Positions 1 through 64,000 of a stretch of DNA of 64,000 nucleotides are shown here, in pieces. The notes below the pieces were generated by a model. It did not search any database. It was not told where the DNA came from and worked only from the letters and a program-made list of their open reading frames with translations. Both the position numbers and the translations under genes were made by a program. The DNA is taken from positions 310,001 to 374,000 of the forward strand of contig JAQGDQ010000126.1 of NCBI GenBank assembly GCA_030141605.1. The letters run 5' to 3'. This stretch comes from Tubiluchus corallicola. Lineage: Eukaryota; Animalia; Priapulida. Every line of letters starts with the position of its first letter. Positions within the stretch are counted from its first letter, which is position 1.

Positions 1-3000
1 AATTGATTGCGATGAAAGATAACCTAATTTACTTACATTTCAGTTGGTTTTTGAGTTTGTGTGTGTGGTTTTTCATGTGTCTGCAATTTTCACGTTAGTT
101 ATTTAATTGCAGTTTTTAGACAGTTAGCGGTAACGTTTTGCAAAATTAACATCAAGGTCTAGCGTGTTGGAAGCTCGCCTAGCTGCGCCTCTACTAGCAC
201 CTGTGCGGCTGTGTCCCCCACACTCGCCTGCGTCGGTGTCGATTATATAAAGCTGTACCTCCTTTGGGGTAATAACAGTTATCGGACAGTTATAGGTAAT
301 ATTTACAACTCATTACGTAGATGTAGAACAAAGGAAGCAAGACGTAAATAAAATGGGTTAAAAATGAGTATCGTAATTAGTAAATAAATGTAGTTTTCTT
401 CCTGCAGCAAATAAAACAAACTGTAGCGTGGATTTTTCAGCAATTACACCCAGCTAGAGTTAAGCTTCTTTTTACGATTCAGCTGTCAGAGTTTTAAGAG
501 GCAATATACATTGAAGTGAAATAACTTACTAGATGCTTAGGGCTTGTGTTACCCATTTAATGTTTTTTAGTTCTGCTTGTTTAGCTTAACTGACGTGAAG
601 GCGAATGGAGTGCTTTGTAGTTATTAATGTTAAAAATAAACTTAAACTTCAGAATTCTTGTTCATATATATACGTATGCACTTTTTGATGACTGAATCAG
701 TTACAATGACTTTCTAAAGCTTTTTTAGTGTACTATACACGCGTTTATCACTCTTGCGAAGAAAATCTGTGCACAAAAATGATTATAAGAGTGATTGTGA
801 CATTCCTAATTTTAGGAGAAATAATTAATCTGTTTTCAGACGCTAATACAGGTAAGAGCTAAAGACGTCACTAATTTTCCACAAATTCCGCGAACATTTG
901 ACCGACAGGAAGCAGTGGAATTGACTCAACATTTTCTCTTGATGGCACGAATTACATGGTTTTGAAAGGTGGCACACCAAATCTGTTATAGCCAGTAATT
1001 GTGCTCCTTTAGTAAAATCATAGCCAGATGCAATTTTAAAGATGACCATAGCTCTTATTCTTGAGCAAAGGCATGCAAATCTTTTAAGTCAATTATGCAA
1101 TGTTGTGCGTAATAATAAGCAGTGAACAGTAATTAGTTTGCGTCATGCTCCATGCATGTGAAGGCTCTCAGTAATAACGAACAAATAAAATCTGTAAATC
1201 TGACACAGTTAAAATGAGGAATTGTACTGCACGAAAGCAGTAATTTAGTTGTGGGAGCAATGATATAACCTGGGTATAAAGAAACAATTATCTAGTAATT
1301 TGAATAAGTGATGACATCTCAAGGTTATGGGATTAAGAAAGGACTATCACATGAACAATTGAAGAAGAAAACGATTATGTCCTAATTAGATTGTTTTGGT
1401 GTGGTTCTCCAACGCAATTTTCCATGGAGTACATGAAAACTCAGCCATTTTTTATTTGTATTAAATCTAGTTTACTTAGCGCTTTCATTTGCATTAGCAT
1501 GGCAGTTTTGGTTTGTTATAGTGCGTAGTTCTCTAGTGTAACACTTTTGGTCCAAGATCTCAAAATTGCTCAAGGTTGGCGTAGGGCCACCCTCAATATT
1601 CTTAACGAGGACCATCAGAAGATCATAAAACCACCGAGAGAAAAACTTACACGGAAAAAGCAAGGTTCACCTCACCGGCTGTCGGACTAGTGCTACTGTT
1701 ACAAAAAACAACTTGGCAGAAATATTTTTTAGGACCTGGAATGCAATGATTATTGGTATTTGGTAACTGACCAATTAACAAAACACTAGGCGTCTCCTCG
1801 TCGGTCACCTTACCAATATCACTTCTCTAGCACAATAAAAGCTTGTAAGCTTCACTGAAATACATCTTGTATGCAATGAGCTTGTGTAACAGGCAACTCA
1901 CTATGAGGTCCTCGATATAAAACTATTACAAAAATGCAAAAAGTCGTCACTATAATATAAAGTATCAAGACTTTTTATTTATTTTTATTGCACGCACAAG
2001 AAGACCAGGAGGGCATTCCTGAAGAAGTGACAATTACATCGATAGATGACGTTACTATACCATTGATTGTAGAACTGAAAAACAACAATGTTTCGAAAGA
2101 ACATCTTCCCTTTCTTCAGAAGTCATTACCAAGAGAATACATTAAACACAATGTAATGCCAGTTATTTTGGAGCAGTATATGGCAGAATATCCGGGAAAG
2201 TTGTCCATAGGTGATACCAGTGGTAAGCTGTAATCAATTTCTTCGGGAGTATCACTATTATATGTGATTTTATGTAAGTGTTATATATCACATCATTGTT
2301 GATTAGCGTGCTGATTCCTCACGGTAATGCATGCTACAGTGCAGAACGTTACAGTTTCGTAATGCTATTGCACGCATTATAGTGCCGAGCTTATTAATGT
2401 CGTGCAACATAAAAAACAAAAAGTTTGTTACCCAATGTTAATTAAATTTAGAGACTATTATTTTCCATGTTTTCTAGTCAAGCGTCTCAAAATTTTTACA
2501 GTTTTAAAAGCTAGCAACTGACGAAAAATAAATACTTTTGGTACTAGAAATGAGTTTCCAGATACAATGTTCCTTGCTGTGAGTTATTTTGCTACTACCA
2601 TACCTGCAATAATTAATTCACCTAGATTTCATCGAAAACATGTACTGATGCCAGACACCCGCGTGCAGCTTGGCTAATATTGCGCTGCAGACACGCTACA
2701 TGAATATCTTAAATTTGCAATCTTTTTGAGATTTAACCAGGTGTGGTTTCTTGTGCAGTATCTCTCAGGTGTGCCATTTGAAGTGACTGGTACATTACCA
2801 AAATCTAAGTGTTAAATAAACCACTCACCGAGGCACCAGTAACCTTGATCTAACCTTAGGTCCATTACAACCTTACAATGAACGCTGCGAAAATTAAGTT
2901 AAGAAGTTGCAATTCTCGAAGCCGTACTACTTTTATACAGTTATTATATCTTATGTAATGAATTGAGAAATCAATCTGTTGGTCTTTTCAAATGATTAAA

Positions 3001-3056
3001 TACATGCAGTTATTTAGCAAAGTGAAGGTTTAGGTTAGATTAGCAACCACGTGCTG

Positions 3057-3066
3057 CATCATCATT

Positions 3067-3164
<98 letters not shown>
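3057..3164. repeat. (CAT)n microsatellite
   Basis: About 36 near-perfect CAT units; explains the poly-His ORF 3051..3302. Confidence 0.97.
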
Positions 3165-3318
3165 TCTGGATTTTCCTTCATTCAAGCAAAGAAACATCTG
3201 TACGTTACACTGTTAAAGGGAATCCATTTGTCACAACGAATGCAGGCTTTTTATAATTTCGGATTGAAATGTACTTTAGTAAACACTGAAGGGAAACGTT
3301 AACACATTTTTCGAGAAT

Positions 3319-3647
3319 ATGCTAATGTGCACCATTTTCAGAAAACACGTTGGCGCAATAGCTGCATTCATTGTTTTGCCACGTTTAGCGTTTCCAGCTA
3401 TCACGTTCGACTTACAATTTCCGGGCAAGTGGGATACGGATTATGCGATGCTTCAGAGCCAAGATGGTTTGCCCGAACTAGCCGAGTTTACAATCTGCTT
3501 TCGTATACGAACTGAAGACCAGCAGACAGAAATGGCTATTCTCACTTACCACACTGACATGGAGTGCGCTGACTGTGAAGAATTGCAGATATATTTAGCA
3601 AACGAAAATTTGTTTCTGATTGTTAAAGGAACTGGCGCAAGGCATTT
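3319..3647 (+). CDS. Exon 1: signal-peptide-like segment and N-half of pentraxin domain
   Basis: MLMCTIFRKHVGAIAAFIVLPRLAFPA then LQFP...DYAML...LAEFTICFRIRT...AILTY...EELQIY, matching the pentraxin pattern LxxFTxCxW/F...xxSY...NExxI; donor tt|gtaagt. Confidence 0.85.
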
Positions 3648-6600
3648 GTAAGTAGGTCTCAAATCGGGCATTTTCAAGTATGCTTCAGTTGTTATTTTGG
3701 CTATATTGTCTATATTAAAGTGAATTTTTTGGCGAATTTTTGTTTTTCTTGTTTACTTGCTTATTTACCTGTATTGTCTGCAAAATGTAGGAAACTTTGC
3801 GGAAGGCTGTCCCGTGCGTCCACTTTTTTATAAATCGCGGCAAATCAAGGCAAGACACAACAGCAAAAATGTGAAAAAGTCAACCTCGTTAAAACACCCC
3901 ATTTATAAGGCCAACTTTTAGCAACTTTTGGCGAAAGTCTATATTTGCACAGACATGTATGTAGTATACCTTGTTATAATACCAAACTCGTTGAATGTAC
4001 AATATTTAATGCTAACTTTTTTGCCGTCCCAAAGGTACAAAGGACATATCCATACAGATAGTCCAGAAGAATAGAATTTTTATGATAATTTGTTAAGTAA
4101 CTAGTAAGACGTACTTGTAGCGTCCAAGAATTTGTGTTTAAACATTTTGCTTATAGGTTATTTGTATGCAAGAGAAGACAACTGTAGTAATGGTCATAAA
4201 TCATGGATAATTTCATTAAAATTATTTAGTGCAAGCAATGAAAAACAGATGATTACAATTTAAACTTCAAGGCAAAATTAGCGTTGTAGATGTGTAAAAT
4301 ATTATTCTGCAATTGATATAAAGTTCTAAATGCTGATTGTACAAAATGGAAATGGAAAATGAGTGTACAATTTCATTTCAGAGATGGCGGCGCAGTAAGT
4401 TTTGGTCCAGAATATCGGAACGGTGAGTGGCATGCAGTATGTGCTACGTGGTGGAATCTAGATGGAGGTTGGTCAGTGTTTGTGGACGGCGTTGAAATTG
4501 GGAACGGCACCAGTCTAAGGCCCGGGAAGTACATCAAAAGTGGAGGTTTTCTGATAATCGGACAGGATGTAGATCCTATCGAAGGAAGCCTCAACTTTGA
4601 AGCATTTCAAAGCTTTACTGGAGTTCTGAGCGATTTGCAGATATTCAGCTATGCGATGATTTTGGAAGAGCTTTTACCAATTCAAACAAAATGCAAACAT
4701 GTACAAGGTGACATAATTTCCTGGCAGCATGTTCAGGGGTCAAGGTGGCTAAAATTGGGTGGCCTGAAGATGGTTAGACCAACTTCATCTTGCAGAAAAA
4801 AGGTGAAAGGTAGGGATATTACACAAGATTTGCAATTACGCTCGAAAAGAATTAGAAATGCAACATATATAATGACACTCTGTTGCGGTAGTAAATACAC
4901 AGTTAAATCTTGTAGTTTATAAAAATAGTAATATATTTTTTTTAATTTTGTGAACTTTTTATCAGTTTCAAAATCTTAGATTGGCATATTAAACGCGTTC
5001 AAATGAGACAATAATCTCTGTAGGATGATACATTTCACCCCATGTGAAGCAGCTGTCACAATAATTGTTGTCAATTAGCAGTTTGGGACTTTTAAATTAG
5101 TAATTTTAAATATTTGACATTCTTGGCCTATTGCAGGAAAAGTATTACGACCTTATTGGTTAGTGGAGCCACCTGGACCATATGCTGTTGGCGTCACTAT
5201 GGTAACCGATGTTTTAAAACACCACCTTAGAAAATGTAGTTTTTTGCTGTCAACACTGTACTGTGAAACAGTCATAAGATAATATTGGCTGTTTTTTCTA
5301 CTTCTTAAATATATTTTTAATTCCAATTATACCAATTATAGAAACAATTATGTATTTGCTATTGTTCAATAAAAGTACTCACGTTACCACGTATGAGTAT
5401 ACCAATTTGATTTGGCATTCCAAATTCGTAATTATTCTAAGTAATTTAAGTAATAAAAGAAACGGTACGCCATCACTTTTCTTATCCAGAACTTTAAAGT
5501 TCAGGTTCATCATCGCCATTCAACGTACGCTTTGACTAATGCTGTTGAAGTAGCTCAATTTTTTGGTTCTAAACATAATATTTTCATTTGACTGCAGCAA
5601 CAACCGTTTCTAATGGTTAATGACGTCAATTTGGTTGGCTTCACTGTTGATTTGATGGATGCTATCAGTATGGGTGGTCAATATTTTACTTACAAATTCG
5701 TTATATTTGACCATCTAGGACGAAATCAAACAGGTGCTTTGTGCAAACTTTCACTCGGAGTGAGTATTGACTTTTAATTAATTTGCGTAGGAGAGGGGTA
5801 ACCGTTGCCAAACTAACAGCAAATGCTGTTTTAGATCGCTGTCGTAATGATTTTAACAATATTGCAAGTAATCAAAATTTAAGCAATGAAATGAAAATTC
5901 AGAACACTCGGAAACTAAATAATGAGATAAAATAAAGTTTAAATCTCAGTTAAAACTTATTAGACGCCGGCCGAGATTATTTCTTTGCGGGGCGGGTGGC
6001 AAATTGAAAAGCTATGGTGAAGCAGGATAATCTTTGTCAAATCTTTGTGGTTTTAAATGAAATCACAGTCATCGGTTGTGCCTGCATAATTGACTATAAA
6101 AAGTAACATTAGCTTACCCACTTTACCGTACACATTGGGAGAATCGTTAAATTTTTACTTTAAAACATGAAATTCATTTTGTAATTATCAGTTGAAGAAA
6201 ATATTTGTAAAGATACATCTGTACAGTCTTCACGAAATGTGAAATGAAACATAAAATTGGTAAATCTAGTGCGCCAATTGACCATAAGCAATTTGATTTA
6301 TCCTTTAAATCCAGTGAGCAAATTGCTTCTGACATTCAATACATTGAGGTGTTACTAATCTAGTTTGTTTGCTACATAAAGGTTATAGACATACTAGCTG
6401 CTCCCACTACAATGACAAAGGAACGTCGAGAAGTGGTGACTTTCACACGCAAGTATATGACGTTCGGACTAACAATGATTATAAAAATACCAGGAGAACA
6501 GCACAGTATCTCCACAGTCGGTCACCTTGCAGCTGCTTTTCCTTGGCTCACTTGGCTTCTTACTATTGGCTCATTTATTCTCATGGCAGTTACAATGTGC

Positions 6601-9600
6601 ATCATTAACAGGTTTGTCTGTTCGTGCCATTTTAAATTTATGTGAGTAGCAATAAGTAATAAGTTGGTAGCCTGCAGCTCATAGTCTTATTGGCTATGTA
6701 GTACTGAGCCAAGGCGATTAGCAACTCGCAGGAGTATAATTACATTGTTCTATTCATCATTGTCGGAAGCGCCAGCGATATACGTAGCAAAATAATCTTT
6801 GTTGTTAACCAAACTTAGAAAAATAGTTAACAAAATAAATTAACAAAACGTACTTAGAAAGATAATTAACAAAATAAATTAAAAAGAGCGAAGCCTCTAG
6901 AAGACGTAATTAAACTACCTCTATAAAACCGTTTTTCTGTTTTTCTAGTTAAAATGATAGTTAAATCCTTTATTAAACATTTTAGTTTGATCAATGTAAA
7001 TTGTAAAGTTGCAAAAAATTCACGCGTTTTCCTTATTGGCAACAAGTAGATGTATAATTTTCAGTATTTTCAGTAAGCCCTTCAACATGCAGTTTATCTG
7101 TTGCTGCGGCAGGGAACGTGGAAATAATTAAAAGAAACGTGGCACATTCCGTTGGTAAATTACGACGTTAATTTTTCTATTATTTCACACAGAATGGATC
7201 CCTATGAAAGACGTCTACAATTCAAACGGGAGGGAAAGGGTACAGAGATGGACTTGGTAGAGTTTGGCGCCGAGGGATCAATGTATTGGCTATCAAGCAT
7301 GATTCTTCAACAAGGTATGAAACATTACATCAAAATCACCTTTTAGGAAAAGCTTAATTTGGTAACTAAAAAAACCGCATTTAGATTTTCACCGCAAAAA
7401 TGCAAATTAATTAAAATGTCCGTACAACTTAATTATAGCTGACAAATGTTTGAGAACATTTCGTGAACATTCAACTACTGATTATTATTTTTGTTTTCGT
7501 TATTATCTTTTACTTCCATTATTATAATTTGTCATAACAACCAATATTTGAAAAGAGCCATGAAATTAAAAATTTATGAATTCTTAGATAATAGATATAA
7601 TGCTTTCAAATAAAAAAATAATCAGAGTGAAGTACATTTCAAAGTTTCAAACATTATTTTTCTAGCGTCAATGTTCAATAATATTAGGAGCTTACAGCCA
7701 GAGAGACACTCACTGCAATGTATGTTCACTTAAAGTAAAAAAATCTACGTAAGAGTTTGATATTCGTACTTTGTTACAGAAACAACGGTGCTCAGATCAC
7801 AGTGGATTTTTTTGTCAATTTCTCTCTATTTAATTCAGTCTACACAATTTCTTAAAGTTAACATTAAAGTTAACACTTAGACCGAGTCGTCGGGATCAAA
7901 ATCGAGCTTAGAACCAGACGTACGTTTTTTCTAGCAACATTGTTTACTCACCTATTTTAAAATGCACACGATTTTTTTATCTCTTGGCAGGTTATAACGC
8001 TGAACCAGTATCAAGAGCTGGTCGTGTGTTATTGGTCACTTGGTGGATATTCTCACTCTTCATGCTGCTCTCGTATGCTGTCAATCTCATATCTAACAAT
8101 CTCAACGTCCATGGTAACGCGGATGGCATACTCTCTAGGATACATTCTATTGAGGATCTTCTTAAACAAGACGACCTAGAATTTGGCTGTGTGGAAGGTT
8201 ACGCTACTGAAGAGTTTTTTAGAGCCTCTGAAAATATTTACGTTAAGAAGGCTTACGAAAAAATGCAGAACTGGCATTCGATGGTAAGAGACTAATACAG
8301 GTGTCTGTGCGCGACGGGCGCTAAAATATGAGTGCAACAATTTCTTAGATGTAGTTAATAGTTTTTATTGTTCAAAATGGTATTTTAGTCATTGTCGCCA
8401 CAAACCATAATCATCATTACATCTTGACAGATTTGACTGACTGACATTATATCATCTACGACTGGTCTTCATTTTCTCTGAAGAAAACAAAACAATTTGT
8501 GCTAAACAAAGCATCAAAACTTAATGATAATGGAATACGTTGAAATTAAATCTACATCTTTGACCATCTTTGATTGCAAATGAGAATTCGTCTGACAGAA
8601 ATTTTAACAGAAAACGACTTGACATACTGGACAAATGACTCCTTTACTACCTTGCCTCGAAATGAGACCAATCTATTCCAGCAAAACCTGTCTACGAACA
8701 GGTCTAATTTTAGAAAGCAAACACTGGGAAGCACCACATGTTTATATCCAAAAAAGTGTCTCAAAAGTCAGTACTGATTTGCAGTTTTCTCTTCCAAATT
8801 TTCTCAAATTTCGGCAAACTCTAATATGAATGAAATGGGGTCTTTGACGATTCTTTTTGCTTAAATTTTGACTGACTTTCCGTTACTATGGAAACGGTCC
8901 TAACGTTAGAGATATGATGCAAGAACTCAAACCGGCAAGAGGCTTTTCGATCACTGGAGTGCAGCGGTTTGTGGACACTACGCTCTCGCTATTTATAACG
9001 CAGTTTTTAACAAAGTGGAACCCGTCCTCACTACTCGCAGCTGTGAGTGACTTTCTCAAAGCAAGATAACCCGACTTGACACTGGATGGGTCATTGAGGT
9101 TTTTTGCCTGGAAATTTGTGACTTGACAGATTTGACAGCCAGCAGGACACCCTGTTTACTTGAACAAATCTCCTCTTACTTAAGTCTTCAAAAATTGACG
9201 TCAGAAAAATTCTCGTCAGCACCACAAGTAAAGCATTATTCAGCAACTACATTTATGCAGAACTAATTCTTGATTCTATTTTATAAGCATTTTTTACAAA
9301 TTCATTGTACAGACAAAATCAATTGATGAAGGATATAACAGAGTAAAACAAGGCGGATATGTTTTCTTCTTGGAGTCCGTCTACGCAGAGTACTTGGCAA
9401 ATAAAGACTGTTCGATTATAATTCTCGGAGACCCTATCAACGAGGAAAGCTTTGGGCTTGCAACACCTGAGCTCAGCCTAGAAAATACTCTTCTCAGTGT
9501 TAGACTGGAACATTTGCTAATGGATGGTACCATACAAAATCTGTAAGTAAGATACCGGCAGTAGGGAGAGCCTACATTTAATAGTATACACAGTTGCAAA

Positions 9601-12600
9601 AATTGCAGATCTTTCATCTAAACCTTTTACAAATTCTCATCTATAGGCAATTTAAGAGTTTCAAGCCAAATACAGTCTTAACTATGTTCAGCGACAATTG
9701 TCAAGAATCCCGCACCTCATGTTAATTTTTATTGCTCAGTGGTTTTGAGGTCTTGTGAGTCTGGAGCTCAAAAAATGGGTGACACTTGTGACGGACCACT
9801 TATATGTGCTGTTTATTTTTGTCATGATCGTGAACCTATTTATCTAGTTTGGCTCGAAAGTGCACCTCACAAAAGAAATTGGTTCTTATTAACCATCAAA
9901 TTAAAGATGTGTTGAGCCGAAACACGGATTTTCCTGGAACACTTATATGTGTTGATTATTTTTGTCATGATCGTGAACCTATTTATTTAGTTTGGCTCGA
10001 AAGTGCACCTCACAAAAGAAATTGGTTCTTATTAACCATCAAATTAAAGATGTGTCGAGCCGAAACACGGATTTTCCTAAAGCACGTGCTGTGAGTTTTG
10101 TTTTATTTCCCTAACGTGTACCGTCGTTACTATTGCAATATAATATTTAGGAAAACTAGTGGACGTTTTTGCTGGGCCAAAAACTGTGGTAAGATTCTGC
10201 TTCTGTGATTGGAGATGCTTTATGTGACAGCCTTTCAAAAGAATTTTTTTTGTAGTTGACATTTTACATGTAAGTACTGTTGTGCTTGACATTAAAAGCT
10301 TCAGTGAAATCAGAACTTGTCACTTTTTCACTAGTGGTCCATAACTCAAGGCTGTGATGGGCATAATTGCGAATCCATTGAATTCGCCATGCTTGATTAC
10401 TTAGGAACTCGATTTCGTTTTAGTAAAATCATTCGATACTATACTTTCTTGACAAGTGACTAATCACCAGCCTAATTCTGAGCAGTTCCTGTGTTGCTTT
10501 TCTTAGCAACGAAACACACAACGTAGCCACACAAGTATTTCCTTTCCTAGTTATCAGTGAGTGTCAGAAAATTGCAAAGTAATTAATTTCACTAGCATTT
10601 TAACGTTAACACATGTAACTAACATGTAATTAACTAATGTAACTAACGGAAAAAGTTCTGCCATGCCCTCTATGACCTTTTACCTGAGGGTAACGGGTTG
10701 CACAAAAACATAAATTCCCCTACCTATGCCGTGTGCCTTGTGAGTTTTGTAAACCTAGCCAGTACGTGTGCGAGTTATTAAACAGAAAGGCATAAATAAA
10801 TAAAGAAATCATAAAAACCGGGAGTAAATCAAGGAGATTCTGCTGCAATCTTACGGCAATCTCAGTTAATCCAAATAAGCTAGGTATTAAATTCAAATGC
10901 TTTATTTCATCACGCGTATGAAAACTGAGCTCAGGTTATTTTAAAACAAAGTGTACCGGTACCGGTTTACCACGTCAGAGCTCCAGTCTTGGTGTTCACA
11001 GCTTCTCCGTTCCATAATCATCGTTTTATCATTCCATACTGCAAAACAGAGCTACATCATTCCATTCTCATGTCCTATGGTTCCATGCCATACCATCCGT
11101 CATACGATCCTGTATTAAGTTCCGACAACTGCCAGCTCACTTCACGGATCGCCACCTCTTCGCCTCACCGCTCGTATTGTAGCTTCCTCGTTACACGTCA
11201 GTCTAGCTTGCCTGACTCCGCTCACCAACTTGCTAGGAGTTTCACCAATGCAAGTTTAGATTAGGTTCCGTTTTCCCTAGACCAATTAACAAGCCATTTT
11301 GTCTCTAGCTATATCGTTTGAAGAAGTTTCACAATAATATTTATCAAAGCGTCCCATTAACATCGTCAAATAAACGTTCAAACTGAGTAGTATAGACAGA
11401 CTTTAGACGTGCCTGCCATACCTTCAATATGCTCAGTAACCAAACCTCAACTGTGTAGAAAGATCGAGAAATTCACTTCTTCTCGACGACTTACATGAAT
11501 CACCCGTTGTATTTAGGCATTTTTAAAATAAACAATGAGGAAAGTATTCATTAAACATAACTATGTTACTTGTACTAATTTCACAACTGTACATATGCAA
11601 AAGTAAACTGCTTCATCTCGTACAGAAGTGTTTTAAGTTCAAATAATCTCAACACTATAGCGAGCAACATATAAGAAATTAATCTAATTAATAAAGATAT
11701 AAATTGTCGGACGTCCGATAGGGTACGAAAATAATGCACTTTTACAAACAACTTTCAGGGTCTTTTGAAGGTCAATCGATATTATTTTAAGAAAAACGGG
11801 GATAAGGGTGATTTAAATCATTCCACTTGGTACTGAAATTTTAAAGAAAGGCACGTTAAGTTACCAAAAATATGTCAGAGCTTATTTTCATATCAAGGTC
11901 AAGGTTTTTGCGATGTATCATTAAAAGAAAATCAATTTATTTCAGAAAAAAAGTATAGTTTGGAGTATAAGTTGGCAATTTGCACGTGATTCACTCAAAA
12001 TCTTAAGCCTAAGTTTCATGCTGCTGTGTTGATTTCGTGATGCCTTTTTAAGCAAAGCGTCTTACTGGGTTGCCCTCATGTTACCTTGGTGCTCCTGTAT
12101 TATACAGTTGTCCAGCTAGTAATCTACCCTGGGATATAGATTGTACATGAATGGAAATATTTTGCTAAGCAGAGGTTTAAATTGTAAGTGTGAGGATTTT
12201 TCCTGAATTTCAAACACCAGGTGGCAGCAGTTAAAGTTAAAAGGGGGGACTGTAGATACTGACGTGGCAAGGCTTAATGTATGAATCGAGGAGCTAATTT
12301 TTGTTATTGTGTTTGCCAAATATTTGTATTTTTTATTGTCTTAGTGCTACATGCATTTCATCTTTGAGCCAACTATATGCTGCTATATGATGTAAGTAAT
12401 TAAGAGAGTTACATCCCCCTTTCTTGAATTTCTAAATCTGTATTCACACATCAGAAAACGTACTATAAGATTTTAGGCTACAATTTTACTTTTTAATTAG
12501 CTATACTTTGGATTTGAGCGTCTTGCGCTAAGCCGTATACTTATTTTACTCAAACATTTGGCGTGCTTTTCTTAATTTGCAGATTAAACGATAATACTAC

Positions 12601-13299
12601 AAAAAAGTAGTTACCGTAAGTGTCCTGCAAATACGTAAACGGAGCAAAGATATACTCTTTATCTTTTCATGTACACGTTGTATATGATTATACGATTATA
12701 CCATAATTGTTGGAGACACGTACGCTGGCGAATATCTGTTTTAGTTGTCTTGTATAACGCAATCACTCAAATCAGACAGGCAAAAAGTTGTTTTGTTTAT
12801 CTGCAGTTTTTAGAATACGTGTTTTGCCTAAAGTATTTTACAGTATTGTTGTTGTTGTTGTCATCATCATCATCATCATCCTCTTCCTCCTCCTCTTACT
12901 CATCATAGTCATCATCATTATCAGCATCATCACCATCCATTAGTCGTCATTATCGTCGTCGTCACAGTCGCCATCATTTTAAAAAAATTAAAAAAATTGC
13001 AGGCAATATGATTTCCTGCTCTTCTCATATAACTTTAATACATTCACAGGCAATTTAATAAGCTCGTTTAGTTTTGTTTACTTAATTATTGTACTACTGA
13101 TGACTATGATTTTTGCAGGAAAGATAAATGGTTTGGTAGGCGAGATTGTCCTGGTGACGACGCATGCGCCGGTAGAGACAGAAATGTGATGGATACTAAG
13201 AAAACCATGTTGGCGTTCATAATTCTGCTTGTTGGATGGGGACTAAGCATCGTAGTTTTAATAATAGAAATCAAAGTCTATAAAAAATTACATTCGTAA
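3319..13299 (+). CDS. Pentraxin domain-ionotropic glutamate receptor fusion protein; 9 coding exons, 679 aa: join(3319..3647,4382..4809,5137..5201,5598..5759,6382..6611,7193..7314,7991..8283,9313..9542,13119..13299)
   Basis: All 8 introns are GT-AG with compatible phases (2,1,0,0,2,1,0,2); the exons total 2040 nt with no internal stop. Exons 1-2 carry pentraxin motifs and exons 3-9 carry iGluR motifs in canonical order. The start is uncertain because a possible acceptor (ttttcag) ends at 3341. Confidence 0.85.
4382..4809 (+). CDS. Exon 2: C-half of pentraxin domain
   Basis: NGEWHAVCATWWNLDGGWSVFVDG (pentraxin HxCxTW signature), IKSGGFLIIGQDVD, FQSFTGVLSDLQIFSYAM, C..GDIISW; acceptor catttcag|, donor aaag|gtaggg. 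Confidence 0.9.
5137..5201 (+). CDS. Exon 3: linker and first strand of the iGluR S1 ligand-binding segment
   Basis: ttgcag|..GKVLRPYWLVEPPGPYAVGVTM|gtaacc; open in the phase set by exon 2; aligns with the iGluR 'TLIVTT' strand. Confidence 0.7.
5598..5759 (+). CDS. Exon 4: iGluR S1
   Basis: QQPFLMVNDVNLVGFTVDLMDAISMGGQYFTYKFVIF...GALCKLSLG, compare AMPA/kainate EEPYVM...EGYCVDL...FKYKL...GMVGELVYG; ctgcag| and |gtgagt. Confidence 0.85.
6382..6611 (+). CDS. Exon 5: end of S1 and M1 helix
   Basis: VIDILAAPTTMTKERREVVTFTRKYMTFGLTMIIKIP, compare [36 protein letters not shown]; followed by hydrophobic M1 (WLTWLLTIGSFILMAVTMCII). Confidence 0.93.
7193..7314 (+). CDS. Exon 6: M1-M2 loop and pore loop (Q at the Q/R site)
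   Basis: RMDPYE...EFGAEGSMYWLSSMILQQG, compare RFSPYEW...EFGIFNSLWFSLGAFMQQG; cacacag| and caag|gtatga. Confidence 0.93.
7991..8283 (+). CDS. Exon 7: M3 helix and start of S2
   Basis: PVSRAGRVLLVTWWIFSLFMLLSYAVNLISN...IHSIEDLLKQDDLEFGCVEGYATEEFFRAS, compare [31 protein letters not shown]...[30 protein letters not shown]. Confidence 0.95.
9313..9542 (+). CDS. Exon 8: S2 ligand-binding segment
   Basis: Absent from the ORF track. Hand translation: TKSIDEGYNRVKQGGYVFFLESVYAEYLANKDCSIIILGDPINEESFGLATPELSLENTLLSVRLEHLLMDGTIQNL, compare EGVARVRK..YAYLLESTMNEY...C...VG...GYGIATP; tacag| and ct|gtaagt. Confidence 0.93.
9798..10078. repeat. Tandem duplication, 2 x ~143 bp, intronic
   Basis: acttatatgtg...gtcatgatcgtgaacc...gagccgaaacacggattttcct occurs twice at an offset of 143. 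Confidence 0.92.
13119..13299 (+). CDS. Exon 9: end of S2, M4 helix, short C-tail, stop
   Basis: ttttgcag|g then KDKWFGRRDCPGDDACAGRDRNVMDTKKTMLAFIILLVGWGLSIVVLIIEIKVYKKLHS*, compare LKNKWWYDKGEC...[20 protein letters not shown]. Confidence 0.92.
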
Positions 13300-13842
13300 C
13301 GTTGGTATGCAAAATTGAAATTTTAGCAATTCCAAAAAATAATACAAAGGGTGATTAAATCGATCCATTTGTTGTTTATGTTGAAGATGAATTTTGCTAT
13401 TTCGCCAGAGTAAAAACTGATTGAATTTCAAGTTTTGAAAGCTGTCAAATTAAAAATGGTCAGTTCTCTCTGCACCGCTGGTATAAAAGACGTTTTTGTC
13501 GCTTTATTTTTTGGCAGCTAATATCGTTACCAAAAAAGCTATAACGGCCATCTAAAGTATTACAGTTTTAGTGAAGACTTGTATCAATCTGTTTGAATGT
13601 TTCTGCATCATTTGCAAAACACTAAGCCTTATAACATGCCTTATAACACAGACCGAAACATTTAAATTAATTGACACTTCAATGACGCTTTCAGTGGTCG
13701 TTGTGGCAATTTTCTTGCTGAAATTTATAATTTCCAGATGATTGATCTCCAACTGATATTTATGCTGTTAACACGACTGTGTTTGTGGTAGGGCATTATA
13801 AGCTCATACAGCTAGTAAAATTAAGTGATGCGTCGTTTAATA

Positions 13843-13957
13843 GCGCGTTTAGACGTAGAGACTTCTCTGGCAACTTGTTGCGCAACTTCTCTCTGAGCTG
13901 CTAAGCCATTCACACGTTGCAACAAGTTGCGAGAAATGTCTCTACGTCTGAACGCGC
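13843..13957. mobile_element. Short palindromic MITE (PIF/Harbinger-like termini)
   Basis: gcgcgtttagacgtagagac-ttctc..gcaacttgttgc pairs with gcaacaagttgcgagaaatgtctctacgtctgaacgcgc. Superfamily is tentative and the TSD is not clear. Confidence 0.7.
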
Positions 13958-16688
13958 CATAAAATTTGCAACAGGTATTTTAAAATCGATAAGTTTGCGA
14001 AGACTTTCTAAATGGTGTTGATAAAGTTATTAAATATAAAACTATTCAGAAGCGTTTGGCAAATTCCATTCATTTTTAAAACAGTACACTAAAAGTGTCC
14101 TGATTTTTAGATAGACCAATTATCACTGAAACAATTTTACTTGAAACTAGCAGGCACAAATTAAAAAAAAATCAAAATTATTTTTTTCTAAATTGCTTTC
14201 GGAAACAGTGTATTGGTAGGCTTCCTGAAGCTGTGGATCATCTACTAGTTTTACGCTAAGTCTTGACAAAAAGCTTTTATATTGCAAAAAAATAAATACT
14301 AATAATTACTCGAGTAGAAAGTTCGCGTGATTTTTTTGGTATTAGTTATTGATACGAACAGTAGACCATAATTAATCGCGTATTGACACAGCATATTCAT
14401 AATAATTCAATTCAGCACGTAAGTAGTTTATATTTAATTTAACGTCGATTATGAGAAATAACGTCGATTATGTGACAGAAGTGCTAATGGACAAATTGAT
14501 GCCACTCGACGGTTGATGTGAAAATCTGAAAGTGAAGCGAAACGCATTACTCGCTGAGGGGTACGAAGTTCATCGCCATTAGTCGCCAGAAAAAGAAGAG
14601 TTTGACAATTAAGTTTATAAGCTCACATTTTAATTTCTGCAATATTTATTTAGGGAACGTTATTAAAATGTCAATGAAATAATTATTTTCATGGTGCAGC
14701 AAAATGCTCATGTCTCAATATTAAAGTTTATCTTTTAAATAAAATAAACTAGCCAAGGTTCGTGTAACGTATTAAACAAATGAAGATCAAATCTTGATTG
14801 GGCTAGGATCACGCAAAAGAAGCAAAAAAAAAAATTAATTTTAACAAGAACGGTTCATAGGCCGCAACTCATTATTTTCTTGAATTGTAACTGTTTCCAA
14901 GACAGTTTTGGTTTTAATTGTGGCTGATCTGTTGTCATATGGACAAGAACATACTATATTTTTGAGTCATAATGAAAAGTTGATGTGCAAAATGACCACT
15001 TGTGCAAATAAGATAACTATATTATGTGACACACTACGCTTGCACCTCAACTGGGACTCCAACCCAAGTCCTGCTTTCTGGGCAGCTAGGTTAACTGTTG
15101 ATATTAGCACCATAGAGAGGTTCACTGACTTACAAAGGTAGGTTATGGGCCACTAGAGGTAACTAACCAATAATTGATAGTCAATTTGGTTGCCAGTTAG
15201 AGGCGAGGAGAATAACTGAGTGGCAGCCGAGCGAAGTTAAGGAACGCTGGGCCTTGGATAAAGGCATAGAGAACTTATCGTGAAAACAGCTTCTAAAGGT
15301 ACATCAGAACAAGATCCAAAAACCACTATAGAATAAACATACCCAGCCTGCCATAACCAAGTACATTATTAGGCCGTGTCGGTAAATGCTGCATCCTGTC
15401 TTGGTATTCACTAAACCTTGTAAAAATGCTGCTGCTGTGACGAGTGTATATTACATGTAAAAACGACTATTAAATTCAAGTTTATTAAATAGTTGTAAAT
15501 ATTTCAGATTTTCAGTTGTGCAACTATAAAGTCTAACAGTGTAATGGTCAGTAAATGTTAAGTACTTTGTGAATTATTTAAAGCTCAAGAATTTGAGTTA
15601 GTTGGACACATTACATCCGTTGAAACACATCTCCAGGCGCGAGAACAATGAGACCGTCAAAAAGTTGTATTTTAAAAAAATGTCGTGTGTCGTCAGCGGC
15701 GCCTGCAGTCATCACTTGGTATTGGTATAATTCACCTGGAGTTGGTATAATTTACTCGTAATGAGCATTAAACAATTTTCGGTTTAGCGGGAACAGGTCT
15801 TCTCTTGTTTGTTTGTTTGTTCGTTCATTCGTGTGTGTGTGTGTGTGCGTGCGGGCGTGTACGTGTACGTGTGCGTGTTCGCGCGTGCGCGAGGTGTGCG
15901 CACGCTGTCATCTTTTCATGCTTCAATTCTGTAACTATTGTTTGCAAAATCTTCAGTTTCTCCCTACGTCGGAAACATTGTAGTCAAATGTTAGTTTACA
16001 AACTCACTTAACCCTTAACCACCATGGCTACAAGTGAACGTAATTTTCAAACGGCAGAAACATTCCATGAGAGCTTTGCATGTGATTGTTAAAGCGGAAT
16101 TTGAAGTACAGCACTATTATACACTGTAGACCGCTCGTGATTTAAACCAACTCGGCAAATTTTAAATTTAAACATTTAGATTCCAAGATTGTCGGTATGC
16201 CAGCATGCGTTTTCACGACGTATCTAAATGTAGCAAATGCAGTAAAGGGCTGTTTTTCTGAGTGACAAAATACCAGCAATTAACCAATGATGTTAATGAC
16301 TTTATGGTCAGCCTGGGACAAAAAGCAGCCGGCTATTGATTGTTGCCTATACAGAAATATGGTTGGGTTGAAGGGATGACGAGCATAAAAGCTGCTTACA
16401 GCACCAGGCCCTTTTTAAGAAAGAAGTTCACGTGGCAAAACTTGACATGCTTAATGATAGACACATCAGTTCTACAATTTCTACAATCCAGTGTTATATA
16501 TATATATATATATTTTGAAAACTGTATTACTTACTTCACGCTATTTACTTAGCCCGTATATTTGCTTAATTTAAGACATTGACTTAGTCACTTCACGCAT
16601 TCTGTACAATGCCTGGGTATCTAGAAAAGTTAAATTGAACACGAATTACGTTCATTTTACACTTTGTCAAAAGTATAGATGGTACATT

Positions 16689-16890
16689 ATACAAAATGTC
16701 TAAAAAAGTATGAAACTGTCACACAAAATGCCTAAGAAAAGTGTGAGAGTAGCTAACAAAATGTTCAGGGAATGTGTGAATGTGTCATGCAAAATGCCTA
16801 AGAAACGTGTGAAAGCGTCATGCAAAATGCCTAAGAAACGTGTGAAAGCGTCATACAAAATGTCTAGGAAAAGTGTGAAAGTGTCACATT
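16689..16890. repeat. 33-bp minisatellite, ~6 copies
   Basis: Unit ~caaaatgcctaagaaacgtgtgaaagcgtcatg; explains the KMPKKRVKASC repeat ORF. Confidence 0.92.
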
Positions 16891-17091
16891 AAAAAATGTT
16901 TCACACTTTGCCTGAAATGTGCAAGCAATATATAAAATGACATTTTTCATTATTTTACTAGGTGTTTTATAAAGCTCCACATTTTGCGCATTGTCCATCC
17001 TAGGAAACGTAGTTGTTATCTGGCATTCGGGCATCACAGTTACACAATCTAAAGAAGTTGAAAAATTTCAAGAAAGGATGCAAAATAATAT

Positions 17092-17096
<5 letters not shown>

Positions 17097-17172
<76 letters not shown>
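17097..17172. repeat. (AAT)n microsatellite
   Basis: About 25 units. Confidence 0.97.
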
Positions 17173-17569
17173 GAACATACCAAAACTCACTTATCGATTT
17201 AAAACTTTAGTTACTGGAAAAGCGGCGAACTAAACTGTGTTTCAAATTTTGACGCAAATTAACCAAGGGGTTTTTATTTTACGATAAAGACCGAGCGACG
17301 TAACAAATTATTCCATGAAAGTTTTGCTAAAATGTGTTGCTAACGGGACAGAATGACCAAATGGCAATCGCGATGCTCCTGGTAGTACAATAACCAAGTT
17401 CTCCGGGCCGCAACAAGTTGGCATAGATATATGAGGGCACCAAAGACAAAAACATGTGTTCCAGCATATTGTTTATGTGTGGCTTATCAAGTCTAGTGAC
17501 AATTCTTCTAATAGGTTAATAAAAGGTTCCCTGTTTAATTTTTAGACATTCACATCAACCAGACGGCAA

Positions 17570-17836
17570 AACGTCGGCTTCCCATCTGAGAGATCGTGAG
17601 TTCGATACCGCAGCTGAGTCACGCCAAAGACTTTAAAAAATGGTACCTGCTGCTACCCTGCCTGGCGCGTGGAATTTAGGGTAAAAGTGGGGTAATAATA
17701 GTCTCTGTTATGTTGTTGTAGTTTGTTATTTGCAGAGCAATAATAGCTCTTTGAGCTAATGCTAATTGTTCATCCAAAAGCCGACATGCCGACGTTAAAT
17801 ATTCTTGTTGTTGTTGTTGTTGTTATTGTTATTGTT
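17570..17836 (+). mobile_element. tRNA-derived SINE, 5'-truncated
   Basis: B-box-like GAGTTCGATACC at 17598, a core (gagtcacgccaaagactttaaaaaatggtacctgctgctaccctgcctggc) resembling widespread metazoan SINE central domains, and a (TTG)n tail. Confidence 0.6.
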
Positions 17837-18420
17837 TCGTCTCAGTTGTCAAGGTAAACATAAGGTGCTGCCAGAAAGAAAAATACTGCTATGTGTTCTC
17901 CAAACTTTTTCCTACATAAAAGACAAGAGGGTAATAATACCCCACATAAGGTACTATCTGGCACTCGTGCTTTGTAAAAAAAGCATGAATAGTAGTTTTC
18001 AACAAAACCAAGGTATGGTTGCATAACAAACTGAAAAATATTTAATCATCCCCATTTTGAAAATTTTTCGTTGTATGCATCAATATAAAAAATGTGAGCA
18101 AACATGCTGGGCTAATGTTGGCTAAGGGTTAAAAATTCAAAACACGATAATTTTAGCTTTCAATTAGTTTGCGTATTTAGTTAGACTATTGCACGGTAAA
18201 GATCAGAGAAAATCAAACGAAATGTTTGGTGGTTGGTTTGTATTACTCGTATTTGTTCATAACATATGATATTTTTAGATAAATGTATTTTTGTGTAAAT
18301 TGCGTGGATAATTAAATTTGCTTAGTAAATTATTTGTGGCTTCTTAAATTTCAAATTATTTTTTGCTATTTTAGCAAGCTGCACAGTAATTTGGTTTTAA
18401 CTGTAATGTTTGTTTTAATA

Positions 18421-18630
18421 AACTTACTTCTTACTTACTTATTTACTTACTCACTCACTCACTTACTAATTAACTTACTTACTCCCTACCTACCTCCCTC
18501 CCTCCCTCCCTCCCTCTCTATCCTCACTCACTCACTCATTCGCTCGCTCGCACGCACGCACGCACTCACACTCACTCACTCACTCACTCACTCACCCCTC
18601 TCTCCCCCGTCCTTTCTCACCCCCCTCTTC
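18421..18630. repeat. Compound tetranucleotide microsatellite (ACTT/CACT/CCCT)
   Basis: Runs of actt, cact, ccct and cgca directly visible. Confidence 0.9.
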
Positions 18631-18894
18631 TCGAATATAAATATGGTGCATATAGCAAACTCAGCGGTTTTACATACATATTGTACAAAGCCAGCAGGAA
18701 ATACAGAAACAGTACAGAAAATTGCAATCGTTCCTGGATAGCTGCACCGCTAACGCTGTAACAATTACCGTGTTCATGAAACCCGTCTTGATTACTCTGG
18801 CTTCATTTGATGTAGGAGTCACACAGTGCAAGTCGCTTTACAGCAAAGTGGTTTTAGCTTGTGCTCACTTCTCGCGTAACAGAAATACAATCAG

Positions 18895-19206
18895 GTAAAG
18901 GCGTTGAGTCTCAGAAAATTTAATCGTAGAACAAATTTTCGAAAGTGTTTGTACCTTACGTAGTAACATTCGTTTTTGAGTATGTGTTACAAACTTGATT
19001 ATTTCATTTGTGAAGGTTTGCTACATAATTATATCTGAAGTGCGATATAATATCATGTATACCAAATCCACTTCAGTTTGCCGTCTATGTCTTGAAAAAT
19101 TGTTCATTCTAACCGAAACAAAAAAAAATTCACTATGTCCGCTTATTCAGTTTGGCAATACAAAAATAAAGTGAAATTAACCTATTTATTCTGTTATTAT
19201 GTTCAG
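18895..19206 (+). other. Probable 5'UTR intron of the amine receptor
   Basis: Donor tcag|gtaaag at 18895 and acceptor ttattatgttcag| at 19206, 200 nt upstream of the ATG. Confidence 0.4.
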
Positions 19207-19408
19207 ATGGAATCAGCTAGATAGGAAGTGAGAAAATCCGGAAAATCCGTGCGTAAGTTGACATTTTGCAGGGCAGAGCTCCTGGTTTCTGATAATAAGA
19301 TTTTGCACTGATTATACAATGCGAAGGTATGCTATTTAAGTTTTTGAGACACTGTACTGTGTGACTAAGTGACAGCAATGACTACATAATGAGGAGGTGA
19401 ATGTGAAC

Positions 19409-21016
19409 ATGGCAAATTGTTCAGTGGAAGTCAACATAACGTCGCTGTGTTACACTCATTCAGTTACCACAACGGTTGAATTTGGTTACGACGATGTTCT
19501 GATAATTGCAGCTTGTTGCCTCCTGATCATTTGTGCATTAGTGGGAAACTTGCTGGTCATTGTCGCTGTCGCCACTAATCGTCGCCTACGGTCAGTGACA
19601 AATTGCTTCGTGGTTTCTCTGGCGGCTGCTGATGCTTTGGTGGCAGTTCTCGTGATGCCCATGGCTACTGCAGAAGAAGTTACCAATACGTGGGTGTTTG
19701 GTCGGTTTATGTGTGACGTCTACACATCAATGGATGTAATGATGTGCACTGCATCAATACTTAATCTGTGTTGCATTAGCGTTGATAGATATCTGGCAAT
19801 AACAAGACCATTAATGTATGTAACGAAGCGTACTAAGAAGCTTGCGTTGATTATGGTAACAGTGGCTTGGCTACTGTCTGCTGTTATAATACTTCCTGCT
19901 GTTGTGGGATGGAAGGACAAGGAGTATGGTTTAGACGATACAGTGTGTTATATACCACGTGCACCTGGTTTCGTGGTTTACTCTGCTTGTGGCTCATTTT
20001 TCATTCCAATGGTTATCATGCTTTATATGTATTACAGAATATTTCGTGTTGCAAATAATCGCGAGAAGTACCTCACATCATACACCCGCCACTTGTCTGG
20101 AAAATATGGCTCTAATTCTGGCAATGAAGATGCCAGTTTAAGTGACATCAGTGCTAGTAACAAAAATCTTAACGAAGATAAGGGCAGTGGCTCACGGGGT
20201 ATAACAATGGAGAAATCAAAATTCAGTTTTTACCGTTTCCAACCAAAGCGACTGTGTGAAGTGTACCTATTGCGGGCTGTTAGTGCAAAATGTTCCACCA
20301 AATGTGAATCCATTCCGCTTGGCAAAGATTCTGTAGAATTAAACATTTGTGCCCAATCTCCAAAATCTTGCAGGACTGGAGAAAGTTCTTTGACGGTCAG
20401 AAACATGCATGTACAACATTCCACGTCTTGCCCCGGTTCATTTAATAGGCCAATCAGTCAACGAAGTGGCAATTTAATTTCACTTGAACGTGATGTTCCG
20501 TGGAAAGAATCACCTCAAAATACCAACCCGAGTCAATCTGTGGAAGACGACCGTGACACTGAAAAAACAAAAGCCAAAGAACAAGCAATTTTTAAAAAGG
20601 AGCACAAGGCAGCAAAAACGCTTGCTATAGTAGTTGGAGCGTTCACAGTGTGTTGGATGCCTTTCTTTGCACTGTACGTAGTTAAACCTTTCTGTCAGTG
20701 CGACATTCCACACGCTTGGCTTCGATTCACTGTTTGGTTGGGTTATTTAAACTCAGCCGTCAATCCACTAATTTACGCATTTCATAGTGCAGAGTTTCGA
20801 CACACGTTCTGGTCTCTCACGTGTGCCCTAATTTGCAAACTTTGCAGTTCGAATGCCCCAGAATCGAGCCAACCGACTGTGGTAGGAACAATAGAAAGGA
20901 AAATGGTTTTGCAAACTGCAGAATCTTCTAAATTACACAAGAAAGGCGAAGCACAATATGGCAGTAGGCAACTTAGTAGTGGCGGAAATGCATTGGTAAT
21001 ACCTAATCTTGTCTAA
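19409..21016 (+). CDS. Biogenic amine GPCR, most like alpha-adrenergic-type octopamine receptor; single coding exon, 535 aa
   Basis: Seven TM segments: GNLLV, LAAAD, CDVYTSMDVMMCTASILNLCCISVDRY (Asp3.32), TM5 VYSACGSFFIP (Ser5.42/5.46), long ICL3, KAAKTL...CWMPFF, WLGYLNSAVNPLIY. The first in-frame ATG is 19409; the track's start at 19397 is GTG. Ligand subtype is inferred. Confidence 0.93.
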   Translation: MANCSVEVNITSLCYTHSVTTTVEFGYDDVLIIAACCLLIICALVGNLLVIVAVATNRRLRSVTNCFVVSLAAADALVAVLVMPMATAEEVTNTWVFGRFMCDVYTSMDVMMCTASILNLCCISVDRYLAITRPLMYVTKRTKKLALIMVTVAWLLSAVIILPAVVGWKDKEYGLDDTVCYIPRAPGFVVYSACGSFFIPMVIMLYMYYRIFRVANNREKYLTSYTRHLSGKYGSNSGNEDASLSDISASNKNLNEDKGSGSRGITMEKSKFSFYRFQPKRLCEVYLLRAVSAKCSTKCESIPLGKDSVELNICAQSPKSCRTGESSLTVRNMHVQHSTSCPGSFNRPISQRSGNLISLERDVPWKESPQNTNPSQSVEDDRDTEKTKAKEQAIFKKEHKAAKTLAIVVGAFTVCWMPFFALYVVKPFCQCDIPHAWLRFTVWLGYLNSAVNPLIYAFHSAEFRHTFWSLTCALICKLCSSNAPESSQPTVVGTIERKMVLQTAESSKLHKKGEAQYGSRQLSSGGNALVIPNLV

Positions 21017-21199
21017 ATGTTTGTGAGAAAAGCAAATATTCTAATGTTTGCTACTTTATCAGTCAGCACAGAGATGTTTAAAATAGAAGTTGAATAACAG
21101 TCTAAAATTCTGTCTAACTGTCAGAGTTAAATTTAGTCCAACTAACCAACATACATTATTCCGTGTAATAAAAAAGTAAAAGTCTAATTTCTACATTTG

Positions 21200-22260
21200 G
21201 TAGGTTCGTATTGATAAGGTTTAGAAAAAGTTTGAGTTAGTTTACTCTGTCGAACGCTTTTGGTGCGTCAATAAACAGAATGTGTACAGTGCTTTGTTGA
21301 TTAACGTAATAGTCAAGCACCTCTTTTAAAATATGGATGCACGTCTCTGTGCCAAAGTTTTCAACAAAACCAAACTGGTTTGGCGTGGTACTCAAACAAG
21401 AACTGTAACGATCGAGAAGCAGTATTTCTATAACTTTGCTTCCTACAGATGAAAGAGCGATAGGCCTATAGTTGTTTTTGTCTGTAATATTATCCCCACT
21501 TTTGTCTTTAACGAGAGGCGTACTACCACAGATAACATTAGCGAATGCGGCAGGTAACCGTGTGTTACACAGGACGTGAATAGCAGCGCCAACATGATTG
21601 GCAGCAAATGGGATGAAATACGGAAATGTTCACCTTTAAGTCCGTCTGGACCAGCTGATTTATGTAACGAAAGCTTAGCAATTGCCTCTTGCACTTCAAA
21701 AACTGTAAATGCATTAATGGGTGTTATACGATGGCTCAGAACATATTTTCTGCGCGCGTTGAGAACTGTATTGTCAACTGAATTTAACGAATTTTTTATC
21801 ATGATTACACCACATTGCACATATGTCTTTTTCCCCATTTCTTTCACCAACTTATGGAGAAAGGGGAAGTTTTTGAATTTGTTTCTTTTTTATAGATGTC
21901 CAAAACTCATAATGCATAAGTTTATTAGCCAACTTATCAGCAATAATACGTCTCTCATTACGTTTACACACACGCAAAGCGCGTTTAAACAATGCACGAG
22001 AACGGCGCATTTCGTCAGCTAAGTAGCCATTACGTGGCTTACCATTTATACGCCATGCAAGGAAACACGGGCGAGAATATTTATGACTGTCTGCAACGTA
22101 GTTATTCCAGCCAGGTATCCTCTTATCCAGCAGATATTAGATCCAATTTGCTTCCGTAGAATACTGATAGTGGCTGAAACTTTTAGTACGTTAATATTTT
22201 CATACAGATTAGACAGGTCATTTTGGTGTTGTTCGTTTTCACAGTGCACATTATTACAAA
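21200..22260 (-). mobile_element. Degenerate non-LTR retrotransposon ORF2 (RT) fragment
   Basis: FTVFEVQEAIAKLSLHKSAGPDGLKGEHF...SCVTHGYLP; a YRPIAL-like segment and an NQFGF motif follow across frameshifts. Confidence 0.88.
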
Positions 22261-22263
22261 GTA

Positions 22264-22331
22264 GACTGACTGACTGACTGACTGACTGACTACTGTCTGA
22301 CACTGGCTGATTGACTGAGTGACTGACTGAT
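22264..22331. repeat. (GACT)n microsatellite
   Basis: Repeated gact units. Confidence 0.9.
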
Positions 22332-24358
22332 TACAAGATTAGTAAATGAATTGTTGAATAGCTGTAAATGAACGAACTTGCAAATGAATGAACGATAATA
22401 AAACGAAAAAATGCACGACTAAATAAATGCATAAGAAAAGGGTATATCTTATTTATACAACAAGCTCTTACTCGTGGTTAGTGAGATAAAAATTTTTATA
22501 AATGTGCGTAATCCAAGTAGTTTTATGAACTTAAATTACTGCACTAACACTTGTGTTAAGTATTCGAATGAACTTCCCATTTCTTTCCGTTCAGCAGCAT
22601 CATTACTGTTGTTTAAAAAGAGTGCTAAAGAATCATCCTTGTTTTAATCGTTAAACGACTATTAGCTATTCATCTTTCGCGAATGCATATTGATTTCAGC
22701 CAGTTAAAATATGATTTATTTATTAAAGAATGTAAAAACGCAGATGGATCTTTTTGTATCGCCAAATTGTAAATTCTGTTAATATTATATTCTTCTATCT
22801 TTTTAATGGACATCAACACTTAGATTATAAAATATAATTTATTATTATAATGTGATTATCTATAATTATATATATATATAATTAATATATAATTATAATA
22901 TAATATAAATTACATAATTTTTGATCGTGCACATTCTTTTATGAATGTTTCTTGCCTGTTCAAACCATTAACTAATATTTAAACTAATAAGAAAAGTGAA
23001 ACGATGTAATTACACAGAGTCCTTGCGTATTTCCATTCATTTCACTTTATTTATTTACTTATTCAGTCAAATAGGGCAACTTAAATTTTAACAAAGGAAA
23101 ATCAATTGTAAAAATACAGTAATATGGACAATGAGAATGATATATAATATTATGAAAATAGTGGTTTAAGAGTACTTATATAGAGTGCAAACCACGTAAT
23201 ACACTGTCCCAATATATCATAATTAACAGACAATACACTTGGAACTAACAGAAATCAGTATCTCATTGCCAATTCTGCATACGATGTATTGCGCATTTGT
23301 CTTTCCTACTCTCTTTTATTACAGTGTCATCTGACAGGACCTTTTGCAGTTGAAAGCCACGTGCCTTGACAGTTTCTGCTTCTCTGGTGAGTGATGAATA
23401 CGTGGTTGATTACATGTGAACGTCTTAATTAGTAACAATCATAAGCTACATTCACACAGAGTCTTTCAGCTGAGCGAACTTTTCGCTAGATAACACACCG
23501 ATGTGCAGGTTTCAGTCTCGTCACTCAGATAAAGGCGTGTGCACATTCAAGCGATCAAGAAAAAAGGCTATGCGATAAAGCCAACACTAATGCGAGGTGC
23601 ACACGCTTATATGAAAACCAAATCGAAAAACCAAAACAATGTCTTCACTGATGTACTTATGGCGCCGTGTACGTGGCTCTCACCGCATTACTGTTTCAAT
23701 TTTCAAATCAATTAATTTATTTCGCAAACAAATAAATAAATAACGTGCATAATAAGTGACATACAAGATTAATACAACTAACAATTTCAACACGCATATA
23801 TATATATATAATATTTCAACACATGGCGTTTGTGAGTTAAGAAGGAAACTTAAAATGCTTTTAGTAGTGAATATCACATTAATAACATATTATTAACAGT
23901 TAGAAAGAGTTACGTACTTGGTAGTAAGAATTTAATAATGCAATTTATGATGTTTATTTTATTTATTTATTTTAGATTTAAATCAACACATAAAGTACTA
24001 TATTTTTATTCATTCTTCACATACACTCAAAACTACGTACAACACAGTACAAAAATACTTATTTCATCTAAAAATTTAGCATAAAAACAAAATTATACAT
24101 TACTCGAGATGATTATAAAAATTGCATTTTAAAAATTTTATGCATGACTATAGAAAGTGAAAATTCCACTAGGCCCAGGCAGCCGACAGAGGAACTAGTA
24201 CATCATTGGTCAGAATTATGTTAAAATACAAAAATTACTCAAGTTGAAACTATATAATCTACGACTGAAACTTTTACAATTATTACTGTTTACTATATCG
24301 TCTGTTAATGAATTCCATATCCTCACAATACAATTTTCAAAAGGAAATTTACATATAT

Positions 24359-24666
24359 TAAAACAACACAACTTTTATGAAAAACTAATTTACAACTGTT
24401 TAAAAACATGTCCAGACGTTTTGGCAATATTTTTTTTATATCTTGATAAAATTCTTTCTAAAAAATCACTCAAAAATTTCTTATTTGGCTTCCTTGTTAT
24501 ACATAATTAGTGCATAATTTTCTCTACTGTAGGCTCTCCTATATGTAAACTGGTTATTTTTTGTATAGTTTACCATTGGTGTGACAGTAGACTGCTGTCG
24601 AAACGTCTGGACATGTTTTTCAGACAGTTGTGAATTAAAGCTTTAATAAAAGTTGTGTTGTTTTAA
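24359..24666. repeat. Inverted repeat with ~63-bp arms
   Basis: taaaacaacacaacttttat...aaaacatgtccagacgttt pairs with aaacgtctggacatgttttt...ataaaagttgtgttgtttta. Confidence 0.8.
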
Positions 24667-26449
24667 CAAATGTTTAAAGTGCCTGCAAAAAACTAAAATT
24701 TACATAGTTAAGCGGTCGTTAAAGTCGTTAAACTACAAAGTTGCATATTTTATATACCCTTTTTAGTAAAAATAACTCCTCTCTTCTAACGATTGCAGTT
24801 TTAGATATGATAATCTTGTTATATAATTTAATCCGTATTTAGTATATAGACATTTAGAAAGAACATATAAAACAAACTAAAGACGCAGAATATAAAACCA
24901 TATACATAAAGTAGTTTTATTTTACGTATCATATGTTTAACCTGGTTGCGAAAAGACACCATCACCGTCCCGCAACTGCGTATGTTTATTCGGTTGGTAG
25001 ACTTGGGCGCGTTTTTGCCATTAATGTTAATGTGTAATTACTGGTTATTGATTGTGCCCTTAATTAAACAGTAAAATAATTTCAATATGCACTTGGCTAA
25101 TAAAAACCTAATAACATTATCTCAGTTGGAAAGTACATTACTTTTTCAATTTTATTTTGGTTGTTTACCTGCATTTAGATACTAATAATTTAAAGGTGCG
25201 AATGACCGAAATGGATTCGTTACCCGCTTGACTATTAGCCTAAAGTGAAATTTCCGTGAAGATTCACTGAGTTTGTCGAACTTTTATGACATTTTAATTA
25301 CCAACGTTACTACAAGTCCCATACGTCACACCTGCAGCACTGATGGCAAAGGGAAAGTCTATGCCGTATAGCTGCTTGCTACGCTAAGACTTCCTGAGAG
25401 TTGTCATCACATCATAAAGCTCCCATTATGTCGTCATACTACATACAAAGGTAATGTACCTAAGTTTTTAACGTTGAATTTGAATTTTACAGGAAATATG
25501 AATTTACGCGCGTAAGCAATATCCAAAAGCCAGACGTGCAATTCGCTGGTGTCTGCGTCACTTGTTTTAATTACTTCACATATAAAGGTGAAAAACAGCA
25601 ATTATCTTGTTAGAAATCATGAACTTTGGCGCACCAAATTGAATATTGTTGTGAACGGGGATTAATGATTAAATATTGTGTATTAATGGTTTTTTTTATT
25701 ATATTTAATGTAGTTATTATCTATAATAAGCAAGTATTAGTATACCTGCTGACAACAAGGAGTGGAAGTGCACTACCATTTGTTCGCAGAGTTTCCTCGG
25801 GTAGATTTTGGGATTACTCACTAACTTTGTTTGAAATAGGAAACTGTTTGATATGAAGCAGGCTGGAAAGGAGAATGAATTTTATTCATTGTCACTATTC
25901 TTGTTATTAACATTAATTTGTGTCGCAACAAAGCTATGTTTTCAAAGTCAAGGAGATCATGAATCTTCTCTGCTTTGTAACCATGTTTTGTCTTATTAAT
26001 ATAATAGTATTGCCATCCTTATAAAAACATATAACTATTTATCTTGAGACTATCGGTGTTGGCTAGAAAACGGTTCCGCATGGGAGGGAAGTAGAATTCT
26101 CGCCAGAGTGAGTATTCTACGCAGCAAACTGGGCGTGGAGTTATAAATTGCTGCTACATTTCTGCTACATAGTCCGGAGAACTGGCAGGCAGCCATCAAA
26201 AATAGTATGGACAAAGTTTATTTTGCTTAAATTTGTGTATCAGGCTATTTCTTTTAAGAATATTAATCAGGATCTTAAGGTACACATAACGAACAAACAA
26301 AAATTAAACAAAAATCTCGTCAATACTGTTTTTTATACTTACCTCAGATTATTGGGTTTGTCTACTGGACTAACAGTAGTGAATTACGATGAACTAAATC
26401 AAAGTGATACTTTGACATCGTATTGTTCAAAACAGTTTCTGCGATGCCA

Positions 26450-27430
26450 GAGGCTTAGAAGAGCTACTATTCCTAGACACTTGATGCATTTCTGTTCCCG
26501 ACCCCCGTTTTTCAGTTTTTGATCTTCCACTGGGGTCAGAGATCAACTTTTCATTGAAATACTACAAGCTACTTTTGTCGACCGCAGAAGGCATTTGTCT
26601 CCTCAACCTCTATTTTGCCCCTAAAATTGGGCCACAGGTTATCTATTCACATTGTAACCTATACCATTCGATTGGCTTCATCGAGATCTTTCATTTGGTA
26701 TGGTACATGGTGCTATTCCTAGACAATCGATGCATTTCTGTTTCCGACACCTATTTTTAAGTTTGTGCTCCCCCTACAGGGGTCAGAGATTAACTAATCA
26801 CTAAGCAATTATTACCATTCAATTTGCCTCATTGAAACCTTTGATTTGATGTGCTACAAGCTAGAGTTGAGAATGGAAAGCATTTGTCTCCCCGACCCCT
26901 ATTTTGCCCCCTAGCGGGGTCGCGGGTTAACTTATTGTAACCTACACAATTCGACCCGCCTCATTCAGACGTTTCGTTTGATATCCTACAAGGCACCATA
27001 GCTTAACTCTCAGTGTACTTCTGGTTCCGACCCCATTTTCGGTTTTTGCCCCTAGCGGAAGATTTTGGGGGACCCCAAAATTTGCATTTTGGCCTCTCCC
27101 TCGGGCGTTTAAAACTTGCCAGCTTTTTAAAACCCCATGTGCACATCTACCTCAGTGTCCAAATACTTGTAAAAATAATTTGGAAAAAACCGAAAGCCCT
27201 AGGAGGAGAAGAAAATGGAACGAAAAACTGACCGACGCCATTGCCCTTCCGCCTTGACCAGTGGTCACTGGTCGCCATACTGTTGTTCGTCCAACGCCCA
27301 GGGCTACAATTCCTGTGTGTTTGGTGACCTTAGCTTGCAAGGCTTACGAGTTATTAAGCGTTAAAGTTGCGGAGAATGAATAAGAATGAATAGATAAATG
27401 TACGAAGAATAGAAAACAACTTCTCGTTTT
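26450..27430. mobile_element. Non-autonomous element with diverged internal tandem subrepeats (Helitron/Helentron-like, tentative)
   Basis: The motif gcatttctgttcccgacccc/gcatttgtctccccgacccctattttgcccc followed by ggggtc recurs near 26485, 26591, 26732, 26880 and 27025. Confidence 0.45.
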
Positions 27431-27519
27431 AACCTGCAAGTTAGCACTGAACTTCGTAATTTTACCAGATAACTAACAGTTTCGTCAATGATACTAACAA
27501 AAAAATTACAAGTCTTGTA

Positions 27520-27880
27520 TTTTGTTTATGATTGCACGTATTAACTCTGGCGTTGAGTTGTGTAGTTTAATTCGACCTAATGTATGCAAGGGGCCAATAC
27601 TCATTATTATTATTGCAAAGAAGTAAATATAGGTGCGTTATCGCTAGTATTATTCTAGTGATATAATTTAAAAGTTTAAAGTTGAAATTTGTAGTTCATA
27701 CATTAATTTCACAATTAGAACAATTTCACAATTTCAATTAGCACTTTTTGTCATGCTTGTAGTTATTGCAGTAACACAATATCTCACTGTCCATAATTGC
27801 TAAACGTTTTAAAAACTTGAAGAATAGTAAGAGTGCCGCGGTACCAAACAGAGGATTGTGCTTTCCCCTACGCTCTTTTA
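27520..27880. repeat. Dispersed repeat A, copy 1 (copy 2 at ~35060-35420)
   Basis: Shared attctagtgatataatttaaaag...gaaatttgtagttcatacattaatttcacaa...ctcactgtccataattgctaaa...cagaggattgt. Confidence 0.88.
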
Positions 27881-28263
27881 AAGTCAAACGGGCGAATGTA
27901 TTAGCTGACAGGTTGAACAGATTGTGCAATGCTGTTAGGCGTCGAGTAAGCTGGCGTACATGGGCTAGCCTAAGTAGGACGCGTCGCACATGGGCTAGCC
28001 CAAGTAGGACGCGTCGTATATGGGCTGCCCAAATAGGACAATAGAGACAGGTCGCGAATTGAGTCGTTAAGCGTACTGGCACCGTCCGTTGTCCTTGTTT
28101 ATGTAATAATAATAAATAAAAAACGTCAATACATGTTGAATGATTTATTATACATATGATAAAATAAAAGAATTTTATTCTGAGGTAGAAGAATTAATAT
28201 TTGCCAATATTAATCTTCTTTGAAGTGAAATAAGCGCACTTTTTAGGCGATTCAACATTTTCT

Positions 28264-29171
28264 TAAGGTATATCATTTTTTTATTTTGTCCTGCTTCACA
28301 GACAGGTGATCCGTTTCACTCTTTCTTGGACAAATAATTGTTTTCTACTAAATAAACGGGTTAGCGAGTTATGTGCCCTACATAGTTTCTCTCTCTAAAG
28401 CATTAGATAATTAGTTTAAATGTTATCTCTTATATGGGTGTTGTGGTGCAGTGTGGTGTGATGTGGTGGAGTCGTATGGTGTGGGTGGTGTGGTGTGGTG
28501 TGTGGGTGGTGCGGTGTGCTGCAGTGGTATGGTGTGGTGCGGTCGCCGCAAATGGTGCCGTCGTCTGGGCTGTAGCCTCGAATCTTATATATATATATAT
28601 ATACCAAGAATATTAATATAATAGTAGACTAGCCAAACCCCACAAAAAGAATTTTGTGCACAAATCAACACACAACCCACACCACACCACTCCACCTCAT
28701 CACACCACACTGCACCACACCATACCACTCCACCTCATCGCACCACACAATACCACCACACCACACCGCACCACACCATACCACCTACACACCACACCAC
28801 TCACACCATACCACTCCACCACATCACACCACACTGCACCACACCATACCACTGCACCACATCACACCGCACAGCACCACACCATACCACTCCACCACAT
28901 CACACCACATCGCACCACACCATACCACTGCAGCACACCGCACCACCCACACACCACACCACCCACACCAATGTGGTCAAGGACTATCCATCGTTATTAT
29001 AAAGTTATTTTTTCTAAAACAAATTTAGTTTTATATTTTATTATGTCATAAATCTCGATTCTCGATAGAAATCGCTAGTGTCCTACTTGGACACTGCTTT
29101 TCTGCAAATTTAGCCCATGCGTTTTAGCGGAAGTGTCCTACTTCGGCTGGTGGTTTACTCGGCGCCCTACA
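28264..29171. repeat. Dispersed repeat B, copy 1, interrupted by satellite (copy 2 at 30065-30494)
   Basis: taaggtatatcattttt...cttcacagacaggtg through ...ggaagtgtcctacttcggct...tactcggcgccctaca in both copies. Confidence 0.88.
28435..28970. repeat. (GTGGT)n and (CACCA)n low-complexity tracts in inverted orientation
   Basis: G-rich tract 28435-28540 and C-rich tract 28675-28970 are reverse complements; they explain the His/Thr/Pro-rich ORFs. Confidence 0.9.
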
Positions 29172-30064
29172 TATGTGTTACCTTATTCAACTTTGAAACT
29201 GTATTGTAAAGTTTAATTGCGTTTGCTGTCAAATTATTATCGCTCTGTAATGGAAATCAGTTGCTTTCGCTCGCTTTTTGGAGGTTGTCAAATAAGATGC
29301 AATTTGGGCAAGGTAACTGTTAGCAGTGGTGTGCAGTCCGTAAATGCAACGCATGTACAGCATGCCTTCTAATTTCCAAAAAATAATTACGATGTAAAAA
29401 GCACTTGTAAATATTTCTAATAATTAACTATTATTGCTAGAATTTATTAACACTTTATACTTGTATTGTATTGTATTATAACGGCTATACGTTCTGTGAG
29501 ACCATTGCACTACGCATGCGTCACAGCTGTATGCATTCATGATTATTTTCCAATGTGAAGACACACTCGTTGCGATTTAGACAAGGCGCTTAATTAAAGG
29601 CGTGGCTTAATCGAAACGTGTCCACTCACAATTAGCTACTGCATTGTTTTTTATTCCAATCCTATTCCTGTGAGGTAACTTCACCATTGATTCAACTTGG
29701 GTTTTCATTGCATCACAGGGTTTGTTTGTGCCTTGCTTAATATGTACTATAGTTGATTGAGTTTTGCAGAGTGCTATATAATAACTTACGTTGCGTTTAC
29801 GTGTTTTATTTCAAATTGCTGTATTGTTTAAATCCTTTATTGTGTTAACAGCTTTGGTTCAAGGGACTGGCATCATTGAAATTGAATTACACTACCTAAT
29901 CATAGCCTAGTTCTGCATCAGTTGCAGTAAATACCAGACATTACAACTCTCCAGATTTGGAATTTTTAATTGAGATTTTAGTGATAGCCTTCCCTTTTCC
30001 TGATTTGCGGCCAGTTGTCTACCTCAACATAAAGTGCGATTGATAAGAGGTTCAACATGTTCAT

Positions 30065-30494
30065 AAGGTATATCATTTTTATTTTGTCTTGCTTCACAGA
30101 CAGGTGTTCCTTTTCGCTCCCTATTGGACAAATAATTATTTTCTACTAAGTAAACAGGTTAGCGAGTTATGTGCCATACATAGTTTTTCTCTTTAAAGCA
30201 ATAGATGCTTAGTTTAATGTTATGATGATATTAATGGAGCTAATAATAATGAAGATATTGTTGTAAAATTAGATTTGTAAATTGTCAAGGACTAGCTATC
30301 GCTATTATAAAGTTACTTTTTTCTAAAACAAATTTAGTTTTATGTTTTATTATGTCATAAATCTCGATTCTCAACAGAAATCGCCAGTGTCTTACCTGTG
30401 CTGCCCATTTACGACACTGCTTTTCCGCAAATTTAGCACATGCGTTTTACCGGAAGTGTCCTACTTCGGCTAGTGGATTACTCGGCGCCCTACA
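30065..30494. repeat. Dispersed repeat B, copy 2
   Basis: Similar to both flanks of 28264-29171 but without the satellite. Confidence 0.88.
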
Positions 30495-30551
30495 ATGCCG
30501 CAAACGAAATCAGAATAATACTTCATCTCTCTAAGCCCCAGTTTATGGTTA

Positions 30552-31053
30552 CAGTGGCCGCCGCTTATTATGGACACGGTTATTGTGGACAGCCGGTTAT
30601 TGTGGACAACTCGCGAGGGACGGAATTTTCCCCTAATAAAATCCACCGGTTAATATGGACAACCGCCGCTTAATATGGACAGCGAACATTCTTGGCACGT
30701 GACCAGCCGTGCCAACTGCCAACCACGGCCTGCGCGCGTGACTGAAAAGAGCTTCCCGCTCTGCTGCCTGTGTGAGTCATTGCATCAGTCAGTTCGCAGT
30801 TTGCCGTGGCCTTGAGAGCTTCGAAACTGTGATAACTTCCTTCCGTTCAAGGTTGAGAGAAAAGTTTCCTGCCAAACAAACTCGTCTGACTTCTTTTTTT
30901 CAATAAAACAGGAGACGAGTTGATACAGACAGTTTTTTGCCTTTTTTAATGAAGGGGAAGGGTCTTCATGGGTCACTTCGCTTAATATGGACAGCCGCTT
31001 AATATGGACATACACTGCTGGCCCGACGTGTCCACAATAAGCGGCGGCCACTG
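30552..31053. mobile_element. Tc1/mariner-pogo-type MITE
   Basis: TA|CAGTGGCCGCCGCTTATTATGGACACG ... CGTGTCCACAATAAGCGGCGGCCACTG|TA: 27-bp TIR with 1 mismatch, TA target site, internal repeats cgcttaatatggaca. Confidence 0.93.
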
Positions 31054-31149
31054 TATTAATTCTGAAGACACTGAACCATTTTGTGTCGCCTCTGTTAAAA
31101 TCGAGTACACAAGGATTTATGTAAGTTTTCATCATTTTTAGCCCAAAAC

Positions 31150-31900
31150 GCAGATGCGCCTTATGTTGTAAAAAGAACTGTCTGGCAAAGTGCTATGAAA
31201 AACGCTATTCTCTATGGATGCGATATCTGGTGGAGATAAAAACCTATCATACGTTTCTCAGCCAGCTTTACAGACCTTGAAAGAAATGTTTGGCGTGCCT
31301 CAACAGACTTTTACTGACATAATTCATATTGAGAGTGATATTGCTTTGTGCAAAGCTGAGATTCGGGCACGGCAACCAAATTTTATAAACAGGTATAGAA
31401 CACCTGATTTTTATATAGGAAGCCTGTTACAGAAAGCGTTAGTTCTTACTGTCTGTAATTATACTGTCTAGATCCAAGGCACCGAAATCCCAGGACTGAC
31501 TTTCTAGAATTACGCAGACAGGCTATACGTTCTTCACTATAAACCAGGAGAAATACCTATTTAGCCGTGAATCCCTCGCTAACCACTCATGGCATTTACC
31601 AGACATAAGATGTACCCGAACACGAAAGAATAGCCAAACCATACTGCGTCTTGGAAATCATGATCTGCGAATCGAAACAGGGCACTGGGCAAGATTCCCC
31701 TCTCACCAACGTCTATGCATTTCTGGTCTTGTGCAAGACGAAGAACACATCGTGTGCCTTTGTAGTTACACTAGTGATCTAAGAACTGATGATGAAGCGG
31801 AGTTCATTAGATGCCTTTATAGACTCGACTCCACCCAAAATGCTCGCCACTATATGCAATAATTGTCTTTCTAGGGCAAAAGAGTTAAATAGGCAGCAAC
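31150..31900 (+). mobile_element. Degenerate LINE ORF2 3' end
   Basis: LRLGNHDLRIETGHWARFPSHQRLCISGLVQDEEHIVCLC at ~31644-31763 resembles the C-terminal RLxxHxLxIETGR...CxxC...EDExH motif of non-LTR elements. Confidence 0.75.
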
Positions 31901-33163
31901 GTTTATCATGTTTTTGCAGCTACAGTTAACACATTAGCACATTTAGACATTTTAGCCTGACATGCGAACTTTTTTGTTTTTGTGTGCGTTTTGTTTTAGT
32001 TTTTCTGCAGTAATGCTAAACAACTTGTTTTTCTGGACATAAGATGGATGTTCTTATTTTACTAGCAATATGTCTCACTCCGTGTAACAAGGTAATCTTT
32101 GTCAATAAATTACTACTAGTACTGCTATTAATAAATGACAATTAATAATTTTAACACAAATATTAAAAACGACTTTCATTCGCTTGAAACATTTGCTTGA
32201 TTACTCTTAAAGACCTAAGTTTATTTGGTGTATGCACCATTTCGTATGTAGTTCGGATAACTCGAGTATGCCTGGTAAAATCGATTTTGGACAGTTTCAA
32301 AACATGTTTTAAAGATTCTCACTACTACAAACTATATACACTATTTGCAAAACATTTACAATAAGAATCAGCTATATCTACACGAGCAGACAAATTTACT
32401 AAAAGACCACATCAATAATAAGTAATAAATCGGCAGTTAAAAATTTTAATGTACGAATATTTAAGGCTGACGCATTTCATATGAGGTAGAACTACTAGAA
32501 GCGTTTAGCACGAAATGTAAGGTCATTTACACATGTACACAATGGAAAATTTTACGGTTAACAACATAATTAAAGTAATCTTTTCCAAATAATAACAACT
32601 TCAATAGATCATTACTTCCTAGTACAACTATACTAAGGTTTGAGGCAACAGTATTTCCTTTACTTCATCATGCATAATAACTCTAATTTGTTGATACAAT
32701 TGACAACAATAAGTGCTCAGCAGCCTCAAACCAAAATCCACAGTTAAAATTCGGAAAAACTGGATAAATGTGATTATCTTTCCTGCCTGCAGAGAAAAGA
32801 TAATAGTTTAGCTGAGAAAACATTTTAGTTCTGATTACTGTAGTTTATACTTTATTTTACCAAATGTTTATTTCTGCAGAAACGGGGTTCTCGATCTTTA
32901 GGTCTGCAAAAGGTCATATCTACAATTTTTGAAGAATTACAAGTTTGTACCACCCAAGCAAATTTTTCTGTCGAATTTGAATATAGTACTGGGAAGCAGC
33001 AGCGTGTCCTATTTCTTGAAGAAAATGAGTCTACGTTGATATTTAAATTTCAGGATTATACAAACATATGTAAAATATGGATTACATGGCTTGCTTTTTT
33101 TCTTTTGCAGGGTAGTGGTTCATGCAGAAGCTGTAGTGTTTTAGTGAGGTAAATAGCAGCGCA

Positions 33164-34873
33164 ATGTCTAATTGTCAACGATGGTTAATATTTTCTACAA
33201 TTTACACAGTCATTTTTGCAAAAGGTTTTGAAACAAAATGTGAAAAAAACGAGGAGACGGCATTGATCATGATACCAATTCTTGCAAGAAACAAAGCGCA
33301 TACATTGCCGCATTATTTGGGCTATATCGATGAGTTGAATTATCCAAAGAGCAAGATTGCATTGTGGATAAGAACTGATCATAATATAGACAACACTTCG
33401 GCAATATTACTCGAGTGGATCAGTAAAGTTGAAGGGAAATACCACTCAATTGATTTCAATTCCGTTGAACACCCGAAATCATTTCCTGGCGAAGATTCTC
33501 CACTTTCTTGGTCCCAGTTTAGGTTCACACATATTATCAATCTCCGAGAGGGAGCCTTAACGGCAGCGCGAAAAATAAGAGCAGACTATGTATTTTTCAT
33601 TGATTGTGATAACTTCATTGAAAATAGCAAAACACTGAAGGTACTTATTAATGCCAATAAAACAGTTATAGCTCCTATGTTAGAATCACGATCTACTTAT
33701 TCGAACTTTTGGGGTGCACAAACTGCAAATGGGTATTACAAACGAAATGCAGAATATATAAAGATATATAAGAAGTTCAAACGTGGCTGTTTCCCAATTG
33801 CAGTTGTCCATTCCTCTTTTCTGATTGACCTCAAAAATTCTACATCAATGGCCTTAACATTTGATAATAAAAAACTTAAAAGCAATTATGATAAAGAACG
33901 TGATGACGTTCTCATTTTTGCTCACTCTGCACAGGCTGCTGGAATTCAGCAATTCGTCTGTAATTATGAGGATTTTGGTCTCCTTACCATTCCGCAAACA
34001 GACATGCAGGCTGATATCCAGGAAGTCACCAACTTAAAAATTGGAGCAATGGAAACATTTTCTACAGATGAGGTATGTTGGGAAATGAACAAAAGACGGT
34101 ACAATAAACAATTTTTGACATCACAATACATAACAGCATTAAGGCAGAAGAAAGACTCGTTGGGTTTTGACAGGGTGTTTGTAATAAACCTTCAACGACG
34201 ACCAGAAAGAAAGCAACGTATGACGGCGATGTTTGAGGCACTTGATATAGAAGTTGAATTCATTGATGCCTGGGATGGGCTTAAGTTGAACAAAAGTTGG
34301 CTAGCAGAAAATGGAATCAGAGAACTAGAAGGATATAGAGATCCGTTTCTTCACCGTTCAATAAAGTTAGGTGAAGTTGCAACAACAATGTCACATCACA
34401 AAACGTGGAAAGAGATTGTAGATAAAGGTTACAGAAGTGCACTCATATTTGAGGATGATGCTATGCTTGTTACCAACTACCGACAGAAGATACGTGAAGT
34501 CATGGACGAAGCAGAGAAACTTCATTGGGAGTTCATCAACTTCGGTGGCAAGTTTCTTGACAATTTCTGGAAATCTGCCAAGGACTCAAAGTTTTTTGTG
34601 ATCCCCGGTTACACCTACTTGCTGCATTCTTATGCCCTCACATTTTCTGGTGCCCAAAAATTGGTGCAAGGCAAGCCACTGGAAAAAATTGTGGCCGTTG
34701 ATGAGTATGTACCAATCATGTACAACAAACATCCTAATGCTGAATGGAGTTCAAAATTCACTCCAAAGTCTTTGCGTGCATTTGCTACAAAGGATTGGCT
34801 AGCCTATCCAAGCTTGGAGCTACATCATTATGTCAGTGACGGTTATAATTCTCCATTATTGAATGAAACGTGA
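33164..34873 (+). CDS. COLGALT-like: Procollagen galactosyltransferase-like protein (COLGALT/GLT25D, GT25 family); intronless CDS, 569 aa
   Basis: Signal peptide, ILARNKAHTLPHYLG, LWIRTDHNIDNT, FIDCDNF (DxD), APMLES..YSNFWG, VHSSFLIDL, DDVLIFA; second domain FDRVFVINLQRRPER, LIFEDD, VDEYVPIMY..HP. Strong acceptor ttttcttttgcag| at 33110 in the 5'UTR. Confidence 0.93.
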   Translation: MSNCQRWLIFSTIYTVIFAKGFETKCEKNEETALIMIPILARNKAHTLPHYLGYIDELNYPKSKIALWIRTDHNIDNTSAILLEWISKVEGKYHSIDFNSVEHPKSFPGEDSPLSWSQFRFTHIINLREGALTAARKIRADYVFFIDCDNFIENSKTLKVLINANKTVIAPMLESRSTYSNFWGAQTANGYYKRNAEYIKIYKKFKRGCFPIAVVHSSFLIDLKNSTSMALTFDNKKLKSNYDKERDDVLIFAHSAQAAGIQQFVCNYEDFGLLTIPQTDMQADIQEVTNLKIGAMETFSTDEVCWEMNKRRYNKQFLTSQYITALRQKKDSLGFDRVFVINLQRRPERKQRMTAMFEALDIEVEFIDAWDGLKLNKSWLAENGIRELEGYRDPFLHRSIKLGEVATTMSHHKTWKEIVDKGYRSALIFEDDAMLVTNYRQKIREVMDEAEKLHWEFINFGGKFLDNFWKSAKDSKFFVIPGYTYLLHSYALTFSGAQKLVQGKPLEKIVAVDEYVPIMYNKHPNAEWSSKFTPKSLRAFATKDWLAYPSLELHHYVSDGYNSPLLNET

Positions 34874-35059
34874 TGGTCATACATAATTTTCGTAAGTAGA
34901 GATTATCGGGGAATGTTTCGTCCAGTTTATCCAAAATTAATGCACATAGTGTATTAATTTGGAACGATATGTATACATTGGTACAAGTTTGATTAACATG
35001 AATCAAATAACGTGTAAGTTAACACTAAACTTTGTAATTCTGCCAGCTAATTAACTAAC

Positions 35060-35420
35060 AGTTTTGTTTATGATTTACGTATCAGCTCTGATGCTGAGTT
35101 GTGTATAACGTTAACTTTAATTCTACCTAGTGTATGCAAAGGGCTAGTACTTATTATTATTATTATTGCAAACAAGTAATTGTATACTTTATCATTTGTA
35201 TAATTCTAGTGATATAATTTAAAAGTCAAACCTGAAATTTGTAGTTCATACATTAATTTCACAAATGGTACAATTAACATTTTTTACAGGGGGTTGTAGT
35301 TATTGCAGTGACACAATACCTCACTGTCCATAATTGCTAAAACGTTTTGAAGAATAGTAAGAGTACTACGGTACCATACAGAGGATTGTAATAGCTCACT
35401 ATCCCCTATGCTCTTTTAAA
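35060..35420. repeat. Dispersed repeat A, copy 2
   Basis: Matches 27520-27880. Confidence 0.88.
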
Positions 35421-35699
35421 TGCGTACTAAAAACTGTAGAACTTGCAAATAACCAATTTTCCTTTTCCAATTTTACTTTTAAAAATAGTAAATAATTTAG
35501 ATGTAAATAAAGCTGGCACATCAGACATATAATACAAATTATAATTTACAGAACACTAATTTTGCCCCATTATTTATATGCCTGCATACTGTTTGTGAAG
35601 AGAGAAAACTAGGTGAAAAGAGAGTCTTACATCAAATTAAATACACTTCAAAACTATGCTTTTCGATTAGTTAATGGTTATTTTTTGAAATAATCTCAC

Positions 35700-37328
35700 A
35701 ATAAGTCATAAGTCATTTATTTCACCATACACATTTACAATGATTACATATACAATATCTAGTGAAAGGGCCTACAATGGATATAATACAAATAAGAAAT
35801 ACTGCGCAGAAAAGCCTCAAACACTGTTCCCTTATGCACGAAGGTAAATGTGTTGTGGGCAATCAAGAAGCAGGGCTTGTTAGATTGTCCCACACAGTGA
35901 TAGAAAAAAAATATGGAGATAATCTGAAAATTTAAAGTGTATCGTGATTAAAAAAAACGTTAGTGCTTAAAATGGAATGACGTAATGAATGAAGCTCATA
36001 TATGGGATGATATGAAAGATAGAAAGACTATTATTTTTTAATAGTATGTAAATTTAAAATAACTTGATTTAGCTAACACCACTGTTTGGCAACTACTGTG
36101 AGGATGGATACTGATAGAAATTTTTATTACTCACTGATACTTACTTAAAATTTGATTTTTTAGCATTTTTTAAATCTAGTAATAGATCTGCTATCTTTTG
36201 CGGATTGACAAATCTCATTCCAGACTTTTGGTCCTTGATATATTATAAAATGTTTAGCTATGTTGGTTCTACAGAAAGGCACAATGTATTGATTAAATCT
36301 TGTATTATGTCTCTTAGATGTCAATTTGACAGGAATTGCAAAAAACTTAGGAAATAGTCTATTATTGCATTTATACATGAATACTGCAATATTAAATTTA
36401 ATTAAAACATCTAAATGCATAATTCTACATTCACGGTAATGAAGTAAAGGTACTTCACTACGTTTCTGTAGGCCATACATTAACCTTAAAAATTTTCAGG
36501 CATTTCAGTTTAGATGGATATGTGGGGCCCCAAATAATGCTGCAGTAATTGAGATAAGGTAAAACCAGACTATTATACAGGATTAGTAAGTGTTCTTTCG
36601 AAAGACTGTGTTTCATGTGAGTAATGATGCCTATATTTTTAGCAATTTTAAGTCGAATATAAGAGATATGTGATTGCCAGTCTAAGTGTTCATGTATGAC
36701 AATGCCTAAGAATTTAATCTGCTTTACTTGTTGAATATAACTATTTTCAATTTGTAATGTCAAATTTGGCATTCTCTTGTTTCTTGATCTAAAAACTACA
36801 AATTTAGTTTTGGAAGCATTTAGTGATAATTTATTACTCCTAAACCAGTTAGATATTTGCTGCAATTCATTGTTTATTTCAGCTTCATTAACAGTATTGT
36901 AATATTTAAATATTAAACTGGTGTCATCAGCAAACTGCAGGATTTTCCATTATTAGTACAATGTTTTATATGATTAATGTACACAAGAAACAAGAGTGGG
37001 CCAAGTATCGACCCTTGTGGAACACCACAAGATATTAATTTGCAACACCTCTTATTCCATAGTGGTATAATTTGTTAATTAAAATTTTATGATCAACAGT
37101 GTCAAAAGCTTTTGACAGATCACAAAAAATACTCACAGATAACTTATTATCTTCAATATCTCTGATTATGTTGGTCAGCATATCAATTAAAGCCATTTCT
37201 GTAGTACTGCCTTTACGAAATCCATACTGTGTGTCGTTTAATATGCTTTGTTTATGTAAATAATCTGTAAGTTGCAAAGACACAATAATTCTCAATGCTA
37301 CATTAGCTTGCATCTCAGTTAGTCGCAT
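35700..37328 (-). mobile_element. CR1/L2-group LINE ORF2 remnant (RT and C-terminus, frameshifted, endonuclease absent) with probable 3'UTR
   Basis: [82 protein letters not shown]. Confidence 0.93.
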
Positions 37329-37828
37329 TAGAGCAGTCTGTTTCCAAAGGTGTAGCGCTTCAGATATTCCAAACTAGAAATCTCAGTTATGTCAGTCCCT
37401 CCGGTCAGTTTTATGAAAACTCGGCCATCACGGGTCCAGGTGGTGCATTTTTTCATTTTTGCCATCTCCCTTGTATGTTTATAGATGCGAGCACTTAAAC
37501 TCGACAAGTGTTCGTTAATGTAAATTCTGTTGTTGTTCTTGCTTGCACCAAAGTCACCGAAATTGTGCGCACTGCACGTCTTTAATTTACTTTTATTACG
37601 AAGCAGCTCACGTTTCTTCCTTTTACTATTAAATCTAACAATGATAGGAGAACACAGTTCCGGTCTGCTACTAGGTACTCGGTGAGCATTATTAATTTCG
37701 TACAGCTCCACTTTAACGCCAATATGGTTAGCTACTTCTGAAACTATATTGACTGCATCCTCAGCGTTTGTTTCTGGTATACCAATAATTTCAAGGCAGC
37801 CATTTCTCTGGTACCTTTCTAATTTGTT
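37328..37828 (-). mobile_element. LINE ORF1 C-terminal part (RRM/CTD, L1-ORF1-like)
   Basis: LERYQR..CLEIIGIPE, AHRV, PIIVRF, RIYINEHLS, WTRDGRVFIK. Confidence 0.9.
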
Positions 37829-38193
37829 ACCAACCAAAAAGTAAAAATCTACATGCACATATACGCTGATGAACGCTAATCATTGTTATATCCTTGCAAC
37901 GTCATTTTATTTATAAAAAAAAACAGTTTTTGAAATCGGCACGAAATGCAGAATCCTTACTTTTTAGTCTTTGCTGTTGTTGTTGGTGATGGTTTTATTG
38001 TCATATTTTTCTTTGAAGCTATCACAAGTCATAGCGTTTATCGCACAATTCATAGTATTTATCGTAGAAGGCTGAAATTTTACATAGTCTTTTGTACAGA
38101 CATCTCAGTAGAGCCCTCGATTGTGTCCGTTAAGTGGATCAGCTAGATGAAATATGCAGCTAAAAAAGTCACAAAACGTTAAAGGAGGCACAA

Positions 38194-38775
38194 TTAAAAA
38201 GAAATAACAATGATAGGAGAACACAGTTCCGGTCTGCTACTAGGTACTCGGTGAGCATTATTAATTTCGTACAGCTCCACTTTAACACCAATATGATTAG
38301 CTACTTCTGAAACTATATTGACTGCATCCTCAGCGTTTGTTTATGGTATACCAATAATTTCAGGGCAGTCATTTCTCTGGTACCTTTCTAATTTGTTCAT
38401 TTTTTCTTCCAATGTTGTAGTCAACTGCTTCAGCTTATTGAATCTGTCTTCCAAATCATCAAGAGCTGGTAATTTTGCATTTTCTGTTTCAACTCGACTT
38501 AGTCTCTTCTCATGATCGTTCAGCAGTTTTGTATTGGTATTAACAGAAGTCTGAACTGTCTGAACCACTGAGTTGATCTTAAGTTGTTCATCCTTTAACT
38601 CTCTTATATCGTTCATTATCATCTCAAGTGCAGTAAGTTGACTCAAAATTTTGTCCAATTTTTGGTCCTGAGTTGTTGATACTTCTGCGGTTTCAATATC
38701 TGAACTATTATTCATGCCTTCTGATTGTTTATTAGCTGACCGTAATGAGCTTCGTTTATCGTTTTGCTTTGGCAT
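38194..38775 (-). pseudogene. LINE ORF1 5' part (coiled coil), copy with premature stop
   Basis: MPKQNDKRSS...; the GAA codon of the other copies is TAA at 38341-38343. Confidence 0.85.
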
Positions 38776-39222
38776 TTCTAATATTATTCAGTACGAACGT
38801 ATCATCAGTACCAAAAGCGTAAACACTCATAATTAATAGCAATAGACATACATATTCTGCCACATCTTTAAGACATAGATTCTCATGCTCTCCTGTTTCT
38901 CTATAAGTACATCAGCCAATATTAATTCTCGTTTCAAAAACAATAAGCTCCCTCTTTTTCAAAACCCTAGCATTAATAATAGAACACTAAATTTGAGAAA
39001 CTTTAGAATGAACAATTTCATGGAAAAAATTCCATTACTAAGCAAGCAATACAATTTTGGAATGCATTACCGACATCCCTGAAACAAAGCAGCTCTTTAT
39101 CAATATTCAAATCTAAATTAAAACAACGTTTAATGACTCGTTTTGAATATCCGACACACGAACATGATGATATTCACTCAAATCATGATTTCATTTATTT
39201 AGACCTTACTAGACTATAAAAT

Positions 39223-39278
<56 letters not shown>

Positions 39279-39635
39279 TGCGTGCGTGCGTGCGTGCGTG
39301 TAGGTGGGTGGGTGCGTACGTTCGTGCGAGCAGACATGAAAGTGCGTGTATTAAAAGAAAGAGAGAAAAATAGTGTGTGTAGTTTTATCATAGTGCATTG
39401 TGTGTTTGTTGTTTATCTTTTATTTTTGAATTTCTGGTTGCACTTGTAGTTTAGTTTGGACCAGACGCATTTGTTTTTATTTGAACTAACACTGATTGTC
39501 TGTCTTTTTATAATGATGGTCAATGTTTCTAAAAAGGTAGAATAAAGATTATACTACTACTACTGCTGCTGCTGCTGCTGGTGCTGCTGCTGGTGCTGCT
39601 GCTACTGCTACTGCTACTGTTACTGCTACTGCTGG

Positions 39636-39667
<32 letters not shown>

Positions 39668-39688
39668 CTGCTACTACTACTACTACTG

Positions 39689-39723
<35 letters not shown>

Positions 39724-39751
39724 ACTGCTACTGCTACTGCTACTGCTACTG

Positions 39752-39831
<80 letters not shown>

Positions 39832-39832
39832 G

Positions 39833-39865
<33 letters not shown>

Positions 39866-40961
39866 AAACGAATGTTATTGGCTAGTTTAACCAAGTTTGA
39901 AGCTAGATCATTACGTCAGTGGCGGTTATAGTTCTCCACCAATGAATGAAACGTGGTGCTCTGTAAAATAAAATTCATTAAAGATTTATAAATTATTATA
40001 AATTATATCATTATTATATGTCTTACGTAAATTTCTTAAGTTTTGTAACCGAAAATTGCATTCTTGTTAAATTTAAAAGAGCACTTCATATAGTTAAACT
40101 TGCCTTTGTTAAACGTTAGTCATTGTATGGAACTGAAAAATTTGTTGCTTTTACTTTTTATTTTATATTGTTACGGGGGTTAAATGCCATTTATTTTCGA
40201 CCCTCTCTACATTGTGATGGTTCGATCCATTATGAAGCCATTGCATATTAGCACTGCATAGCAGCACGACATAACAGCTATAAGTAGCTGGTATGGAATG
40301 GTCCCGTCGGTTTAGTCGACAGACGGACAGGTGCGTTTACCACCTAAGCACCTGTTCCTGTAGTTACGATCAGAATGAGGAACACAGGAAAAGATTCTGG
40401 CTAGTTTTCGTTTTAATTTTCTGTTTAAATTTTTGTATTTCTTCAACATGGTTTGGCTGATCCAGATTTGAACCCTGATCGCCTCCCCAATAATAGGTTT
40501 GCGCAGCACAAATAATGTAATGAATAAAAACAATTTTTTGTACAAGTAAAATAAATGTGGAGGACTTTCTGGGACTGTGCGCAGCTACTTATTAAGTACC
40601 AACCAAAAAGTAAAAATCTACATGCACATATACGTTGATGAATGCTAATCATTGTTATATCCTTGCAACGTCATTTTATTTATAAAAAAAACTGTTTTTG
40701 TAATCGGCACGAAATGCAGAATCCTTACTTTTTAGTCTTTGCTGTTGTTGTTGGTGATGGTTTTATTGTCATATTTTTCTTTGAAGCTATCACAAGTCAT
40801 AGCGTTTATCGCACAATTCATAGTATTTATCGTAGAAGGCTGAAATTTTACATAGTCTTTTGTACAGACTTCTCAGTAGAGCCCTCGATTGTGTCCGTTA
40901 AGTGGATCAGCTAGATGAAGTATGCAGCTAAAAAAGTCACAAAACGTTAAAGGAGGCACAA

Positions 40962-41543
40962 TTAAAAAGAAATAACAATGATAGGAGAACACAGTTCCGG
41001 TCTGCTACTAGGTACTCGGTGAGCATTATTAATTTCGTACAGCTCCACTTTAACACCAATATGGTTAGCTACTTCTGAAACTATATTGACTGCATCCTCA
41101 GCGTTTGTTTCTGGTATACCAATAATTTCAGGGCAGTCATTTCTCTGGTACCTTTCTAATTTGTTAATTTTTTCTTCCAATGTTGTATTCAACTGCTTCA
41201 GCTTATTGAATCTGTCTTCCAAATCATCAAGAGCTGGTAATTTTGCATTTTCTGTTTCAACTCGACTTAGTCTCTTCTCATGATCGTTCAGCAGTTTTGA
41301 ATTGGTATTAACAGAAGTCTGAACTGTCTGAACCACTGAGTTGATCTTAAGTTGTTCATCTTTTAACTCTCTTATATCGTTCATTATCATCTCAAGTGCA
41401 GTAAGTTGACTCAAAATTTTGTCCAATTTTTGGTCCTGAGTTGTTGATACTTCTACGGTTTCAATATCTGAACTATTATTCATGCCTTCTGATTGTTTAT
41501 TAGCTGACCGTAATGAGCTTCGTTTATCGTTTTGCTTTGGCAT
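40962..41543 (-). mobile_element. LINE ORF1 5' part, 193 aa, truncated
   Basis: Coiled coil, LERYQR..EIIGIPE and AHRV; diverges from the intact ORF1 after SPIIV. Confidence 0.85.
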
Positions 41544-42011
41544 TTCTAATATTATTCAGTACGAACGTATCATCAGTACCAAAAGCGTAAACACTCATAA
41601 TTAATAGCAATAGACATACATATTCTGCCACATCTTTAAGAAAATCCCCGTATTGGAAGCCACATAGATTATCATGCTCTCCTGTTTCTCTATAAGTACA
41701 TCAGCCAATATTAATTCTCGTTTCAAAAACAATAAGCTCCCTCTTTTTCAAAACCCTAGCATGAATAATAGAACACTAAATTTGAGAAACATTAGAATGA
41801 ACAATTTCATGGAAAAAATTCCATTACTAAGCAAGCAATACAATTTTGGAATGCATTACCGACATCCCTGAAACAAAGCAGCTCTTTATCAATATTCAAA
41901 TCTAAATTAAAACAACGTTTAATGACTCGTTTTGAATATCCGACACACGAACATGATGATATTCACTCAAATCATGATTTCATTTATTTAGACCTTACTA
42001 GACTATAAAAT

Positions 42012-42069
<58 letters not shown>

Positions 42070-42471
42070 CGTGCGTGTAGGTGGGTGGGTGCGTACGTTC
42101 GTGCGAGCGGACATGAAAGTGCGTGTATTAAAAGAAAGAGAGAAAAATAGTGTGTGTAGTTTTATCATAGTGCATTGTGTGTTTGTTGTTTATCTTTTAT
42201 TTTTGAATTTCTGGTTGCACTTGTAGTTTAGTTTGGACCAGACGCATTTGTTTTTATTTGAACTAACACTAATTGTCTGTCTTTTTATAATGATGGTCAA
42301 TGTTTCTAAAAAGGTAGAATAAAGATTATACTACTACTACTGCTGCTGCTGCTGCTGGTGCTGCTGCTGCTGCTGCTGCTACTGCTACTGCTACTGCTAC
42401 TGCTACTGCTACTGCTACTGCTACTGCTACTGCTACTGCTGGTGCTGCTGCTGCTGCTGCTGCTGCTACTG

Positions 42472-42585
<114 letters not shown>

Positions 42586-43680
42586 AAACGAATGTTATTG
42601 GCTAGTTTAACCAAGTTTGAAGCTAGATCATTACGTCAGTGGCGGTTATAGTTCTCCACCAATGAATGAAACGTGGTGCTCTATAAAATAAAATTTATTA
42701 AAGATTTATAAATTATTATAAATTATATCATTATTATATGTCTTACGTAAATTTCTTAAGTTTTGTAACCGAAAGTTGCATTCTTGTTAAATTTAAAAGA
42801 GCACTTCATATAGTTAAACTTGCCTTTGTTAAACGTTAGTCATTGTATGGAACTGAAAAATTTGTTGCTTTTACTTTTTATTTTATATTGTTACGGGGGT
42901 TAAATGCCATTTATTTTCGACCCTCTCTACATTGTGATGGTTCGATCCATTATGAAGCCATTGCATATTAGCACTGCATAGCAGCACGACATAACAGCTA
43001 TAAGTAGCTGGTATGGAATGGTCCCGTCGGTTTAGTCGACAGACGGACAGGTGCGTTTACCACCTAAGCACCTGTTCTGTAGTTACGATCAGAATGAGGA
43101 ACACAGGAAAAGATTCTGGCTAGTTTTCATATTAATTTTCTGTTTAAATTTTTGTATTTCTTCAACATGGTTTGGCTGATCCAGATTTGAACCCTGATCG
43201 CCTCCCCAATAATAGGTTTGCGCAGCACAAATAATGTAATGAATAAAAACAATTTTTTATACAAGTAAAATAAATGTGGAGGACTTTCTGGGGCTGTGCG
43301 CAGCTACTTATTAAGTACCAACCAAAAAGTAAAAATCTACATGCACATATACGCTGATGAACGCTAATCATTGTTATATCCTTGCAACGTCATTTTATTT
43401 ATAAAAAAAACTGTTTTTGTAATCGGCACGAAATGCAGAATCCTTACTTTTTAGTCTTTGCTGTTGTTGTTGGTGATGGTTTTATTGTCATATTTTTCTT
43501 TGAAGCTATCACAAGTCATAGCGTTTATCGCACAATTCATAGTATTTATCGTAGAAGGCTGAAATTTTACATAGTCTTTTGTACAGACTTCTCAGTAGAG
43601 CCCTCGATTGTGTCCGTTAAGTGGATCAGCTAGATGAAGTATGCAGCTAAAAAAGTCACAAAACGTTAAAGGAGGCACAA

Positions 43681-44262
43681 TTAAAAAGAAATAACAATGA
43701 TAGGAGAACACAGTTCCGGTCTGCTACTAGGTACTCGGTGAGCATTATTAATTTCGTACAGCTCCACTTTAACACCAATATGGTTAGCTACTTCTGAAAC
43801 TATATTGACTGCATCCTCAGCGTTTGTTTCTGGTATACCAATAATTTCAGGGCAGTCATTTCTCTGGTACCTTTCTAATTTGTTCATTTTTTCTTCCAAT
43901 GTTGTAGTCAACTGCTTCAGCTTATTGAATCTGTCTTCCAAATCATCAAGAGCTGGTAATTTTGCATTTTCTGTTTCAACTCGACTTAGTCTCTTCTCAT
44001 GATCGTTCAGCAGTTTTGTATTGGTATTAACAGAAGTCTGAACTGTCTGAACCACTGAGTTGATCTTAAGTTGTTCATCCTTTAACTCTCTTATATCGTT
44101 CATTATCATCTCAAGTGCAGTAAGTTGACTCAAAATTTTGTCCAATTTTTGGTCCTGAGTTGTTGATACTTCTACGGTTTCAATATCTAAACTATTATTC
44201 ATGCCTTCTGATTGTTTATTAGCTGACCGTAATGAGCTTCGTTTATCGTTTTGCTTTGGCAT
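43681..44262 (-). mobile_element. LINE ORF1 5' part, 193 aa, truncated
   Basis: Nearly identical to 40962..41543. Confidence 0.85.
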
Positions 44263-44731
44263 TTCTAATATTATTCAGTACGAACGTATCATCAGTACCA
44301 AAAGCGTAAACACTCATAATTAATAGCAATAGACATACATATTCTGCCACATCTTTAAGAAAATCCCCGTATTGGAAGCCACATAGATTATCATGCTCTC
44401 CTGTTTCTCTATAAGTACATCAGCCAATATTAATTCTCGTTTCAAAAACAATAAGCTCCCTCTTTTTCAAAACCCTAGCATGAATAATAGAACACTAAAT
44501 TTGAGAGAACATTAGAATGAGCAATTTCATGGAAAAAATTCCATTACTAAGCAAGCAATACAATTTTGGAATGCATTACCGACAACCCTGAAACAAAGCA
44601 GCTCTTTATCAATATTCAAATCTAAATTAAAACAACGTTTAATGACTCGTTTTGAATATCCGACACACGAACATGATGATATTCACTCAAATCATGATTT
44701 CATTTATTTAGACCTTACTAGACTATAAAAT

Positions 44732-44787
<56 letters not shown>

Positions 44788-45140
44788 TGCGTGCGTGCGT
44801 GCGTGTAGGTGGGTGGGTGCGTACGTTCGTGCGAGCAGACATGAAAGTGCGTGTATTAAAAGAAAGAGAGAAAAATAGTGTGTGTAGTTTTATCATAGTG
44901 CATTGTGTGTTTGTTTTTTATCTTTTATTTTTGAATTTCTGGTTGCACTTGTAGTTTAGTTTGGACCAGACGCATTTGTTTTTATTTGAACTAACACTAA
45001 TTGTCTGTCTTTTTATAATGATGGTCAATGTTTCTAAAAAGGTAGAATAAAGATTATACTACTACTACTGCTGCTGCTGCTGCTGGTGCTGCTGCTGCTG
45101 CTGCTGCTACTGCTACTGCTACTGCTACTGCTACTGCTGG

Positions 45141-45172
<32 letters not shown>

Positions 45173-45176
45173 CTAT

Positions 45177-45219
<43 letters not shown>

Positions 45220-45268
45220 GCTGCTGCTACTGCTACTGCTACTGCTACTGCTACTGCTACTGCTACTG

Positions 45269-45312
<44 letters not shown>

Positions 45313-45313
45313 G

Positions 45314-45346
<33 letters not shown>

Positions 45347-47379
45347 AAACGAATGTTATTGGCTAGTTTAACCAAGTTTGAAGCTAGATCATTACGTCAG
45401 TGGCGGTTATAGTTCTCCACCAATGAATGAAACGTGGTGCTCTATAAAATAAAATTCATTAAAGATTTATAAATTATTATAAATTATATCATTATTATAT
45501 GTCTTACGTAAATTTCTTAAGTTTCGTAACCGAAAATTGCATTCTTGTTAAATTTAAAAGAGCACTTCATATAGTTAAACTTGCCTTTGTTAAACGTTAG
45601 TCATTGTATGGAACTGAAAAATTTGTTGCTTTTACTTTTTATTTTATATTGTTACGGGGGTTAAATGCCATTTATTTTCGACCCTCTCTACATTGTGATG
45701 GCTCGATCCATTATGAAGCCATTGCATATTAGCACTGCATAGCAGCACGACATAACAGCTATAAGTAGCTGGTATGGAATGGTCCCGTCGGTTTAGTCGA
45801 CAGACGGACAGGTGCGTTTACCACCTAAGCACCTGTTCTGTAGTTACGATCAGAATGAGGAACACAGGAAAAGATTCTGGCTAGTTTTCATATTAATTTT
45901 CTGTTTAAATTTTTGTATTTCTTCAACATGGTTTGGCTGATCCAGATTTGAACGCTGATCGCCTCCCCAATAATAGGTTTGCGCATCACAAATAATGAAT
46001 AAAAACAATTTTTTATACAACTAAAATAAATGTGGAGGACTTTCTGGGGCTGTGCGCAGCTACTTATTAAGTACCAACCAAAAAGTAAAAATCTACATGC
46101 ACATATACGCTGATGAACGCTAATCATTGTTATATCCTTGCAACGTCATTTTATTTATAAAAAAACTGTTTTTGAAATCGGCACGAAATGCAGATTTGCT
46201 GTTGTTGTTGGTGATGGTTTTATTGTCATATTTTTCTTTGAAGCTATCACAAGTCATAATGTTTATCGCACAACTCATAGTATTTATCGTAGAAGGCTGA
46301 AATTTTACATAGTCTTTTGTACAGACTTCTCAGTAGAGCCCTCGATTGGGTCCGTTAAGTGGATCAGCTAGATGAAGTATCCTGCTAAAAAAGTCACAAA
46401 ACGTTAAAGGAGGCACAATTAAAAAGAAATAACCAGAACAGTAACTCTAGCCAAAATTAGTAACATTTTTCTTACTCAACATTATGACTTTGTTATGGGT
46501 CACATTGTTACATTGATTGTGGTTTCATTCTAATGCAAGCTTAATAATGATCTGATGATGATCTACCCTATTTACAACATCACTTGTTAAAGAATCCCGT
46601 TTTTTTCAGTTACTTGCTTATGAGTAACTTCATAGAGTCGTTCATTTCGCCGGGTTGTTGTTCTCGTTCTCGTCCACACTTATATATCAAACTTATCAAG
46701 AGAACTTGAATCTTGTTAATACTGTTACGGGGGCGAAATGCCATTTATTTTCGACCTCCGCCCACCACTACATTGTGATGATTCGATTCATTACGAAGCC
46801 ATTGTATATCAGCACTGCAAAGCAGCTATAAGTAGCTGGTATGGAATGACCTCGTTGGTTCAGTGGGCTGACCGGCAGGTGTGTTTTCCACTTCAGCACC
46901 TGCTCCGTAATGATAACCGGCATGGAGCACAATGGAGTAGATATCTGGCGAGTTACCTAATTCTATAATTATTAGTGCTTTTATTACTGCTTTTTTACGT
47001 ATCCTTCACAAGTACGCCGCGAACTAGCGTATCAGCATCAGTCGCTCTTCGTTACAATACTAACATGTACTAACCTTCATAAAAACATTCTATATCACAA
47101 TGGTTTCTCACAAGTGTTTTAAAAAGGGAATAAATAGTACTAGCATGTAAATATTGATATTATTGTAATAATATTTATTGTTTTTTCATGATACACTAAC
47201 TGTATTTATACTAAAATTATATATAATTTATTATTTGTTATGTGTTTTTGCTACTATAGCTATAATGTAATAGCTCTGTTTTGTACTTTTGTATTTTGTT
47301 TTTGTTTTGCTGTACGTATGTCATTGTAATGTAATGTATATACAAATAAAATTCTAATTCTGTAATTCAAACCTTTCCT

Positions 47380-48640
47380 ATTGGCACAGCTGAATTAGTC
47401 CTTGCTTGTGCTGAAAGACACTGTAAACGCTTATCTTGATAGAGCACACCAGTTTACTGTTTTTTAATTGACTTTTCTAAAGCTTTCGTGCATGTAAATA
47501 TGTTAACGCTTTTTAAGAAACTTGAAAAACAGTGTTCTGTACTTTTGTCTGCTCTTCCCTTATGCTAAATGGATATCTAAATCAGCGCATATGTGCTATG
47601 TGGAACAAAACAAAATCATTCATCTTTTCTGCCACCAATGGAATAAAACAAGGCAGCGTTATCTCAGGTGTATTATTTGCAGTGTATTTTAATGATCTTA
47701 CAATCTCTCTAAAATATGCCAAAGTTGGGTGCGATTTAATAAACGTATTTACTGCGGTTTTAGGTTACGCTGATGACATTGCCCTTCTCGCCGCTACAGT
47801 TTTTGCCTTGAAAACAATGCTTAATGTGTGCCCAATACGCTATAGACCATGATATGCTTTTTAATGTACAAAAATCAAAATGTATTCTACTCCGTCGAAG
47901 TGAATCTGGACAGGTGCCCAAAATTGAAATTAATGGAATAGCGCTTAAATGGTATAATGAGATGTGTCATTTAGATCATAAAGTATCTTATGATTTAAAT
48001 CCAATTAATGATGCGTTACGGTGTCGTAATGATTTCATAGCTAGTGTTAATTCTATGCTTTGTTATTTTAAATCGATAACAAATAGACACGTTTTATTGA
48101 AATTGTTTCAATCATTTTGCTGCTCATTTTACGGTTGCTCGACTTTTAACTTATCTGACAAATGTATTAATGTTTTAAACGTTGAATTTAGAAAAGCTTT
48201 ACGTCGTGTTTTGTCGCTCCCGAAAAATTCTCACGTTAGCATGGCGCATTACATTGCTGAAATTAAACCTTTTATTAACCTAGCAACCAAACGGTCGCAA
48301 ACTTTGTATAGAAAGATTAATAATTTTGCAATCAGCTTACTTCATACTATATCCATTCTAAACCAGTATTCAAGTTTAACTACCCTTTGTAAAATTCGTA
48401 TTTTCTCTTGTGTAATGATTTGCGAACGTTATAGTGATCATGACATTGTTTCTTATGTATTATATCGGACTGCTCGTAGTGAATTTCTCATTCCCGGCTT
48501 TACAAACGAAGAAACAATATCAATGTTACTAACCATTTTAACTAACTAATATTTTGTTATTGTTACATGTCATGATCTTATGCTTCCATTGATCTAATTG
48601 TGCATCAAATTATATGTGCGAATAAGCATAGTAAATATAT
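47380..48640 (+). mobile_element. 5'-truncated non-LTR retrotransposon ORF2 remnant
   Basis: IDFSKAF, NGIKQGSVISGVLFAVYFNDL, GYADDIALLA, frameshift near 47830, then FNVQKSKC, LFQSFCCSFYG. Confidence 0.92.
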
Positions 48641-51600
48641 ATTACACTGCATATTATAGGAATTTTCAAAGCTGAGAATATCGACGACGACCACACAAAT
48701 AAGTTTGTGTACTATTTCTTGAAAAATAAGATTATTTTCTCTAATTCTCTAATTATTCGCGAGCAGACTCATGCAAGCCACTATAACGTATCTTTGCACA
48801 AAGTCACAAAAATTAACAATATCGGAAGAGCATTGAATACGTTTGAAAGAATATGCAGAGAGAAAGAGAGAGAAAGAGAGTGAGTGAGTGACAGAATTAA
48901 AGGACTACAGAAAATTGCAGCTTGACCGAAATGAGCCTGCGAGTGTAATTTTAAAAGGCCGTAGCTCAGCTCACAGAGCCGCTAGATTGTTGCCCGGATT
49001 AATAACATGTACCAGTGTAAATAATTCATTCGTAAACAATATCGCGGCAAGATGGTTCTGAAGATTTATTTAGAAATAATAGGATGATTATCCCGTAGCA
49101 GTGAACCCGTAAAATTAGAAATATTGTGTCTTTTTGTACTGCAACGTTAACGTTAACTGAAATTTTTTAAATGTTTTACTTGTTGACATTTTCATTCGAG
49201 CAAAATGTCAAAACACCATACTGCGCTGGCACTGTCGTATAGTAACCGTCAAAAGTAAACTGAGTTCTTGCTGTTTGACCAAGTTTCCATCTCTTGCTGA
49301 ATAACTTTGCGTGCATATATCATCGCAAAAATGTGAACCAAGAAAGTGTTTTCCTCAGCTTTTCCATAATCACACAATTTGTCCTTTATTTCTCAAAAGT
49401 CTTCGCCCTCGTTGGGCGTCCTGTTTGTTGTAAAACTAAAGCAAATCAAAAGTTAAAATGTAGAATTACCCTACGTAGAACAATATGCTTGGTATAATTG
49501 TGGAAATAAGAAAAAATTAAATACCCTAACATAATTACAAAATTACGTTAAAATAGAAGAAAATAATTGAAACAACAATTCGTCCACTCAGCCAATTAAG
49601 GCAAAAATTAAGAAGAAAAATCTAATAGCTAATCAGTCTATTATACACTGATGAAATGTATAATAAAACACACTAAATTTGGCAAATCTCACAAAAATGG
49701 TGTATATATATCGAAAAAAATGGTATTTGATGCCAAACAGCTTTAAAGGGAGAGAGAGAGCCCGTTCTTGTCGTGCACGGTAAACACTACTTTTAGGTAT
49801 AATTTATTGCAGTAAGAAAAGTTGCATTACGCTTAAGCCTTAGTTTGTATTGATTCAATTTGCTCTTACCTGTGACTTGTATTAATTGTGCTGTGAAAAT
49901 AAACTAGCCAAAGAATAATCATTAGACAAACAGTAATGAATTGTATAAAATGTGGCCACACTACTAATACAGTTTACTAACAAAAAGTCCAAATTTAACT
50001 ACTGCACTTTAAATCAGATTCAAATTAAATTAAATTTCAAATCATAACAAAAATAGTCACATAATCCACAGCACTTTAAATCAGTAATTTCACATAATTA
50101 TAGGCCTATATCTTTAACAAAAAAGGACCACCTGTTGTGGTACCTACTGATAGGTGGTCACCGATGAGTGGTGACGCTTCTTTTTTATAGGCAAGGTTAA
50201 CCAAACGCATGGTTACACATGCATGAAGCATACCATCTAAATAATATCGTAAGGCCGCCAATGAAGCCAGGCTTGATTTATATTTTATATTAGGAAAATT
50301 GCAAGAACTTTTGATCTGGGAACTATAGAGTTACGTTTTTGTAGATAACGACACTCGTTAGCTTAATGATCACTTATTTCCACTATCACCTGTACAGGAT
50401 TTTTCGGCCCTAGCTGCAAAACAATAAAGTCGTATGTCGTCATTTGTAAGCGCTACAAATTTCCACTTTATCTGTCAAAACCATAAGCTATGGATACCAA
50501 GGTAAACAATGTGACTAGGTTACATTGTGACTAGGAAGAGTGACACTGATTAATGGGGGTGGGGGTGGGTGCAGGTGGTGACCCGAGAAATTGTACAAAA
50601 AATACAGACTCCTAGAAGTGTGTTTCTATAAAGGTAAACTTTAGGTTTCAGACCCACCCTACCCAGCATTTGTTTGCGACACTATACCAGGTGAGAGGTT
50701 TAAGATCCTCCAGCTTTCACTAAAAGCTCGAGCCTGGGAGAAAGCGAATGTGTGAGTCATTGAATTCAATACGTAAGAGTAGAGCGTAACATCTTTGGCA
50801 TCCGTATTAAAATCATTTAAAAAGTTGTATGTAATTTTAGACCTTAAAAGCATGTGGATGTGCACTGTAAGAAAGAAACATTCTTATAGGAAAGGCATCA
50901 AGATAAGTTACATTTTTAAATTTACTTCAATCCATATGTAACAGTAAGAAGCCAGTATTATAAATTCAAGTCGAATCAAGCGCGATTAAACCGATTTCAG
51001 GTAACTAGTGTCACCTAGTAGTGGGTCCTGCAAATTCAAATAGCTCAACTGCTGCGAACTATAGTTGCGTTTTGTCTGCAGGTTTGAAAAGTGAAGAAGA
51101 AAAGTGTCTTGATGCTTGAGACTTTTTGTGGCCGAAGGTACCACTTGTGGTCGTGAATGTATTGCGCTTTTGCGCTCTTTTTCTTATCCAGACACAAAAT
51201 GATTGTAGCTGTACCGTAGTACTATCGCGAAACTTATTCGTTTTATCCTGCAGTAACTATAGCTCCAGCGCGGACACATCAAAATTTCCACTTGAAAGAA
51301 ATTGTGTAAATTATTAGTTTTACTTAGTTGTTTCTCTCTAAAAGTAAAAATTGATAAAATGGCTATAAGGAAGAATGGTAGCAACTGGACTCTATAAACT
51401 TTCAACTTTGCAAAGTTTAACTTTTAACCACCAAGAAATAAATATTTGACTAAAAACGCCGTCAGTTGAATAAAGTTCAAACAAATTCATCTCAGCAGTA
51501 ATAATCCCATCAAATAAATCCCATAAATAAAATTATTCGTCAAAATCGTTTCACTGTGTCACAAAAATCGGCACATTTCAATCACATTATTGCAAAAAGT

Positions 51601-52934
51601 TACATACTTTTACATACCAAAAACATGTTCCCGCTGTCGTACCTGATATTGTTATTTGATTCAACTTTAAACTATTTTTGCGTTTATTGCTACCTGTGTC
51701 GAAGCAGTTTACACATAAACTGAATTAGTGGTGAAAAAATGGACTCTACATTTACAATGAATTGTAGACGATGTGGAAAAATTTTTGGTTACTATAGTTC
51801 TGCTTAGTTTTCTTTCCACTCAAGCAGACACAGGTCTTAACTCTTAACTACACCACAAACAAAGGAAAATTTGCAAAGCTATAAACACTCGGAAGGCTGG
51901 TGAACACGGCGGTGACTCGAATGTTTCATGAGCACTCCACATAGAATTTCACTGTAGAGAGAAAGTATGGCATCATTATTAGCTATAAAAAGAAACTCGC
52001 ACGACTCCATGTCGTTCAGCACAGACGTTCTTATTCAATTACTCATATAATATTCCGTTTTTGCATGGCATTCGATTTACGGTTTAAAGCAGGGTATGGC
52101 ACAGTTTAAAAAAACTGCGAAAACAGACAAAATGCAGAGCGTACACTGCATTGTGTCCATTTGTAGCCCCCTCTGATACGTTTTATACATCACACAGGTA
52201 AGTTGTGTTTTACCTGTGTGAAACAGTCGGCTTGTGTTAGCCTTAGATCGGATCACCGTACTAAGTTATATGTAAGAAAAATAATCTATGCTTTCGTAAT
52301 AAGACAACTATGATCACTATGGTTCCGCGTAAAAAGGGATTATAATTAACAATACCCAAAATGTATGGTGCTTATAGTGCTTGGATATTATTTTTTGTTC
52401 TTAAGCTGATATAGTTAATTTACATAACACAAAGCTATCTTATAACTGAAAGTTACAGGCAGAATGTAATGGGTGACATAATAACATGATCTTTTTTGAG
52501 TACTTATGCAAAATTCAGTTAGGTTCCTCAAGAAAAGTGGGTTGTGCCTCCCGCGAAATCTAAACAGGTCTACTACTCTTACCGGATGAACTACCTAACC
52601 GTTACCTGTCTGACCTCTGTTGCGTTTTATTGTCTTAATATAAAGAAGGATAAATTTTTCGAGAAGACGAGCGAAAAACGCAAATTCATTGTATTTGATT
52701 TGACACATTTTACGAAATAATTATTGCATCGCCATCATTATTTTCATGAGCGTCGTCACTACTAGCATCGTTAATGTACTTACCATCATCATCGTCGTCA
52801 TCATCATCGTCATCATCATCATCACCATCATCATCGGAAAACATCTTAACACTATTTTTCAGTTTCAGTATTAAAGCCGAATCCAACCTTAAACTGTAGG
52901 TCAAAACAATCTACTCTTTAAAATATTGAAAGGA

Positions 52935-53480
52935 AACATATTATTTTTTAAAGAGTGACTTATATTTATGTGAAATAATTATTACAACGCAAACGTAGTT
53001 TCGCGTTCACGCCACTAGTTCCTCGATGTTACATACATTATGCCATTCTCTAGTTAGACGGGCACTAACGCCTGCATTTCGAAAACGTGTTGCACAAAAA
53101 CAGGTGTTCTACCTCTCAGTTCAGATGTGTTCGTTTGCGCCGTACTGCATAAGTTCGATAGCTTATACGTGAGCACAGCGGCAAATTTGAAATTGAGTTT
53201 TTATCTTAAAACTTGCCGAGTTTTAGTGTAAGACACCGAATCTCTTACAGTAGAACAGTACTTCAATCTTCGCTTTAACAAACACGTGCAATACGCCCGT
53301 GGAATATTTTTGCTGTTGCAAATTATGGTCGTTTGTGATGTCATCAATAGACATTTCAATCCATTATTTAACTATCCGGACCACTTTTCAAGTATTACGG
53401 GTGTTAAAATGTATACTTCTTACCCTGCATGAAAATAGAATAGTATATGAAAAATCACCCTGTCTTCCTTTAACATCTTA
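52935..53480. repeat. Dispersed repeat C, copy 1 (copy 2 at ~61120-61745)
   Basis: Shared tttcgcgttcacgc..ctagtt, ctgcatttcg, caccgaatctcttaca, gtgttaaaatgtatactt, cctttaacatc. Confidence 0.85.
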
Positions 53481-53899
53481 GGCAACGTATGTCACGTACT
53501 TCGCATTGTCTCGTTGCTAGCCTCAGTATGTAATTAGTCTTGTTATGCTGCGTGACTGAATCTAACAGAAATTCAATAGCTCGCCATTTTCGAAGTAGAG
53601 AGGCGTTTCGAGAAGAACAGCTTGATCTTTTGGTAGCTGTTCTTTTGTTTCAGGTTATCCAGCTGTTCCTCTGTTAACGGGAGTACACGTGTCAGCCACC
53701 CTTCAGCTAGACGCTGGGTGATGTCAAAACTCTCCCTCGCAATCTTGAAATCGAGTCTTGTACAACAGAAAAAGTGGCTATACATTATAGTTTAATATCT
53801 TAAGCAAACAGCAAATAATAATGAGATTACTCTTAGATTTGAAAAGTTTCTAACACTTGAGAGCAAATTTTCAATGCATGGTTGCTGTCCATAGTAGTA

Positions 53900-55030
53900 G
53901 TGCAGAAAAGTTCACACTAGCGTATTTTCTTCTAATTTCACTAGTCAAGTTACAGTTCGTTAATACATGTTTCTCTCCGCACGAGCATAGTCTTTTGTTT
54001 CTATCTTCACCATCCTAACTGGTCACAATTTTTAAGAAATGTGCTTGCAGCCTTAGCCGAGAGAAATCTATGCAATATTTTTCTATAGTATTCTCTGGTA
54101 TGTTTGGGATTTTCAAGTCCGGGTTATATTCCTTATAAACTATGCGGTTGGTAGAACTAGGGCTGAAAATTTTCTCCTTTAGTAAGTTGTATTGCTGTAC
54201 ACAGTACACTTTCTCATTGACTTCTTGTAAGTTGTATTGCTGTGCACAGTACACTTTTTCATTGACCTCTGGTAAGTTGTATTGCTGTGCACAGTACACT
54301 TTTTCATTGACCTCTGGTAAGTTGTATTGCTGTGCACAGTACACTTTCTCATTGACTTCTGGTAAATTTCTTAAACATTTTACTAAGTCACTATTACACT
54401 GACTCGCTACTTCGTATGCTTCGAATAATGTCTGATGCTTCGCAGGAGAGTCAGGATGCTTCTCAGGATGTTTCTCTTCCTACACAGACGCATTTGCCTA
54501 CATTTGGCCCATGTAGAGAAAGTTAGATAGCCAGTTTCCAACAGCACTAGATCATTGCATGTTGCCTGTTTTACAGATTTGATAAGTTTGACATTAGGCA
54601 TAAGGCTTTTCAAATCAATATTCCATGCTTCGGCACTATAAAAGACACCTGCTAATAATGCGCTGTCCAAAACCTTTTTCTTTATCCAGTACGGATAGTC
54701 ATTGTTCTTACTGATAAATGCGTGTAATTTTAATGTCGGAATTTTTATTCTCAAGATGTTTTGCAATAACTGTGCTCATCTTTGCATTTTCCTTTGTCAT
54801 AGCATCACGATATGTATATGTATTAGTGTGTTTTATCACAACATTGTCGACAGTTAGTGGTAATCTGTCTTGGTCACCACCACCTATAACCATGCTCATG
54901 CAACAGTTTTTGCAGAATTGTAATAACGTCTGCATCTTTTCGATATCTTTTCTTTCCGTTGATGCCACAATGGCCGTATCATCCATCACAATACATCCCA
55001 GTACGCTTTTCGCCAGTCTATACATTTGAG
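53900..55030 (-). mobile_element. Degenerate non-LTR retrotransposon ORF2 remnant
   Basis: MDDTAIVAST (DD motif), KKKVLDSALLAGVFYSAEAW, FSRLRLQAHFLKIVT. Confidence 0.78.
54182..54366. repeat. 42-bp minisatellite, ~4.3 copies, inside LINE remnant
   Basis: gtaagttgtattgctgtgcacagtacactttttcattgacctctg repeated. Confidence 0.95.
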
Positions 55031-55298
55031 CGATAGCGTTAGTATTACGTATCTCGTAGCATTACATATTTACATTAATATTTATATATACAACAGTGCT
55101 AATTTGTTACTTTTGAAACCTTACGTCGTTGACGTCAACGTTCGAAATAATCTGAAATGAAAAAAGAGAAAATCTAAAGCCTATTTAAATAATTTTTTAT
55201 ACGATTTAGAAAGAAATATGCATGATGATACTTTTAACTCATTTGAAACTAGTTAGGGTTTCATTAATTTAAACTGCAAATAAAGCCAAAATTAATTG

Positions 55299-56405
55299 AC
55301 ATGGCTTTTATTCAGACACAACATTTGCAACGTTTCGACATACCCTATGCATATCATTTTATTCATACTTGTGGTACAATCACGTCAAGCAAACAAACAG
55401 ATCAACAAGTAGAATAACAGAATAACATTAATTAACAAGATTAGTAAGCAATGTGAATATATATACAATTAAGAGAGAGAGTAAGATGTGTTAGTATGGC
55501 ATACAATTCATTCCATGTCGAAACAATTACGTTGTAGAGCCCATATAACTTCTTCAATGAAATTTACTGTATTTGTATTTGTAGTTGTTCTTTACTAGCA
55601 TTACTTCTTACATCTAACGTACAGGAAAAAACTTCAGAACGAAAATTTTCATTTGCGTGAAAAGTTTTATACTCGTTACAAATAGATAACAAATTACAAC
55701 CATTATAGAAGAGGCATGAAATCGAGAACTATGTGCAAGGCAATTGGCTATTTGATTTTCATTATATAAGCAACTGTGGTAAAATTTAACAAATCGTTTT
55801 TGAAATTTGTTAAAGTGGAGGAAACAATATCATATCTAAAAGGAAGACAGTATCTGTGTGATCTAAACGGCAAATTCCTATGTCCTGATCACACGACAAC
55901 CCACCTAAATAAAAGATAAAAAAGAATAAAATTACAGTGAAAAAGATACAAAAATCAACATTATGACAAGCAAACAAGACAAATACTAAATTATAAACTT
56001 ATATATCGTGAGGTACAAATGAAAAAATATAAAGTTATGTTACTCCAGCACAATTCATTCTTTGATCAATGCGTGTGGGGCTTCACATCAAAAATCACGA
56101 ACAACATTGTAAACGGCAGAGAAGAAAGTTGATCAGAGCTTAGTGATCAACTTCCTTCTCTGCCCCTCGAATTATTTTTTGAGGTACACGTATTTATTTT
56201 TTTCTTTATAACTTTACGTTTTCTGTCATTTGGCCTTGCACCACACGATATGTAAGTTTGCAATTTTGTATTTGTCTTCTTTGCTTGTCATAATGTTGAT
56301 TTTTGAATCTTTTACACTGTACTTTTATTTAGGTGGGTTGTTGCGTGATTATGACATAGAGTATGTCGAAAAGTTGCAAATGTTGTGATTGAATAAAAGC
56401 CATGT
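55299..56405. mobile_element. Fold-back/MITE with long inverted arms; left arm interrupted
   Basis: 55299-55349 pairs with 56355-56405, 55878-56039 pairs with 56208-56359, and there is an inner hairpin at 56116-56163. Confidence 0.8.
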
Positions 56406-58611
56406 TTTTGCTTAAGTGTGTATCAGTAATCATTTTCATAGTGAGAATTCGTTTTCCTCATCACAAATAAGATTAAAAAAGAAGTTAATTTAATAATAAG
56501 CCATACCTAACAAAATTTTTATTTTATCACAGCAACATAATTTTGACTTATATAACATCATTTCACATATTACATTTACACATATTACATTTCACAAAAT
56601 AACAAAATACGTAAGCAAAAAGCTGTAGATTATGAACCTGACAAGTGCCAAATAGTCCTCGCGTACAGAACCGCTTAGCTTATATACGACCGGACAAACT
56701 TCAATCTGAACATAAAATTAGTAATTCAAATGAACGGAAATTCAACGATTTGCATGTCAACATTAACTTCTTATGATGAATTTTGCATGTAAGAAACGGA
56801 CAAGTCTACGTACAAAAAAACGGGAGTATAAATCAAACCTTACATAAACTTTATGAAGAAGAAGCGGCCAATGCATACGAAGTCAGGTGATCAGGCCAGC
56901 ATAAAGTCATGTAAAGAAACCACGTGGTAACCACAGATTGACCTGCATGAATTATTATTACAGAAAACACTAAGCAAATAAGTCTATTAAATGCATTTTT
57001 AAGTAAAAGAAAAAGATTTAGAATGAGTAAAACTGTATTGTTAATCAAAAAATATAAAAAATAAAAAAAAATTAGAAAAAGCTAGAATTCAATTCACGAT
57101 ATATGTGCCTTGACACCGGTTTCGTAACAGTACATAAATAAAAAATCCCACAGAATTTGTTTTTTATTGATTGTAACTATTCTTTGAGTTAATCTATAAA
57201 TTTGCATTATGTGTCCTCTCTGTTTCTCATTGTAGAATTTCTCATGTCAGTGGATTGACCTTTTAATAATATTAAAAATTTGTTCAATGTATTTTCTGCC
57301 ATACCAAATGGCAATAATAATTTTGTCTTTATAATGAGTAGTCAAGATGTCGAATTATGCAAGATTTTTGCAGCTTTTCGAACTAGTAACCAGTTATTGT
57401 CTTAATTAAAATCTAGATACAATTGTGGAAAGAATTATCAATACCGCTTTATGTAACACTGTTGTTATAACTATTTTTAACATTTGAATGAATGAATTGT
57501 TATTTTTTGTACGCTCGTGCCACAATATTCCTTTGTAAGGCGATTTTGTCTCTGTTAAACGTTTCTTTCAATGTTAATTAAATCTGTTTTGTTTATTTGT
57601 TTGTAATGCAATGTACTGTGGTTCAATAAGCAAACACACATATCATTAGTAATTTCAGTTTAGAAATTTAGATGGGGTGATTACAATTAGAAATTATTTT
57701 GAAAAGAGAGAAACAACTTTAGTGTGTTTTGTGTCTATAAACCTTCCCGACAGGTCAAAAGCTAAAAACTTCTAACAACGTTGTGGAAAAGTGATGGCAG
57801 GATTAAATGAAAGAAAACCATTTGTGTTTGGGGATTTCAACCTGGCCGTGATGTCTTGTGATAGCCGCTGCCCTATTGCTGATTTCATAGCTGCGAAATT
57901 TATTGTTCTCAGCCTGTGTAAGCGTATATCCATTTATTAACAAACCCGATTACTGCATATAATGCAACATTAAAATAAATAGTTATTACACAAATAATGC
58001 TCAGCTGAAAACTACGTACTACCTCTTCCAAACAGTCACAAAGATAGAATGATATTTATGATATGTCATTAAAATATTCCATAGAAATGAAAATTAATTC
58101 TTTTATAAATTTCGACATATTGCTATTGCAAATCTATTTTAGTCATTTAATAGTGATATCTGATTCGTGAAAGATCATTTTACAGTCTATTTCGCCTCTT
58201 TAATCGACTCTTACTGTTGTTGGAATACCGTGGGGGCAAACATGTCTATAAAACTTTACGTAAATTTAAAGAGATAATATAATCCTTATATAAAATTATA
58301 TAAAGTTATTTATCATGCAATATTAATTGTCAATTGCCGTACGAATAATTAAATTTTATATTAACGAGTGCGTGATGCCACAGATAATAAAACTGTTTAT
58401 TACACGTCTAGTTATTGAGCTCTGCCATTCCACACCTTTCTAATAAGTGGCAGCAGCTAACCTGCTTCAGCCAGATTCAACTGGTCATGCGCACTGGCTA
58501 CTCAGCAACACTCAGAGGTACAAGTTTCATTATTGTCTTGGCTTCTATCACCGTTAACAGCAACCAAGAGTAATTGTGTCCAAATGTGTTGTTAAAACAA
58601 AACTGAACACA

Positions 58612-58927
58612 ATGGATAATTGTACATACGTATATGACGGAAATCAAAGCGAAAACTGCATAACTAACAGCACTAGTCCCATGACAGAGATACCTTCTTA
58701 TATACCTATATGTACTACATTGTTTTACGCGCTAATTTTTGTAATTGGAATAGTTGGCAATGTGCTGGTGATATTCGTTGTTTGCGTCAATAAAGAGATG
58801 AAAAACTCCACAAATTTCTTTCTGGTGAACTTGAGCATCGCTGATTTACTGGTTATACTAGTTTGTGTTCCTTCTGCGTTGGTGGATGTTTACTCCAAAG
58901 AAGTGTGGTACTTGGGAAAAGCCATGT
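58612..58927 (+). CDS. Peptide GPCR (ETH/TRH/ghrelin receptor-like), first coding exon (N-terminus to start of TM3)
   Basis: MDNCT... with several N-glycosylation sequons; TM1 YALIFVIGIVGNVLVIFVV, MKNSTNFFLVNLSIADLLVILVCVPSALVDV, EVWYLGKAM(C); phase-1 donor atgt|gtacgt. Downstream exons were not identified in the window. Confidence 0.88.
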
Positions 58928-61119
58928 GTACGTATGATGATGTTTACTTTTATAATTATTGTTATTGTAGCAATTTGCTACAGGTGTCCCAATGTTCATT
59001 TTTTGTCGCCATGTTTTGTATCGTCATTTTAGCACTGCTTTTCTATTAACACACTTGTAATCTATTATCAATAAGTTATAACAGCACATATTATTTAGCA
59101 ATGTACAACCACAACGTTAAATTTGTGGGTATTAGTAATGGAGCGTCCAAATAATTAATAAATTTAGTAAGCACTATATGTGTATTTCTGAACTCTTGTT
59201 ATGATTAAGATATTGAATTTTCTTTTTTTATTATTCCATTATTGCTAATACTTTATTTTTCTCGACAGTTATAACTTTCTTCAAGAAAATTTCTTTATCA
59301 GTTCTGAGGAGAATTACAACTAAACTGTCAGCTGCAAATGACAAGTTATAAACGTTATTACGTTAAACCTGTACGAGGATTACTGGCATCTGGGTGATAC
59401 AAAGCATGTTTACGACAAAGATCATTATTCTGTTCTGAATATTGCTGATAATAACAATGATAGGCACGGGCAACATTGATTAACAAAGTTGACAATAACA
59501 ACACCGATAAGGACGATGGTGTTAAAAGCGGCCCTGGTACAATCGAAGTAATAATAATAAAACTGTAGAATGTGTAGCACAAACTGAGTAGAATGTGCCA
59601 ATCCTTCATCGGGCATCCTTCAAAACTCCAACCTAAGCCTTGAGCAAACATTTTAAATTTGTATACCAACGGGCATAGCAGCACCGAATGTCACCTTTTT
59701 TAACGATGAATTATTCAATGATTTTTTGGCAGGTTGCGCGATGTTTTTATGAAACTTCGTTTAGGTGTATATGTAAGCGAATATGAGTCACACGTCGTAT
59801 AGATAGGAACGTCGTATAGAAAACGCACCGTATAAATAGGTCTTAAGAATCTAAGGTACATGACAGCGTCTTGAGAACATTTTGAAAATGAACACAAACT
59901 GCGGAATACTGATGTAATCCTGTATTTGCAAGCAGGAAATAAACTTCAGATGTTCTCAGTACACCCGGATATGTTTAGACATTTGTGCGTTTATTTAACA
60001 TTGCAGTTCAGCGTTTATTAACAGTACGGATTAATGTTTAATTATACAGCATACGGTTTGTGTTTACATTTCTTATATGCGATTAATTAATTAATAGCTT
60101 TACTTAAAAGGAAATGGTTTATAAAATAATTGCGTTCAATTCTATTACTCAAACATTAATAAACATTCTACTGTATACAATCATACTCAATCACCAGACG
60201 TTCATTTACATAATCAGGAATTGAAACTTCAACTGCATGGGTTGATGGGCATAATAATCAAATGCCAATGGGTTGAAAGGTCGTTAAAGAAATTAATGAT
60301 CCATGGGCGAGAAAACATCAAACCTCATGTGCTGATATGACAAATTTCTTAAGAAAGATGATTGTACTGTACAGCATTTTAAAAATGCGTTAAGTATCGA
60401 GCTGACGATGTAATCATCATTACAACGTTGTTGAAATTTTCAAGCGGTAAATTATTGCTAGAATTTCGAGGCTTTTTTTGCTTTGGTCTTTGTCTGTTAA
60501 TTATAATAAAAGCGTTGGGTACATGAACAATCCATTTACTTTAGCAACTTAAACTGCAGCTATTCAATCAATTAGTAACAGTCGTGTATAGGAATGGCAT
60601 GTACAGCACATGCTAAAATGATTTAGTGCAATATTTAAGACGGTTGAAAATGGAGTCTTTTTGAGGTATAAATTTCCTTAAGCAGAGAGGATTAGTGATT
60701 ATTGTTGCTTCAAATGGACGGTCATGATCATAAGTGACTTAAAAAGCCTGCATTTTTCATAGCTTTTGATCATGGTATGTGACTAAAACATAAGCTGGGC
60801 AAACGAAATGCATGAATCTTGGTTTGCATTTTCAAATGTTGAACAACACATGATTTTGTTCTCGTTGTCTTATGCACATTACCATGTAGCTAAGTACTTT
60901 TTTGTGCATATGGGTTACCAAATTGCCAAAAAGTCAACAAGCAATTAGGTTAATGCACACAATAAAAACAGTATTAGAAAACTCTAACAATTTGTGTAGG
61001 ATACAAAATACCGGACTTGTTTTCTTTCCATATAGGTATGCTTCCCTTTCTTAAAGGAAAACCGGACCAGTCTTAAACTATAGCTCAAAACAATGTACTC
61101 TATAAAACATTGGAGGGGA

Positions 61120-61745
61120 ACATACTATTTCTTAAAGAATGATTTACGTGAAAGAATTATTACCATACAAACGCAATTTCGCGTTCACGCGGCTAGTTTC
61201 TTCGCTGTTACGTGCATTTCGCGCCAAACATACATACATACACATAATCTTTATTTAAAGTCGGGTACACAGCGGAAGAACATCTAGCCATTCATTAGCT
61301 AGATGGATACTGGCGGCTGCATTTCGGAAATGCGTTTACAAGAAACAGGTACTGTCCCTCTCAGTTCTCAGGTGTTCGTTTGTGACATAGTTCACATATT
61401 TAAGTGCTCGTGTGTTAGTACAGAGGTAAATTTGAAATTTGAATTTTTATCTTAAAATTTTCCAGGTTTTAGTATATCACACCGAATCTCTTACAATAGC
61501 GCTGTACTTCAATTTCGCTTTCGCAAACACGTGCAACACTCTCATGGAATGTTTGTTTTGTGCTGTTGAAAATTATGTTCATTTGTCATCAGTATTTGGG
61601 CTCGCCCGCCTTTACTTGAGTTTTAAATCTAATATTCAATTATCAGAAACGCTTTTGCAGTATTACTGGTGTTAAAATGTATACTTTTTGCCGTACTTCA
61701 AAATGGGGTAGGATATAAAAATGATCCTGTTTTCCTTTAACATCA
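61120..61745. repeat. Dispersed repeat C, copy 2
   Basis: Matches 52935-53480. Confidence 0.85.
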
Positions 61746-64000
61746 TTTAGGAAGTCTTTTATACACGAGATAGGTGCCAGCTTCTTCATAAGCTCACAAG
61801 AAAACCATGTTAAAATAAAAAGCAGTAGACTACAGAATTAAAAGCCTAGTGTCTGAAGATGTTACGGTTATCAATATCAACTATGCAATCTATAGTTGGT
61901 GTCCAATATCTCTATATGACCAAGAACTTACAAATAATTCGTACTTATATTAGTACAACACATTATGCCTTTGCCTACGGACAAAACAGACCTAAAAGTA
62001 ATTTTACGGCGATAATACTACTATAGTCACTCATAGATCATAACGTGTTCCTGAAAGACCATTATAATCTAAATTAGACCTGATTCCCTATTCAGTATTT
62101 TATGGTAATATGAATGTCTGGTAATCACAACAGCCATGTTGGCCTACTTAAGCTCATCATAATTATACAGAAACACATGTTCCCAGTAATGAATGCTATA
62201 CCTTGTATTGTATTAGACAGGTAAAATCTCATAGTTAGATTTATATTCTATAATAATTGCATGCACTTTCTGATAGAATGATTCTTCTGGGCATTTCTGC
62301 TGCATGCTTACTATAATGAGACATCTGAGAGCCACAAACATGACTCGTTCTTAGAAATTCTAAGTAAAATCTGCTTTCCTATCCCACTCAGGCATTCATC
62401 AGCCTAGATGCTGATCTTTTACAGACTGATTAAAGTATTCAACAAGGAGAACGGTTTGCTTTAGTTCCGGCTTTCCACAATTTAACCAATTTTATGTAAT
62501 ATATATTTAAAATTTTGCCATTACTTTCAACGTTGATAATGCCTGCTTGGAAATATAATAGCAAAAAAACTTACCTCGCAAGATTATTGTGATGACCCTG
62601 ATCATGTACTTCCTATAGGGGAACCAAGGGCATGCTGCTTTAGTTTTACGTCTCAAAACGGAAGGGACCTAGTGTCATAGCCACTAATTGTGTGGATGTA
62701 GATTGGCCTAACTTCAAAAATGTTAAAAATATAGGGGACTAGGGTCTATTTGGCCCATTTACACTCTATACAATTTAATCATCATCAAATTCCATAATGA
62801 TTCACAACAATTTAAGTAAAAAGCTCAATAATGCCAAAATAACCATATTAACAAAGCTTGGGGTTAGTATAAACGTTTGCATAAACCTAAACGTGTTTTT
62901 AGGAACACGTTTCCTTTAAAGCGAACAGTTTGTAGAACGGTAAAATCTCTGCGTCTGAATTCAGTTGTCTCCAAAAATTACCAATTAGTCTTTACCCAGC
63001 TAGTAGAATCCAAGAAGAACACTAAGCTAGTATACGTGATGTTTACGTTATCATTGCGACATTAGTTACGATCGTAAGGAATGCAAAAAGTACCTGTTAC
63101 CACTATAATGGATGTGTTTCTGTAGTAGGTCGATCTCTGTCAGTCAGTAAGTAACTCAACTACTGCAGACTGCAAACCAGCGTCTCTGAAAAAACTGTTG
63201 ACGACCACAGGTTACACCAGTTAGACTTTCAGTGCATCACATGTACATTACACAAGATTTCTTGTGTGAAGCTTTTTATTACGGCCTTTCTCTTTGGATA
63301 ATATAACCTCACAGATTCGCAAAAAAGACCTGTTTCGTACTGTGTCAATTTGCCGTCTACATCCGAGCAATGTTAAACGAAGTTCACCGAGAAGCCTCTC
63401 GGTTAAACAGCAATAATTTTATTCACCTATATATATTTATATATTGGCGTTAGCCTTGACTTAGAGCATCGTAGTCATAGACGCGATCGGGCAGATAAGT
63501 GTAGGTCAGACGAAATGATTCAAAAGGGGGGTTTGTTAGTAGGTATCTACATCCCATCAAAATATGAATAATTGATCTATCACTGCCAGTAGCTAAGTAT
63601 CATACATATCAATTAAACATACAAGTTATTATTTCAATGTAAATGAAATCTTAAGATTGCATAAGTATAATGTGAGAACTACTAAATATAGGGCGAGACT
63701 TGACAATTGTATATTAAAGGCTAAAAACGCGCATGCAGAAACTACGGTGACTTGAAATCTGAAAAATGCTAACGATCCAGTAGGTTTGTTTGACGCCAAT
63801 GGTTGTAGAATGTGCATTGCGCACGACTTTACACACTATCATATTTTATTGGTTTTATATACCAATTAACTGCTTCAAATTTCGCACATCTAAGATTCGT
63901 CACCAAATAAACCACACTAGCTATCGCCGCACACTTTTGATGCATTGCGTACACCCTAAGTGGCCTTACAGTACGCACGTAGCCGTGCAAAGCGTTTATA

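What the first reader, a model, noticed from the sequence alone, without database searches (positions are those of the whole stretch)
3319..13299. Pentraxin-iGluR chimera: glutamate-receptor channel whose amino-terminal domain is replaced by a pentraxin
Seen: nine exons splice in frame into a 679-aa protein with a signal-like leader, a full pentraxin domain (~220 aa), a short linker (about 15-20 aa), then S1-M1-pore-M3-S2-M4. No stop separates the domains, the iGluR part has no signal peptide of its own, and the 327-bp intron at the junction cannot hold a ~380-aa domain. Established: AMPA, kainate, NMDA and delta receptors have a LIVBP-like ATD, and vertebrate neuronal pentraxins (NPTX1/2, NPTXR) cluster AMPA receptors by binding that ATD. 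Inference: this is a Rosetta-stone-like fusion in which the channel carries its own lectin, clustering or adhesion module, possibly a glycan/pattern-sensing or self-clustering channel. I do not know of a described iGluR with this architecture but could not search.
Basis: partly seen in the sequence, partly recalled or inferred. Interest (0 to 1): 0.92.

Follow-up and report, generated by a model that had tools for sequence, protein, structure and literature searches.

The report
Glutamate-receptor channel capped by a pentraxin
An animal gene places a pentraxin (lectin-type) domain where brain-type glutamate-receptor channels carry their large outer domain; the two halves likely form one protein, which is predicted to have a plugged glutamate pocket and would most likely act as an anchoring subunit rather than a glutamate sensor.

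Summary
Nine GT..AG exons give 679 codons without a stop: a complete neuronal-pentraxin-type domain, a linker of about 19 residues, then a non-NMDA glutamate-receptor core with no LIVBP domain. Spliced contigs from a probable RNA run cover both halves, and both halves are under purifying selection (dN/dS about 0.1). No contig crosses the pentraxin-channel junction, so the fusion is inferred (about 0.8) from strong in-phase splice sites and the lack of any other signal peptide for the channel. Two corrections. The gene probably starts further upstream, with a signal-peptide exon (779-851) and an unknown 74-codon exon (2001-2222). The channel half is atypical: Tyr at position 653 (reported to plug the pocket in amphioxus receptors), only 4 of 9 gate-motif residues, and a tail of about 8 residues. 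It is most likely a passive, anchoring subunit rather than a glutamate-gated homomer. The 'Rosetta stone' argument is weak, because vertebrate pentraxins bind the very domain that is missing here. I found no second example and no paper, but the searches were shallow.

The parts
779..851 (+).
   Evidence: Donor ranks 1 of 807 GT sites in 20-13400; hydrophobic core; in frame with 2001, 3398 and 5137. Coding score is negative (-3.5 bits). Not tested against RNA.
2001..2222 (+). Probable 74-codon phase 1-1 exon of unknown family, three predicted helices
   Evidence: Coding score +14.5 bits, 0 of 1803 overlapping intron stretches as high; donor rank 6 of 807, acceptor weak, rank 405 of 759; no Pfam match; AF2 single-sequence pLDDT 67.5; no fold match.
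3319..3397 (+).
   Evidence: Mildly coding (+4.0 bits, 1.8% of 2355 null stretches); ends in a phase-1 acceptor at 3398; the spliced X2 contig begins at 3396.
3398..3647 (+). Pentraxin domain, first part (phase-1 entry)
   Evidence: Pfam Pentaxin E 1.4e-05; aligns from the domain's first strand; joined to 4382 in an X2 contig, GT..AG.
4382..4809 (+). Pentraxin domain, second part, through the terminal cysteine, then a phase-1 donor
   Evidence: NPTX2 E 7e-20; Pfam E 3.4e-13; donor rank 3 of 807; read-through beyond it scores as non-coding (-5.0 bits).
5137..5201 (+). Linker and first strand of S1; the fusion exon
   Evidence: Acceptor rank 4 of 759, best of 16 AG sites after the 4809 donor, phase 1; coding +5.1 bits. 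S1 assignment rests on position and a recalled iGluR pattern.
5598..5759 (+). S1, middle part (divergent)
   Evidence: Joined to exon 5 in an X2 contig; coding +8.8 bits; no iGluR match alone.
6382..6611 (+). End of S1 (Pro478, Thr480, Arg485 equivalents) and M1
   Evidence: GluA2 alignment E 4e-05; Pfam Lig_chan-Glu_bd E 1.1e-05; covered by X2.
7193..7314 (+). M1-M2 loop and pore helix ending in QQG
   Evidence: Coding +14.9 bits; position between M1 and M3; no database match alone; pore assignment from a recalled motif.
7991..8283 (+). M3 (SYAVNLISN), lengthened M3-S2 linker, first part of S2 with Tyr653 and Thr655
   Evidence: GluA1 alignment E 4e-10; Pfam Lig_chan E 9.6e-08.
9313..9542 (+). 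S2, second part (Leu704, Glu705, first S2 cysteine)
   Evidence: Kainate/delta LBD alignments E 5e-06; covered by X2 with mostly synonymous differences.
13119..13299 (+). End of S2, M4, tail of about 8 residues, stop
   Evidence: Hydrophobic helix; weak GluA2 alignment E 1.1; acceptor rank 5 of 759.

Best explanation
The locus carries a pentraxin module directly upstream of an ATD-less non-NMDA glutamate-receptor core, likely spliced into one protein that is predicted not to respond to glutamate on its own and would most likely serve as an anchoring subunit. Step 1 (shown): the exons, domains and open frame. Step 2 (shown for each half): splicing and purifying selection. Step 3 (inferred, about 0.8): one mRNA joins the halves; the pentraxin came in by exon shuffling as a phase 1-1 module and took the place of the LIVBP domain. 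Step 4 (predicted from sequence and one published parallel): Tyr653 fills the agonist pocket, and the altered M3 gate and longer M3-S2 linker weaken coupling, so a homomer would be silent to amino acids. Step 5 (inferred): the intact LBD fold, M1-M4 and Q-site pore let it co-assemble with ordinary iGluR subunits, while the pentraxin binds, probably with Ca2+, to glycans, matrix or neighbouring receptors' N-terminal domains. It would thus supply the positioning that the lost ATD and the almost absent cytoplasmic tail can no longer give.
For: Open frame, 8 of 8 GT..AG introns. Donor 4809 ranks 3 of 807 and acceptor 5137 ranks 4 of 759, both phase 1. 5137 is the best of 16 AG sites after the donor. 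Read-through past 4809 scores non-coding, whereas several stand-alone pentraxins end right at the homologous cysteine. The junction intron holds no signal-peptide exon: the two ATG-donor candidates give short polar peptides, and the exon-3 frame has a stop and no Met upstream. X2 contigs join 3647-4382 and exons 4-5 and cover exon 8, with no indels; dN/dS 0.06-0.09 for the pentraxin and 0.16 for the channel, similar synonymous divergence. Tyr653 from the GluA1 alignment; amphioxus GluE7 with Tyr653 gave no response to six amino acids (PMC6307864, passages). Passive but obligatory subunits have evolved in invertebrate AMPA receptors (PMC13520880, passages). Acidic and Gln residues at the pentraxin calcium site are kept (their role is recalled from CRP).
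Against: No contig bridges 4809/5137 or 5201/5598. The signal exon at 779-851 can also splice in frame straight to 5137, skipping the pentraxin. Arg485, Thr480, Thr655 and Glu705 are all kept, which is more than a dead pocket needs. The Tyr653 argument rests on one tested receptor from another subfamily and on a pairwise alignment. The ATD drives subunit assembly (PMC2924276, passages), so heteromer formation without it is uncertain. No partner subunit could be looked for, as no genome is held. X2 is about 7% divergent and may hold a paralogue.
Confidence: 0.42

Rival explanations
1. Sensory or immune orphan channel: the fused protein is a channel tuned to something other than an amino acid, either a small molecule in the remodelled pocket (as with insect IR tuning subunits) or a glycan or microbial pattern bound by the pentraxin and coupled to the gate through the 19-residue linker.
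For: ATD-less, divergent, short-tailed layout resembles tuning IRs (PMC2924276, passages). Tyr653 could act as a built-in ligand that holds the clamshell shut. Gate position 8 (the Lurcher site, PMC7335009, passages) is Ser, which may lower the opening barrier. Pentraxins are Ca2+-dependent pattern binders (PMC8866268).
Against: No known case of an N-terminal module opening an iGluR gate was found in my searches; the M3-S2 linker is 5 residues longer, which would loosen coupling; expression site unknown; phylum not determined, so IR membership is untested.
Confidence: 0.2
2. Two products rather than one fusion: a secreted pentraxin (start 3319, ending at the stop at 4922 or through a nearby acceptor) and an ATD-less iGluR whose signal exon (779-851, with or without 2001-2222) splices over the pentraxin to 5137; the fused form would be minor or absent.
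For: All these forms are open frames. The 3319 leader is mildly coding and signal-like. An ATTAAA lies at 4988. Weaker acceptors at 4966 and 5024 would end the pentraxin. Pentraxin-chromodomain chimeras are a known case of rare or mispredicted fusion of neighbouring genes (PMC2542381, passages; such entries appear). No bridging contig.
Against: Donor 4809 and acceptor 5137 are among the strongest in the locus and in phase; the read-through tail is non-coding-like; ATTAAA occurs about twice per kb here anyway; a nested gene on the same strand would have to ignore a strong donor; the X2 pentraxin contig starts at the 3398 acceptor, not at 3319.
Confidence: 0.18
3. One reading: an amino-acid-gated synaptic channel that clusters itself through its own pentraxin.
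For: Pro478, Thr480, Arg485, Thr655, Leu704 and Glu705 equivalents are kept, the pattern PMC6307864 links to glutamate binding except at 653; Gln at the Q/R site.
Against: Tyr653; only 4 of 9 gate-motif residues; vertebrate pentraxins cluster receptors through the N-terminal domain and their own coiled coil, neither of which is evident here.
Confidence: 0.15
4. Decaying pseudogene or assembly chimera.
For: Strong divergence; no close relative found; DNA contigs of run X1 do not span the junction intron.
Against: No stop or frameshift over 679-751 codons; dN/dS 0.13 overall, Fisher p 1e-08; an assembly join would not be expected to give matching splice phase and domain-exact boundaries.
Confidence: 0.04

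Closest known systems
Non-NMDA (AKDF: AMPA, kainate, delta, phi) ionotropic glutamate receptors
   Same: S1-M1-pore-M3-S2-M4 order; best PDB matches are GluA, GluK and GluD for every exon that matched; backbone-binding Arg, Thr and Glu kept; S2 cysteine pair; no epsilon-type insertion apparent in the M1-M2 loop (by eye, against a recalled GluA2 loop length).
   Different: No LIVBP ATD; a pentraxin instead; Tyr653; gate motif 4 of 9; 5 extra residues in the M3-S2 linker; Asn rather than an acidic residue at the +4 pore site (predicts little polyamine block, PMC12226733 passages); tail of about 8 residues.
Amphioxus Tyr653 subunits (GluE5-8, GluF1-2; PMC6307864)
   Same: Tyr at 653; expressed; phi and lambda members also have weak SYTANLAAF conservation.
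   Different: No pentraxin is mentioned in that paper's main text (0 occurrences); GluE7 is modelled with a normal ATD-LBD-TMD fold; phi subunits lack Gln586, which is present here.
Protostome ionotropic receptors (IRs), tuning subunits
   Same: Divergent iGluR core without an ATD; thought to depend on a co-receptor (PMC2924276, passages).
   Different: IR N-termini are described as lacking homology to any domain; here it is a full pentraxin. Phylogenetic placement was not tested.
Vertebrate neuronal pentraxins NPTX1, NPTX2, NPTXR
   Same: Closest solved pentraxin domains; calcium-site residues and C-terminal cysteines largely kept.
   Different: They are separate secreted or anchored proteins with an N-terminal coiled coil and bind the AMPA-receptor N-terminal domain. 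Here the domain sits on the channel chain and that target domain is absent. Identity to all hits is only about 30-43%, so orthology is not shown.
Pentraxin as a mobile ectodomain module (adhesion GPCRs, SVEP1-like, invertebrate mosaic proteins)
   Same: Pentraxin placed on a membrane protein or among other modules; in 13 scanned hits it pairs with sushi, REJ, WAP, F5/8, EGF, cadherin, fibrinogen or C-lectin domains; one hit with seven predicted helices.
   Different: None of these carries an ion-channel domain.

Membership tests
Ionotropic glutamate receptor superfamily (channel core) | Split LBD (S1, S2) around M1-pore-M3, followed by M4 | tested here: met
   Pfam PF10613 and PF00060 hits, PDB alignments, three strong hydrophobic helices in order.
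Classical AMPA/kainate/delta/NMDA iGluRs | LIVBP-like ATD (PF01094) before S1 | tested here: not met
   Exons before S1 match Pentaxin or nothing; no further candidate exon above the score cut-offs in 852-2000, 2223-3397, 4810-5136 or 5202-5597. Exons upstream of the window cannot be excluded, but the signal-like exon at 779 argues against them.
Classical AMPA/kainate/delta/NMDA iGluRs | Conserved SYTANLAAF gate motif | tested here: not met
   SYAVNLISN, 4 of 9 identical.
Glutamate-binding iGluRs | Amino-acid backbone contacts at 478, 480, 485, 705 | tested here: met
   Pro, Thr, Arg and Glu at the aligned places.
Glutamate-binding iGluRs | Small residue (Gly, Ser or Thr) at 653 with Thr655 | tested here: not met
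   Tyr at 653, Thr at 655 (rule from PMC6307864).
AKDF subfamily | Phylogenetic placement | tested here: inconclusive
   Best PDB matches are GluA, GluK and GluD, but no invertebrate iGluR sequences came back to build a tree.
Protostome IRs | Descent from IR25a-like ancestor; co-receptor dependence; sensory expression | not testable with these tools
   No genome held, no reference sequences, phylum not determined.
Pentraxin domain (PF00354) | Full-length domain with the conserved cysteine pair and signature | tested here: met
   Pfam profile 4-65 and 82-183 of 194; aligns end to end with pentraxins including the terminal Cys; signature reads HAVCATW.
Ca2+-dependent lectin pentraxins | Calcium-ligand residues | tested here: inconclusive
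   GQDVD for NPTX2's GQEQD and Glu/Gln of the following loop kept; Asn of the usual NEL motif is Glu. Binding not tested; ligand roles recalled from CRP.
Neuronal pentraxins (NPTX) | N-terminal coiled coil, stand-alone protein, binds AMPA-receptor NTD | tested here: not met
   Upstream exon is a short three-helix model with no match; the domain continues into a strong donor. NTD binding is not testable here.

The most novel reading that the evidence does not exclude
A lectin-gated ion channel: Tyr653 acts as a built-in agonist that primes the clamshell, and Ca2+-dependent binding of a glycan or microbial pattern to the fused pentraxin pulls the channel open, making a glutamate-receptor pore into a pattern-recognition or adhesion sensor.
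Probability: 0.1. Interest if true: 0.93.

Novelty: new variant of a known kind. Interest (0 to 1): 0.66.

Why it matters
Animal iGluRs are usually described with two N-terminal states: a LIVBP domain, or a short unrecognisable stretch (IRs). A conserved, expressed subunit with a whole lectin-type domain in that place would show that the slot can be refilled by exon shuffling. It offers a natural test of what the ATD is needed for (assembly, anchoring, gating) and of whether a module on top of the LBD can position or even open the pore. The Tyr653 pocket adds a second, independent case to the small set of amino-acid-insensitive iGluRs whose purpose is unknown. It stays a single-locus finding until the junction is seen in RNA and relatives are found.

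Tried and rejected
No genome was held, so paralogues and partner subunits could not be searched. No listed run is on record as RNA; X2 is a guessed RNA run under the same species label. The similar depths of the three X2 contigs (39.8, 45.3, 43) were not used as evidence: contig depth is a poor measure and one contig has an unexplained back-joint. Word-index searches with exon 2 (143 candidates, 250-2000 aa) and exon 7 (111 candidates, 171-2000 aa) gave no hit, not even ordinary iGluRs, so they are insensitive. A pentraxin profile gave 15 hits among 7992 scored proteins of 600-2000 aa, 0 of 15 with a Lig_chan domain. The representative search gave 1427 hits, of which only the best 150 were seen; 0 of 150 matched the channel half. 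A metagenome scan with exon 7 found no relative among 127 pattern matches. Five exact look-ups of window proteins were not in the collection. The ESM Atlas did not complete, so a search for iGluR clusters without an ATD was not done. Exon 2001-2222: no Pfam hit, best Foldseek E 3.6, best VIA Z 4.5, so no fold is assigned. No second pentraxin or iGluR copy lies in the window. Earlier scan notes held nothing on this architecture. No complex prediction was sent, since each domain is split over exons. The phylum was not determined: the best whole-domain pentraxin hit is a Priapulus protein at only about 30% identity, which says nothing about the source.
Full report
Observation. The window is animal DNA of about 35% GC; no genome is held for it. 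Exons 1-2 are a pentraxin: Pfam E 1.4e-05 and 3.4e-13, closest solved domain NPTX2 at E 7e-20, aligned from the first strand to the terminal cysteine. Exons 5, 7 and 8 match AMPA, kainate and delta receptors; exon 9 matches the GluA2 M4 region only at E 1.1; exons 4 and 6 match no iGluR alone, so their roles rest on position and recalled motifs. About 19 residues separate the last pentraxin cysteine from the start of S1. All these exons score as coding in the expected frame under a model trained on two other genes of the window.

The 5' end is probably longer. A signal-peptide-like exon at 779-851 ends in the strongest donor of the locus (1 of 807), and a 74-codon exon at 2001-2222 is strongly coding (0 of 1803 overlapping intron stretches score as high) although its acceptor is weak. 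Both are phase 1 and splice in frame to an acceptor at 3398, right at the start of the pentraxin fold, giving 751 residues. The spliced pentraxin contig of run X2 begins at 3396, a modest after-the-fact hint that this acceptor is used. The splice weights are approximate and from recall. The extra exon has no Pfam match, a three-helix single-sequence model of pLDDT 67.5 and no fold match.

Is it expressed and maintained? Two runs were listed. X1 lies on introns at 99% identity and may be the source DNA; none of its listed contigs spans the junction intron. X2, a guessed RNA run under the same species label, gave three contigs at about 93% identity: one skips 3648-4381 exactly (GT..AG), one joins exon 4 to exon 5, one covers exon 8. 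There are no indels. Of the 34 listed differences, 22 fall at third codon positions; 8 of 11 changed codons in the pentraxin and 13 of 20 in the channel are synonymous. This gives dN/dS of 0.06-0.09 and 0.16, with similar synonymous divergence in the two halves. X2 may be a cryptic relative or a paralogue; either way both halves are constrained. One contig has an unexplained back-joint, so I place no weight on the similar depths.

Is it one protein? Not shown: no contig covers 4439-5631. The inference rests on anatomy. The donor at 4809 falls five residues after the domain's last cysteine, where several free pentraxins simply stop, and ranks 3 of 807; the acceptor at 5137 ranks 4 of 759, is the best of 16 AG sites after that donor, and is in phase. 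Reading through to the stop at 4922 scores as non-coding. The junction intron offers the channel no signal peptide. The pentraxin is bounded by phase-1 introns, the usual mark of a shuffled extracellular module (established knowledge). The same symmetry allows the rival: exon 779-851 can splice in frame directly to 5137, and pentraxin-chromodomain chimeras show that neighbours can be fused rarely or wrongly (PMC2542381, passages). I put the fused form as a main product at about 0.8.

How it likely works. The pocket keeps Pro478, Thr480, Arg485, Thr655, Leu704 and Glu705 (GluA2 numbering) but has Tyr at 653. In amphioxus, five subunits have Tyr653, a model shows it filling the pocket, and GluE7 answered none of six amino acids while such genes remain expressed (PMC6307864, passages). 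The gate motif reads SYAVNLISN, 4 of 9, with Ser at the Lurcher position (PMC7335009, passages), and the M3-S2 linker is five residues longer. The pore keeps Gln at the Q/R site but has Asn at +4, which would lessen polyamine block (PMC12226733, passages). The tail is about 8 residues. So the chain has lost both usual anchors, ATD and tail, and gained a domain whose calcium-site residues are largely kept (roles recalled from CRP). Invertebrate AMPA receptors have repeatedly produced subunits that are passive in gating but needed for assembly (PMC13520880, abstract and passages). The most likely reading is therefore a passive subunit that tethers heteromeric channels through its pentraxin (0.42). 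Rivals are an orphan sensory or pattern-gated channel (0.20), two separate products (0.18), an ordinary amino-acid-gated channel (0.15) and decay or artefact (0.04). Against the preferred reading: the kept Arg, Thr and Glu, the single tested Tyr653 precedent, and the ATD's role in assembly (PMC2924276, passages).

The Rosetta-stone idea is weak. Vertebrate neuronal pentraxins bind the AMPA-receptor N-terminal domain and self-associate through a coiled coil (PMC8866268, passages); this protein has neither. Pentraxin domains combine freely with other modules in invertebrates (13 hits scanned), and identity to all hits is about 30-43% or less. A link survives only in trans, if the tethered domain binds the N-terminal domains of neighbouring receptors; that is untested.

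Novelty. Full-text searches found no paper on this architecture: searches gave 0 papers; some searches gave listings with no title or abstract opening on it. 'Pentraxin' occurs 0 times in the main text of four iGluR surveys; their supplements were not read and could hold such sequences unremarked. Subscription journals are mostly outside the library. Sequence searches found no second case: 0 of the 150 best of 1427 pentraxin hits match the channel half, 0 of 15 long pentraxin proteins carry Lig_chan, and two exon searches were empty and insensitive. An unchecked earlier scan note describes fibronectin-III modules on a GluR0-type core in another genome, a possible parallel that I did not test.

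Verdict. The feature is real, constrained and apparently undescribed: an iGluR core with a pentraxin where the ATD should be. It is a member of the iGluR superfamily by its core, fails the ATD, gate-motif and position-653 tests for the classical classes, and is best called a new variant. Interest 0.66, held back by the unseen junction, the single locus and the untested function.

Noticed in passing
window 5632-6587 (run X2, contig 2): The spliced contig joins 6587 back to 5632, mid-exon to mid-exon, a 334-nt loop that is not a multiple of three. Library artefact or circular RNA; unexplained.
   Followed up: partly
window 2001-2222: Strongly coding 74-codon exon with no family or fold match; acidic start, three predicted helices, one N-glycosylation sequon.
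   Followed up: yes
window 19409-21016 (+): Single-exon rhodopsin-family GPCR, Pfam 7tm_1 E 2e-76; looks like a biogenic-amine receptor (label from recall).
   Followed up: partly
window 33164-34873 (+): Single-exon glycosyltransferase family 25 gene, Pfam E 3e-23; looks like a procollagen galactosyltransferase (label from recall), which in vertebrates has many introns.
   Followed up: partly
window 58558-59049 (-): First exon of another rhodopsin-family GPCR, Pfam E 3e-16; peptide-receptor-like.
   Followed up: partly
window 36160-45400: A LINE-like element on the minus strand (ORF1-like frame at 38341-38787 and reverse-transcriptase-like pieces at 36160-37373) whose 5' part recurs about every 2.7 kb (40962, 43681), each unit with a long trinucleotide repeat. 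Element labels are from recall.
   Followed up: no
window 9793-10078: Two 143-bp tandem copies, 96% alike, in the long last intron of the gene.
   Followed up: no
window 3057-3164: (CAT)36 microsatellite about 230 bp upstream of the pentraxin acceptor.
   Followed up: no
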